Of a DNA stretch of 63,405 bases, positions 1 through 63,405 are shown in pieces; within the stretch, counting starts at the first letter, position 1, and each line of letters begins with the position of its first letter. Made by a program: the position numbers and the translations under genes. The notes beneath the pieces were generated by a model. That model was given only the letters and a program-made list of their open reading frames with translations. It did no database searches and was not told where the DNA came from. Source of the stretch: Klebsormidium nitens (Eukaryota; Plantae; Klebsormidiophyceae); assembly GCA_000708835.1 (NCBI GenBank), contig DF237475.1, positions 1 to 63,405 on the forward strand, written 5' to 3'.

Positions 1-331
1 AGCACCGCTTCCTCAGGTGATACTGGCTGATTGAACGAGCGATACAAGAAAGAGACCTTGCAAAAAGAGACCCGCAGACAGAACGCAACAGACGGAACGC
101 GAAGTGCAGACAAACCGCGCTACTGATCAAGTGCATTCCGTCGAGCACCAAAGAATTAACAATTTACAATCCTTTACTAACCCCATCAGCATGTAATCCA
201 ATCTCAGACTCAAACTTGCTCAACACTTGGCTGACATGTCGAATCTTTGCAAGCAGCAGTGCAAGATGTGAGCGGGCTCGACAAAGACTGGGCAATCCTG
301 ATTCGGAGGGAAGTGTTCGAACGCTCCTCAC

Positions 332-3064
332 CCCGGTATACAGTGCCCCTTCTCCTCGTTCGTGGGTATGAACCAGACCTCGCGCATTTTTGGAGCTTCG
401 AGCTGGACGAAGATCCCGTCTTTCGACCCGTGTTTCCAACCGCGCTCCCCTAGGCCCCGCCATCTCTGAACAAAACAGAAATCGCGAGCGGCATCGCTGG
501 CAGAAAGCATACCTTGCGAACGGGCCACAATCCAAAATGATGGTTGTCCCGAAGACAAAACTGACAAGGTGTCTTCCAATCTATCGACAACAGGTGGAGC
601 AGCAAAGCCCTCTCAAGTGCCGGACTAGAACTTGCTTTTCTCTTCACCACACGAAAGAATATGCAACATATGGAAGCAAGGAGGATGCAAGTTGAAAGAC
701 TATGACAAGCTCCGGTAGTTTGATGATTTAAGAGCGGGTTCCGACGTTTCTGGGGCTCACCTGGGGGAAGGAAATCTTGCTTTTGAGGGCCACTAAACAC
801 GCCGCATGCGCGCCCGTGTCCACTGCATACCGTCGAAGAAAGTCTACGCACTGCGCAAGCGTGTCTGGAGATTCGAACGCCTGCAGGCAGGTGCGCCACT
901 TTTCAACGCGCATTAAGAACAGAGCCGTGCTGATGGGAAATACCAAAAGTGACGTCAAATCTGACGTCCAGACAGGTGAGACGTCAAGGGCGCATACAAA
1001 AGCAGCTATCAGACAGCCTCGGCAGTACGGTCAGGATGATATAATGGTACGGCTCTTGAAGGGTGGATCAACGCAGAGCAGTCCGCACAGATGAACGCTG
1101 AGATCCAACGGAGTGTCAGGGATCGTACGTGGCTTTCAAGCTTTTTCAAATCAAAAACCTTTGTGACTTGTCGGTCGAGGAGCTAGAACATGACTGCTCT
1201 CGTTCTTGTGTACCAAAAGCCTGACGACTTCCGAAAAATGGCAGACAGACTCTGCTGTTAAGACTATCAACCTCAGCGACCCGACCTCGCACTTTGCCGT
1301 CATGGGGCTAGGAGCCAGCAATCTCTGCTCACCTGGTTGATGGCCACTTGCGACTGATCTGCCTCCTGATTGGTAGACCCCTCTTTGTACCTTCCAGGCT
1401 GGAACATCACGGATGCATCCAGCTTGCCCCCAGCTTCAACAAAGTCGTCTGCGGCCTTTTCGAGCATCCTCTTTGCAAAAGCCCGCACCCTCGTTTCGCT
1501 GTATGGTATGGACGGCCCCAGACTCTGGAGACAAATGAAACACAGTTGCCCATCAGAACACTCTCGTCGAAGCGACTAGAGGCCAGCTCAAAAGCCGCAA
1601 TCTGCTATTAGGAACGGGCGAATCGACCAGGAACTGACGCCGGCCATGTAACATGACGCCCTCGATTTCGCAGTTCAAAGCATTTAACAGTGCTTGAGGC
1701 CCGTACAGATCACAGAGCATACATAACGAGCACAGGAACAACCAGTCTTACGATGGTCACCTGGTCTGCTTTTGCCTTCTCGTACTCGTCCTCGTTTCTC
1801 ACAGCCTCTTCTTGAGGTGGGCCTTTACCAGCCGCACTCCGTTTTGAGTCCCGTGCGAGACGGGTCATACCCCGGATCTTCAACGTTATGTCCTGACTCT
1901 TGGGGTTCAGTTCCGCAGCTTCTTTGAAGGCAGCCAGCGCCTGCAAGACGATTCCAGCTGGCATCAGATTCTTGCAACAGATCTGGGACCAAATATCAGG
2001 GAAACAGAGGCCACCAGGAAAGAAACGGTTTGACATGCTTGGAAGATGGAGAAGGCAGGGAAAACAAGGCTGGCTAAGAAGGGGCACAGTTCCTCACCTC
2101 ATCATAGCGCTTAAGCGCCTCTAGTGCACAGCCTTTCCGGAAATAGCCCTGACAGACACAAAGACATAGAAGCGTGAGAGGCCTACAAGAAAAAATCTGT
2201 TCGAGCAGTGTTGCCGATGCAACCAGGGTGGTGTGATGAGTGAGCAGGAAAGGAGGGAACTTTTTCGATATCAACACTTTTGATCAAGACAACTGCGGTG
2301 ACACATGCGCTTTTCTGCAATGCAGCACTCGATACTACAAGGCACAAATAGTGCGCTGACCTTCTCTTCAAATCACATCTGCCTGACAACTCAAAAGCAC
2401 GTGCGAGAAGCTTGTGTTCAGTACTGATGACGGCACGTCCTCGATGGAGGGAAGAGTGGATTGCCTCGATGGCCCAACTACCACCATGACCCACCTTCTC
2501 CCAGGTTGGCCGAAGCTGGATTGTCTTCTCTGCATCTTCAAGTGCCTTTGTAACTTTGTTGAGCTGGAGAAAGGACGCGGAGCGGTTGCTGCAGACAGGA
2601 AAGGCAGAGTCAAATTTGAACATTTTCCAGACCAAGCTAAACCTTTGGGATAAAACCGAAGTGAGCTGATGCGGCGAAAGTTTGGCCCAACTCTGCCGTC
2701 CGCTGAGAGAATTCTTGATCATTCAAAGAAAGTGCGTCTAGAGCTGGCTGAATTATCAAAGCTGGTAAGTTACTGTAGTGCTCTGCTTTTGACCCCATTT
2801 TGGTGGTGGTGGTGGTGCTCAGCTTGGAGAAACCAAAAAATGAGTATGCAGCCAACACCTTTCCTGCACAACACTCGGTAACAGGAGCTCTAGAATCCTG
2901 CAAGATAGGTCTTAAAGAAATCTATACCTGAACAAGGTTGCATTGTCTGGGTCCTCTTTGATTGCCTTGGAGTACGTAGCTGCTGCTTTTAGGTACTGTG
3001 CTGCTTTGAAGTGCGCATTGCCCTGATCCTTGAGGCTTACAGTCTCCCCATCGCCACCCGCCAT
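332..3064 (-). CDS. TPR3: TPR-repeat protein, plant TPR3 (At1g04190)-like; 3' end unresolved and possibly beyond the left edge
   Basis: Phase-compatible exons: 3064-2928 (MAGGDGETVSLKDQGNAHFKAAQYLKAAATYSKAIKEDPDNATLFS), 2588-2495 (NRSASFLQLNKVTKALEDAEKTIQLRPTWEK), 2148-2098 (GYFRKGCALEALKRYDE), 1940-1761 (ALAAFKEAAELNP...), 1524-1333, 880-761 (AFESPDTLAQCVDFLRRYA...) and 465-332 (WRGLG...DGIFVQLEAPKMREVWFI). This gives three TPR motifs plus a C-terminal domain I recall from Arabidopsis TPR3. The last exon could not be placed. Confidence 0.85.
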
Positions 3065-4130
3065 GCCCACACTTTTGAGCAAAAGGAAATGCTAATCCAA
3101 TCAACTGCGAGGGCCTTTTTGACTCTGAGAATCACAGTTCAACGTTGAAATTGCACGCAATTCAATCTATCGCAGAAAGCTAAAGTTTTCCTTCAGATTA
3201 GCCATGCCTATTTGAGCAAAATAGAGATTGCTATGAGAAGCGCCTTCTAGCTTCTAGACAGCTGTCCTCTGCGCCCATCAAGCTACCTACATACCGTACC
3301 TATCCGCGCGCCCATAGATCAGCATCAAATGAATGGTTGCGCCCCTGCGTAGCTGCTTTCCTTATGCGCGCATTATATCGCGAGCACTTTTAACTGCAAG
3401 GTTTAAGAAGGCGGCCGCGCGGGCCCTTCCGCCGCGCCAGCGCAGAAGACTTATCCTATCTCTGCGCGCGATCGCTCGCGTGCAGCTCTGAGCTGACGCC
3501 GTAACCTCAGAGCGCACCACGTGGTGGCTTTTGTCGAGCGCTGCGTCCGTCATCCATGCACACCGTCACCATCTCGCTCGCATGCAGCCCATGACCGCCC
3601 ATGGCCATGGCGACCGCCCAGTGACAAGACTTCAAGCTGAAACATCCCCAGTATGTATGCTTCTGATTGGATGCTTTCGCGGGTCATCAATGTACTTTTG
3701 CTCTTGCTCAGGTGAAGTGGCGCCAATGCAGCTCGTCTTCAGCTCGTCTTGCGGAAAGTCGCCGCATTCGGAGGAGTTCACGTGCTGACGATCTGGGCGT
3801 GCACAGAGGGGGCTGACTGCGTCAGGGACTGCCGCTTCGATGGTCGCAACGCTCTCGAAGTTCCGCACAGGAACGCCGGCAGCTAGCTTCTACAGGGAAG
3901 CGTCTGAGGCACTTCGCTCAGGCGCCAATGCTCGCAACGTCCACGTCAGATGCGCGCACCCGCAGGTCGTGAACGGCAAGGCGTATAAAAGCGAAAACGG
4001 CAGGGGTGACGGTCGCCCTGCCACTCCTGAAGCCAGAAGAGAGCAGCTGCGTGACCCCCCACCTAGCAGTGAGAGGCAATCACGTGGACCTCCCCTAAGT
4101 GAGGCTGAGAAGGAGGAGCTGCGCAGCGAG

Positions 4131-7100
4131 ATGAGCACGCTGTCCAAGCGGGTGCAGGAGTTTGCGGGGCGGTGGGACCCGACGTGCGAAGACGCGGTGG
4201 ACGTCGTCTTTGCGTCGCGTTATGGCCAGCAGCCGCTCCCCAAGTAAGCTCAGAAACTTCTTGCCTCTGACTGGCCTTGATTAAGACATTTGCACCACCA
4301 TCTAAATCAACAGGGAACTTTTTGAGCAGACTCTAAGTGTGGTTTTGAGGTTCAGATCTCCGTACCTTAGCCGGGTGCTGAGTTGTGTCTGTGCATTGGA
4401 TGCACGTTGGTTTAATGGCCAGCTCAAGGGGAGCTGTCCAGAGTTGTCCTCTCAGGCCCATGCACCTGTTGATAGTGGAGGACAGGGTGACGTGCTCCTA
4501 AAGAAAGATGAAAAAGGTCACTTTCCCTGATCATCAGAACGTGCGCATTCGCAAACCCAAGGTGAATGATGAAACATGAAGAACAATGGACAGCTGGTCC
4601 AAAGTGTTCCAGGGTTTCATACCACCCTCATCCGATTTGATTGATCGTTCTTTTAACTTGCTCTCTGCATTGCACCTGTATTGCGTGGCCAAGTCCCATT
4701 ACTTATCCTGTAGCCATGGCACACCATTACAAAAAGGTCAGCGATGAAAGGGTCTCAGAGATTCCATTGAAAGGCCCTCATTCTGGAGAAATTAGTATTG
4801 AAGATCTGGAAGCAGAGTCTCAACAGGTTCAGAATCCTGACAAGTATAGCCTGACAGTGAGAGAGTGGCACCTGCATCCAGACTGTTGATATGTTCTCTC
4901 CAGCATTGCATTCTCACAGTGGTATGATGGGTACTCATTGTCTGATCTATCTTTCTAGCCTACTGGCTCTTTTGAATCTCTGAGAAATGTGTGAAAGAGG
5001 TTGCGCACATTTTGTTTTAATGAAATTAAATAGCTGCTCCATTGGCAGACACTCATTTACGACTTTTGCCTGCATTCTTGTAGTCGTTTCTGAATCCTGT
5101 AATGCGACCTTTGTATTGACACTTTCATTTGTCAGCTTGTATTCCTTGTTTCAAGTCTGTCTGTCGTGGAGAGTGTCTTGGCCTTCTCCTCAACGATTTA
5201 AAAGTGGTTGTCATTGTTGTCTGCGAATGATGCGGTCAATGGCCCTTTCTTCCAAGCTCCCGGAAGTGGTAACACGCGGGGAGCACAATCCTGGAGTCAG
5301 AGAGCAAAAGGGCAACACAGATAGCAATGTCACACAAGGCCAGAATCGGTTGGGAAAGGAGAGATTTCCCTTTCTAGCATTATTAGTCTGAGTGATTGCA
5401 ACGCAGCGAGTCACTCACTTTGAGCTTTTTGGGTGGTTTTCAGCTCGATCTAGACGGGGACACTCCACATAGTACCACCGCTGCTTTTAGCTTTGAAGCG
5501 AACAACCTCGAAAGCTTGCCAGTGATGTCTTTCAAGAGCGAAGACTCGGTGCAAGGGTCCCGCTCAAGGTTTTATCATCTAGCGTGACCTTCGTGACCTC
5601 GAACATAAGACCCGCTTTCCACTTTTGAAGCTTGACGCTAGATTCGAATGCATTCCCATTTTTATGCGAGTTCAGGGAGACTGTCGTTGATCTGCAAAGA
5701 TACGTTGTAAGGAAATGTTGGCAGAACGATTGTGAAAGGGTCATCGCATTCTGCCTTCCATCACCACGTCGTCACACCTCCCTGATCAGATCGGAGTGCA
5801 TATTTCGAAGCTCAGAAACACGTCAATTTTACCCATCGGTCAATCAAGTCGACGTCCGTTCGAGGTCACTTCGACCATCAGATTCGTCCGAGTTCTTTGT
5901 ACGAAGCCCGTCTGTCCTATCCGCTGGCATTCCACAATACGCCATCTTCAGAACCACCTTCCGTTGAGGCAAATGTCTCTCTGTCCGTCCCAACCTGTCC
6001 TAGTCGAACTGCCAACCTTCCTAAGCGAAGAGTTTCTCATTCCTATTGGCAATCAAACGCGCCCTCCGATTCTGCGGACTTGCGGCGATCTGGCCCCTTC
6101 GCGACCCACTCCTCCCGACGTTAGTGACTCACCTTTCGAAGAACACACTGTCCGAAACCGCACCGTCCGATTTATTCCTTCGTCCGCAGGTACGTCATTG
6201 TGGAGAACGAGTTGGGCAAGACGAAACTCAAGAAAGATAACATTAATCCGAGATAATGATAAGGGAACCGCACTGAGACGGGCAGGGTTAGTTTGGTGGT
6301 TAGGGTGGGTATGGGTGCGGAGCAGGCATCTTTTGGGATTAGGAATTTGTGTTGGCGGAAGCTTATTGTTATCTTTCTGGAGAATTTGCTGGGGAAGGAG
6401 GCGGCGTACCAGGTGATTGCTTACGTCCGCATCCACACCGTCCAAAGCCTTTCTTTTCTGCCCGTCCGCAGGTACGCCATCGCGGAGAACGAGTTGGGCA
6501 AGGACGTGGCGTACTAACAGGTGATTGCACCAAGCCCTTATCGTCCGGATTCGCACAGTCCGAACCCTTTCCTTCTCCCCGTCCGCAGGTACGCCATCTC
6601 GGAGGACGAGCTGGGCAAGGACGCGGCGTACCAGCTTATCGCACCGAGCTCTTGACGTCCGCGTTCGCAGCGTCCGAACCCTTTCTTGTCCCCCGTCCGC
6701 AGGTACGCCATCTCGGAGAACGAGCTGGGCAAGGACGCGGCGTACCAGGTGATTGCGGACCACCTGCAGATGGACGGCAAGCCGCGGCTCAACCTGGCCA
6801 GCTTCGTGACGACCTGGATGGAGCCCGAGTGCGACAAGCTGCTCACCGAGGCCTTCAACAAGAACCTCGCCGACCTTGACGAGTACCCCGCCTCCGCGGA
6901 GCTCGAGGTGAGGCGGGGCATCGGACGCTCGCGGTTCTCGTCTTCGGACGTCCGCTTATCCTGGTTAGGCCAGAATTTGCGTACGGACGTCCTTTCAACA
7001 TGAATCGCGCGGGAAATCAGCCTGGGACATCCGTTCGCATTGCTTCTGGCGGAGGTCCGCTTGTAAACAGAACGGCCGTGTGAACGATCTTGCTTTAGAA

Positions 7101-10100
7101 TGAATTTCAGCCCGTGTTGTGGAAATTGCTGTGAAGGTAGTTGTAGGTGTGCTGGACGCCTGTAGCAATTGCTCCGGATGGGTGAACTGGACATGTGTGC
7201 ACGTTCGTTTCCACAAGAGGTCTTTCTCGTCATTTGGGTCCACCTTTATGGGGTGGTGCGGTTGGACTGCAGGATTGTGCTATTCAAACGCTCACTTTCT
7301 TCGGTGGAAGTGAGAGCGCTTGTTTTTGCTTCGGCGTAACAAAATTCGGACAGTGGAGGATTCTGGATGGGCAAGGCGTTCGTCGTGTTGCTTCCACAGT
7401 CTTTGAACGACAGCCATGTACTCGGTCTCACTAAGCGCCATCGGTTATGCAGGGACTTGACTTAAGTCAGCATGGTTATCTCTCAGGACTTTCCCGGGCT
7501 CTGATCTTTTGTCGAGTACGGCGAGCTCGTGTCGCAGTCTGCGGTGTCGCAGTCTGCGACAACCCCGCTCCTTTGACATCTGCAGAAGCGGTGCGTCAAC
7601 ATCATCGCGCGGCTGTTCAACGCGCCGCTGGAGGAGAACGAGATGGCGCGCGGCACGTCCACCATCGGCTCGTCGGAGGCCATCATGCTGGCGGGGCTGG
7701 CCATGAAGCGGCGCTGGCAGAACCGGCGGAAGGCGGCTGGCAAGTCCATCGACAAGCCCAACATGGTTGTCGGCTCCAACACGCACGTGAGCCTGCGTTG
7801 ATTCATTCGCTTGCAGTCGCTTTGTAATCACGGTTTGCGCTGGTTTTTTGTTCGAGATAGGAGTATGGTTTAGTATGCAAGTTCGGTCTGAAGGTGTGGG
7901 GTTTTGATCCTCATCTTCTTCAGTGCCCATGTTTACTTTTGCCGTCGTTACAATCTGTCAGTGAACCACAATCATAAGAATGTTTCGAAATCATCCTGTG
8001 CTGAGCGGGGATTCAATCCAATTGTCAGCGATCTGCTGTGCTTGAAATGCATCATAGCCGCACTTCAAAACCGCAGTAGTCAAGGACGTTGACGAAACCC
8101 GTTCCGCTCCTTCCGTTGTTCCGCTGCAGGTCGCCGTCGAGAAGTTCGCGCGCTACTTCGACGTCGACACTAAGGTGATCAACGTGGATTCGGACGGGTG
8201 GGTGATGCGGCCCGAGGATGCCGTGGGAGCTTGCGACGAGAACACGATTGGCATCTTCGCCATTGTGGGGACGACGTACACCGGGCACTTTGAGGATATT
8301 AAGGGCATGAACGACCTGCTGGAGGACAAGAATCGGGAGACCGGGTGAGCAGCCCGGGAGCCTTTTAAGGAAGGCCCATTAAAGCCTCGAAAATCCACTA
8401 AAAAGTCTATGGGTACATGTTTGGTGTTTTGAGCAAGGACAGCAGCACATTAAATCTTCCTTGAAGAGAGCCTACGAGCCTTTCCAAGGAAAGCGCATTG
8501 AATAGTCAAGAATCCGCCAAGAAATTTCATGAGGACATGCTCGTTGTTCTGAGCAGTGGCAGCATCAGATCAAATGGTCCTTGAAGAGAGCCTACAAGCT
8601 TCAAGGCTTCCTTGCCGTTACCGGCTGGTTAGCGGAGGCTCGCCAAGCTGGCAGTCGTTCTCTAAGCTGACGAAAAGGACTTATGTGAAGTATGGCGTGG
8701 CATGTTCGTCTTATCCTGGTTGTCACTGACCGCCTCTGAAACACCTTGCCGATCGCTTCGCCCGCTTGTCGCCGTCACCCCGAGCTCTCCTCAATACCGC
8801 AAGAGAACAAGCCCACTAGCAGACCGCGCAGCAACACTCTAGACCGCAAACAAACAGACCCCCCGCAAACAAACAGAACCCCGCGCAGGTGGAACGTGCC
8901 CATCCACGTGGACGGCGCGAGCGGGTCGTTCGTGGCGGCGTTCGCGCACCCGGAGCTGGCGGTCGACTTCCGGCTGCCGTGGGTGAAGAGCATCAACGTG
9001 AGCGGGCACAAGTACGGGCTGACCTACCCGGGCGTCGGGTGGGCCATCTGGCGCACGCGGGACGACCTGCCCGAGGACCTGCTCTTCCACGTCAACTACC
9101 TCGGATCCGAGCAGGTGCGTCAATCGTGGATTCTCTCCTGAGCTTTCAGGGGGACATTGGCCTTGCGGTTGAGTCCGAGGTCCGGGGTTTGGGATTTGGG
9201 TTTAAGGATTAAGGTTTTAAGAAAAGGGTTTTGGGCTTTGCGGACCTCCATTTGAGAACCTGCTCTTCCACGTCAACTACCTCGGCTCCGAGCAGGTGCG
9301 TGAACCCGTGAGTCTGAGATTCAGGGCTTTGTTGGTTCTGTTAGGGCTCTCGGTTCTCCGCTTTCGCACTGTCAGGGGCCGGTTCGCCCTGTTAGGGGTG
9401 AGTTCGAGGTCCAGGAGTCGGAAAATGAGTCAGGGTCCGGTTTTGGGGTTTTGGACCCCGGTACCTGTCGGATGTCTTCGGGGACCAAGTATTTCCAAAA
9501 AGAATACCTGGGCTCTTCGAGTAGGACTATAGCGTGTCCCATGAGGGTGAATTTCGGGGCTTCTCCCCTTGGAAGTTGGGTTTGCGGTTCGTTGGTCCGC
9601 GCTGTTCGGGGTAAGTCCGAGGTCCGGAATTTGGGCCTCGGGCTTCAGGACGGGTTTCGGGGTTCGGGTTATGGGTTCCGGGATTTGGAATTTCTGGAGG
9701 ACGTTTCCCAACGACCTGCTCTTCTACGTCAACTACTCGGGCTCCGAGCAGATCGGCGCGCAGGGGGAGCCAACTGGCCGGGGATTGGAGCAGCTGTAGA
9801 GGGGTTACGAGTTGTGAACTCATGGGCAGACCAATGGTCTTGGAAAGTTGTATCTGTGTGGGTTCTAGTTTCTGTGAAGATTGGCTGCGGCATGTTTGGA
9901 GCTAGGACGTGGTGTGTTCGTGAGTCGCCTGTTCCAACGTTTCCGATTTGACTGTTCACAGTTCCGATGCGGGAAGCTGGGTCATTTTTAGCATCATGTA
10001 TAGTCAAGAGGAATGTTTCTGACAGTAAACAAGGAAGCCTATCTGAGAGTCGCCAGCACCAGAAAGAAAGAGCTGATGCAGAGGCATGAGGGGTTGCAAG

Positions 10101-12024
10101 TTGGACTTATACACCCACTTGACATCATCTCCCTTGTTTGCAGGCGACGTATACTCTCAACTTTTCAAAAGGTGGGTTCCGATCCAAGCCCTGATACGCA
10201 CTTGCTCTCCTCGTCCGCATGGACTGATCGAATCTGCTATTGCCGGGGTACCACTTGTTGAATGCGTCTGCGTTTGCACTACTGGACACTTCTACAAACT
10301 TGCGCTCAATGGAAGTTTCCGCGATGCAGGATCTGGGGGCGTGGTCGCGCAATACTACCAATTCATCCGGCTTGGACACAAGGTGCGCCCGAACGACTCT
10401 GTCAACACTGCTTACAGGTCAAGCAGACGCGAAAATGAGACCGTCTGTTTATGATCGTGACCAGAACCTTGGAACAGCACTTGATCGCGATACACTCTGG
10501 CGCTTTACCCTCAGACTTGGCGTCTCTTTTCCTTCGGGAATAGAGGGAGCAAGCCTAAAAGTCACTCTGAATAGTCTGCGGATATTTCAGGCAACCGGAC
10601 CTTTGCAACCAGATGAACAGCATGTTCATTTTCGCTCCTGTAGGGGTTCAAGAAGATCATGGATAACTGCATCGCGAACTGTCGCTACCTGACCGAGCGC
10701 ATCGAGCAGGTGAGTACCTATATAGGACTCGGGCGATCTTGCGAGGCTGACATCACGCGTCTTTGCTCAAGTCATGATCTCCCTTTCTTGCATGTCCGAA
10801 GGCACGATAGATTCTGGGCTATATCCAGAAAGAACCAAGAAAGGTCTCCTTCTCAGCTTTGTTCCTTCGGGCTCTCTTTCGGGGAAACCCCGTTTTCACA
10901 GCCGTTTTCTCGCCAAAGCCTCTAGAAATGCAAGCGTGCCGTCTTTTCAGTGTTATCTCAAGACAGTTCCCTTTGACGTCCACTTCCAGCCGCCAGTCAG
11001 AGTTGACACCTCTCTATCCTATTCTTGAAGCGCCTCCGCTAAATCTGCAATTGAGCTGTCAAAGCCCTCACCATCATCCCCCCTGAATTTTGCACTCACC
11101 TCTTCCCCCAGCTGGGAGCCTTCGAGATCATCTCTTCCGCGGCAGACATTCCGGCCACTCCGCTCGTCGCGTTCCGCGTGAAGGACCCCAGCCGCTTCAA
11201 CGAGTACGACTTCGCGAAGAACCTGCGGCGCCACGGCTGGATCGTCCCGGCCTACTCGCTCCCTCCAACCGGGGACGGCCCGACCTGCACCGCACTCAGG
11301 GTCGTCGTCCGGGAGGACTTCTCCCGGGGGCTCGCCGACTGGCTGGTGCAAGACATGCAGACGCTCCTCGAGGAGCTCAACGGGTGAGGCTCATAGGCTG
11401 CGTCTTAACGTTGATGCTGTTCTGGATGTTAAGCCTGCGGTGTTAATAAGAAGGGTTGTGAATCTTCAATCATGTTACTGAATTTGGAAGTCGGTAGTCT
11501 GTCTTATGCTCGCGAAGGGCATCCTGAAACCGGGGCTTAGATTTTGGGTTCGATCTTTGGTGCTGTACGTTGCCCCCCTGCGTCAAACTTTTACGGACAG
11601 AACACGATTGTTGACTGCGTTCCGCAACCAGGCGTCCTTGTCACTGTTTTCCGTCGACTCTTTCCCATGCATCGTTTGGGACTTACTGCACACGGAGCCG
11701 GGATTTGTTACACGTGTTTTTCGGGCTTGCGCTGGAGTATTAAGCAGCAATGGGTTTCACAGACTTAGTATACTTCGAGGATTGCCGCTTTCATGAAATC
11801 CTGGTTCCGCTCGCAGGCTGCCCAGCAAGACGGCAATGCGCGCGGCGAAGCAGATTGAGAACATGGCGCTGAACGAGTCAGACACGCTTCAGATCTCAAA
11901 GGACGCGGTCCTGGAAGCACACAAGAAAGAGGGGCGCATGAAGGATGAAGACACTGACGGGGATGGACGGAGAGTCGAGAAGAAGGGATCACACGTGGTG
12001 AACAAAGAGAACCCGATTTGTTAG
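4131..12024 (+). CDS. GAD: Glutamate decarboxylase (PLP-dependent), 10 exons, about 528 aa from ATG 4131
   Basis: Exons 4131-4243, 6703-6907, 7586-7786, 8130-8344, 8889-9114, 10144-10171, 10330-10382, 10644-10709, 11112-11383 and 11817-12024. All introns are GT-AG and the exons total 1587 nt in frame. Motifs include [68 protein letters not shown] (PLP lysine), [17 protein letters not shown] and GWIVPAY. The start may lie further upstream, since the frame is open from ATG 3840. Confidence 0.96.
6150..6702 (+). repeat. Tandem degenerate copies (114-117 bp period) of the GAD intron-1/exon-2 junction
   Basis: The unit '...ccgtccgcag|gtacgccatc(t/g)cggagaacgag(c/t)tgggcaaggacg(c/t)ggcgtac' recurs with acceptors before 6190, 6472 and 6589, plus a partial copy at 6379-6420. 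The true acceptor precedes 6703. Confidence 0.95.
6227..6382. mobile_element. Short inverted-repeat (MITE-like) element, copy 1
   Basis: Ends ctcaagaaagataacattaa and ttattgttatctttctggag are near reverse complements. The core 6266-6323 matches 60796-60853 at 53/58 bases. Confidence 0.75.
8414..8606 (+). repeat. Degenerate 120-bp-period direct duplication in GAD intron 4
   Basis: tccttgaagagagcctac occurs at 8458-8475 and 8578-8595, and the flanks are also similar (acatg..tgtt.tgagca...cagca). Confidence 0.8.
9254..9751 (+). repeat. Two downstream copies of the GAD exon-5 3' end within intron 5
   Basis: The real exon end is gaggacctgctcttccacgtcaactacctcggatccgagcag|gtgcgt (ends 9114). Copy 9254-9300 is gagaacctgctcttccacgtcaactacctcggctccgagcag|gtgcgt. 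Copy about 9711-9751 is acgacctgctcttctacgtcaactactcgggctccgagcag|at. Confidence 0.93.
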
Positions 12025-13476
12025 AAAGTGGGCGGAGGTAATAGTGGGCGGTTTGAAACAGGTGATTTTATGCAGAGCACTACCCGAGTGATTGTAACAT
12101 TACCGAATTCGTTCGCCATTTTTGACTCAGCAGGGGCTTGAAAATTTCAGGCTAGGGGCGCGAGTTCGTCCATCCACCTTGGGTCGCATCTGCGGAGACT
12201 GATCGCGATGTTTGTATTCTTTGGGAAAGGTACCATTCTTGTAGGTAGTGACAAAAGAAGTCGTGGTACGTAAGGCTCGGGAAACTGTTTCGTAGGTATA
12301 GTCTATGGCCGATGTGGTAGGATTGGGTCACGCGCAATGCACTTGTACATGAAGAGATTTACAGCAGCCTGGTATGAAATTATGTCTGATAGTTTGCGCT
12401 AAACACACGTCTAATTGAAGGTGCGCGAGCTCGTTTATGTGTACAGATCAGTGACGCGTCCTCTCAATTGCTTCGGTTGGAGTCTACTTTGACTTGAATT
12501 ATGCCAATCATGGTGACTGCCAATTGGTAAAGAAGGTTCCTCAAAAGGAAAACCTCACACTCCATGCCGCGTGACCACATGTGCAATGAATAATTTTCCA
12601 TCATCCTGCAGCGAGCACTGGGGATAATTTGAGGACTCTTGAGAAAATCGCGCAGCCAGAAGAATTCGAAAAAGATTTTCATCCGACACTCTATGTGCGT
12701 GCCAAGAGATTGCAAATGTGCATGGCAACAGATGCAAACATCCGTAAAATCCCAGTTTGTGGTAGCGGAGTGTACGGAACGTAATAGACAAAAGTAATTG
12801 CACAAGTAGGTAGATGAAGCGGAAGAACACATATTGCCAGTGCAGCGTACCTTAACCGTTTGTAAACGTCTTTGAAGTAATCGTTCCGCGCGTCCGATTA
12901 CGTAGATCCCTACTGGGACTCAATCATGCCAGCTAGCCTATCGCTTAACTCGCATAAGCCTTCTTGGTTGGAACTTAATTGCATGCACACCAGGCTTCAC
13001 TTAATGCAAAAGCCTCTCATGCCTGAAATTTCATACGGCATTTTCTGTCTGATAAATACAATCTGCCAGATTGGCGCGGTCCACGCCACAGCCCGTTCAT
13101 TCGAGACGAAACTTAAGACACATTCTTATTGTCTTCTCTGCACCGATGAAGAAATAAAAGCCTTATGAGATGTGACATCCGGAAAGCACAGCCCGCAAAT
13201 CCTTCTTCTTAGGAAGCATACTGTTGTGCAGCGCTGTCTATCTTGTGGTACGAAACGTCAAAATCAATCTTTAGGTACTTCACGGAATAGGACGACAAAA
13301 GCGTTTGCACTTAGCAATAGGCGGCACCTCAAGCAGCATCCTGTCACGAATCCGTACCGCCCCACGCTTCTGCTGACTTCGACGAGCGTCTTTTGTACAT
13401 CTTAAAAGGCATCTGTCGTCAACATTCCGGCGGGACTTGCTAGACACGAGGGTTCTCACTAAGTTCGATCTCCTAG

Positions 13477-14297
13477 CTACAAAAACAACTCCAAAAGAGC
13501 CGTGTTGCTACCGATGTCACAGCCCAGAGGGCACCGATAGGCGTCTTTCTCCGCCTCATCGTCAGACTGCTCCTCGCCCCTCGTTTGGCGCGCTGCGGGA
13601 GTCGTAAAGTACGTTTCCAGGCACGACCGGCAGTAGATTGCGTGGCCGCAGCTGAGAGCCGCCTGCCGCGTATCGGGGCCCCACCTCCGGAAGCACATCT
13701 GGCACTCCCAGTCGGAAGCCGACGGTTCCTCCTGTACAAATTCGTAGGGTAGAGATTATAATTGTGGTTGACATATACAAGATCTGGGGTAGTCCGACGA
13801 AGGAGAACATGGCTTCCCCACGGCTTTGCGTTTGGATCGTAATCAGCTTCCCAAGGGGAAGCCCTCATCGGGCTTCGATGATGACGCAAAGGCTTCTTAC
13901 GTGTGTCCTTCGGTCGAAAGTTATGCTTATTCTCAAGGATTGCATCGTGAAATGTTGATCTGGGTTAGTCAGAACAGCGCATGAAATCGTTCTTCTTTCA
14001 ACCAGGAAGCGCCCTCCTTCTGCATCTACTTGGAACGAGATCCGCCCACCAGACATATTGTTGTCTTTTCAAAAGGCACATCGGCACTATACTGCGGAGC
14101 TTACCTGACGTCTCTCCCGAGTGCGCTCAGCCACGTGTTGGATCTCGCCAATCTCCTTGTCCAGATTCCGCCTCTCAGCTTTCAGGACTTCCAGATAGCC
14201 CGCCGCCTTATTCGACAAAGACGTCTTGACCCGCTTGCAGGCCTGACGATACGCGTCGGTCTCGTCGCGGAGCTTTTGTTCGTCCTCTTCCATCTCC
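13477..14297 (-). CDS. 3' exons of a coiled-coil plus C-terminal RING-HC finger protein (putative E3 ligase)
   Basis: Exons 14297-14105 (EMEEDEQKLRDETDAYRQACKRVK...ERRQ) and 13731-13477 (EEPSASDWECQMCFRRWGPDTRQAALSCGHAIYCRSCLE...YRCPLGC...LFL*) are phase-compatible. The Cys/His spacing is RING-like. A further upstream exon ends at 14851 (AAAAG|gtgagc). Confidence 0.8.
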
Positions 14298-14571
14298 CTG
14301 AGTAAAAAGTGGAAAACTTGTAAGCGCAGAGCTCACAAGCTGAAAGATACCGTTAAGCGCTACGAAAACCGATGGTTCTGCCTTCTTCAGATCAGCCTTG
14401 GCAAGGAAACACCAGGTGCACTCTTCACTTGAAAGAGGAAGTTAGTGCATGCGAATGTTAGCCCGCAGATAGCACTTGCTTAACCACATTAATGCAGAGT
14501 CCTGTTGCTGAAACGAAGCCTGCCAAATACGAGGCGGAATCTTGCAGGCACAGGGCACCTTGGGCCCGAAC

Positions 14572-14809
14572 AGGGCCGGACTCGGGCGGAGCCGGAGCTT
14601 CCGCTCCGGAAAAGCTGCGGACGAACCGGAACCACACCCCGGTTCAAGGCCTGTTCTTAGCGAACACGAACCGATTCTCGGCACTCGGAGATGGTTCTCG
14701 TGAACCGAGTTCTGTTTGCTGTGAACCGGCCTTAAACCGGGAACTAGCTCCTGTTTGTCCGCCACTTTTTCCGGAGCGGAAACTCCGGTTCCGCCCGGGT
14801 CCGGCTCCT
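14572..14809. mobile_element. MITE-like element with inverted repeats of about 45-55 bp, inside an intron of the RING gene
   Basis: Left end agggccggactcgggcggagccggagcttccgctccggaaaag; right end ctttttccggagcggaaactccggttccgcccgggtccggctcct. These are reverse complements with a few mismatches or indels. No clear target-site duplication. Confidence 0.8.
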
Positions 14810-17276
14810 TTAATTTCGGAGCCAAGGCACCCTGTGAGGGGCGCGCTCACCTTTTAAGGGTCGCCTTCGTGCTGTCACGACCTTGCGCCCCCGCACGAGG
14901 CTCGCTCAAGGAGTCTACCGGCGCACACCGCGCCCTCCTTTCAGAAGCGCATTTGCACACAGAGCAATTTATTCGTCAGAATTTCCAGCACCCGATAAGT
15001 TGTGTTCGTGCGCGCTGGCCCAAGAAGATCAAGCTCCTTGAAAGGAGAACAAGAAAGAGGAAAAGAAAGGCCGAAGAGGTAGTAGACCAGACAGCAGGAC
15101 ATAACACCAATAGTGGTTTCCTCCCAGGGGTTTAAACATGTTTGAACAGGAAAACGATACTTGTCAGTCGGCGCCAATGGGACGGTGCATGAACAAGGCG
15201 AGTCGACGCCAATTATCCTGGCCCCGTTCGCAACTTTGCAATTGGGGGCCCTGTAATTTAAGAAGGAATCATCATACGCTGCATAGAGTTTTTAAGAAAA
15301 AGTTTGATGTACTGCATATAAAAATAAGAAAAACATGCAAGAGTCCCTGAAAGGACATCTGGTTCAGGGAGCATCCAAAGAGCACGTAGTTGGGCCAACG
15401 TGCACGGCCAAGAAATCACCCCAATCATGCATAATATCATGAGCCGTTCCAGTCTTTTTGGTCCCTCAATATCTGCAGAAGCATGATGGAAGAGCAGCAG
15501 CCTGCATGCCAAGATAGAGTAGCACTCTCTTTAGTGCCTACCTACGCACCCTGCGCGCATGATAGTAAGATCGTTCCGGATCGAGGTCCTCCTCGCTTGC
15601 ATAGCTGCCAGAACCCCGCTCCATCAGTCACTGCTAATCTGGCAGCTTATCTCTGTGGGCTCTTCCGCATGACGCAGACTTTTTCTGATGGAGATGCTTC
15701 CTATCTCAAAGACGTTGTACCCCTTGTAAGATCAGTGCTCCTGAGTTGCTCATAGATTTGCTGCGCCGCTCAAGTTTTGGGCTCTGGTTCGCATGGCCCC
15801 CTCGTAGTGGGCTGGATGACTAAAGCAGCTCCTAAAGGCGTGATCTGGATAATTATAAGGAGAGGGGAAAGCGAGGGCGGCACTCAAGTCGACGGGAGCT
15901 TTATACAGATGAAGTGATTGCTGAACTCGTCTTTTGGCGCGCAGTGACAAGCCGCTCAAACCAGGCACGCATGCAATTACTTCGTCAAATGATTCCATTG
16001 ACAAATGACACAAAGAGAGAGTCGAAGACCATCTCTCCCAGTCACACGTGCAAGGGCCGCTTGTACCGTGACGCAACTCGACCCTTCGGCTGGCGTATGG
16101 CAGGAATTAGCGTTTTGGGCAGCGATTTTAGTGCCCATTTTTGTCTTGGTGTCAAAGAATTCTCCTGGTGTTTTTTGATTTCTTGTGATGACATACTGTA
16201 GTTGCTACACAGTTGCTGACGCATATACAGCAAATCCTGCGTCATGACTCAACAGGTGACGTCATAATCCGCACGTCCGACGGCAAAGTTGCGCGCAGCA
16301 GGGCCCTGAGTCTCGACTACGACAGTAGCATTGCACCTTGGCCTGTAGACGGGCTCATGTTACACAGACAGTTTAGTACTGTGAAGGGGTTGGGAGCGCT
16401 CGCCTCATCGGATATTGAACAGCTGAAGTTCTACCGTTGCAGAACGTCGCTCGCAATAGAAGCAAGGTGGGCGTAAGAACTCAGTGACCCAATTTTGCAG
16501 GTACCTGATTGTCAATACAAGGCCCTAGGCATTGAAGAAGGGGCCAGATTTGCTACGCTTGACGACAAATTTGGGAAGAATTCAGCAAGGCACGGATGCG
16601 CCCTTGATTCGATGTGCTGCTTCTGCTGACCTTGGAATGCACAGGACGTTCCTGTGCTCCTTCTGCTTGGAATCGCGCAGTTGCAGCTTGTCTCAAATTG
16701 CACGATGCATCTGCATCCGGCAATTCCCTACGTGCAGAGAGTTGATAGGCTAGTCAGACGTGGCTTTGCACTTTTCTCATGGCTTGCTAGACCGGCTCGC
16801 AGGCTGCCCAGCAAGACGCCGATGCGCAATATGGTTATCCACCACGTGTCCCTCTCTTTCGCGTCTCCAAAAACACCAGGCCAGGCCGCGAGATCGTGCA
16901 CCTTGTTTCACGCCTCCGTGAACTGGAGTCGGTGATTCCAATCAGAAAGGTGACGTCTTGTATAGGGGATACAAGTTTTTGATATAAGCAAGAGCTGAGA
17001 AAGCTTTCGAAGGGCAGTCGATGCACTGGGTCTAGTACGCGCGAAGCATTCGTACATGAAGAGCTTCATTTCTTGTTGATAAGAGGAATCGACAAGGACA
17101 CCACGTCGCTTCACTCCTCCTTCATTGCGAGTTCTTCTATATTGGTACCTTACAAAATTTGGTTCGTTCCTCTACATGCCAATTTAAATGTTGATTGAAT
17201 CCGTAAAGGGTATACCGTCATGAAAGAGTCCGGGATGCTTACTATATAAAGGTGTTATTAAAGGTGTTATGTTTAC

Positions 17277-20242
17277 CATTTGCATGCCGTGTAATGGTGT
17301 GGCCAATAATTGTAATCCGACGACATGCTTATCGGCCAGCATGTCGGCTTTGGTACTTTCCTTTTTTGGATCTGATAGTTGCCGCCTGACATAAATACCG
17401 TTACGCATCAACGTCTTGAGGAGATACCAAATTTGACGATGACAACGATCAGATGGTTACCATAAGAACTCGGATCTGAGCTCATGTGAAAGAGCTAGAA
17501 GAGAGTCGATCGGTCATTATTATGCTTCCACCAAGGCCGGACAACCTATCAAAAATGCTAAAGATTTGTAAGACTAATTGGACATGTCCAAGTACCAGTC
17601 AAGGAACTTGTCCGACTTGAGGACCCCAAACCTAGCAACGCAAGCTTCTCCCAGCAAAACTCCAAGTAAGAGGACGGCTTCCTCTTCCTGCAGGATAAAG
17701 AAACACCTGGTTCAGCAGACGAGTTTGACAAACGACCCAGAGATGTGATGTGACCAAGCAGCGCACCAAAGAAACCATAGTTGCAGAACGACGTCTCAAA
17801 CAACTGCTTATCGATTCAAACTTCAAGCATTTATCAGCAATACACTTCTAAATAATCGCAGGTCTGACGAGTAACTCACGTCCTGACGACTCGCATTGAA
17901 GACTAGAATCGAGAAAAGCCGTGTGAGGCATAGAATTCACCAGAGCTTCTTGGGAGCAGGTTTGGCTTGTCTCAAGCTCTCGTCGAATCTGCGTCAGCAG
18001 GGCCGCGGTCTCGTGCCAGCCGCTGACCCGCTCCAAAAGGTGCCCACCCGCGCCGCGTTGCGTCAGCAAGGGCGCCATCCGCGCGCGCGCGACCCAGCGG
18101 ATGACGTGCGCCTTCACCGAAACAAATAAATCCGTTATGACTCATCTGAAGGAAGACTCTAACGGACGTTCATTGGCAAGAACGAACTATGTATTGCTTC
18201 AATGCCACGGTATGTTGATGGAAGGAGAACCGCAGGCTATGGGATCACGATCCGAGGTTTGAGATCACCTTCGGCACAGCCTTTTGAACCGTCAGCAGAT
18301 TCTGCATGACCTTTTCGATCCTCAGACATCGCTAGCTAGAATGAAGATTGGGATTTCCGATTTATCTGTGTTTGTAAACCGGTAAATCCTTGAAATAGAA
18401 CGGCAGAAAACCTCTCCTGGACAACAGCGTTACTTGAGTTCGAAAACGAAGTCTTCGATCCTGCCTTACCGGTGGGGCATAGACTTGGAGGCTCTCCCCA
18501 GTCTTTCGCAGGTGCCCAAAGTGGAGTCTCCCCATTTCGTTCGTCAGACGCCTCTCGCCCGCGCGCAGCGCCTTGTCGAGCGCCGAACGGTCGTGCCCGC
18601 GGGGCGCCGAACCGCTCGCGAGCAAGGAAAAGTAATCCTCGTCCGCTCGAAGTGGTCTGCGGAACGGGACGAAACCGGAATAAGGACAAGTCAGGATGTG
18701 AGGTCTCACGTGCCGTAGTTGCGAGGAGAGTGCATGTCGCGCGCGATTGCTCGATTCGCCACTTATGTTGATATAGAAAAGTTGGCCCGACTGAGGAAAT
18801 GGTTGGGTGATCCCCAGAAGAGTCTTGGTTAAGAGCGTTTGGAGGTTTCAGACGGGAACGAATTGTGAACTCGGATCAAGATCAAGGGATTCAACGTTTA
18901 GAAGATGAAGTGGAACAACAGCTCGCAGATTGCCCAAGAGACGAATCGGTAAGAGATCGTAGAAAAAGTGAGAAGAGGGCACTCAAGAGCAAGCAGAAGA
19001 GCACAGAAGCTAAAGTGAAGGTTCTGAACAAGAATGGAGTGTCCACCGTTTTTTATTCCGAAGACGGGAGTAGCTGTGTGTGTGGAGAGCTCGTTCCCAG
19101 GTCAAAGAACACTCTGGAATTCGCAGTCGAATCCTGGATGGTCCACTGTTTGACATACTTTGGCGTTTTTGTAACTTAAGCTTGGACCGCGGGAAGAAAT
19201 CCGTTGAACGTACTTTGTGGAGATAAGCCCGAGAGATTCCACCCATGTTTCGTTAAGTCAAGCATAAGGTTTTTAGACGCCGGCTTTTTTGAATCTCGAA
19301 AATTGCAGAAAAGATCATTTACCTGTGCTGCAAGCAGAAGCGCAGCAGGTTCTTCTGACGACAGTCCAGCCTTCTGATGTGCTCGGCCGTCCCCGCGGCC
19401 AGTATGTTGGACAGCCCCCGGTAGACTTCACCGACGACTTCCTCCTTCCAGATGTTCTGCAGAACATGAAGATCTCCCTGAATTACAAGCCTTTCATCGA
19501 TCATAGTCATACGCGGCCATTTCCTCATGCTCTGAGCAAATCGCACAAGTGCTGCTCAGAGCGGGCCCATCACCGAAAGCAAAAAGTCGTTTTTGCTCAG
19601 CGGTGTAGATCAGCAGAGGAAGATGCTCGAAAGACTTTGTTCAGAAGCTTACCTTGCACAAGGCGATCGACAGCTTGTCGGCGGCCGCCTGCTTCGCCAA
19701 GCGTTCTACCTGGTGCCTCAGCCCGTGGAAATGGCTTTGCAGCCGGCTGAACTCTCTGTAGAGGCCGTTAGCCTCGAGCTGCTCATCGTCGGTGTAATAA
19801 TCCGGCGCAGACTCGGACCATGTTCCAGAATCCCCTGAAACAAAACGTTCAGCTTTTCAGGACAAAAAATGGCAAAGACGGAGGACGTTAGTCAGAAGAT
19901 TTTTGTCTTCTCTGCCCCTGCGTAGCGTACACCCAAGCGGATACGTGGAGTTAGAAACTTGCCCAACTCTCAGGAGAGCAAGCATGAGCAAGGCTGCATC
20001 TGCAACAGGCTCTACACTCTTCGAATCCTTCGCAGCTGATTGCATAGAAGCCCGAGAAAGCCACTAAATTCAGCTGACTTGCGAGTTACATCGCGTTGCA
20101 AAGTTGCACAAACGTGCTCAATTAAGGGAAGCTTACCCAGGCAACCTTTGGTGCTGTAGGGATTGCCGCTCGCCCACCAGTAGTCCTCTGCCACGTGCGC
20201 CCACGTGCCAGCCACCGCCGCCCTCTTTGTGAATGACGTCAT
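17277..20242 (-). CDS. Uncharacterised multi-exon protein, probably the 5' part of the RING gene
   Basis: Six consecutive phase-compatible exons: 19834-19710, 19531-19323, 18656-18470, 18111-17941, 17687-17596 (or -17632) and 17385-17277. Likely upstream exons lie at about 20035-19947 and 20242-20137 (ATG in tccaccATG context). No domain was recognised. The junction into 19834 and the link to 14851 were not resolved. Confidence 0.65.
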
Positions 20243-21238
20243 GGTGGACGCGAAGCGCAGCGCACGTCGCTTCTTAAGCGCTTCGACTCGAAAGAGAGGT
20301 CCGCACCTCAATGTGGAGCGCCGGAAGCGAGGAAAGTGTTTGAGGCGAAAGATAATAGTCGTGCAGTCCCAGAGGCGGGGGTGCTTTGAGTTTGTTCAAA
20401 GCTTGCTGGCGACGAGCTTTGTGAGTTTTGCAGCTCCTAATCTGGGCTGTATGCGTAGAGCGTCAGCTGACTTGCGAAGCTTTGGTGAACCGAATGAAGG
20501 GAGGAAGCTTTTATACTAGCCCCGCTCACATTCACAGAGTCAGATGGTGGAGCAGCTGCTGGACTCCAGCTCATCGTCACCGTGACGTCTCTTGGGAGCT
20601 GCTGACTCGTATTGTAGAGCTGCTCCGTGCTCCATCAGCAGACTTCATACTAGAGCAGAAAAGATGAGAATTCTAGCGTCAGCTGAGTCAACTTTAGGCC
20701 GGCCGGCGGCAACTTTCGTTTTGTAGGTCTTCCAGGGTTCATCTTGAGCGTACACGTGTCACCTTGGGGCTGTATAGCTGCCACGTACGCGTCGGCCTAG
20801 ACCATGTGGAAGCTTGACGCAATGATTCAGGATTAGTTGGCGTCAAAGCGCTACACTAGGTGCTCCAAACCTGCTAGGCTTACTCAGCTGAGTAACGGAA
20901 GCGTCGACAGCGGGATCGCAAAGTTGTTCAAAATGGCTCTTAATGAACGAAGTCCTCGACACCAGCTAAGATTGGCATGCGTGGAGCTGATGCAACTTAG
21001 ATTGTCATTTACGCCTCTGCATCGCTATCATATAATCACCTGCGAGTTGCGATCCATTGGTAAAGGATAGTACTGGGGGTTGGAACGTACATACTGCAGC
21101 TCATGATGTGCCCTTTGGCTGCTAACTCATCTCGGATGCTTGGCTTCCCAGGTGTTTCAGAAAATAGTCAAGGAAGGTCTACCTCTTCGTGACTCGGTCA
21201 GGTTGCGAAATTTGGGCCGTTCGATAAGCAACTTAAAG

Positions 21239-21760
21239 CTAGATGGACGGCTCGAGTCTGATATCGCTTTGACAGCTCAGAGTGCCTGTGGGCGCGCGGA
21301 GGTCGATAGTTAGATGATTGGGCCTCATGTGTGCGACCTTACAAATCATCCGCGTGAGCTGATATAGTCCGCTGCCATAGCGAAACTCCTGATAGTTTAC
21401 ATTCTTAAGCTCCAATTGAGGCACGTCGAGAATCAAGCTGCGTATCTTTGCTCTCAAGTATTCAAGATATGCGGATTGCGAAAATCAATCGGAGTTCGAT
21501 ACAGATACATCGAGTTCGACCTCAATCTCTTCCATACATAGAAGCATTTTCCTTGAGTAACTGTGACGAGATAGACAACATCGTAACATCCAGGGAAGCC
21601 ATTCTCCAAGAGACAACTTTCGTGGTCGACATCCGTGGGGTCCGTTACAACTAGCACATCAACGGTGTGATTGAGCGGCTCTCAAGCGAGCTTTGATACT
21701 CCTTTTAGAACACCAACTTCGTTGGGGCTGCCGCAGACGCTTCGAAGGATTCGGACATGA
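21239..21760 (-). pseudogene. Possible decayed coding remnant
   Basis: Protein-like ORFs 21657-21454 and 21457-21239 abut with a frame change, and there is an in-frame stop just upstream. No family was recognised, and an intron-containing gene is not excluded. Confidence 0.25.
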
Positions 21761-23028
21761 CTGTCTGCTTGCCCGAGGACGTACGTTGTGAGAATCACAA
21801 AGCGATTAACATGGTGCTGCAAAGGACGTACTTCTCAGCCCATTGATTAACCTATCATCGCACGACGTTGACAACAAATGGGTGTTCTATCGCAATTTAA
21901 CTTGATTAGTTTACGTGTCTCACGCATTTTCAACCTCCGCAAAAACACATCTTGCGAAACGGTGGAAGTACGTTTGCCTTGAGAAGCAAGAATTCCTTGT
22001 ATTCCTATTCACTGACCGCGAGACGCGGGACGCTTCCGTCTTCTAAGCAAACGTTTGAGAGAAAGCTATGGGCAACTAATTTACACATTGCTGTCACTCA
22101 GCCCTCGCCTAGCGACTCATTTTAACTCACCAACTTCAAAAGACTTCTCTCTAAACCTCCAGAGTGACCATGTGCCAAGCTGAAGGTCACGTGAGCTTGC
22201 TGGAAGGGCGGGCGCTGTTCTGTACACCGTCCATTTTAGAAAATGTGCGCCTCGTTCTCTGCAAATCACACGAGCGGCACAGGAGTCAAGATAGCCGGAA
22301 GGGATTAAGAGCTGGTTAAAGAGCAACATTGAGCAACACTACGAAACTTTGTGTGGGGGTTTCGAGACGACTCTTGCGAAATTTCGACGACACCATTGCT
22401 CAGGTGCTCTCAGGCGAGCAAAGACTGCGGGGTCACCTCTTGGTTCTGATCATCACTTCTGTATCACATTCTCAAGATATTGGTGACCGATTAGTGACTG
22501 AAACAGCTCTTCATCTTCTTTGGAATCATTCTCAGCCCTTCAAAAATAAAGGGCTGTCAGCTTCACCGCCAGCAAGCTCTCCTAGCCGAAACAAAGGAAG
22601 CCTTTCTTGTTGGTCCCCTTTCAAATGCTACAGTGGTCCATTGCTGCGATTGAAGAATTCTGATTGAGCTCGTCACTGTTTGATGGGCAGTACAGTCCTG
22701 ATCTAAGAAGATTCACCCAAACAACCCACATGATTGGCAGGAGGATCCGCTCCGATCTGGCTTATGGTTTTGCGACAATCGTAATTTGACTGCACCCACA
22801 GCGCAGCACCTGTCAGCCGCTTTGATCGAAGTGACTTCCAGAATAAATACTTCTATTGCGCTAGCGGAAGCTAATCATCAGGGGCATTGTTAGTCAACAC
22901 CTGCAATGGGTCCAGAAGTTTCTGTGCTTTCCGTTTATATTAGACAGCACGAGAGTTTAGCTTCCATCAAAAAAGTGCAAATCTGCCCACTTTGAGGTCC
23001 TGACGAGCTTATGATTAGGCTGCCGGTC

Positions 23029-23412
23029 TCAGCTCGTCTTTCCAGTACTCACCACCCGTTTCATCATTTGGGCCATCAATCTTTGTGCTCCCAGCAGTGG
23101 GCACAAGCGGCAGTGCCCCCCGGCCCTTCTCCTGGCCAGTTCCTCAGAAGACCTCCCCGGGCTCAGCTCAGCGTTACTCTCCGCCACAACTTTCACCCGG
23201 GTTTCCATCCCCGACTCCACATTCCTCTGGGTCATGGTCCTCAAATCTATTAGAAAATGCCACCCATTGAAGGGTCCAATCTTCACTTCCTTCTCGACGT
23301 TCTCCAGCGCCTCTTGAATCTGGTGGGCTGTTTGTGGGTCGTACGCAATCCAGCGCTTGCCGTCCTGCCAGTAGACGCCGGCTGCTGTGGGCGCTGAGGG
23401 AGTGCACGCCAT
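23029..23412 (-). CDS. WWE-domain-containing exon or ORF
   Basis: GVYWQDGKRWIAYDPQTAHQIQEALENVEKEVKIGPFNGWHFLIDLRTMTQRNVESGMETRVKVV follows the WWE pattern (W..W..Y....IE....IDL..M.Q.N..G..R.V). A strong donor (GTG|gtgagt) at 23052 suggests the gene continues, but no further exons were chained. Confidence 0.75.
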   Translation of the reverse strand: MACTPSAPTAAGVYWQDGKRWIAYDPQTAHQIQEALENVEKEVKIGPFNGWHFLIDLRTMTQRNVESGMETRVKVVAESNAELSPGRSSEELARRRAGGHCRLCPLLGAQRLMAQMMKRVVSTGKTS

Positions 23413-25126
23413 TTTGGGCCGACAGATTGATGTGGGAAAGTTCAGCTGCGATCAATCGTTCAGCCCTTGTGGAGAAGCGTTTCGAAAAATGAATGCGAGG
23501 ATGTGAAGGCATCACGACCGAATGCAGGAATGGAGTAGGGATAGAATGCAGCGTCTAATTAAGCTGCGCATGCTTGGCCAGCTGGCCGAACGTCTGACTA
23601 GGCAAGCTGAGTTGCTTTTCCTTTGCAAATTCAAGTGGCACCCCTCCACATTGATCCAAGATGAGCTGAACTTTGAGTGAACTATGAATATGGCGACACT
23701 GCTCTAGCTCGGAGCAGTGGAGGACCGCCCCACTTCTATTCTCCTGCCAGTGGGGGAGTTCCAATAGCACTTCTATGATCTTGCCAACTCCCAAGCTCGG
23801 AATACACTGATTCATTTTGCTTCATTGGTGCGTGCTGCATAATCTTACAACGAGCAAGGCACAGCTGATGTCAACACCTCAGCGCAATACCGAACGAAGC
23901 AGCAGAGAAGCTCGCTTGCGCCTCAAGGTTGGAAAACCCGCTGATGTCGGATCAGAGGATCAGCTCAAAGCACTGGTCCAGTTATACAGTACTACTAGGA
24001 CTAGACTTAGCTACTGATGGGATCATGGGAGAGCTGCATATGACGGGCCCGGTGTTGAACAAGAACCCACGTGGCAGGGAATCCCCCAGATCACGACCGC
24101 CGCCGTAGAACACCCGGCGTTGACACTGGTCAGCATTGGAGTCCTCAACATTGTATCGTAAACAAAATTGCGCCGAAAGCCCGGCGCGCCAACTTGGAAA
24201 ACCGGCACTAGCAGTCTCTGCAAACCCTAGACAGCAGGAACAAGGCAAAGCCCTAAAGCGCGGAAACGTCGCCTGAGGCCCACGAGGGGACATGCAAGCC
24301 CGCATGGCGATCGTCTTGCGAGGATGGCGACTCAGCAAGAAGCGGCATGCTCGACATACGGAACCAGCTCTCTACCACATTAAGTGATGAAAGCAAAATG
24401 CGCGACGCCTGCCAGCTGCTGTAAATCAGAAGCTGCAGAGGAGGACCGTTCTACAATTTACTGAAATTCATTGTACGGCTTATCACGACCTTGAAATACG
24501 ACCCGCCAAACCGTGCTGCCAGCCTGGACAAAGCCGCCATGCTCATTTTGAGGATCATCGTGCCCAATAAAATGCTCACGGCCGGCTCTGCCGAAAATCG
24601 AAATGGGATCCAAGATTTTCCGCATCATCCTGTCGCTCTGACATTGGAGACGGTTGCGTTTAAGAGGGGTTGGGGACATTGGGGCGCCACCGGAAGTGTC
24701 TGTTCAAAGCTAACCCTTGCCAGCTACCTGAAGCTGCCTGCTTCACAAAGGTCAATGCTTTCGTACCCGCAAGCTTTTCCTCCATCATCGCTGTGTTACC
24801 CCTCCTGGCGCCGTGCTAAGCTTTGTTTGCGTGCCGGAGTTGTACCGTGCATGCCCTGCATCAGCCTGCATGAAACCAGTGCTATACTCAGCGGCCGCGT
24901 ATCCTACCCCAAAAAAGAAAGGGAAGTGAGGTCTTCGCCGAAGCGCTTGGTCTGCTGGCTTTGATAGGTGTGGCAGGCCAAGGATACGGCGCGGTGAGTA
25001 AGGAGCACCTCAAAACCGTACCAGGTCATCAATTGTCATGGGCGCAAAGACGTGAACGCAGCCGCCTTGAGGGGAGTCAGTCAGGGGCCTCAATCTGACG
25101 GATCAGAAGGTGGAAAGGAGGGCAGG

Positions 25127-28100
25127 ATGCATCGAGGGATTTTTTCGCGGTGCAGGCCCCTCCCCCCAGCGCTCTTCCTCCTTGTCTCTCTAGCTTTCGC
25201 CGGCGCCCAAGTAGCGCTTCCTCAAGAAGCCAATGAACGGACGCTCCAAACGGACGCCCGAACGTCCCTTTTGAAGGACACCAGCAAAGCTCTGGTGTCC
25301 GTTTCGGACGCCCTTTTCCCCCTCTTCCCGACAGCGCCCTCTGTCGAACCATGCAACTCATCTCTGGCACAGATCGAGCAAGCTCTGCATGCTTATGGGC
25401 TTCCGCATGCTTATGGCGGCCGCCGCCGGCTTATCTCGGACGTCCTGCGCCAGGCGGAGTTCGGCAATCTGACCACAAACACGTCCGAAGCGCCCCCGCT
25501 GATCAGCGGGAGGTATTTCGTGGACGGAGTGTGGGGTTACATCATGGGCGTGATCTGGCTGATCCTGGGAGCGTTCTTTCTGTGCCTGTGGGGGTCCTGC
25601 AAGCTGGTGAGGGAACCCCCCTGTCTCACGACCAATGAAAGCTATGTCGGTCGGTTGATCCCATTTCAGATGGCTGGAAGGACAGTGCTTCAGGAAATGA
25701 GTTTAAACGCAAACTCGTGATTCAGCTTAGAAATGGATAAGAGCAGTCGAACCTTGAGGTAATCCACCTCGGACTAGAATTCCGTATACGTACCAGTAAG
25801 GTAGGTTTGCCAAGCTCTGCTGGCTTATGAGAACTTAAGATATGGTTCGGCAAAGGGTTAGGTACGTACATGTAACTGCATTCTGATGTTAACGCGATAT
25901 ACACCAGATTGTCTGTCAACCGATGCCTTCACTGCCCGCAATTCCTCTTACAAGTGTCCCAACGCTGCTTGACCCACCCAATGAGTTGCATCAAGCGTCG
26001 CGGAAAAAGGGCCTGATTTGCCATCTCGAGTATCTGATACAAGGGATCTAGAGGCTTCCTTGGAGCACAACCCGTGATCTTGCCGTTTGAGAAGTCGCTC
26101 AAGCGAAAAGACGTTTATGTTTAGGCTAGCCAGCAGCGGGACGTATCTACAGAAGCAGCTCTAAGCATACCTGATTGAATTGGTCAATTCCGTGCAATTA
26201 AGGTATTCGGTCAAGGTTCGGCTCTTGAAAGCCGAGAGTACTGACTTTGGATCATTTTCACTGTGTCAGCTCAAGAAGATGCCTAGGTGGATCAAGAACA
26301 TGGTGCTAGGAAAGGAAGGTGAGGCGGCAAGACTTCCTGAGAAGGTGACCAACTTGCTGATTGTTTCTCACTCACGATTCAGCACCGGAGTAAGGCTCGC
26401 TTTCGACAGAGATATTACATAGCAGATTGGGTGTGCAGGCTCGATTCGAGGGGTTTGACCTTCAGTTCTTTTACTCCATCGATAACGGAAGATGCCGGTA
26501 TCAGAGCTCTAGGATAGATAAGCGTTGTCTTTCCTTGCGTATCGTCAGCGCTCTCTCTTACACTCTTTGTGATCTCCGGACCAGAAGGCCGTGCCGATTG
26601 GCATCGTCTTCCTCGCCACCTGGCTTGAACTCAAACCACCAATTCCCACGCTGCTCCGTTCTAAACGGGTTTCGGTAACAAGCACCGCACAAGGCAAATG
26701 ATCAGGCAGATTGCAAGATTAAGACCTCAGTCCCCGACGAAAAGGACACGCACTCAGAACAATATGGTGAAAAGAAGTTCGAAACTGTTGGAAACCGAGC
26801 GTAAACCTCTGAAAGTATGCTCTCGCAGAGCCCACGATCCCATCAACGCTCGCGCTGGCGATATTCAACGCGCTCACGTTTCTGGCGCTCTTCGCGGCCA
26901 TCGTCGGAGTCGGCCTCGCGTACGGCGCTAACCCGAAAACGTTCACTGTAAGACCTCACTCGGACTAATCTGAAACGGAAGTTGAGAACCACTTTGTCTG
27001 AGTCAACGCTAGAGATTTTAAGTCGCAAAACCCTGTTGGAAAACTGAGGCAGAAAATCATAGGAATAGGGTACCTGGTTTGTTTGCGAGTCACTGTCTTT
27101 CCGGACCATCTTTGCTTGCACTCGAACTCACGAGAGCAGAACAGGAACAGACAAGGACTTTCGTAGCGTAATTTGCAAACATCAGTTCTGCCTTCTTCAC
27201 AGGAGTTGTGAATTGATCCCGGTTTCTCCACTCGAGTGGCTTTGTATCCTGTCTGACGGTCTTCTTTTTTTTAACCCACTCTGGCAGACATATCACCAAT
27301 TCGATCGCCGCGCACGACAACTCCTCGACAAGACCGCGAACGAGACGGCAAATGCAGCGAGCGCGTTCAACAACGCGAGCGCGGTCTTCGCCACGCTGCC
27401 GCCTCAGGCAAGGTTCCAATATTCGAGGAATGAACACTTCAGCATCTAGAATACTCGTTGTCGAGGATCAGAGGGTTGAAGTTTGGAGGTTTTGAAATCT
27501 GAGCTGCATTACTTCCAGCGGACTCAAAACAATTGTTGCGGCAGGGTCCGAGAACCTAACACTATAAGTCCTACAGTACTTGCAAAGAGTTTTTTTTTCT
27601 ACTGCCCGACAGATGCGGTGCTTATGGGGTCTCTGGTCCATGCGCCGGTCGGTATCGACATATCACGGAGATGGCCCATTTTACAAGTGTTTCTTGTCTT
27701 TTGTAATAAATAGCGTCGAAGGCCCAAGCGCACAAAAGCACCACCTCGATGCTGAAAAAGTCGTCGACTGAGCTTCGATTCCGGTGCCGACAAGCGATCT
27801 GATAGACCCCTCTTCGAAGAATCATTTCAACTACGAATGTTCTAGAATAGCGTGAAAACAGCGTGTTATTTCCTATTCTGTCCTTGTAAGGAGCATTTCC
27901 TGGTTTCACGGTGTGCAGGTACTCGGGCGCGTCGGAGGGGAGGCTATTCCGGCGGCGCTGCGGAAGTGAGTCGCGCGATTGTCAGCTGGCACGCAAATAT
28001 GCGAAGCGGTGACGGGTCCTTTCTGGATGACTGGAAGTCGGCATCGATCACAACGATTCTGTTAATCTTGCGCTTGACTCTGATTGCCGATGATTCCGGG

Positions 28101-30883
28101 AATGGGCCGATACAGAAGCTCAGATGAAGGATTAAGCACTACCTAAGAAGGATTCTTCTTTCAGGGGTAGGTTCGCTTCCTTAGATATTTCTGTCGTGGT
28201 AAACATGACTGTTTGACGTAACTGTCTGACGGTGCAGCGCTTCTTTGGCACTCGGATCAATCACCGGCGAAATACTAGGTACCGCCAAGCACGACCTGGA
28301 TATCGTGAGTGTGACCTCACCCTTTGCAAACGATGTTTCGAACGGGCATCAGTCGGCTTTCTCACATTCTGAGTAATTAACGCCCTTGTTTGCGAGCTGC
28401 CGTTCTTTGGAGGTCTGATGGTTCTCCGTTGGTAACAGCGCGCATGCTCTGCGCTCTAAAATTGCGAAAGAAGAATAGAGAATTGCAAACGACTCAACGA
28501 CAGCCGATCACACAATCTCCACTACCTCAACCATTGATCCCCCAGCCCGTTGTAACGAACTTTCCCACTCATAATATTCGCTCTTGGAGACCAGTCAATG
28601 TTCGAAGTGCGCCCTCGTCCGTCCTTTCGCTCTCTCAGCCTCGATCTGACCTATCTTCCTTTTCCGCTCACGTTCCGTTTCCGTCCCACGTCATGCCCGC
28701 GCGCGCAGATCTACGACCTGGTGCTCGCGCTCTACATCACGATCTACATCCTGATCTCGCTCATCCTGCTGACGCTGCTCGGTGAGGTCGTCGCGTTCGC
28801 GGCCGCGTCGCCGCGGCTCATGGGCGCGCTCATGATCGCGCACTGGCTGCTCACGGCGTGGCTGTGGATCTGGGTGGGCCTGGCGTTCGACGCGAGCCAG
28901 GTGTTCAAGGGGGAGTGCAGGATCCTCAAACGTGAGCAAAAGGCGATCAAGGTGGTATTTTCGAAGTGTTGGAATGCGAGATTCTGAGGGGCTTTCGCCG
29001 ATTGCTGCTCCGGTCGGTAATTTCACCGGTGTCCAGCGGTCTCCTGAACTAGAGTAAAAGATTGTTGTTTTTTGGTGGCATCAAAGCGAAGGTCGAAAGA
29101 ACAAAATCCTCTCGACCCTCAATTTAGGGACCTTTGGAGCTAGCAATAGAGTGCGACTTTGCGTTCGATCGAGCAGCTTGAAAGCACCAGGCGACGTGGT
29201 GGAAGCTGACGCCAGCAGTCAGTGAAACGCGCTTCCAGATCGGTCCCGTTAGGCAACGCCTGTATTCTTCACCATTCACGTTATAGCCAAGGCAGCTGAC
29301 TGCGCGCTGCGCTCGCGCGGCCGCGCAGATTACCTGGAGGACCCGGCCAACACCAACAACGCGCTCGGCGCGCGCCTCCCGTGCGGGCGGCTGCAGTTGG
29401 CGCAGCAGCTGTTCCTGACCGGGGAGCAGGACGCCAGCAACGTGACCGCGCAGATCAACAACCAAGTGCTGCCCCTGGTGAGCCCCTCGGGAGAAGCAAC
29501 CGGGGGAGCTTTTCCATCGTCGGAAATTTTGAGTCTTGAAGTTTTGAGTCTTGATCTGTTGCACTTTGCGAGTCAAGCACGGGGAAAACTGAAGAGGAAG
29601 GAAAGAACAGACTCAGACAGTTGTCAAATGAAGGAGTTACAGTAAGCTCCGATTCCGGTTCCGAAGGTCGGCGATTTGCACTTTAAAGGGACAGAACGTA
29701 ATTCTTTCGGAGTGTTCCTGGTCAAGGCCACGCTGTCACGTACACACTGGTGTTTCGTTATGACTGTACTCCGTCGTTGCGCTTCAAGCCTCTCCGAATG
29801 GTGGGCTCTGCCGCGAGTTCGACAACTATTCCAAGAAAGACTTTCGGCCGTGTCTCATAGAGGTCTAACACAATTCACACATTCCGCGACTAACAAACCA
29901 AGAAAACCTTTGTCTTTGCATCTTGATGTCAAGCTTTGCTCTGAATGCAGGCACGCGCTTTGGCGGCGAACTCGAACGTGACGGCCGCGGTCCCCCCGCC
30001 GCTGTGCGACCCGTTCGCCAACGTGACCACCCCCCCGGGGTGCGTACCGGCCGACACCTTCATCCCCCAGGCTGTCGCCTTCTACCGGGAGCTGGCGGCC
30101 AAAAACCCGGGGATCGTGCAGATCATAGGGCTGAACCCGGATCAGGTCGAGCTGCTGGGAAACGCCACGCTGGGCGTGCTGCGCGTAAGAAAGACGCCCT
30201 GAATTGTGAACGCACCTGTTGCTTTGGCTCGTTTGGTCTTACAAAATGCAAGGTCTAAGACATCGACGCACGTCACTTTGCGTAGATGTATTGACAATTC
30301 CGAAGCTCTCGAGCGCGACGAGAACCGCCCATGAAGCACTCGCTGGCGGTCGATTTGATGCCAATCGTGTGCACCTGTTACAAAAAGAATTCCTACGGCT
30401 ACACTGCGGCTATTGCAGTCTACGAGATCCACTCAACCGCGAGCAGCGTCTCCTGTCAGGATGGTTCTGGTACCCGAAAAAGTTGGTCTTCTCCTCTAGT
30501 CTTTCCTTATTGTCCCCCTCTATACGCGGAAAAGTGATCGCTATCCGTCGGCGTATCTCAAAAGAAACTCTCTTACCAAAACCACAGTCACTTCGCAAAT
30601 TGCCGGCTGAACCAGGACGTTTTCGTGCTTCTCGCAGGTCATCCCCGACCTGCAAGACTTGCTGTTCTGCACGTCCATCTTCGCAACACTAAACGGCATC
30701 AGCCAGCACCAGTGCCACACGATCCGCTGGGCGAGCAACCTGCTGTGGTCGTCGCTCGTGGTCTGCGCCGCGGGCATGATGCCGCTCCAGCTGCTCGGCT
30801 GGTACTGGATCCGCTACATGGAGGCCGTCCGCAAGGAGGAAGGTGCGCGCGCGCAGGACGTCCGAAAAAGCGGCCGCCGCTAG
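25127..30883 (+). CDS. Plant Tweety-like multi-pass membrane protein (At1g71110/At2g12400-type family), 10 exons, about 577 aa
   Basis: Exons 25127-25606, 26270-26318, 26829-26947, 27288-27407, 27919-27965, 28238-28304, 28709-28931, 29329-29477, 29951-30184 and 30638-30883 total 1734 nt in frame. The protein has a signal peptide, five hydrophobic segments and many N-x-S/T sites. Motifs include DPANTNNALGARLPC, PPLCDPF and LQDLLFC...QHQCHTIR. The family assignment is from recalled motifs. Confidence 0.82.
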
Positions 30884-32361
30884 TTGCTTCATTTGGGAGC
30901 AGATCTATGGTCATGAATCGGTTTCAAATTTGAATCTGGGAAGGCATTGAGACCTGGACGTACGCATGAGGTGCAGTTGCCAGTAACGAGTGTCCGTAGC
31001 ACGAGTCTCGGCCACGTACCGTATATTCTTTTGCTGGTTAGACGGGGTGCCGAGCCATTCAGCAGTAAGTCCGACCGGGAGCTTGCGTCTCACTATACTC
31101 TCTCGAGAGGAGTCTTCCTCAGTGTCCCCCGTTAAATACTCTCTTTGAAGCGCATGACATCATCTCACTGCAACGTTGCATTTTATTCTGCCCAGAGATC
31201 CTGGCGAAGGCCCCTGTGGGAGCCTACAGAGCACCGGCAAGCTCCGTGGACGGAGGGTCCTAACTGGCAGCAACACGGGGGCCGTTTCATATAAACGTAG
31301 AGCATTCTGCACTGGCTTGATAAGTGTGGGGCGCGCAAGAGGAACTGTAATCCGGCTCGTCCGCGAAAAGGCCTGGGACCGGGCCGTGGCACTAATTCAG
31401 TGCGCGGAAGGTTGGGGTTCAGATTAGGTGTCGCCCTTTACGTCGTGACAGTTAGGTGGTCAGGAGGAGGACCTCAAACCCGCCAGCATATCAACGGCTT
31501 GTAGACATCTTTCCTGAGTACGGGCCTGAGCCACTATGTTGCATTACGTAGCTGTAACGCTTCGCATGGGGGCAGACTGTGCAAGAAAGTGACGACGAAC
31601 GTCCCTTGAACGGATGCAAATGCTCAACCGCAGTGAGTCGGAGACCAAAGCCGGCCCCCGGGCTTGCGTGCTCAAACATCATCAACAGCTTCAGTCTCAG
31701 CTTGATACCAAAATATGCATGAACCGATTTACTTCAACTAGGTCCGGCCTCTCATGGTGTCATTTCGAATATGGGCGATATCTCAATTAGTAAGAATATC
31801 ACGTCAATGAATACAAGTAAATGTATATACCTTCTAACTTAGGCATGCGCTTTTGGGATGCTCACAAATTTGATACCCGGCAGACTTCGCAATCGATCGA
31901 ATAAGCTAATCAGGCTGGCTATATGTATCCGGCCAATGATTCCAGGTAGTACCGTCGCAACTTGACAATGTTCATGAACCTATTCGAAGCGTTCAGCCAA
32001 TAACGGCAAGCATTTGGCATAGGTACTTCTGCATATAGTTGTACGGATGTACACCGCTAGTTCCTTGTACCTCTACATTGAATGTTTTATGTTTGCGTGT
32101 GTACAAGCTCTGGAGGCCGGCCATAGATGGTATAAAGCAACGCAGCGGGCATCATACATGAGGTGTCGCGTCGAGCTGTGGGCATTCGGATCGACAGATT
32201 TGAAGTCATATGGAAGTAACGATATACTGACTTGCGTACTTCCTACATCATATCCTGTGAGCATGACGCTAATCCAACCCTCGCGAAGGTTCTGGTGTCT
32301 GCACGTCGCAACTTCTCGAGGGGTTGTTAATCCTCGTACACTTCTGCAGCTTAGCAGGTCT

Positions 32362-34355
32362 TTACCTGGTCACTCCTCCTTCTGTTGTTACCGCGTAATT
32401 GGGGATTGTCCTGACCATGACCGGCTTGGCGTGGCAGTGGATCTTGTGCGTCCTCCAATGGAGTTTCTGATGCTCCCTTCTGCATGAGAGATTGGCGCTG
32501 CCAGCTGGTCTTGCAGAATCAATGACTATCAGCTACGGAAAGGAAGCAAGATAGAAAACTCTCCAATCACTGCTGTCAACTGTCCTCTGGGAGAAACGAA
32601 AATTCGGATCAAGTTTGCATCATATCCAGTGGAAAGACAATAACCTTCGATACTCAAGTATTGCAGCTACTGGACTATTGTAGTGTCCGAACATTGATTG
32701 CAATGTTATGCATCTTGCTGTGCTGCAAAGTGGTCGCCGTGCACCATTCACCATTAAGTACAACTAGTCAATCCACGATCGTAGTACAGCCCTTGAGCTC
32801 GTCAACTGCCGTCACCAGAACATAGTAATTCTTAGACGACACAACGTGTCATCAACAACAAAGTTCAAGAAGTTGGCAGCGAGAAATGCGCTTTTGCGCT
32901 GCCTGTGACTGGCCTTATACCCGCTTTTGAATAAGAGCCCCTTCTTCATTATGCCCCTGTGAATTCGCGGAAGCGTAGATTACAAATGTGGGAACATAAA
33001 AGAGAGAGATGATGTATAAATATTGCTTACCTGCAGTAGCGAGCTACTCCGCACTTGGCACACCTGCTGAAAGCCCCTGGGTGTGGCTCGGGTGCCTCTG
33101 TGCACAGGTTCCAGGAGCATACAGTCCTCATCGGTGGGGCATGAGTCACTGTGTACCTCTTCATGATTGTCCAGATCTCTTCTGGGAAATAGCTCCGAGA
33201 CAGTGGCTCTGGGCAAGTAGGCAACCCAACATCTGGTAGCGGCTCCCTCAACAGTCTTGCTCTGATGTAAGCAAAAGGTCCGAACTCTGGTTGCACGGCG
33301 TTGATGACGAGCTTGTGAGCTTTGAGAGAGGACAGAGCATCGATCTGCCTCAACCTCTGCAAGGCAGCTTCGCTCTCCACCAGTCGAATGATTGCCACAT
33401 TGCATCTGAATGCTGGACAACCTACCCGCTCAGATATCTGCTTCAGAGAAATGAGGTTTGAGATCTCGCGCCTGTGCGTGCTCTCATAGATTGCAGAGAT
33501 GACCCGGAGCAATCCGCTGTCAATCGCCCATGTTTGGCTGTCTGTATAGAGTGCGAGCGATGCGACGATGCTGGATACAAGAAGTCTCAGCTCGCAAATA
33601 TTTTCAGTATCACGAAGCCTTTTAGCAAGCTTCTTTGTAAAAACGCAAGCAAAGCCCTCAAAGATGTCTTCCAGATTTGAGAGGTGCTTCATAGTCTCCC
33701 TGCAAACCTTTGAGCTCTTCATAAAGTGGACAAAGCCGACCAGGCCCAAACGCAAGAAAAACTGCGTCAAGTCAGGGTTTGCTTTATGCTCTTGAGAAGA
33801 AAGCCTTCCGAGTCCTTGCCTGAAATTGAACGCAAACTCCTGAGCGAGCGTTTGAGCGGCTGCACAATCTCTGACTAGGCATTCCACCACAACTTTGCTG
33901 TCTGCCAGCCTGACAAGCGCCAAGCTGCTTGGGACCATAAGGGTTCTGTTGTCTGACACTGCATTGTTTTCTTCAGTATAGTTCTGCTCGGCATCGACAA
34001 TTCCTTCAGAAACACTGCACTCGTCCATTATTTGAGCTGGCAGTGCCCCCCCATCTTCTTGAGAAGGACTTTGCTCGCTGTCGTCAAAGACCGCATACTC
34101 CCTGCTGCCTGGATGCCTTGGAGCTTCTGCAATCCTCCCAAATAGCACCTTCAAGCAGGCTCCTCCTTGGAATGCAGCCAGCTCTTGCGCTTTCCTGGCG
34201 AACTCTGGTTCTGCATCCTCCTCATGCGCGTCCTTCACCATTTTGTAACCCCTTAGGACTTCGCGGTTGTGATTAGACATCAAAAGAGAGGTGCACAGCT
34301 CTACAAAAGCGTTGCACGTGGAATCCGCCATTATTTGCTGTCTCTGCCTGCCCAC
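32362..34355 (-). CDS. MYND-type zinc-finger protein; 5' end unresolved (probably about 34.6 kb)
   Basis: Exon 34355-33031 splices (AG|gtaag ... catgcag|A) to exon 32479-32362. This gives CSWNLC-x13-CAKCGVARYCRREHQKLHWRTHKIHC, a C-terminal MYND finger following a helical region. Confidence 0.85.
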
Positions 34356-35190
34356 CTTTGAGTTAGCGGGAAAAGTCTTCTCGACTATCTATGATGCATA
34401 CGCCGAACTCACAGCGAAGTTGCTCAAGCGCTTCAAAGGTACCTACAAATCGTTCACAGCAGCTGTTGGCTTGCATCGCCGCCCGACCCCTCCTGCATTC
34501 CTTGCCCCTGAAATTTAGGACCTAAAGTCTGATGTCGCAATGAAGTTGAGCTGTTTTGCCACGAGCTCCACGGGAGCTCCACACAAAGTTTGCTCACTGC
34601 GGCCCCTTCACTGTCAGGTTTGCGGCTCGACACTTTTGCCATTGGCGCCAATTTTGAACTCGCTCTCCGCCAGGTTGAGTCCACGTGGCCCTTCAATTGA
34701 ACACGCGCGGCGCGCGGGGGTTGAAATGGACTAGCGTCGGCGGAGATGCATCTCGTTGAAGAGGTTGGGACGTGTACACGCCGCGCGCGCATTGTCATCA
34801 ACTCCGGCCCGGGTCTGCAGTCAGACTCAAACGCCTTTTGAAATTGTAGCAGCACTAGCATGTTCTGAGATGTCACGGGGTCGAGGAGCGCCTCGCCAGA
34901 GGGCTTCTAATCTAATAGTATTACATAGTGCATTGAGCTGATGAACATTGCATTCAGAAGGAGCGCAGAGCTCAGTGATCGCCTCATGGCCTACTAGCAT
35001 CATGGGCGAGATCGCACGGAAGTGGTGGCTCATGAGCTGCTGCAAGATTGCGGCAGGTCGCACATGTACACGCGGCGCATTTAGCGAGTGGTATGCAGAG
35101 GTGTCTTGGATAGAAGACGTCTGAGCTCCATGCACTTGTCCTAGGAGATGAGCCAATTAAGCTTCCAAGCAGCTGTCAGTAGTTGCAACC

Positions 35191-38100
35191 ATGGAGGGGT
35201 TGCGGCTGGAGGGCATAGAGGCGCACCGGCCTATGAGTGCGGACGCCCATGAAAATGGTCCAAAACCGGACAGGGTGTCCGGCTTTTTCAGCCCCCAGGT
35301 ACCCTCTAGACGTTCATCTCAGTGGGCAGCTAACAATGGTAAAGTCAGCGGACGTGAGAATCAAAGCAGTGTAGTGAGCTCCTCCCCAAAAAGGAAGAGC
35401 TCAACCGCCTGGGAAGAGAGCCAAGTGCTCTCATCCGCTCCAATGAATCAGAACAGCGATACAATGAGCAACATTAGCTCTCCAAAATCTGGGATCGCGT
35501 CTCCGAAGAGGCTCAGCATGCAGAGGTCTCAGACAATGCGCGCCTCGAAAGAATCGAGCGCCTCTAAGCATCCCGAGCGATCAGACAGTGCCGCGCAGAT
35601 GGCGCGGGAGCGGAGGGGAACTCTGGAGAGTTACAGTCCGCGTACGCAGATGGAGCTGATGGACCACCCCTTGGGGGAGCTCCTACTGCCGATTCTACCC
35701 CCCCAAGAGGGGGAAAACGGCCATGGCGGTTTGCCAGTCAGAACATCTAATGTGAAGCACTACTATGGGGTGGCGGCCAAACGGCGGTCATCTTACCAGG
35801 GGGGCGCGCCGGTAGCCCCGGTGCTGCCTGTCAAACATCCCCCCGCCCTGGCCCAGTTTCTGGAGAGCGGTGGTGCAAAGCCCAGTGAGATCCAAAGTGA
35901 GGAAGCCAATGCAGCTGCAAGTAATCAAAGGATTGCGGAGAAGATCGCAGAGCGGCGCCAATCATATGCTGGCATAGGCTTACGGGACCCAGGCAGCCCC
36001 AAGCGACAGGGCGGCCGGTTAAGCATGAAGGTTAGCTCTAACCAGCGGCGGGCAAGCGAGGCGCCCGGGGCAGACCCGTCCAGCTTTGCATTGAGAACTC
36101 CGTACCAATTGAAGCCGCGACGCGTCTGGATGCTAGAGGAGGCGTTTCGGTCGGTCCGAGAGGGGGCCGAAGCTCTGGCGTCGGAAGATTTCCCAACCGA
36201 GGGGGAGGCGCGGTGGCTGGGCGTGGGGGGAGCGGCGGAGTGGCGGCCGTGCATGGTGCTGGGGTATGACGTCAGCGAGCATAAGTACTGGGTACAGTGG
36301 CTGGCACCGCGACCCGGGGACAGCGATGCGTGTGCGCGCAGGTTCCAGGCTGCACGGATGAATGTGAGGATTGTCAACACTAGCGAGGGGGGGCACTTTT
36401 GGCAGAAGCCTAGAGAGGCAACCGGGGGGGTGGAGAGACGGCTGGGAAAGGTGGGTGATCTTGGTGAGAAGCGAGCAAGTCGTGGAGGTGCGCTGGGGCA
36501 TCGAGATGGACGGGGGATGACGGCAATACTGGCGGAGCTGGCGGAGGAGTATGTTGGGCAGTCGCACCAGCTGGCGGTTTGGGAGCAAGAAGGAGAAGCA
36601 GAAAACGGTGAGGACTTCATTACCGGTTTGCCTTGACCAATGAATCATCCACAACACAAGGGCATGTTGTCAAAACGTTGACGAACGCGACAGTTCCTCT
36701 GACGAGATTACTTTGCCGCTAAATATGTCAAACAGTTGAACGTTCTGAGTTGGAAGAACGTTCATCTACCGTAAGTGCCCAGTATGTGTTTGAAAGTTTT
36801 GAAAGTTTATGAGTTTTCTGCTGTTCATTTTCACCTTCACACATGATCTCGAAACACGGCCATCTCAATTGTCACACCCGTTTTGAGACCTCGATTTTGG
36901 AAGCGACATTTTACATCTGCAGGGGACATCTCTGAGTCGGCCCCTACAGGGCCCCGCCCCATCCCAGTGCCCACCTACTCCTACGCCGACTTTCGCGCCG
37001 CCGTCTCCAACAGGGCCTTTCTCTGCCAGCCCGCCCTGCAGCCCATGCTCCTCGAAATGAGCCACCTCCTCGAGGCCCTGTCACGGGTAGAGTTGCTCGA
37101 CAGCCGTCGGAGGGTATTGACACCAATGGAAGCGCGGGCCCACCAGAGCAAGGTGTTGAAAGACGGTGTGCGATACGTGCGGGAGCACTTGGTTGAGGAG
37201 ATGGTGGATAGCCTGGCCCTCGGGCTGGGCCGCTGGACGATGAAGATGGAGCAAGCAATTGGGGACCAGCAGTCGGCAAAGGTTCTAAGGTGAGGATCTC
37301 CTTGATAACCTGCACGTGCATCCAGCTTTGGATAAACGGCTCCGCGCGTCTTGAACTGTCCGGCATCCTGCCCAGACAAGAAGCTACTGCGGGGACGATG
37401 TCTGCTGTCTGTCTGTCAAGAGGAGCGCGGTCGACTTGTCAAAGACCCCCGCCCTGCTTAGCCCCTCGTTCCTTTTCCAGATGCTCAGGCGCAGATTTCG
37501 TTCGACCAATCAGAATGGTCGGAGCCATCCACTTTTCGTGCCTGCTGCGCTCCTTCAAGGCATGTTCCACCGATGCACGATCTCAAAACGGAGGACAAAC
37601 TCCTTTGTCAACTCTCATACAACTCCTACGGCACGTCCTTATTGCCAAGCCAACGTCGAAACATCTCCGAAACTTTTGAGCACCCCTGCCGTCTGCAGAT
37701 GGGCGAATTTGAGATTGGAAGAGGCCCTCTGCGGCGCCCTCCAGGGGACGCTCCTCCGGTACACCGAGCTCTTCCAGCATCCGCGGGGGGATCCCCCGGG
37801 GGCCCCGGTGTTCGAGGTGGGCATGTCGATGCGGGGGGACGGCCAGCTGGAGCTACAGGCGCAAACCGGGGTGCTCGCCACCTTCTCCGGTCACCTGGTG
37901 AGCCAAACGGCCTTTGAGCTCTTCTTTGGGGAGTGGACTGGGAGATGGTCTCGGAACGTTGGCAGTCAAGCAGAACGGGTTTCTGGAGCCTTCAAGTCGA
38001 CTTTCGTCCTTCGCGTGGTGTTTTTCAGATCGATGAAATGAGGAATGAGATGAGAGTTGAGAGATGAAAGATGAGAGAAGATTGCGTGTTTCTTTCCTGT

Positions 38101-41100
38101 TATCGCAGTAGATTAGTCATTGGTACTTTTACATGTACTATACCTGGAGATATGAAGGTGTCATATTCCTGAGAACATTCATGCCCCAGATTGTGCTGAC
38201 GTGAGGTTAATGAAAGTCTGCTGTTCCGCTCGCAGCTCGATGACCTGGAGGAGACTCTTCGCAACACGCCCGCCTTCAGCCCGTCCGATGATCGTTACGT
38301 CCAGGTGGGGCCAGAGAGCGATCCACTTATGTAGATCAGTCTGTGTTCAAAATCTTTGGTGACGTGACTGGGGTGGATGAACATCAGAGTGGTCTCGCAA
38401 ACGCATAAACTTGGAGAGGCCCTATGAATCCTGTAAGTTTCCATCATTGAGTCCGACTCGTGCTCCCTTGTCGTGTACGGGGAAAACGTACGGTTTCTTT
38501 TCAGTCCTCAAAGTCTCCAAGACTGTCTCACATACGCCTGCTCTTCATATCTCCTCCAAAGGTGCGCGTCCCGCACTGGTAACGCCCGCACCGGTTAACA
38601 TGTCCATTTCGAGTGTTGCAAGATCGGACCAGCAACAGGCACGCAGATCTCGTAACCGTTCGCTTCTTACCGTCCACTTCAGAAAGGGCCCAAGCTGCCC
38701 CGCCCCACGCTGGCCCGCACCGCAGCGTCCGCAATCCTCCGGACGCGCTCAGCCGTCCGCACGACCATCGACGCCGCGTCCGAGCTCCTCCGGACCGCCG
38801 CTGACCAGCTCGCACAAGAGTGGGCGTCCAAGCTGCCGGGTCACGTGGCAGCCTTCTCCGACGGCCACGCGGCAGCTTCTGGAGACGGCGAGAACGCCAC
38901 CGACAGCTCGCTGGAGAAAGTCGAGAGCCTGAAAGCGTACCTGGAGAGACTGGGAGAGGTTGAGAAAGCGGTTTTGGGATACCACGGCCGGGCCTTCGGC
39001 GAGGTGTTCGTTCTAAACTGCCGCCAGCCGCTGCACTGGCTGGCGGCCGAGCGGGCGGAGCGGCGGGAGGCCCTGTCTCGGGAGCTGTTTGAAACTCTAC
39101 ACGACTGCGTACGGCTGGTGCAGTCGCAGCTCGACCGGAACGAGGCCCTCCTGCGGACGGACCTGGATGACGTCACCCCCGAGGAGCTGTCGGAACTGGA
39201 GCGGTTCACCGGGCGCTACGACGGGACGCACGCGGGATTGCTCGCGAGCCTGCGCGAGGGCCGGGAGGCGCTGGACGCGCTCGAGAACCTGCGCGCGCCG
39301 CTGAGTCAGCATGACGTCAGCGCGCTGTGGGAGGCCGCGCGCGAGGCCGTCGCGCACGCGGAGCGGGTGTCGGACGTCCGCGGAAGGCTATGGATCGTCA
39401 AACCCGGGGTTATCGCCGGGATTAGGCGCCGGCAGGCGGAGTTACTGGAGGCGGTCAAGGAAAGAGTCGCGGCCGCCGCAGGGTTTGAGGGCTTGGAGGA
39501 TCTCGAAGCCGCGGGCGAGTACCAGGCGCAAATGGCGGCGACTTTGCGCGAGCTCTTAGAGCATCTAGAGGCGGCGAGAAAGCTGCAGGTGCAGGAAACG
39601 CTGCTGGGCATCGACCAGCTGCCCGACTGTCTGGAGCTGCTGACCCCGGCCGTCCGAAAGGTCCGATTCTGTGCGAACGTCTGGGCGCTTGCGTCCGAAT
39701 ATCTGGCGGTCCAGAGGGCGCACGAGGAGGCGCCGTTCAAGCAGATGAACGTCGGCCGGGCGCACCTGCGGGTCGCCGAGCTCGCGGACAAGATCGACGA
39801 GCTTGGGGGATCCCCCGGCGCGCGCGAGCTGGGGGGATCCCCCGCGGGCGGGGTTCTGCGGTTCCTGGAGGCGCAGGTACGCGACATTCTGCGCGAGCTG
39901 CCGGTGCTCGCGAAGCTGCGCCACCCGGGCGTGCGGCAGCGGCACTGGGAGGAACTTGGACCGGTACTCGGCGCCCGGTTCTTAGAAACCGGGCGGGACG
40001 ACCCGACGCTCGCGGCGGTGCTCGCGCTGCGGCTGTCGGAGCGCCGGGATGACGTCAGCCCGGTGCTGGAGCGCGCGATCCAGGAGTACGCGCAGGAGGT
40101 GTGCCTGGAGAAGATGGAGGAGGAGCTGCGGCGAGCGGCGGTCGAGGTCGCGCAGGGTGTGGAGCTGCGGGGTTTAGGCGACATCGAGGCGCTGCTGGGC
40201 GAGCAATTGGTCGCCATCAACTCCCTGCTGAGCAGCCCGTTCGCGAAGGCGTTCGAGGGGATGGCGCGCACGTGGCGCGAGCGGCTGGGGCATCTGCGCG
40301 CGTGCCTGGGGGAGCTGGTGCGCGCGCAGGAGGCGTTCCAAAAGCTGGAGCCGGTGTTCAGGTGAGAACCGGGCGGTATCTGTGCCCTTCATTGTAGGGG
40401 TGAGCGTCTGAAGCAGCGTCGCTTGATGGAGTGTTACCTTGCCGAAGCGAAATTGGAAAGATTCAGAGACAGACTCAGGAACGAATTTTGATGGATTGTT
40501 TTACAGAGAGAATCATCTTTGCGTGATGAAGAATGGAGCTCACTTTCGGATTTGCCCCTAGAAACAAAAAGTTTTTACTCGGTCAAATCAAACGTGTCTC
40601 GGGGTGAGAGGGACAATTTGATGAGCTTCGGTCGAAATAGATGTTGAGGCATAAAGACATAGTTAAAATAGTGGTGAAAGTTTCTGGTCACGAAGAGATG
40701 GCCACATTTCGTCGAAGAATCTGGTTCTTCTCTGTGTGGTCTTTGGATAATCGATTTGTGCGACGGATTGCTCAAGGCGTTGAGTCGTACGCTTGTCTCT
40801 TTCTCCTCCGTCTCCTCCTTTACCGCACTCGTCTCCCAGAACATTGTCCATCTTCTTGCTTGTGTCTTATTGGAGGTTTTACGTCGCGTCTTTGCTCGAA
40901 CAACGCCCCGAAACTCGCCCACTTTATTTTCAGTTTCTGTGCTCTTTCATACCTTCTGGGGCCAGCATGATTAAGCACATGCCTCTGATCCCCTCCGATT
41001 CCGTTCCAGGTCCCCTCACCTCCAGCAGCTCCTCCCCTCCGAGCACCGCCAGTTCCAATCCGTGGCTGCCACGTGGCAGGCCGTCCTGGCCCTGGCCTCC

Positions 41101-44100
41101 CAGCGCCGCTTCTTCCTCTTTCTCTGCGAGAGCACGCTCGTCACCAAAGACATTCCGGCCTGCAACCTCGCCATGGCGGACTTCCGCTCGAAGCTGACGT
41201 CAGCTCTGGACGGAAAGCGCGCCCGCTTCCCGCGGCTGCACTTCTTGACCGACGACGAGCTGGTCACGTTCGCCAGCCTGGAGCTTAACCCGACCGTTGA
41301 CCCGGGCCAAACCCTGATCTGCAAGTGCTTCCAGAGCCTGTCCTCTGTTGAGTTTAGCCAAGACCGGAAGATTGTGGCAGTTACCGGGCTCGATGGGGAG
41401 AGGGTTACGCTAACCCAGGTGGTGGGCACCAAAGACGAACCGTTGGAGAAATGGCTCGCCGCTCTAGATACGGAGATCCGAACTACCCTGAAAGCGGGGC
41501 TGGCAAAAGCAGTGGAGTATTTGGAAAGCGGAAGAGGGGCCTCATTGTCACATTTCTGCAGCATGAAGAAGGAGGACGGGATTAGTTCGACCAGTCGGAG
41601 AAGCGAACCGGGCGGTTTTGAGGAGGGGGTACCGGGTAATCTGCCGTCCCAGAGCGTGGGTTTGGCGCTACAAGTGAGCTTTACACGGCAGGTGGAAAAG
41701 GTTCTGAGCAGAGACGAAAGCGCAGACCTGAAACGTCGGGGCCTGCACTCAGAGCTGGAAAGGATGCAGGAACAAGTTGAGGATCTGCGGGCCGCTGTGG
41801 CGAAGGGACTGGGCGGGTTAGCGCGGGTTAAGGCCAAACGGCTGATCCGTTTGGGCGCCCGGTTGAGCAGGACTTTGCGACAGCTCATCGAGTGCCCGGG
41901 GAAAGATCTTCACCAGGATAGGTTTGCCTGGCAGAAGCACCTTCGGTTCTACTTTGACCCGGCTGCCCCCCGGGGTGCAGCTTGCCGGCTAGAAATGGCC
42001 GGGGCGAAACTCAGCTACGGGTTTGAGTTCATTGGGCGACAGGAAAGGGGCATCGTGACGTCAGACATGGAGCGGTGCTTTGCGGGGCTCCTGGGCGCGG
42101 TCGCAAGCGGCGGCTGCGCTCTGGTGACCGGAACTCCGGGGGCCGGAAGGGCGGAAGTGGTGCGGGCTCTCGCGGCCGCGGCGGGTAAAACCTGCCTCTT
42201 CGCGAGTTGCTCCGAGGGGATGTCGGGAGACCGGTTGAGCGGAGTGATGCGCGCGAGCATCGCGAGCGGCACGTGGTTCTGTTTGCGTGACGTTGGCGCG
42301 GTGGGCGCTGACGTGGCACAGAGCCTGAGCCAGCAGCTGGCGTCAGTAAAGCAGGCGCTGACATCATCGGGAGGGAGGGTCCAGCTGGCAGGCAGCAGCG
42401 TGCAGGTCGATCGGACGGCCGCTGTATTCTGCACAGCCCAGATCGACGGCCCTCAGCCGTCGGATCGACTTGCGGCGGCCTGCCGCGCGACGGCGCTCGG
42501 GGACGGCGCGACGGTTGCTGACGTGGCAGGTGGGCTGATGCACGCGGAAGGGTTTGAGAACTGGGAGAATTTGGGTCGGAAGCTCGCGACCGCGCTCCAG
42601 TTCGCGTCGCAGCAACTAGGGGCGCGGCACTTCGCCGCGGGGCTCCCGGCGGCGCACGCGCTGGTCGAGCGCGCGGTGCGCGCGCGAGCGGAGATGACGT
42701 CAGCAGGGTTTGGAAACGTGAGCGAGGAGGCGCTGCTGGCGGGCGTGGTGGAGAGGGGCATCGCGCCCGGCTTGCTCGGGGACGAGCTGACGTCATTCCA
42801 GCGGCTGCTGACGAATGTGTTCCCCGGCGGAGGCCGGCCGGTGGACACGAACGGCCGGCTGAAAGAGGCGGTTAGGGAAGCGGTTAGGGAGCGGGGTTTA
42901 AGCGAGGTTTCGGGGACGGTTCAAAAGTGTGTGCAGCTGCAGGAGTGTATGGCGCTGGAATGTTTGGGAACGGTCGTCTGTGGAGAGGCGGGGGCGGGAA
43001 AGACGGAGCTGATTGCTTTACTGGCGCGAGCAAGTGAAAAGCTGACGGGAACTAGAGTGACGATCGAAACCGTGGCGCTTGCTGGGGCGAGCGCGGAGCA
43101 GATTGCTGCCAGGTGCGACGACATCTTGGGCCGTCAGGATGGCGACACGTGGGTGGTGTTCGACGGTGCGATGGGCGCCGACCAGGCTGTTATCATCACC
43201 GGGCGCTTCGACCAGGACTCGCGCCTGTTTGCACTCTCCCGGGAAAAAGGCCACCGATTGAAAGTCATTTTCGAAGTCGATTCTCCAGAGGGAATACCGT
43301 CAGCGCTGCAGGGCCGGTGCGCGTTGGTCCACGTCAGCAGGGGAGAAGCAGTCGACTGGAACGCCCTTGTAAAAGCATGGGTGGAGCGAAGTTTGCCCCC
43401 AAGCTGGGCGGAAGAAGCGGCGCTTTTCAAACTCGTGTGTGAAAAGGCGCTCCCGGCTTGTCTCGAGCTAGCCATGACCGGGGCGCCTGCCAATTTGGAG
43501 CTTATTCCAACCGGGCTGGTGCAGAGCTTCTTGTCTCTGGTGGGGTTCACACTTGCGTCTTTCTATTCCGCCAACCCGTCGCAACGGCCGAAGAGCGGAA
43601 GAGAGGAAGGGCCGGAAGCGGATCAGGGCAAGGGCAGGCGGCGGCTCATCTCCTATGGGCGGAAGCAGGCACGTGACATGGTGAGCTGGCGGAGGCTGCA
43701 TCTGCATAAGGAGGGGGAGGGAAGTCTGGACAAAAGAGAAAGCGCTGTTGCGGCGTTAAAGTCCAGACTTGATGACGTCAAGCCCTCGGAGCGGGCTCAA
43801 ATGCTGACGACAGCCGCCGTTTTCGCGGCCGTCAACTCTCTCGGGCTCGCGATCGCGGGAGCGACGGAGCGCGCCGCGCTCGAGCACGTCATCCGTGACG
43901 TCATCCGCGACGTGGGTCCGAAAGAAGCACCCCCCCTGCCGGAGGAAAGCCTGTTCGAAGTCGGGTACAGCTGGCAGTTCCGGGCGTGGCGGCACTGGCC
44001 GGAGCTGCGGACGGAAAGCGCGGCCGCGGACGGAAAGGCGTCCGGAGCTCCGTCCGGCGACGTCAGGTTTTTCGTGCCCGTCCCAGAGACGGCGCGTAAC

Positions 44101-47100
44101 GAGGTGTTGGCGAAAATGGTGCTCCGCGGGGGGGGCAGAGTGGCGCTGTTCGGACCCCCCGGGTCCGGGAAGAAGTCGCTGATAGGTCACGTGATGCGGA
44201 CGGCGGCTAAGGAAGAGAGCGCGCGAGAAACTAGAGGGGGGAAGCCAGGTGGAGTCGGACAGAATCCTCAGGGAAGCAACGACTCTGCTTCTGGGCGCTC
44301 GGTTGTAACAATCGACAGTGAAGGAAGTGAGAAGCCAACAGCACGGCTTCTGCGGAATTACAGTCTTCTGCCGACGGTTCCGTACAGCTTCGACAGTCTG
44401 GTGGCCATCTTCGCGGAGCAGCTGGCGGCGGCCTGGCCGGAACGAGCGGCCGGAATGGGCGGAACGAACGAGCCCGGCCGGAGCACGCCGGGCTTGCCGG
44501 ACTCCCTCGTCCTGCGCCTGAGCCGCGCATCGACCCAACTCCACAAAACCCTCCTCCAAACCCTGCCAAACCCTCGGGAAGGTCTCGGACTCGGTACCCG
44601 CGACTTGCTTAGCCTCCTGGACGCTTTGGTTACGAATTCGGACGCCCTAAAACCGATTCCGGACGCTCTGCAGTCGGACGCGGACGCGCCAACGGCCGGG
44701 ATGGACGCGGGTACGGACGCCGACGCCGTCAAGCTGTGGGCGCACGAGGTCCGCAGGGTGTACGGCGACCGTCTGACCGGTGCGGCCGCGGTCGAGAGCG
44801 CGCTCGCGGCCGCGACTGCGGCGCACCTGCGCGAGTGGGCGCCGCTCACAGTGCAGCCCTTCATGTTCGGGCAGTACACGCGTCACTCCGACGCGAACGG
44901 TGACGTCAGGGTGCGGGTCGTTTACAAGGAGGTTATGGACAAATCGGGGTGGGTTTTGGGGATGGAGGGCCAGTTAGCCGCCCACAACATGGAGAATAGC
45001 GATCCGCTCCCGATCGTTCTCTTCCCGGAAGCGGCGGAACACTTGTCCCGGTTGCTGAGGGCGCTTAGAGGTTCCGGCTCCCAGGCACTGCTGATAGGGC
45101 CCCCGAGAAGCGGGAAGAGGTCCCTGCTGCGGCTGGCGGCCTTCGTTCTGGGCTTCGACCGGTTTGAGGTCGGCGAGAAGAACGGAGAAGTGCCCGGGGA
45201 ATGGAGGGAGGAAATGGGGAAGGCGGTGGAGAGGGCGGCGTTGGGTGACCGGGGCGTGGTGCTCGGGGTGAAGGCGGGGCAGCCGGGCCTGATGGATGAC
45301 GTGGCGCAACTGCGGAGGGGGCTTGAGGTGCGCTTCTGATGTCATGTTTTTTGCAAATTTTGTTGGTTGATAAGTTGTTGGAGGCAGCTATCTTTGCACT
45401 GGTTGAAAAAAGCTGTTGGCGGCACTTGCATTACCACATCAATTCTTCTGCAGGATCAGGACCATTCTCGCAACCAACGAAACGAGGCCGACCCTTTTTG
45501 CTGTCTCGAAAAGGCTAAATATCAATCTATTTAAAAAGCTTAAGCTCACCGAAAGTGTCCGTACTCGAGATCCTTGACTTCAGTTGGTGATTTTCTACTA
45601 TAGCTGCCTGTCCTTATTGCTCCAAATCCTGCTGATATCCAACCTGCCGACCTCCTTATAAGAAGCTGTATAAAAATTTGGCACGCCTAATCGATGCCCA
45701 AACACGTAATAAGGTACCATCAAACAGAAGAGTAAATAGAAGAAACCTTTGGATCTCTGTTCTTTCCAACTTGCGAATCAAAGGCTTTCCTCACCCGTTA
45801 CTCATTCGTCTCCTTTCTTCAGGTGCTTTCTCTCCTGTCCCCCGAACGCCGCTACTTCATCCAGCAAGAACAGCAGCGCCTGGAAGAGTCCTCCAGCACC
45901 TCTCTAGTTTCCCTCATCGACAGCGCGCAAGAGCGCGAGGCCTACTTCAACGCGCGCCTCGTCGAGCGCGTCAACGCCAACCTCCGGATCGCCGTCCGCG
46001 CGGCCGCGCGCTCCCCCGCGCTCGCGCACATCCTGACGGAGTGCCGCCCCTTCGCGGACGCGTGCTCGGTCGACCGCTTCGACGCCTTCTCGGACGCCGC
46101 CCTGGCCTCGATCGCACGCGCGCACTTCGACAAGCACGAGGAGCTGCAGCGCTTCGTCGAGTTCGCGGCCGTCGAGCGGGGCGCGCTCGCAACCGCGGCC
46201 GCGGCGGTACACGCGCGAGCGCGCGGGCCGGGCGTCGCGAGCTACCAGGAGCTGCTGCGCGCGTTCAGCGCGCTGTTACTCGACCGCGGGGGCGCGTTCT
46301 GGGCAACACTCCAGCGGCTGACCGTCGGCGCTGCGAAATTACGGTCGACCGCGCGTTTGGTCGCCGAGATGCAAAGCGATTTAGAGGCGCTGCTGGGGCG
46401 GCGGGACTCGACCGAGGAAGAGATGGAGCGCCTCATCGGCTCGATCGCGCGAGAGCAGGACGCGCTCGACGCGAGCCGCGCGGCGCTGCAGGTCGAGCAG
46501 GAGAAGGCGGAGCGCGAGAGCGCGGCCGCGGCGCGCGCGGCGGCGGACGCGCAGCAGGACGTCGACTCCGTCGTTCCGCTGGTCAGCCAGGCAATTAAGG
46601 AGCTGAGCAGCCTCAACAAGAAGGACATCGCCGAGATGAAAAGTTTGGCGAAGCCCCCGCCTCGTCTGATGATCGTTCTAGAAGCGCTGTGTATTCTGCT
46701 CGGAAGGGCGCCCAAGAGGCCACGTGTCAGCCAGCCGGGGCGCGGCGCGCCGGAGGCCGGGGAAGGGTACTGGCCCGTGGCGCGCGAGCTGCTCGCGCAG
46801 GTCAACTTCGTGCAGATGCTGCTGAGCTTCGACAAGGACGAGATGGATGCGGACACGGTCCGGCGGTGAGTTGATTGAGAGTCTCTGCGTAAAAAGGTCT
46901 CTTTCTGAAAGGAAAAGGTACAAAAATCATTTTTTGAGAGTACAAAAGTTCAGGATGAAGAAGGATTTCTGTGGTAAGACCTTTGAGTAAGAGGTTCGAC
47001 GCAAAGGGTTTTTGAGTAAGAGCAGGTTTAGTACGCAGTTTCTGACTAGGAATTTTCCTAGCAACAGATTCGGAGTCTTTGCGTCGATGCTCTTTCAGAA

Positions 47101-50100
47101 GTAAGCAACTCAGCATTTCGTCTCACTCCGCACCAGAAGCGCCTCTAAAGTTCTGAAAGTACCGAATGCGCGCCGAGACATGTCTTTAGGTATCAAGCAT
47201 GGCAGAACAGTTGTCGAATCTTGAAGCACTTTCCTTGCAGATTGCGGCCATACATCGAGAACCCGGACTTTGCCCCGGACCACGTGGGCCGCATCAGCGT
47301 GGCGTGCAAGAGCATCTGCATCTGGGTGCGCGCCATGTACAGCTACCACGTGGCCAAGGTCACCAAGATGGCGCCACGTGTCGAGCGGCTGCGCGAGGTG
47401 ACGTCCGACCTCGAGAACGCGCGGGCCGCGCTCGAGCGGCGCAAGGTCGAGCTCAGCGAGATGGAGGAGAAGATCTCGCACTTGAGAAGCCGATACGAAA
47501 ACGCGCGAGGCGCGAAAAACAGTCTGGTACAACAAGCGGAAGAGTCGGAGGTCAAAGTGGAGCGCGCGCAGCGGCTGATCGGGCGGCTCGAGGGGGAGTG
47601 CGCGCGCTGGGAGAAGTGCGCGGGGGAGCTGCGCGAGAAGTGGCGCGGGGTCGTCGGCGACGCGCTGCTCGCGGCGGGACACGTGGCGTACCTGGGGCGC
47701 GTCCCCCGGAAGCTTAGAGAGTCGCAGATCGCGGAGTGGCAGGAGGCGCTCCGGAATATCCGCTTGCCGTTCTCGCAGGGTTTCTCGCTCTTAGGTTTCT
47801 GTGTGGACCAGCAGACGGTTCAGGAGTGGGTTGCGGCGGGCTTGCCGAACGACCGTCAGTCTCTGGAGAACGCGGTTATGGTTAAGTACGCGCAGCGGTG
47901 GGTCAAGGTCGCTGACCCGCAGAACCAGGCGGCCGCGTGGCTGGGGCGGCGGGACAACGGACGGAGTCCGGCGTGGTTGGCAGCGGAATCCGCGGAGCTG
48001 GCCGCGGCTTTGGAGGAGGCCTTGCAAAAGGGGCGGGGCGTAGTCGTGAGTGTGGAGAAAACGGGGGACAGCGAGCTGCTACGGTCGATTGTGCGCTCGA
48101 ACGGGGCCTCTCAGGAAGAGGGGGAAAGTGGGTTGTGCGTCATGCACGTGAAGAATGAGAAAATGGCCGCGCAATGCCTGAGGGAGGTGAGATATGACGG
48201 CTTGCGTTTCTTGTTGATAATTTGCGTGAAGTCAGAAAGACTTTTCTGTGTGCCTTTGTAATGCTGGTGAAATCGGCCTGTTGTGCGACTTCGACAAATC
48301 TGCGTCGAGAAACTCGGACCTCGCTTAAGCAATGTAAGGCCCAGGGAGAATTTCAGCAGCATAGTCCGGCAGGCTCCGAGGAAAAGTTGAAGACTACTGG
48401 AGATGCAAATGGCTGTCCAGGACATTGAGACGGCCAAAGTTACTCGGACATCTACTTAGAGCAACCACTTGAATCAGTTCAGCCCACACCGCGAGTTCAT
48501 ACATCTATTGCTTTCTTGGCAGGACAACATGGACGCCAATTGCGTCGACTTCTCCATAACGAACGACGGCGTCTACAGCCAGCTTCTGGCCCTCGGTGAG
48601 TTCCTGCCCTTGAACTTTTGAAACGGCTGCCGTGCTGCAGTGAAGAACCGCTTCACTCCCCTCGTTTGCAAACGTGTGAGAGCGCCTGACGAGGCGGCCT
48701 ATCAATCTCGTCTCCAGGTTAAATGTCTCGTCTCTCACCAGCTGACCCCATGCCGTTCACTGGTTTCAAAGTTCGTGTCCAAAAGCACTAAAATCTCTCG
48801 GCCGCAACCGATGGACGAGACTTGCCCTTTTGCGTCCCCACATATGTCCGGTATCTGCCTTTCTGCGCGCCTGCCATCCGACCTTTCCGAGCTGGCCCTA
48901 AACCTTTTCTCCCTTTACCCCTTCAGCCTCCTCATTCTTAGCCCCTCGATTTTATTCCCCTTTATTTCCAAGTCTTCTTACTCCTAACCCTAAATGTCCA
49001 AACCCGCAGTGGTGGAGAAGGAGCGGCCCGACCTGGAGGAGCAGCGGCGCGGGCTGGTGCAGTCGCACGCGGCGCTGGAGCGGCAGCTGGCGGCCGCGGA
49101 GGAGCGGCTGCTGGCCCTGGTGTCCGGCGCGTCCGGAACCATCCTGGACGACGCCGCGCTCGAGGACGCGCTCACGGCAGCGTCCGGGACGTACGAAAAC
49201 ATCCAGGTGAGCGGACTGCTGTCTTTTGGAAAAATCCGCGGAAGGAGAAGTGCAGGAGTCGACATTCTTATGACGAAGTTGTCTACAAGTCCATAGGGGA
49301 GGAGTCGGGCACGTACGTTCTTTTCTAGTCGCACGTGCGGGGCGTCGGTGCTTTTCTTCCTCATGTGGACGGCACCATTTCGAGAATAAATAGGACGAAA
49401 GGAGAATCTTATGTCATGTTGTTCGTCTGCAGCTGTAAATTCCGTCCTAAATTTTCCTTCACCGAGGCCGCCGTTCTAATCAACGCTTTCTTTTGAGTCA
49501 ACCAGATGCTTTATGAATATTCTATGACCGCTTTCTTTCCTAGTTTGCTCTTGATTTCGAATTCAGAGCTGGAACAACGGTACTGCGCGCGCGCTTATTT
49601 TATGGGTTCCCCCCTCCGCAGGGCCGCATTTCCCGGGTGGCGGCCAACGAGGGCGAGCTGGAGGCGACGCGCGACCGGTACCGGCCCGTCGCGGAGCGCG
49701 GCACGCTGCTGTTTGCCACCATTAGGGACCTCGCTAAGGTGCGCTCGTTCTCCGTCCTGCCCAAATTTTCCTTCAACGGAACGCTTCCAAGACTACCTTC
49801 TCAGTCTCTACGGGAGCTGCGACGAACAGCAGGGTCAAAGTCCCGACGTCTCTTCTTATCTGCTCTTGTTTTCCGGCGCAGGTAAGGTCCAGCTTATCTG
49901 TGGGCGAAGAAATTCACTGATTTCTTGCGTCCCGCTTTTGGGACGCCAGCTGCAAACCGAGCCGACGAATAGCTGACCCTTTTGCAGCGAAAAGAGTCCA
50001 CCTTAAGTTCCCTTTATGAAGATTCGCTTCTCCTTGCATTCCCCATTTTAGATCACCAGCTGATCAGCTAAACTGACGGATAGTTATCCCTTTTTAAGAG

Positions 50101-53100
50101 AGCCCATCTCACAGCTTAAGTTCATCAAACCCAATTTTGACTCGCCTTCAGCTTTTCATGGGCAGCTGATGAGCTCAAACCCACGAAACATACGCCATTT
50201 TCATCTCCAGTGCGGCCCCCTATACGGCCGCCGGTTGGGCTGGTTCAAGCAGCTGTACGCGCGCGGCATGCAACGGACGTCCGCGCTGAGCCCGGTGGAG
50301 GTGTCCGAGCGGCTGACCTACCTCACGCGCCAGATGACGTCAGTCGTCTTCTGCACCGTGGCCGGCACGCTGTTCGCGGAGCACCGGGCGCTCTTCGCCC
50401 TCGTCCTGACCGCCAGGTGAGAGTTTCGGACGCGTTCGGACGTGTAAAGGATGAAAAGCCGCCAAGGCTTGCCTGATTGCGAACATATGAAGCGGATGAG
50501 TACTTGTCTCCTTGCAACCATATCAGACGGTTAACCGGGAGGTCTTATGAGCTTCCTTGTAGTTTCTTCCTACTTATGGGGAGTAGACTACGCACACCGT
50601 TGGATCGTTCACAAAGCTGACAGAATCTTCTGTTGGCAGCCTGAAGTCCAAACAATCGACCATATATCCGACGTATCTTTGTCAGGATCCTGGAAGCTCG
50701 GGGCGACCTCTCTGCGGAAGAATGGGGCGCGTTCGTCGCCGGCCCGGGCCAAAGTACCCTGGTGGACCAGCCGCCTTTGTTTTTAGCCGACAAGCAGGAG
50801 AAGTGGTCGGCGCTTCTGGATCTGGAGAGTCGCCTCGACTGGTGAGAACACTTACATCGCAATTGACAGGAAGGAAGTACCCACTTGATTTTGGCACGAA
50901 GACTGCCTGATCTTATACTTCCATTGGTATCACAGCCTCCATTTCTTCCCACACCTTGCAACGACCTATTGGGCGGCCGCCTCGCTGATTGGTCCTTTGA
51001 ATTGGACCCGTAACGGTGACGAAACAAAGGGCCATTCCCCAGAGCTTTACTCCCCTTACTTAATTTCCCGAAAACTTTGTATCTGAAGCCGCGCTTTCTC
51101 CGCCGCCGCCTCCTGCAGTTTCTCGGGGTTGTCCACCGACGTGCGCCGCAACGCCCCCGCGTGGCAGGCGTTGTTCGAACGTGAGGGCGCCCCGGACGCC
51201 CAGCTCCCGGACCCCTGGGCGTCCGAATCGAGCCTCTTCCAGAAGCTGGTCCTCACCCGGTTCCTGTGGCCCGACCAGGTAAGGCCCAGTTTAAACACTG
51301 TAACTATCTGAAACGATCTCAAGCATCAAACCAAGTAATGAGACAATGGATAATCCATGCTTTCTTGCGAACAATCGCATGTCTCGTCGGAGGCAACCCA
51401 TTCCGGTCGGAGTCAGCTGAGTAGGAGGTTGAGAGCAGAGAAGGAAAGAATCAAACAAGCTCTGCCCCCGCTTAAACGGTTGATTCTACGGACTGGAGGA
51501 GAGACTCCTCTCCACTTCTCTGTAGCTGTTGCTGCGAACTTAAGCCAGTCAGGTTATTCCTGCAGGAAGGCGTCAGAATCTGTCCTCGTTGCAGAGAATT
51601 GTCCTGTGTCATTACCACGCTTCGCAGTCGGGTAACGCCACCGGGGTACTATGAACTAGGTATTGTACTCATCCTCTGGGTTTCAGTGCCCAATTGCACG
51701 GCTAGTGCTCCTGCAGAATTCGCAATTTGACGAGTCGTACCTTTTTGACTCGCAGGTCGTTTCCGCGGCGGAGCGGTGCGCGTACGCCGTCCTCGAGATC
51801 GACGCCGCCGCGGCCGCGGCGCGGCCGACGGTAGCCGCGGCCGCGGAGCAGGCCGACCGGCTGACGCCCATCCTGTGCGCGTGCGCGCCGGGCGCGGATC
51901 CGCTCGTGGAGGTAAGCCGGAGTTATACTTTCCGTCCACCCTTTGTCGAAAGGACTTTTGACTATGAGTCGAAAATATGATATGATTTTTGTGCAGAGAG
52001 AAACATTTGAACAGAGCTACTGATTGGAAGGATTCTGCTACAAACAAGCGTCACGAAAAGGTGGACATGTTTGGTGTTTGGTGGAAGTTAAGGAAGCCGT
52101 CCCGTTTGAGAGTCTTGCAGTCGATAGGTGTCTCGATGCTGGATGCACGGTCAAGCTCGTTATACATTCTTTTGTACAGCCGGACTTTTAGACTACAGGG
52201 AATCCTTTGCAGCCCCGTTGAATCTCAAGACACCGTTGTGCAGATCTCGGAGTTCGCGCGCAAGAAGAGCATGAGCAAGCGCATGTGGGCGGTGTCGCTC
52301 GCGGAGGCCGGCCAGTGCGAGCGCGCGCTCGAGGGCATCGCCGACGCCGCCAAGTGGGGCAAGTGAGTGCCCACGTCAGCATGGCGTCATATCTGCGAGC
52401 CCTCTCTGTCATCGCGTCTGTATACCTCATTGCGGAACCGACGGCCTTGAGGCTTTCCCGGAGCCTTAGAGGAGACAAATAAAGCGCCTGCCATGCAGTC
52501 TCAACTTAAACGGCTCCCGGGCTTCGCTTCCGTACGATTGTCAGTTGAGGTCTTGGAATACATCCTTTGCTGGCAGCAAGAGCTTGGCCTTTCATCACCT
52601 GAAGCAGGACACAAACGTCTGGGCGCGCGTTGAAGCCAAGTTCTACAGGCTAAGAATCAGATTGCAACCAAGCAATTATTCGAGGTTAGTGCTGAGAAAG
52701 AGTGCATTTTTGTCTTCGAGACGGCAACGACACAAACAGAGGTTCCTACTCCTTTTCCAGGTGGGTAGTGCTCCAGGACTGCCACGCGGCAGGCCCATGG
52801 TTGGCCACGTTGCAGGGCGCCCTGGAGGGCCTGAAAGGCAACCCAAACGTGCACGACAACTTCCGGGTTTGGCTCACCACCGCGGCCGCGGCGGACTTTC
52901 CGCCGGAGCGGCTGCACGGCAGGTGAGAAGCAACGGAATTGTGGAAAGAGCAAGCCAATAAGCAAAGACGAACCCTCCTAAAAATAGTAGAACTCACAAA
53001 GACCCATTGTGTAGCAACTTGCAATTGCTGCTTTGATCTTTCATACGCATTTTGGTATGTTTGGGTCCTGAAAAAATGAACTGGGCACAGCGGTCTTTGG

Positions 53101-56100
53101 AAGTCCCTTGTACACCAACTTGTGATCCGTGTTCCAGCCTCGAAGACGAGGCGTGGTGGAAAACAGCCGTACAGAGAAGAAGGGCGTTACACGCCATTTC
53201 ATTTCATAATTGAATGTGTTTTTGTCGTCTTCTCTTGACGTTCCTAAAAGCTGGCCGATGCTGACGGAGTGTCCTTTCTTCTTTCTCCTCTGTTCAGTGT
53301 CAAGCTCGTCTTCGAGCCGCCGCAGGGCGTGCGCGCGCACCTGCTCCGCCTACTGCAGCAGCTGGAGGCCGAGACCGCGGCCGCGGCCGCGCCGCGCGCC
53401 CAGGCGGCCGCGCTGGCTTGGTACCGGCTCTGCCTCTTCCACGCCATCGTAGTGGAACGCTGCCAACGTGGCAAAATAGGGTGAGGGGACGCTTGCACTG
53501 GCCTGTTCGAGCGGAAGGACTTGGTTCACAGGAGTTTCAGAAGTTCAGAGGATCAGAAATTTCGAGCGGCTTGCTCAACAGGTCTCTAGCCTTTTTGTGG
53601 TGCCGATGCATTGCTTAGAAGCCGCTCAAGTACCCAAACGCGGGATCCATCTTTCTTACCCACACAGCCGATGAGTCCATGAGGTGCCTGTTTTCGCCGT
53701 ACAGAGTACGCTTTTTATATTTAACCAGTCAAGGGCACGGGCACAGCGACATTAATATCTCTATTCAAAGCCCTGGAAGACGTCCTATTCCTTTCGACTG
53801 TTGTACTTCAAGCTTTCAGGCTGTACTGCCAAGCTCTCAAGGCAAACGTGACATTGTTTGAACACCTTTCTCCTTCCAGGTGGCATTCCCCTTGTTCCTT
53901 CACTTCCCACGACTTCCACACCGCCAAGGCTCTGCTCGCGCGCCTGCTCGCGCCGCGCCCCGCGACTCCCGCAGAGCCGCCCGCGCCTAAACCCCAAACC
54001 CCCGAGCTCGACAGCCGGCGGCCGACCCCGCGTCAACCGGGCGAGTCGCTGCTTCCAACCACAGCGGAGTGGGTGCTCGGGAGCGGCGGCTCGAAGGGTT
54101 CGAAGGGTTTGGGCGAGGCCGACAGTGCGGCCGCGGCGCGCGCGCTGTCCGAAACGCCGGACGGGCTTTTGGATCTGCTGGGGGAGACGGCGTACGGCGG
54201 CAGATTGGCGGACGCGTCGGACAGGCGCGCGCTGCGGACGCTCCTCGCGGACTGCTTCGCGCCAGGTCCGGCCATTTGACACCTGTGTATCTGCTCGTTC
54301 CATCTTTGGAAAGCTCTTTCAAAAAGTGATATTCATCTTTCCTTACCGGTGGACATCCATCCAGGATTTTTCACATACGGTCTTGAATTCTGCTGCTTAC
54401 TGGAGCAACCACGATGCTTCTCCTACTGGCAATAAGCCGAACTGAAAGACCCTCTCATCTATTCCTCCCCTTCGTGCGAAAAGCGAGCTCCTCTTTTGTT
54501 TGAATATGCAGGTGTCTTTCCGTAACTCAAACTGGGTTTGATGCTCAAATATCTCATCCCGCAGTGCTTTACGCTTTTCCGGTCAATTACGCCTTCAAGT
54601 GTGCTGACATCTGAGCCGTATCTTTTCGTTTCAGGAGGTCTTCTCGCAAACGGCACGCAGTACGTTCCTTCGGAGCCCGCTCCGCTCGCGGCCTACCTGG
54701 AGCACGCGCGCGCGCTCCCGTGCGACGACCCGGCGGACCTCCTGGGCGTGCGCGCGAGCACGGGCCGAGTCTTGGCGGCAGCGGCCGCGGAGACTCTCCT
54801 CGAGCGCGCGGCGACGCTGGGGTGCGGAATGGCCGACGGAAGCGAACGGACGGAAGACGAACAGCAGGTACGTAGCTGTTTGTGCCAGTGATTGAGGTCG
54901 ATGGAAGCCTTTCTTCTGCAAGGGCTGATTATGATGAAAAGCCCGGGGACCATCAGCAAATGGTCGCTCGATCAAATTATTCGTCTGTCAGCCTTGATTA
55001 GACGGCAGCTTCGGACTTGGTCGACTCACAGATGTGAGTAACTGGAACTCCCAACATGCTGCGTCTCTGTTAGATACATTCAGGAGCAGGATCTAGAATG
55101 AATGTTAGTGGAGTCGATATGAGAAACGGCCAAGAGAATTCAGCCGGTTAAGAATCCTGAAGAAGCATCACAACTCTATTTTCAGGCACTCGACGAAGAA
55201 ACCGCACGGGCGGCGCTACTGGGCGCCCTTCCGGCGACCATCCCCGACCCAAAGCCCGGTTCTCGGAGCCTGCGCCAAGATCCGGTGGTCGCCGCGATCG
55301 CTTGGGAGGTGCGGCTCTTCAACCGGGAGCTCGAGGCGTGGCGGGAGGAAGATGGAGAGGCCAGGCCCCTGCAGGAGGAGATAGTCAAAACCCTGCGGTT
55401 GCGGCGAGACGCGCTCGCGGCCGCGGTGCGCGCGGGCGGCGGGAAGAGCATGAGGCTGTGGCTGCCGGCGTTCCGGTCCCCGCAGGTGAGAATCTTACTC
55501 CATCAACCCTCAACGGGTTGAGGACTGCAATACTTTTGACAATCTCCTGATGAGTTTCGTAAACGCAAGACGAGGCAATGTACGAGCTATTTTGGCCGAG
55601 CTTTGCTTCCTTCCAATAGTGGAAACAGCACACTATGTCGACGTGTTGTAATCCTCCGGTTCCGCTTTCTTCTCATTCGATCCGTTTCTGGCGGTTCGAA
55701 TCGAAGAACTTGCCTACCTTGCTGATTCAGACACTGGATTATTGGTGTGTCCCCTCTCAACATGCGCGAAAAAGCGAGGATTCGCACGCCTTTCTACGTC
55801 TCTTCTCGGCGTCACGTACGGCAGGTGTGCAGGACACGCGGAACGCAGTTCGTCTTTGTGCTTTGAGGCAAGCAAGTGCTGATTTTCTGTTTATGTCCCT
55901 TCAGGCCCTCTTCGCGGCAGTCGCCCATCGATCTGCCCAACAGACTGGCCTACCTCTCGACGAGATCGCGCTGACGTTCGACGTCGAAAGCGTCCCGCGC
56001 GACGATCAGCCCCCCGGAGAAAACGAGACCCATTTTTGCTTCGAGGGGCTGATGCTTGAAGGGGCCGTGCTGGCCGATGGAGTGCTCCAACCGCCCGAAG

Positions 56101-56321
56101 GCGAAGGCGACCACCCGACGCCTGTCTTGGTGCGCGTGGTCGCCCTGCCGAGGACGGATTATGGGCTTGAAGCGGACAGAACGTATCTGTGTCCGGTTCA
56201 CATTGTCTCTGCGGAAGGGCGCAAGGTGCTCGGCTGGACCCGGTTGCGGTCGGGGCAACGCCCTGAGGGCTGGTGGGAGAAGCGCCAGGTGGCAGTTGTA
56301 TGTCGGAGCGCGTGGTGCTGA
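35191..56321 (+). CDS. DHC: Divergent axonemal (inner-arm, DNAH1-like) dynein heavy chain, 22 exons, about 4300 aa, with degenerate AAA1
   Basis: Exons 35191-36607, 36923-37289, 37699-37897, 38236-38304, 38683-40361, 41010-45327, 45823-46865, 47241-48186, 48523-48595, 49010-49206, 49622-49738, 50211-50416, 50686-50841, 51119-51278, 51756-51911, 52244-52362, 52761-52922, 53298-53480, 53880-54265, 54635-54867, 55186-55485 and 55905-56321. All introns are GT-AG and the exons total 12903 nt with no internal stop. Landmarks: LRHPGVRQRHW, KLEPVF, KRARFPRLHFLTDDEL, four P-loop positions, stalk and MTBD (KDIAEMKSLAKPP), ERPDLEEQR, WVVLQDCH, EPPQGVR, YGGRLAD and C-terminal WWEKRQVAVVC. Confidence 0.93.
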
Positions 56322-57938
56322 AAAGCTAGTCCCTAACGTTAAAGACAGGCGTTACGAGAGAGCCAGAAAGCTTTTAGGTAAATGCCAACCTTTTCAAGGG
56401 ATGAAAGGTGACGGCTTGGTACTCTCAGAGTATCGGGTTTATTAATAAGCAAGGATTTACGCTGCGGCCGTCCAGATCCAATGATGGATAGTGTTCCAAT
56501 CCGATAACAAACGGATTTGGCAAGCCGTGTTGGACCCCAACGCCTCTACATACTCCTTACCTCAGTGCAATGAGATTTTAGACCATAGTGTGCGCTCGAT
56601 GATAGTCATAGGGGGCAGCATGAGGACAACGGTCGCGACCACGTCAACATGCAGACGGTGCGGGTGTCACGTTTCTCCAATTATTCACTTGTTCAATACT
56701 ACACTTCATAACTGCTTTGCTGATGGACGTCTGCATGCACCTGAAAATTCAGAGTTGTTGTCATGAAAAACCTCGGCTTTTGCGGCGAGCTCGAGCAAAG
56801 TCATTGGACTTGTCTTCGAGTGGGCAACTCTATGCGATCCGTATACAAGGTATCACGATCCAAAGTTACTCGTTTAGCTAGGACACTAGTGACGTTTGAC
56901 AAGGATATCTAGACGTCAGCCTTTTGACCTTTATTTATTGCGAGGACACCCCCAAACAAAATGGCTCTTGATTTTTTATGAGGGCCCCTTCAAATGAAAG
57001 CAAAGAAAGAGAGTAGCGTGCAGAAGCCACGGTAGTACAGGTCCGAAAGGAGATTGGCAGATTGATGATGCTCAGGCTCCTTTTGTTTACGTCTGAAGCT
57101 CGACATGTCTAACTTTAGTCGACCTCCGCATCAGAATCGGCCATGTCAGAAGCATTGTGAGCATTGACATGGGGAATGGAGTGCCGCTTTTTTCAAGCAC
57201 CAGCTCATGCTCCCGTTCACGCACGAACGTCACTGTCCAACTTAGCTGAGCTGTGACAAAATCTCAACAACCTAAGCTTTGCAAGGCGCAAAAGGGCCTT
57301 TGATACGCTGCGACACGAATTATATAATTTTCTGCATCTGTTTCATGAGCAGATGAAGGTCTCTGTATTGCCACAAAAGATGTGGAGCTCGTGCTTCTTG
57401 TGATGATATTCTTAAAAGTGCTCCTAGCTCCACAGTGCGTCTTGTGATTGATGTTGTTGGGATTTTCTCTGCTCGCGGCTGGGCCAAGCCGAGTGTTAAG
57501 TCAACCTGCGTGGAGCGTCGCATTCTTCAGAAGCAACGCTCGAACCTGTTGGTATCCGAACCTCCACTACAGGTTTGAAAAGCTACAATACCGCCATCAC
57601 ACAAACGAGCCTATATATCTGTTTCGGATCAGCCGGACAATTCCCCCGGCCTGGTCGGGCACACCACTTTCTTCGTGCAGGAAGGGTCTTACAGTCCTCT
57701 GCCTCTCATCGAATCCGGCTGCGGCAATTGAACGGATCGAGTGTAAGATTTTATCTGTTTCTTACAACCCGGAAACGATGCCTGAAGGTCGACAACACGG
57801 CGGCCGCGCGTTGAGGCGCGCGAAGTAAACTCTCCCTCGTTGACGTCGGGATCGGGAACTGTGCAGTTCTGAGCATTCTTTGTTTGTTCAGGATAAAGTG
57901 TAGGCGCACAAGAGTAGCTTTTAAGAGGCAATTCCAAG

Positions 57939-58685
57939 ATGTCGGTCAACGTCAGGAAGCCGCAGCAGCCAGGAAGGGGGCCAGTACGCAGCTGTAGCTT
58001 TATGCACGTGGCTGTAGGAAGAAGGTTTTTACGACTGTGTTTAGCAGCGATACAGGCGAAGACAGGTGTGCCTGAGCACATGATTGGCGATGATGTCGGA
58101 GAAGCAGACATCCCTGGCGTTCAGATGCGCGGCCGTACGATCACCAAAAAACCAGACTGTGTGCTCCATGTTAATCGCTACCTGCGACAGAATTTCCCAA
58201 AGCCTGTCCATCAAATGGACAATGATGACCTGTTGGAGGTCTTAGAGAGCGGGCCGACCGTCTTCATCTCAGAAACAGCACTCCATAACGAACCTAATAT
58301 TGACTATGTGAAAGAGGAGGCGGAGGCCACTGAAGCTGTGTTTGATCAACCAACAGTAAACATTCTGGCAGCTGGCAAGGTTTACGTCAGCAAAGGGTAT
58401 AAGAGGGTGACAAAACACATGTTCGCTGTCAAAGTACGCAGGGCCGTGATGCAACGGAGCTGGCTTAGTTGGCAGCAGTGGGACCTGCAGCAGTGCAACG
58501 CACGCGGAACGCCTGGTTACCGGTTCGACTTCATCACAGAGCAACTTGTTGGCAACACAGAGCTACATCCTGGTTTGAGCAACCATCTGCAGGACAATTT
58601 GTCTGTCGATGTATGGTCTTTAAAGCTCCACTGCGAAGGAAGGGCCAAGAGGGAAAGAGATCATCCGTGGAAAAAGCCTTACTAG
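57939..58685 (+). CDS. Hypothetical protein, possibly PD-(D/E)xK nuclease-like
   Basis: A 248-aa ORF with protein-like composition from about 58055 (cag|GCGAAG), containing KKPDCVL...GPTVFISETAL. The fold call is weak inference. Confidence 0.5.
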   Translation: MSVNVRKPQQPGRGPVRSCSFMHVAVGRRFLRLCLAAIQAKTGVPEHMIGDDVGEADIPGVQMRGRTITKKPDCVLHVNRYLRQNFPKPVHQMDNDDLLEVLESGPTVFISETALHNEPNIDYVKEEAEATEAVFDQPTVNILAAGKVYVSKGYKRVTKHMFAVKVRRAVMQRSWLSWQQWDLQQCNARGTPGYRFDFITEQLVGNTELHPGLSNHLQDNLSVDVWSLKLHCEGRAKRERDHPWKKPY

Positions 58686-60755
58686 CACTACGGCTCGCAT
58701 CCTAGTATATATGTTGAGAAGCAACTGCGTTGACGGACACGTAACATATTCACTCATACACGCAGCACCGGTTTCCTCAGCGTTTCCAGAGCAGCAGCTG
58801 ACGATTAGCCACAATCAGGCGTTACATCGGACGACATTAAATCTGTGAGGAAGTTTCAAAAGCTACCCATTCGGTCCATTCGTGTATTCAAATGGTAGAT
58901 GCCGGTGGATGTGTGTAACCAAAGCTGATTGTCATACTGCTTTTGTCGCATTGAAACAGCGCTATCATGGCTTGTACAGTGCGCATAAAGGGTGTATACT
59001 TTGCTACGTGCATAGATCGTAGACATGATCTGCATATTCAAACATTCGAAAGCGTCCTGGACGGCTAGCTAGACGTATACAAAGATGGCGTTCAAGAACA
59101 GTGTCCTGGCATGTTTCGCGAGGAGCAGAGGTTGAGTCGAATTTGACACAACACGTTCCTTTGGCGCAAACCCAAAAAACTGTCATTGTCTCGGGACTGG
59201 AACTTGAATTGGGAGGCACAATTGCCTTCACGCACTTACAACGATGATTAATTCTTCCAGTCAGGCCAAGCTAGCTTGACACCAACAGACAAAATGCAAC
59301 CGGAAATCCCTGCATTGCCAAGCTCGCGGCTTGTGATGTATGAAGAGCTTGGAAAGCCTCATCGGTTGCATGGCAATTTTCAGGCTCATGTGGCAAGCGA
59401 CAGTGACAGAAGAAATGATGCAGCTCTTTATCTCTTGTCAAACCTTGACCGGCAAAAGTCGAAGTGACTCATATTTCTTCCAAACTCACTCGTCCGTAAA
59501 GTCTGGTACTATGTACACAGTCCTTAGGGTGCTGTCTAGCTCAACGGCAACCTAGACGTCTTTCGTACGACCTCTTGACATGTACTCTTCCCAGTTTAGC
59601 TGTTTGCATCCAAAGCGATAAGGACATCACAGATCAGATCCGTTAATTGAGATCATTTGGACTTTTTGGGTACCTCACAAAGGCAAGTTGTCGAGATTCG
59701 ACGGAAGAGGCGCCCGGCGCGCGGCGGCGCGCCCAGCGGCGGCCGAAGCAGTGCGCAGAACTTCTCAGGAACTTCCAGGCTATCCTTAGGCGCCTGTATT
59801 GCCTTGTCAGTGTAGCACGGCCGTTTAATTTGTGAAGGACACCATATTAAAAGCGCGCGCATGCGAAACTGTAGACTGGAAGCGGACACCCACTTGGAGC
59901 AATTGCAATATCATTCGCCACATATACCGAGCATATACCTGACCAAAAACACGTACTGACGTCCGTTTAAGCCACGATCTCAACGATCGTTTGCAAGGCT
60001 TTGAAGCAACTTCGGAGAACGGGTTGAAATCAAGACGGAAATGATTAAGATGCAGGAGCTGTCAAGTGCTTCGCGAGAGGAACGAACAACTTCCACCTTC
60101 TCAATCTATTATTATCTGCGTTCTTGCAATTTGTCCATTCATTGGCAAGGATGCACACCTCCATTTTGGTGGCGCCTGATACAACTTGAAGCGATTGCAT
60201 CAACGCCTTTACTTACCTCCGAGCTTAGCCTGAGGCAATTCGGTTGATTCTTCAGGAGAGCCGCATCACCGCGCATCATATCATGCAACCCGCCTTTCTT
60301 CGCTGCCTCAGTATGGATTCCTGATCGACGTACAGGCAAACGCAGTTGATCCCGTGTCCTTGCAGGTTATGGGTTTATGGTATGAAAAACCCAGATGTGT
60401 ACGTTTATACGTTGCACCGAGATAGACCTGTGACACTGCATGAAAATATGCAAATGAGTGGTACGACATCCTACAAAGTACGGATCAAAGAAGTGCCAAA
60501 TGCATCTGCAAATGCTGTGTGCATTAGCAATTGAGCCCCAGATCTGATCGCCGCCTGTAGGCGGCCAGATCATAGATGTGCTGGATGCCCGCTAGATGAC
60601 AATCAGTGCACAGTATTGGCATACAACTCAGGCTCCCTAGCAATTGAGATCATTGCCGGTCGAGTCGGGGCCGAGTCACAATAGATTGGAGCAGACTGGA
60701 GACCTGAAGTTACTGACACTATCACAGACTGACAAGTGCTATCACAGTCATGAAA

Positions 60756-60936
60756 CTCAAGAAGAATAATAGTAAGCCCAGATATAGTAAGGTTAAACCG
60801 CACTGTGACGGGTAGGGTTAGTATGGTAGTTAGGGTGGGTACGGGTGCGGAGCGGGTATTTTATTTAAGGTTAGGGGTTTCAGTGTTAGTCGGAGCTTAT
60901 TATTATCTCATGGCTTACTATTATCTTTCTCCGGAG
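60756..60936. mobile_element. Short inverted-repeat (MITE-like) element, copy 2 of the 6227-6382 family
   Basis: Ends ctcaagaagaataatagtaagcccagatatagtaag and cttattattatctcatggcttactattatctttctccggag are inverted. The core is shared with copy 1. Confidence 0.75.
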
Positions 60937-60993
60937 TTATATCACAGACTGGCAGTGTCGTCTTGAATGGTATGGGACATTCAGATAAGTGAC

Positions 60994-61565
60994 ATTAGCC
61001 TGGGAAGGTCATTTGAAGCCTGTGGTACCCCCCCTATTTTTTTAATGAGGGGGGGGAGCATAGGGCCCCGAGCCGCGCTCGGGGCCCCTATGGGGGGGGG
61101 ACACACCCACACTTTCCTCACGGGCGTGCTTGATATGGGGGCACCTTTAACGAGCTTAGCCTTTTAGGTAGCTCAAGGGGGGGGAGCATGGAGCCCGGTC
61201 CCCATTTACATGTGATTCTAGGCTAAATCAAGCTCCAAATGGCGTATATGAACTAATATTCGTCAAAAACTCCTTGCAAAATGCCCCTTACGATCGAAAA
61301 TTTTGAACGCAGATTAGCAAGGAAAACGGTTTCATTCGCGCCCGCATAAGCGACTTCTCTATCCAATTTTGGCTTCTCCCAAATACAGATCTACAGATAT
61401 GGGGGGGGTACCCGGGGCCTTGATCCGGGAAAAATACATGGGAGGGGGGCCCGACCCTCCGATTCCACTTGGGCCGTGGGTATGGGGGGGGGACCCAGCG
61501 CTACCGACAAAAACCCTCTACAAATAATTAGGGGGGGTACCACTTCAAAGTGACCTTCCGCTAAT
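60994..61565. mobile_element. G-run-rich element of about 570 bp with imperfect terminal inverted repeats
   Basis: attagcctgggaaggtcatttgaagcctgtggtaccccccctatt (60994 onward) matches the reverse complement of 61522-61565 (attagcggaaggtcactttgaagtggtaccccccctaatt) with small gaps. There is an internal hairpin at 61059-61092 and many G6-G10 runs. Confidence 0.6.
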
Positions 61566-62231
61566 ACAAAGAGAACGACGCTTCCGCGCATTCTGATCAC
61601 CAGCGGTCCAGCCATGTGGCATGCAGAACCTCAGATGGGTAGCCGAATCTCGATTTTGGCCGGTCTGATAGCGCATTGGCTCTGTCTTTTTGGGCTGTCC
61701 GGAAACGCGGGACGGTCATCAGACGGTTCAGGAAAAACGTTGGTCCAATTTTGCAAGTCATGCTGACGCAATCAGAATCATGGCTGCCAAGCTCCTTTTT
61801 GGACCTAGGCTAACATTAGCAGCGGCGCATCTCAAAGTATTGAAGATACGAATGATACACATGAATACAGCTTCTCAACATGTAGTGTATTCAAAATGTT
61901 GAAGCTGTGGACACTTTCATGAGCTTCTGAGATGGTCATTTACCCCTTCTGCCCAGGCTGCAAAGCGTATCGTATGGTTTTCGGAAGCACAAAAGCACTC
62001 TTGTCTGCCCTTGCAGGCAACGACTTGCAGGCTGTACTTCGACCAGAATGGACCTTGGTGGGACCTTGCTTGTCATTTTTCAGCTGGAACATGCGAAACG
62101 AACAAGATGATTGCAAGGAAAGAAGAGCATTGAGCTGCATTGTGGTGCCGCGGCCTGAGGTGCCATGGCTTCGGCCCTGGCAATCAGCTCACTAGCGCGA
62201 CTCTCCAGCTGTGTCCACAACAACTTGCCTA

Positions 62232-62510
62232 TCCTGGGCCCGGAGGTTGCCAGAGTCGCCCGCGACGTTGCGCGACTTTCCGCGATTCTGCGCGACTTTG
62301 CGCGATCGCTCCGCGGGCCGCTCCGCGACTTTGTTCCGCGAACTTCGCGACCTTCACCGCAACTTTATAACTTTTTGGAAAACATGTTTTGAGCGGCAAG
62401 TTTTGTGTTTGGATGCTTGCAATGCTTCGCGACGTTCCGCGACGTTCCGCGACTTTCCGCGACTTTCGTCCGCGACTTTCCCCGCGACCTTGCGACCTCC
62501 GGGTCCAGGA
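62232..62510. mobile_element. TA-flanked MITE-like element (279 bp) filled with CGCGA repeats
   Basis: TA|tcctgggcccggaggt ... acctccgggtccagga|TA gives a 15/16 inverted match, with TA at 62230-62231 and 62511-62512. Fourteen same-strand CGCGA motifs lie inside. Confidence 0.8.
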
Positions 62511-63130
62511 TATCACAACCAAGTCAGTGGCATGCAGTCCATTCACGGTCTGATTCATTGGATTAGGCCCCTTCTTCTCCGATTTGACAGCCGAATCGAG
62601 CGGTTCAAAGATTGGTTTATTCGATCGGACGGTTCCGCTATCATATTTGCGGATCCCTCAGGCAAACAAAGATTCGGCAACCCACCGGCCTATAGCTATA
62701 TAGCTGCCTGCACTGTTTGAGCCCGCGGCCGCGCGCCGTGGAGCCGAACAGGGTTTACGGCTGGTTTACGACCGCGCGTGGTAGACCCGCACCGTGACGC
62801 TGAAAGCGAGTTACCACGTGAGAAGGAGGGTTTGCGCGACCCGACTTGACGGTCTCGTCCCGACGTCCCCGTCTCGTCGGGTACAATTGGCATTTAAGGT
62901 GGTAAGACGGTATTCAACAGTGGAGCAATTTCAAAACCCTATATCTTGATGTAGACATCATGGATTTGCATTCCGTTTTTTCGAGGTGGTTGAGGGCATT
63001 GAGAAGCATGTTTGAAGGCCCCTCGAGCAATGATATAGCATGCGAGAGGAGAACGAAGCACATGAGAAGTTGGCAAAATGCGCAGTTTTTGCTGCAGACC
63101 CCCCTCTCAAAACGGCTTTTTAGGAGCAAA

Positions 63131-63405
63131 TCTAAAAGATAGAATGTGCTCGGAAGGGAGGCTTTTATCATGGGGGGATGCTGGGATGTCATCGTTTTTT
63201 TGGTAGCTCGATCAAACTAGCGGTGTACCAAATACCACCATGATTTTCCGAAAAACCCTGTTTCTGCGCAGTTTTCATGGAATTTGGAAAAAACATGGTG
63301 GTATTTGGTACACCGCTAGTTTGATCGAGCTACCAAAAAAACGGTGACATCCGAGCATCCCCCCATGATGAAAGCCTCCCTTCCGAGCACATTCTATCTT
63401 TTAGA
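63131..63405. repeat. Long inverted repeat (112-bp arms, 51-bp spacer) reaching the window end
   Basis: 63131-63242 is the reverse complement of 63294-63405 with 3 mismatches. Confidence 0.95.

What the first reader, a model, noticed from the sequence alone, without database searches (positions are those of the whole stretch)
42121..47349. Full-length dynein heavy chain with a dead AAA1 site but intact stalk and microtubule-binding domain: candidate pseudo-motor
AAA1 is the essential hydrolytic site of dyneins, with canonical motifs GPAGTGKT, CFDEFNR and FITMNPGYAGR. Here Walker A is GTPGAGRAE (42130-42156; Lys and Thr lost), Walker B is WFCLRDVG (42274-42297; DE lost) and sensor I is FCTAQ (Asn lost). 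AAA2 keeps GEAGAGKT (42982-43005), AAA3 has GPPGSGKK and AAA4 has GPPRSGKR. The coiled-coil stalk and MTBD (46591-47349: KDIAEMKSLAKPPP...LLSFDKD...PYIENPDF...SICIWVRAMYSY) are well conserved. The 22-exon, roughly 4300-codon frame has no stop or frameshift, which argues against a pseudogene. The inference is a non-motile axonemal microtubule cross-linker, brake or scaffold, analogous to divergent animal DNHD1. I know of no such description in green plants.
Basis: partly seen in the sequence, partly recalled or inferred. Interest (0 to 1): 0.85.

Follow-up and report, generated by a model that had tools for sequence, protein, structure and literature searches.

The report
Catalytically dead inner-arm-type dynein heavy chain
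This is an intact, transcribed and selectively maintained dynein heavy chain gene of a green (streptophyte) alga that has lost every catalytic residue of its main ATP site yet keeps a canonical microtubule-binding stalk, so it most likely works as a non-motor microtubule tether.

Summary
A 22-exon, 4348-codon gene (35191-56321, + strand, all introns GT-AG, no stop) encodes a full dynein heavy chain. In AAA1 the Walker A is GTPGAGRAE, the Walker B is CLRDVG, and the sensor I Asn and sensor II Arg are gone.

It is not a pseudogene. Three orthologous loci (86% and 61% identity) keep the frame, the intron positions and the same dead motifs. dN/dS is 0.19 in AAA1 and 0.044 in stalk+MTBD. RNA-like contigs cover exons only and carry a spliced junction.

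Only 40% of canonical-invariant AAA1 positions survive, against 90% in stalk+MTBD. Coiled-coil lengths are identical to those of working dyneins.

[quoted passage not shown] A degenerate holozoan heavy chain falls far away; no DNHD1 sequence was available to test. AAA1 motifs are intact in Cymbomonas and decay in different ways in the streptophytes.

The clade probably corresponds to the published orphan DHC12, but I could not test that. Non-motile dyneins (DNAHX, DNHD1) were described in 2025. This one is independent and differs in design: the nucleotide site is lost and microtubule binding is kept. The proposed tether or brake role is inference. The scan also noted a dead-AAA1 dynein on another piece of this genome; I did not examine it.

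The parts
35191..56321 (+). Whole gene: 22 exons, 4348 codons, ATG at 35191, stop at 56319-56321
   Evidence: Model built. All 21 introns are GT-AG. Exon borders coincide with tblastn HSP borders in three orthologous loci. Conservation with L006 ends at 56312.
35191..36607 (+). Exon 1, N-terminal tail (aa 1-473); contains the W-PC-V-GYD...Y-VQW motif shared with IAD3/IAD4 tails
   Evidence: The start Met is invariant in four orthologues. hhalign gives a 27-residue match to IAD4 and IAD3 tail profiles at E about 5e-5, and none to IAD5 tails.
36923..37289 (+). Exon 2 (tail)
37699..37897 (+). Exon 3 (tail)
38236..38304 (+). Exon 4 (tail)
   Evidence: The splice-site scores are weak here, so these borders are the least certain.
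38683..40361 (+). Exon 5: end of tail and first half of linker (DHC_N2)
   Evidence: Pfam DHC_N2 9e-30
41010..45327 (+). Exon 6 (aa 1244-2683): rest of linker, AAA1, AAA2, AAA3 and start of AAA4
   Evidence: Pfam AAA_6 4.5e-43, DHC_N2, AAA_8. The AF2 model of aa 1560-2250 has pLDDT 80.8, and all its top PDB matches are dynein AAA1-AAA2.
42130..42156 (+). AAA1 Walker A remnant GTPGAGRAE (Lys to Arg, Thr to Ala)
   Evidence: G..G.GRAE is invariant in four orthologues. The DNA contig of run X1 agrees with no differences.
42274..42297 (+). AAA1 Walker B remnant WFCLRDVG (Asp to Arg, Glu to Asp)
   Evidence: CLRDVG is invariant in four orthologues. It is covered by an RNA-like contig of X5 with no differences.
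42982..43005 (+). AAA2 P-loop GEAGAGKT, retained
   Evidence: GEAG[AT]GK[TS] in all four
44152..44175 (+). AAA3 P-loop GPPGSGKK (Lys kept, Thr/Ser lost), followed by a low-complexity stretch where the canonical DD.N.P Walker B should align
45097..45120 (+). AAA4 P-loop GPPRSGKR
   Evidence: The canonical axonemal form is G.GGSGK[QS]S.
45328..45822 (+). Intron 6, shown to be spliced out
   Evidence: A contig of run X6 joins 45327 to 45823, GT..AG
45823..46865 (+). Exon 7: AAA4 small domain, stalk CC1 and first half of the MTBD
   Evidence: Pfam MT; 83% identity to the 61% orthologue
46866..47240 (+). Intron 7, inside the MTBD; absent from orthologues L001 and L004
   Evidence: The loose end of an X6 contig at 47240 carries the last 16 bases of exon 7. 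L001 and L004 have one uninterrupted 687/697-aa ORF here.
47241..48186 (+). Exon 8: second half of the MTBD, stalk CC2 and start of AAA5
   Evidence: Pfam MT 1.3e-23, AAA_9. Anchor spacings equal those of canonical dyneins.
46591..47349 (+). MTBD core with an inner-arm-type flap (39 residues between the PP and W anchors)
   Evidence: The AF2 model of the orthologue's stalk/MTBD has pLDDT 94.4 with a beta-hairpin flap. Its match to the human inner-arm dynein d stalk/MTBD crystal structure 8i3j has TM 0.87 and rmsd 2.7.
48478..54265 (+). Exons 9-19 (48478-48595, 49010-49206, 49622-49738, 50211-50416, 50686-50841, 51119-51278, 51717-51911, 52244-52362, 52761-52922, 53298-53480, 53820-54265): AAA5, AAA6
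   Evidence: AAA_lid_11
54635..56321 (+). Exons 20-22 (54635-54867, 55186-55485, 55905-56321): C-terminal domain and stop
   Evidence: Pfam Dynein_C 1.7e-6; conserved with L006 up to 56312

Best explanation
[quoted passage not shown] Shown here:
- AAA1 has lost the Walker A Lys/Thr, the Walker B Asp/Glu, the sensor I Asn and the sensor II Arg.
- The AAA1-AAA4 half of the ring keeps only 40-58% of the positions that are invariant in working dyneins.
- The linker (79%) and especially the stalk and MTBD (90%, with identical coiled-coil lengths and an inner-arm flap) are kept.
- The gene is transcribed, spliced and under purifying selection, strongest on the stalk/MTBD.

Inferred:
- Without Mg-ATP turnover at AAA1 the protein cannot run the dynein cycle. 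It is held in one state, most likely apo-like with high microtubule affinity.
- It would be anchored by its inner-arm-like tail and would bind the neighbouring microtubule through the stalk.
- It would then act as a passive, load-bearing tether, brake or placeholder in the flagellar axoneme of the motile cells.
- AAA2, whose P-loop is invariant, probably still holds a structural nucleotide.
For: Motifs and domain order.

Rarity: only this protein and its orthologue, among 148 hits, lack the AAA1 Lys.

Conservation of the dead motifs: they are unchanged in four taxa down to 61% identity, at dS about 0.9.

Intactness: 22 exons with no stop, and intron positions shared with the orthologues.

Selection: omega (dN/dS) is 0.20 overall, 0.19 in AAA1 (CI 0.12-0.28) and 0.044 in stalk+MTBD (CI 0.018-0.078).

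Expression: exon-only coverage and a GT-AG junction in RNA-like contigs. Transcripts are held by one study only, out of about nine. That fits a gene used at a particular stage.

Retention of canonical-invariant positions, by domain: AAA1 0.40, AAA2 0.42, AAA3 0.58, AAA4 0.48, stalk+MTBD 0.90, linker 0.79.

Stalk geometry: anchor spacings of 83, 26, 74, 4 and 36 residues are identical to 14 canonical dyneins, and the flap is 39 residues as in IAD3/IAD4.

Structure predictions: AAA1-AAA2 has pLDDT 80.8 and a dynein fold. The stalk/MTBD has pLDDT 94.4 and matches inner-arm dynein d (8i3j) best, at TM 0.87.

Phylogeny: the green orphan clade has SH-aLRT 100 in two trees, one of them built only from the non-degenerate domains.

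Established knowledge (mine, not tested here): AAA1 Walker A and Walker B mutations abolish dynein motility, and nucleotide-free AAA1 corresponds to the strong microtubule-binding state.
Against: - There is no protein-level, localisation or biochemical evidence.
- The conditions of the one study that holds the transcript are unknown.
- Lys-to-Arg P-loop mutants of other ATPases can still bind nucleotide (my knowledge). AAA1 could therefore be locked in a nucleotide-like state with weak microtubule binding rather than an apo-like one.
- The AF2 AAA1-AAA2 model is somewhat closer to closed ATP-type dynein states (TM 0.70-0.72) than to microtubule-bound apo (0.63) or post-powerstroke (0.59) structures. 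This is weak evidence.
- The first 650 residues of the tail share only a 27-residue motif with inner-arm tails, so axonemal docking is weakly supported.
- A permanently strong cross-bridge would hinder sliding unless it is rare or releases under load.
- Overall omega of 0.2-0.3 indicates constraint, but I had no canonical dynein from the same genomes as a control.
Confidence: 0.55

Rival explanations
1. It is a non-motile 'template' or chaperone heavy chain, like the one proposed for sea-urchin DNAHX. It would pair with other heavy chains in an inhibited phi-like particle for preassembly or intraflagellar transport, and would not sit in the axoneme as a tether.
For: DNAHX shows that a heavy chain with a degenerate AAA1 can have such a role (PMC11785096). 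The AF2 AAA1-AAA2 model resembles closed/phi-type states slightly better than apo states. Expression is low and condition-specific.
Against: DNAHX has stalk and MTBD insertions that disrupt microtubule binding. Here the stalk and MTBD are the most constrained part (omega 0.044), have no indels in the coiled coil, and match a working inner-arm MTBD. DNAHX keeps ATP bound at AAA1, whereas here the P-loop Lys and Thr are both gone.
Confidence: 0.15
2. It is a microtubule anchor outside the axoneme, for example on flagellar roots, the multilayered structure or cytoplasmic microtubules of streptophyte cells. The dynein scaffold would be reused as a static linker.
For: The N-terminal 650 residues have almost no similarity to known axonemal tails. 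The transcript is present in cultures of one study whose state is unknown. Green plants lack cytoplasmic dynein 1 (PMC9237703).
Against: The motor domain groups with axonemal inner-arm dyneins and carries their MTBD flap. About 20 other RNA-like runs hold next to none of the transcript, which argues against a housekeeping role. The probable homologue DHC12 is found in Chlamydomonas axonemes (PMC7608865, PMC3432765).
Confidence: 0.15
3. It is still a motor. ATP would be bound and hydrolysed non-canonically at AAA1 (Arg replacing Lys), or another site (AAA3/AAA4) would drive the cycle.
For: The strictly preserved stalk length and register, the linker, and the ERW motif at the stalk base are what a mechanically coupled motor needs. 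Gly-Lys is kept in the P-loops of AAA2, AAA3 and AAA4.
Against: Four independent catalytic elements of AAA1 are gone. AAA3 lacks the P-loop hydroxyl residue and has a low-complexity stretch in place of its core. No dynein is known to move without AAA1 hydrolysis (established knowledge).
Confidence: 0.07
4. It is a relic on its way to becoming a pseudogene, and the transcripts are noise.
For: Omega (0.2-0.3) is probably higher than in canonical dyneins. AAA3 is the least constrained domain (0.32). Different members of the clade have lost different AAA1 residues.
Against: The 4348-codon frame is intact in the window and unbroken over the 96-99% of it recovered in two orthologues, and over the stretches recovered in a third. 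There are 21 conserved GT-AG introns. Omega is significantly below 1 in every domain (upper CI at most 0.47). The dead motifs themselves are invariant, and correct splicing was observed.
Confidence: 0.05

Closest known systems
Chlamydomonas DHC12/PCR4 'orphan' minor inner-arm dynein and its reported orthologues in Chara, Klebsormidium, Marchantia and Anthoceros (PMC9237703, PMC5100056, PMC3432765, PMC7608865)
   Same: Both are orphan heavy chains outside the nine canonical classes, restricted to the green lineage, with single-headed inner-arm affinities. According to Kollmar the DHC12 tail resembles the DHC8/IAD4 class. My clade contains a Chara braunii protein, and its taxon range fits the published one.
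   Different: Orthology to CrDHC12 was not testable, because no CrDHC12 sequence could be retrieved. None of the papers I could read mentions the state of the ATPase motifs, and Kollmar states they were not analysed. The chlorophyte member of my clade (Cymbomonas) still has intact AAA1 motifs.
Single-headed inner-arm dyneins IAD3/IAD4 (human DNAH7/DNAH1, Chlamydomonas DHC2 = dynein d)
   Same: This is the nearest canonical group in both trees. They share the same stalk lengths, an MTBD flap of similar length, and a short N-terminal tail motif. The best structural match of the stalk/MTBD is human dynein d (8i3j).
   Different: The gene lies outside both classes, at about 23-28% identity. AAA1 to AAA4 are degenerate. 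Most of the tail is unrelated.
DNAHX, the non-motile heavy chain of sea-urchin sperm (PMC11785096, preprint 2025)
   Same: Both are full-length heavy chains with a non-conserved AAA1, kept by selection as non-motors.
   Different: DNAHX derives from the outer-arm alpha chain and is found only in animals. It still binds ATP at AAA1 and is locked pre-powerstroke, and its stalk/MTBD is disrupted by insertions. Here the origin is inner-arm-like and green. The P-loop Lys and Thr are lost, and the stalk/MTBD is the best conserved part.
DNHD1 (Kollmar class 11, metazoan 'orphan')
   Same: Both are divergent heavy chains whose AAA1 lacks the catalytic Walker B residues (stated in PMC11785096). DNHD1 was once thought a ghost gene and is now linked to flagellar function.
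   Different: It is an analogy only. DNHD1 is reported as metazoan-specific. No DNHD1 sequence appeared among my hits, so kinship was not tested directly. A degenerate holozoan heavy chain (Chromosphaera, P0111) falls on the outer-arm side of the tree, far from this clade.
Engineered AAA1 Walker A/B mutants of cytoplasmic dynein (my knowledge, not from a tool)
   Same: Loss of ATP binding or hydrolysis at AAA1 gives a non-motile head that binds microtubules tightly. This is the behaviour predicted here.
   Different: Those are laboratory point mutants. Here the state is natural and old, and it comes with wide remodelling of AAA1-AAA4.

Membership tests
Dynein heavy chain superfamily | Linker (DHC_N2) followed by six AAA+ modules, with a coiled-coil stalk and MTBD between AAA4 and AAA5, and a C-terminal domain | tested here: met
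   Pfam DHC_N2, AAA_6, AAA_8, MT, AAA_9, AAA_lid_11 and Dynein_C occur in order. PDB phmmer hits are all dyneins. The AF2 folds match dynein.
Dynein heavy chain superfamily | Catalytic AAA1 (GPAGTGKT, DE, sensor I Asn, sensor II Arg) | tested here: not met
   The window has GTPGAGRAE, RD, Gln/Asp and Pro. 146 of 148 hits keep the Lys.
Single-headed inner-arm dyneins IAD3/IAD4 (DHC7/DHC8 classes) | Placement inside the class in a motor-domain tree | tested here: not met
   It is sister to IAD3+IAD4 and lies in neither. Clades were labelled through PDB matches.
Single-headed inner-arm dyneins IAD3/IAD4 (DHC7/DHC8 classes) | MTBD with the H2-H3 flap insert | tested here: met
   The spacing is 39 residues, against 34-36 in IAD3/IAD4 and 21-27 in other classes. 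A beta-hairpin appears in the AF2 model. The match to 8i3j has TM 0.87.
Single-headed inner-arm dyneins IAD3/IAD4 (DHC7/DHC8 classes) | Homologous N-terminal tail | tested here: inconclusive
   Only a 27-residue motif matches, with hhalign probability 67-68% and E about 5e-5. BLAST similarity to any hit begins near aa 626-850.
DHC12/PCR4 orphan group of Viridiplantae | Orthology to Chlamydomonas DHC12 | not testable with these tools
   No CrDHC12 sequence was retrievable. No fetched protein starts with its published N-terminus MEPQD. Word-index searches with clade members found only canonical dyneins.
DHC12/PCR4 orphan group of Viridiplantae | Taxon range: green algae, charophytes and some bryophytes | tested here: met
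   The clade holds Cymbomonas, Mesostigma, Chlorokybus, Chara and the window lineage. The literature range is given in PMC9237703.
DNAHX non-motile subfamily | Descent from the outer-arm alpha chain; stalk/MTBD insertions; ATP retained at AAA1 | tested here: not met
   The gene is on the inner-arm side of the tree. The coiled coil has no indel. The P-loop Lys and Thr are lost.
DNHD1 (class 11) | Monophyly with metazoan DNHD1 | not tested
   No DNHD1 sequence was among the 150 best representatives. Kollmar reports class 11 as metazoan-specific.
Pseudogene | Stops or frameshifts, omega near 1, no correct transcript | tested here: not met

The most novel reading that the evidence does not exclude
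This would be a third, independent origin of a non-motile dynein heavy chain, with the reverse design to DNAHX. The nucleotide pocket of AAA1 is abolished, while the linker, ring scaffold, stalk register and flap-bearing MTBD are kept under strong selection. The result would be a naturally 'rigor-locked' inner-arm dynein that serves as a load-bearing or tension-sensing cross-bridge between doublets.

Within one orthologous clade the AAA1 site goes from intact (Cymbomonas) through single Walker B losses (Mesostigma, Chlorokybus) to complete loss (this lineage). If real, that would document stepwise conversion of a motor into a structural protein during streptophyte flagellar simplification.
Probability: 0.35. 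Interest if true: 0.7.

Novelty: new variant of a known kind. Interest (0 to 1): 0.62.

Why it matters
Dyneins are defined by ATP-driven movement, and naturally dead ones have only just been recognised in animals (DNAHX, DNHD1).

A green-lineage example that keeps a canonical stalk and MTBD but has no AAA1 site would show two things. Pseudo-motors arose repeatedly, and they can follow opposite designs. It would also offer a natural probe of what the dynein ring, linker and stalk do when uncoupled from hydrolysis.

It gives a concrete hypothesis for the long-unexplained orphan DHC12-type dyneins of green algae and early land plants. It also adds a datable series of motif losses to the story of flagellar reduction on the way to land plants.

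Tried and rejected
- **Pseudogene:** rejected.
- **Sequencing or assembly error at the motifs:** rejected. Three orthologues carry the identical motifs, and an independent Logan DNA contig has no differences.
- **Long-branch artefact as the cause of the green clade:** tested with a second tree from the linker, stalk/MTBD and AAA5 only. The same clade is recovered at 100, while the second Mesostigma protein (P0084) moved, so its place is unreliable.
- **Finding more orthologues in JGI metagenome contigs:** 599 pattern matches, none related. That collection evidently lacks the samples that hold P0001, so the blank says nothing.
- **Retrieving full-length clade members and CrDHC12 with the search for homologous proteins on Chlorokybus and Cymbomonas regions:** only canonical IAD3/IAD4 proteins of Scenedesmus and unrelated dyneins came back. 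This reflects a word-index limit and is not evidence of absence.
- **ESM Atlas search:** only generic dynein clusters.
- **Supplements of Kollmar 2016 and Lucas & Geisler 2022:** not held.
- **One broad literature query:** wasted. A targeted one found no description of degenerate AAA1 in green-lineage dyneins.
- **AAA4 Walker B:** I make no claim, because the alignment there is ambiguous.
- **Read laying:** given 5951 letters.

Full report
**Observation**

The stretch 42121-47349 lies inside a long + strand gene. Translation of 42001-45340 is open and contains GTPGAGRAE (42130-42156), WFCLRDVG (42274-42297), FCTAQ, GEAGAGKT (42982-43005), GPPGSGKK (44152-44175) and GPPRSGKR (45097-45120).

Pfam finds DHC_N2, AAA_6 (4.5e-43), AAA_8, MT and AAA_9 on the large exons, and AAA_lid_11 and Dynein_C on the last ones. 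A phmmer search of the PDB returns only dyneins, best the Chlamydomonas inner-arm chains of 8glv at E-64. It aligns GTPGAGRA with GPAGTGKT, CLRDVG with CFDEFN and FCTAQ with FITMN.

**Gene model**

I used tblastx conservation with orthologous loci and a splice-site search to build the model. It has 22 exons, 13047 nt and 4348 codons, runs from the ATG at 35191 to the stop at 56319-56321, has only GT-AG introns and has no internal stop.

The exon borders coincide with the borders of tblastn matches in three other loci, so intron positions are shared. The borders of the small exon 4 are the least certain.

**Relatives**

A full HMMER scan of 1.84 billion representatives with AAA1-AAA4 found one close cluster (64% identity). 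Everything else was at 30% identity or less. The 90%-clustered collection gave three relatives of the big exon:
- P0156, 86% identity, from a Logan assembly
- P0001 and P0157, both 61% identity, from two JGI metagenomes

Their contigs are collinear with the window. All four proteins have G..G.GRAE and W.CLRDVG unchanged. They also share GEAG[AT]GK[TS] in AAA2, GP[PG]GSGK[KA] in AAA3 and GPPRSGKR in AAA4. Among 148 hits aligned over AAA1, only this protein and its orthologue lack the Walker A Lys.

**Not a pseudogene**

Nei-Gojobori estimates against the 86% orthologue (dS 0.31), with bootstrap intervals:

| Region | omega (dN/dS) | 95% CI |
|---|---|---|
| All | 0.20 | not computed |
| AAA1 | 0.19 | 0.12-0.28 |
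| AAA3 | 0.32 | 0.23-0.47 |
| Stalk+MTBD | 0.044 | 0.018-0.078 |

Against the 61% orthologue (dS 0.9), omega is 0.27 overall and 0.15 in the stalk.

Contigs of three RNA-like runs from one study cover exons but not the two introns in the laid stretch. One contig joins 45327 to 45823 across a GT..AG intron. Another carries the end of exon 7 directly before 47241. A DNA run agrees with the window at the Walker motifs.

Five runs of that single study hold the transcript, and about 20 runs of eight other studies hold next to none. That suggests stage- or condition-specific expression. The library types are guesses of the tool, so the spliced junction is the real evidence for RNA.

**How far the decay goes**

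I took the 286 columns that are at least 90% invariant in 66 canonical dyneins. The window protein keeps the following fractions:

| Domain | Fraction kept |
|---|---|
| Linker | 0.79 |
| AAA1 | 0.40 |
| AAA2 | 0.42 |
| AAA3 | 0.58 |
| AAA4 | 0.48 |
| Stalk+MTBD | 0.90 |
| AAA5 | 0.74 |
| AAA6 + C-terminus | 0.61 |

In AAA1 the changes are Lys1624Arg, Thr1625Ala, Asp1670Arg and Glu1671Asp. The sensor I Asn is Gln or Asp depending on the alignment, and the sensor II Arg1790 is Pro. In AAA3 the hydroxyl residue after the P-loop Lys is lost. The canonical DD.N.P Walker B is not alignable, because a low-complexity stretch follows the P-loop. A possible remnant, VVTIDSEG, exists. I make no claim about the AAA4 Walker B.

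The conserved Arg of the AAA2 'ATVSR' motif is kept.

**Stalk and MTBD**

The spacings between conserved anchors (83, 26, 74, 4 and 36 residues) are identical in the window clade and in 14 canonical dyneins. All conserved MTBD residues and the ERW motif at the stalk base are present. The insert between the PP and W anchors is 39 residues, against 34-36 in IAD3/IAD4 and 21-27 elsewhere. This is the inner-arm flap.

One orthologue has no intron in the MTBD, so its stalk/MTBD could be folded by reference. The AF2 model has pLDDT 94.4, two long helices and a beta-hairpin flap. Its best compact match is the crystal structure of the human inner-arm dynein d stalk/MTBD, 8i3j (TM 0.87, rmsd 2.7 Å).

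AAA1-AAA2 of the window folds with pLDDT 80.8 into the dynein arrangement. So the ring scaffold is kept although the site is dead.

**Phylogenetic place**

An LG+C20 tree of 43 motor domains (2200 columns) puts the window lineage with Chara braunii GBG69585. Next come Chlorokybus and one Mesostigma protein, then Cymbomonas, in a clade with SH-aLRT 100. The clade is sister to IAD3+IAD4.

A second tree from the linker, stalk/MTBD and AAA5 only (1147 columns) recovers the same clade at 100. The branching order matches the species phylogeny. That argues for orthology and against long-branch attraction.

The window organism is therefore a streptophyte alga branching near Chara. Klebsormidiophyceae is my guess from the roughly 100-Mb DNA contig set and the literature, and is not shown.

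Within the clade the AAA1 motifs are:
- Cymbomonas: GPECTGKTE / DEFD, intact
- Mesostigma: GPHGAGKSE / KEFD
- Chlorokybus: GPGGCGKTE / DGLH
- Window lineage: G..G.GRAE / RDVG

The Chara model lacks the AAA1 P-loop region but is near-canonical in AAA2-AAA4.

A degenerate holozoan heavy chain (Chromosphaera) falls with the outer-arm and cytoplasmic dynein side of the tree, far from this clade.

**Literature**

- Kollmar 2016 lists orphan dyneins, including Chlamydomonas DHC12/pcr4 (tail like DHC8) and a Klebsormidium one. The paper states that the ATP sites were not analysed.
- Lucas and Geisler 2022 report DHC12 orthologues in Chara, Klebsormidium, Marchantia and Anthoceros, with unknown function.
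- CrDHC12 is a low-abundance axonemal dynein that depends on p28.
- Chai et al. 2025 describe DNAHX, an outer-arm-derived non-motile heavy chain of animals. It has ATP trapped at AAA1 and a disrupted stalk/MTBD. They also note that DNHD1 lacks the catalytic Walker B residues.
- I found no paper that describes loss of the AAA1 motifs in a green-lineage dynein.

I could not obtain a CrDHC12 or DNHD1 sequence, so both relationships remain untested here.

**Mechanism**

Shown: the catalytic elements are lost, the fold, linker, stalk and MTBD are kept, and the gene is expressed and constrained.

Inferred from the established dynein cycle: without Mg-ATP turnover at AAA1 the protein cannot step, and it sits in one conformational state. 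Selection is strongest on the microtubule-binding end and the stalk length is exact. The most economical reading is therefore a static or load-responsive tether. It would be anchored by an inner-arm-like tail and would bind the adjacent microtubule, probably in the axoneme of motile cells.

Which state it is locked in (apo-like with tight binding, or nucleotide-like with weak binding) cannot be decided from sequence. The tail evidence for axonemal docking is thin: a 27-residue motif shared with IAD3/IAD4 tails.

**Verdict**

The pseudo-motor reading is well supported at the level of 'cannot be a canonical motor, yet is maintained'. The specific role is open.

The family is probably the known orphan DHC12 group, and non-motile dyneins now have a precedent. 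This is therefore a new variant of a known kind and not a new category. It is still an unusually clean natural case.

The scan has a similar first-reader note on another piece of this genome (s1-344160), which I could not examine.

Noticed in passing
window 36267-50342 (12 sites in dynein exons); also 950, 16257, 20234: The palindromic octamer TGACGTCA (CRE/bZIP-type) occurs 15 times against 0.85 expected, and 12 of these are in exons of this gene. A synonymous-codon shuffle of the CDS gives a mean of 0.34 and a maximum of 3. The 86% orthologue L003 also has 12, while the 61% orthologues have 2-3. The octamer occurs in two reading registers (xTS as NTG ACG TCA, xDV as NNT GAC GTC A). I have no explanation.
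   Followed up: partly
window 46866-47240 versus L001:15050-17113 and L004:14292-16385: The intron that splits the MTBD in the window (and in L003) is absent from the two 61% orthologues, which have one uninterrupted 687/697-aa ORF. This is an intron gain or loss within the lineage.
   Followed up: partly
window 41010-45327 (runs X5-X8, X25 versus X12-X32): Transcript-derived contigs of this gene are held by five runs of one 2024 study. About 20 RNA-like runs of eight other studies of the same organism, some of equal size, hold next to none. Expression looks condition-specific.
   Followed up: no
another piece of the same genome (note s1-344160): An earlier first-reader note reports a dynein heavy chain with a dead AAA1 Walker A and B elsewhere in this genome. 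It may be a paralogue or a second copy of this gene.
   Followed up: no
P0048 and P0084 (Mesostigma viride), P0022 (Chlorokybus): Early streptophyte algae carry very long divergent heavy chains (5878 and 6203 aa in Mesostigma) with altered AAA1 Walker B motifs (KEFD, SLFN; DGLH in Chlorokybus). P0084 changes place between the two trees, so its affinity is unresolved.
   Followed up: partly
window 33027-34355 (- strand) and 57939-58685 (+ strand): Two long ORFs flank the dynein gene (442 and 248 aa) and have no Pfam match. I did not examine them further.
   Followed up: no
window 44190-44330: A low-complexity, Gly/Ser/Glu-rich stretch lies directly after the AAA3 P-loop. It is poorly conserved among the orthologues and sits where the AAA3 core strands and Walker B should be.
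   Followed up: partly
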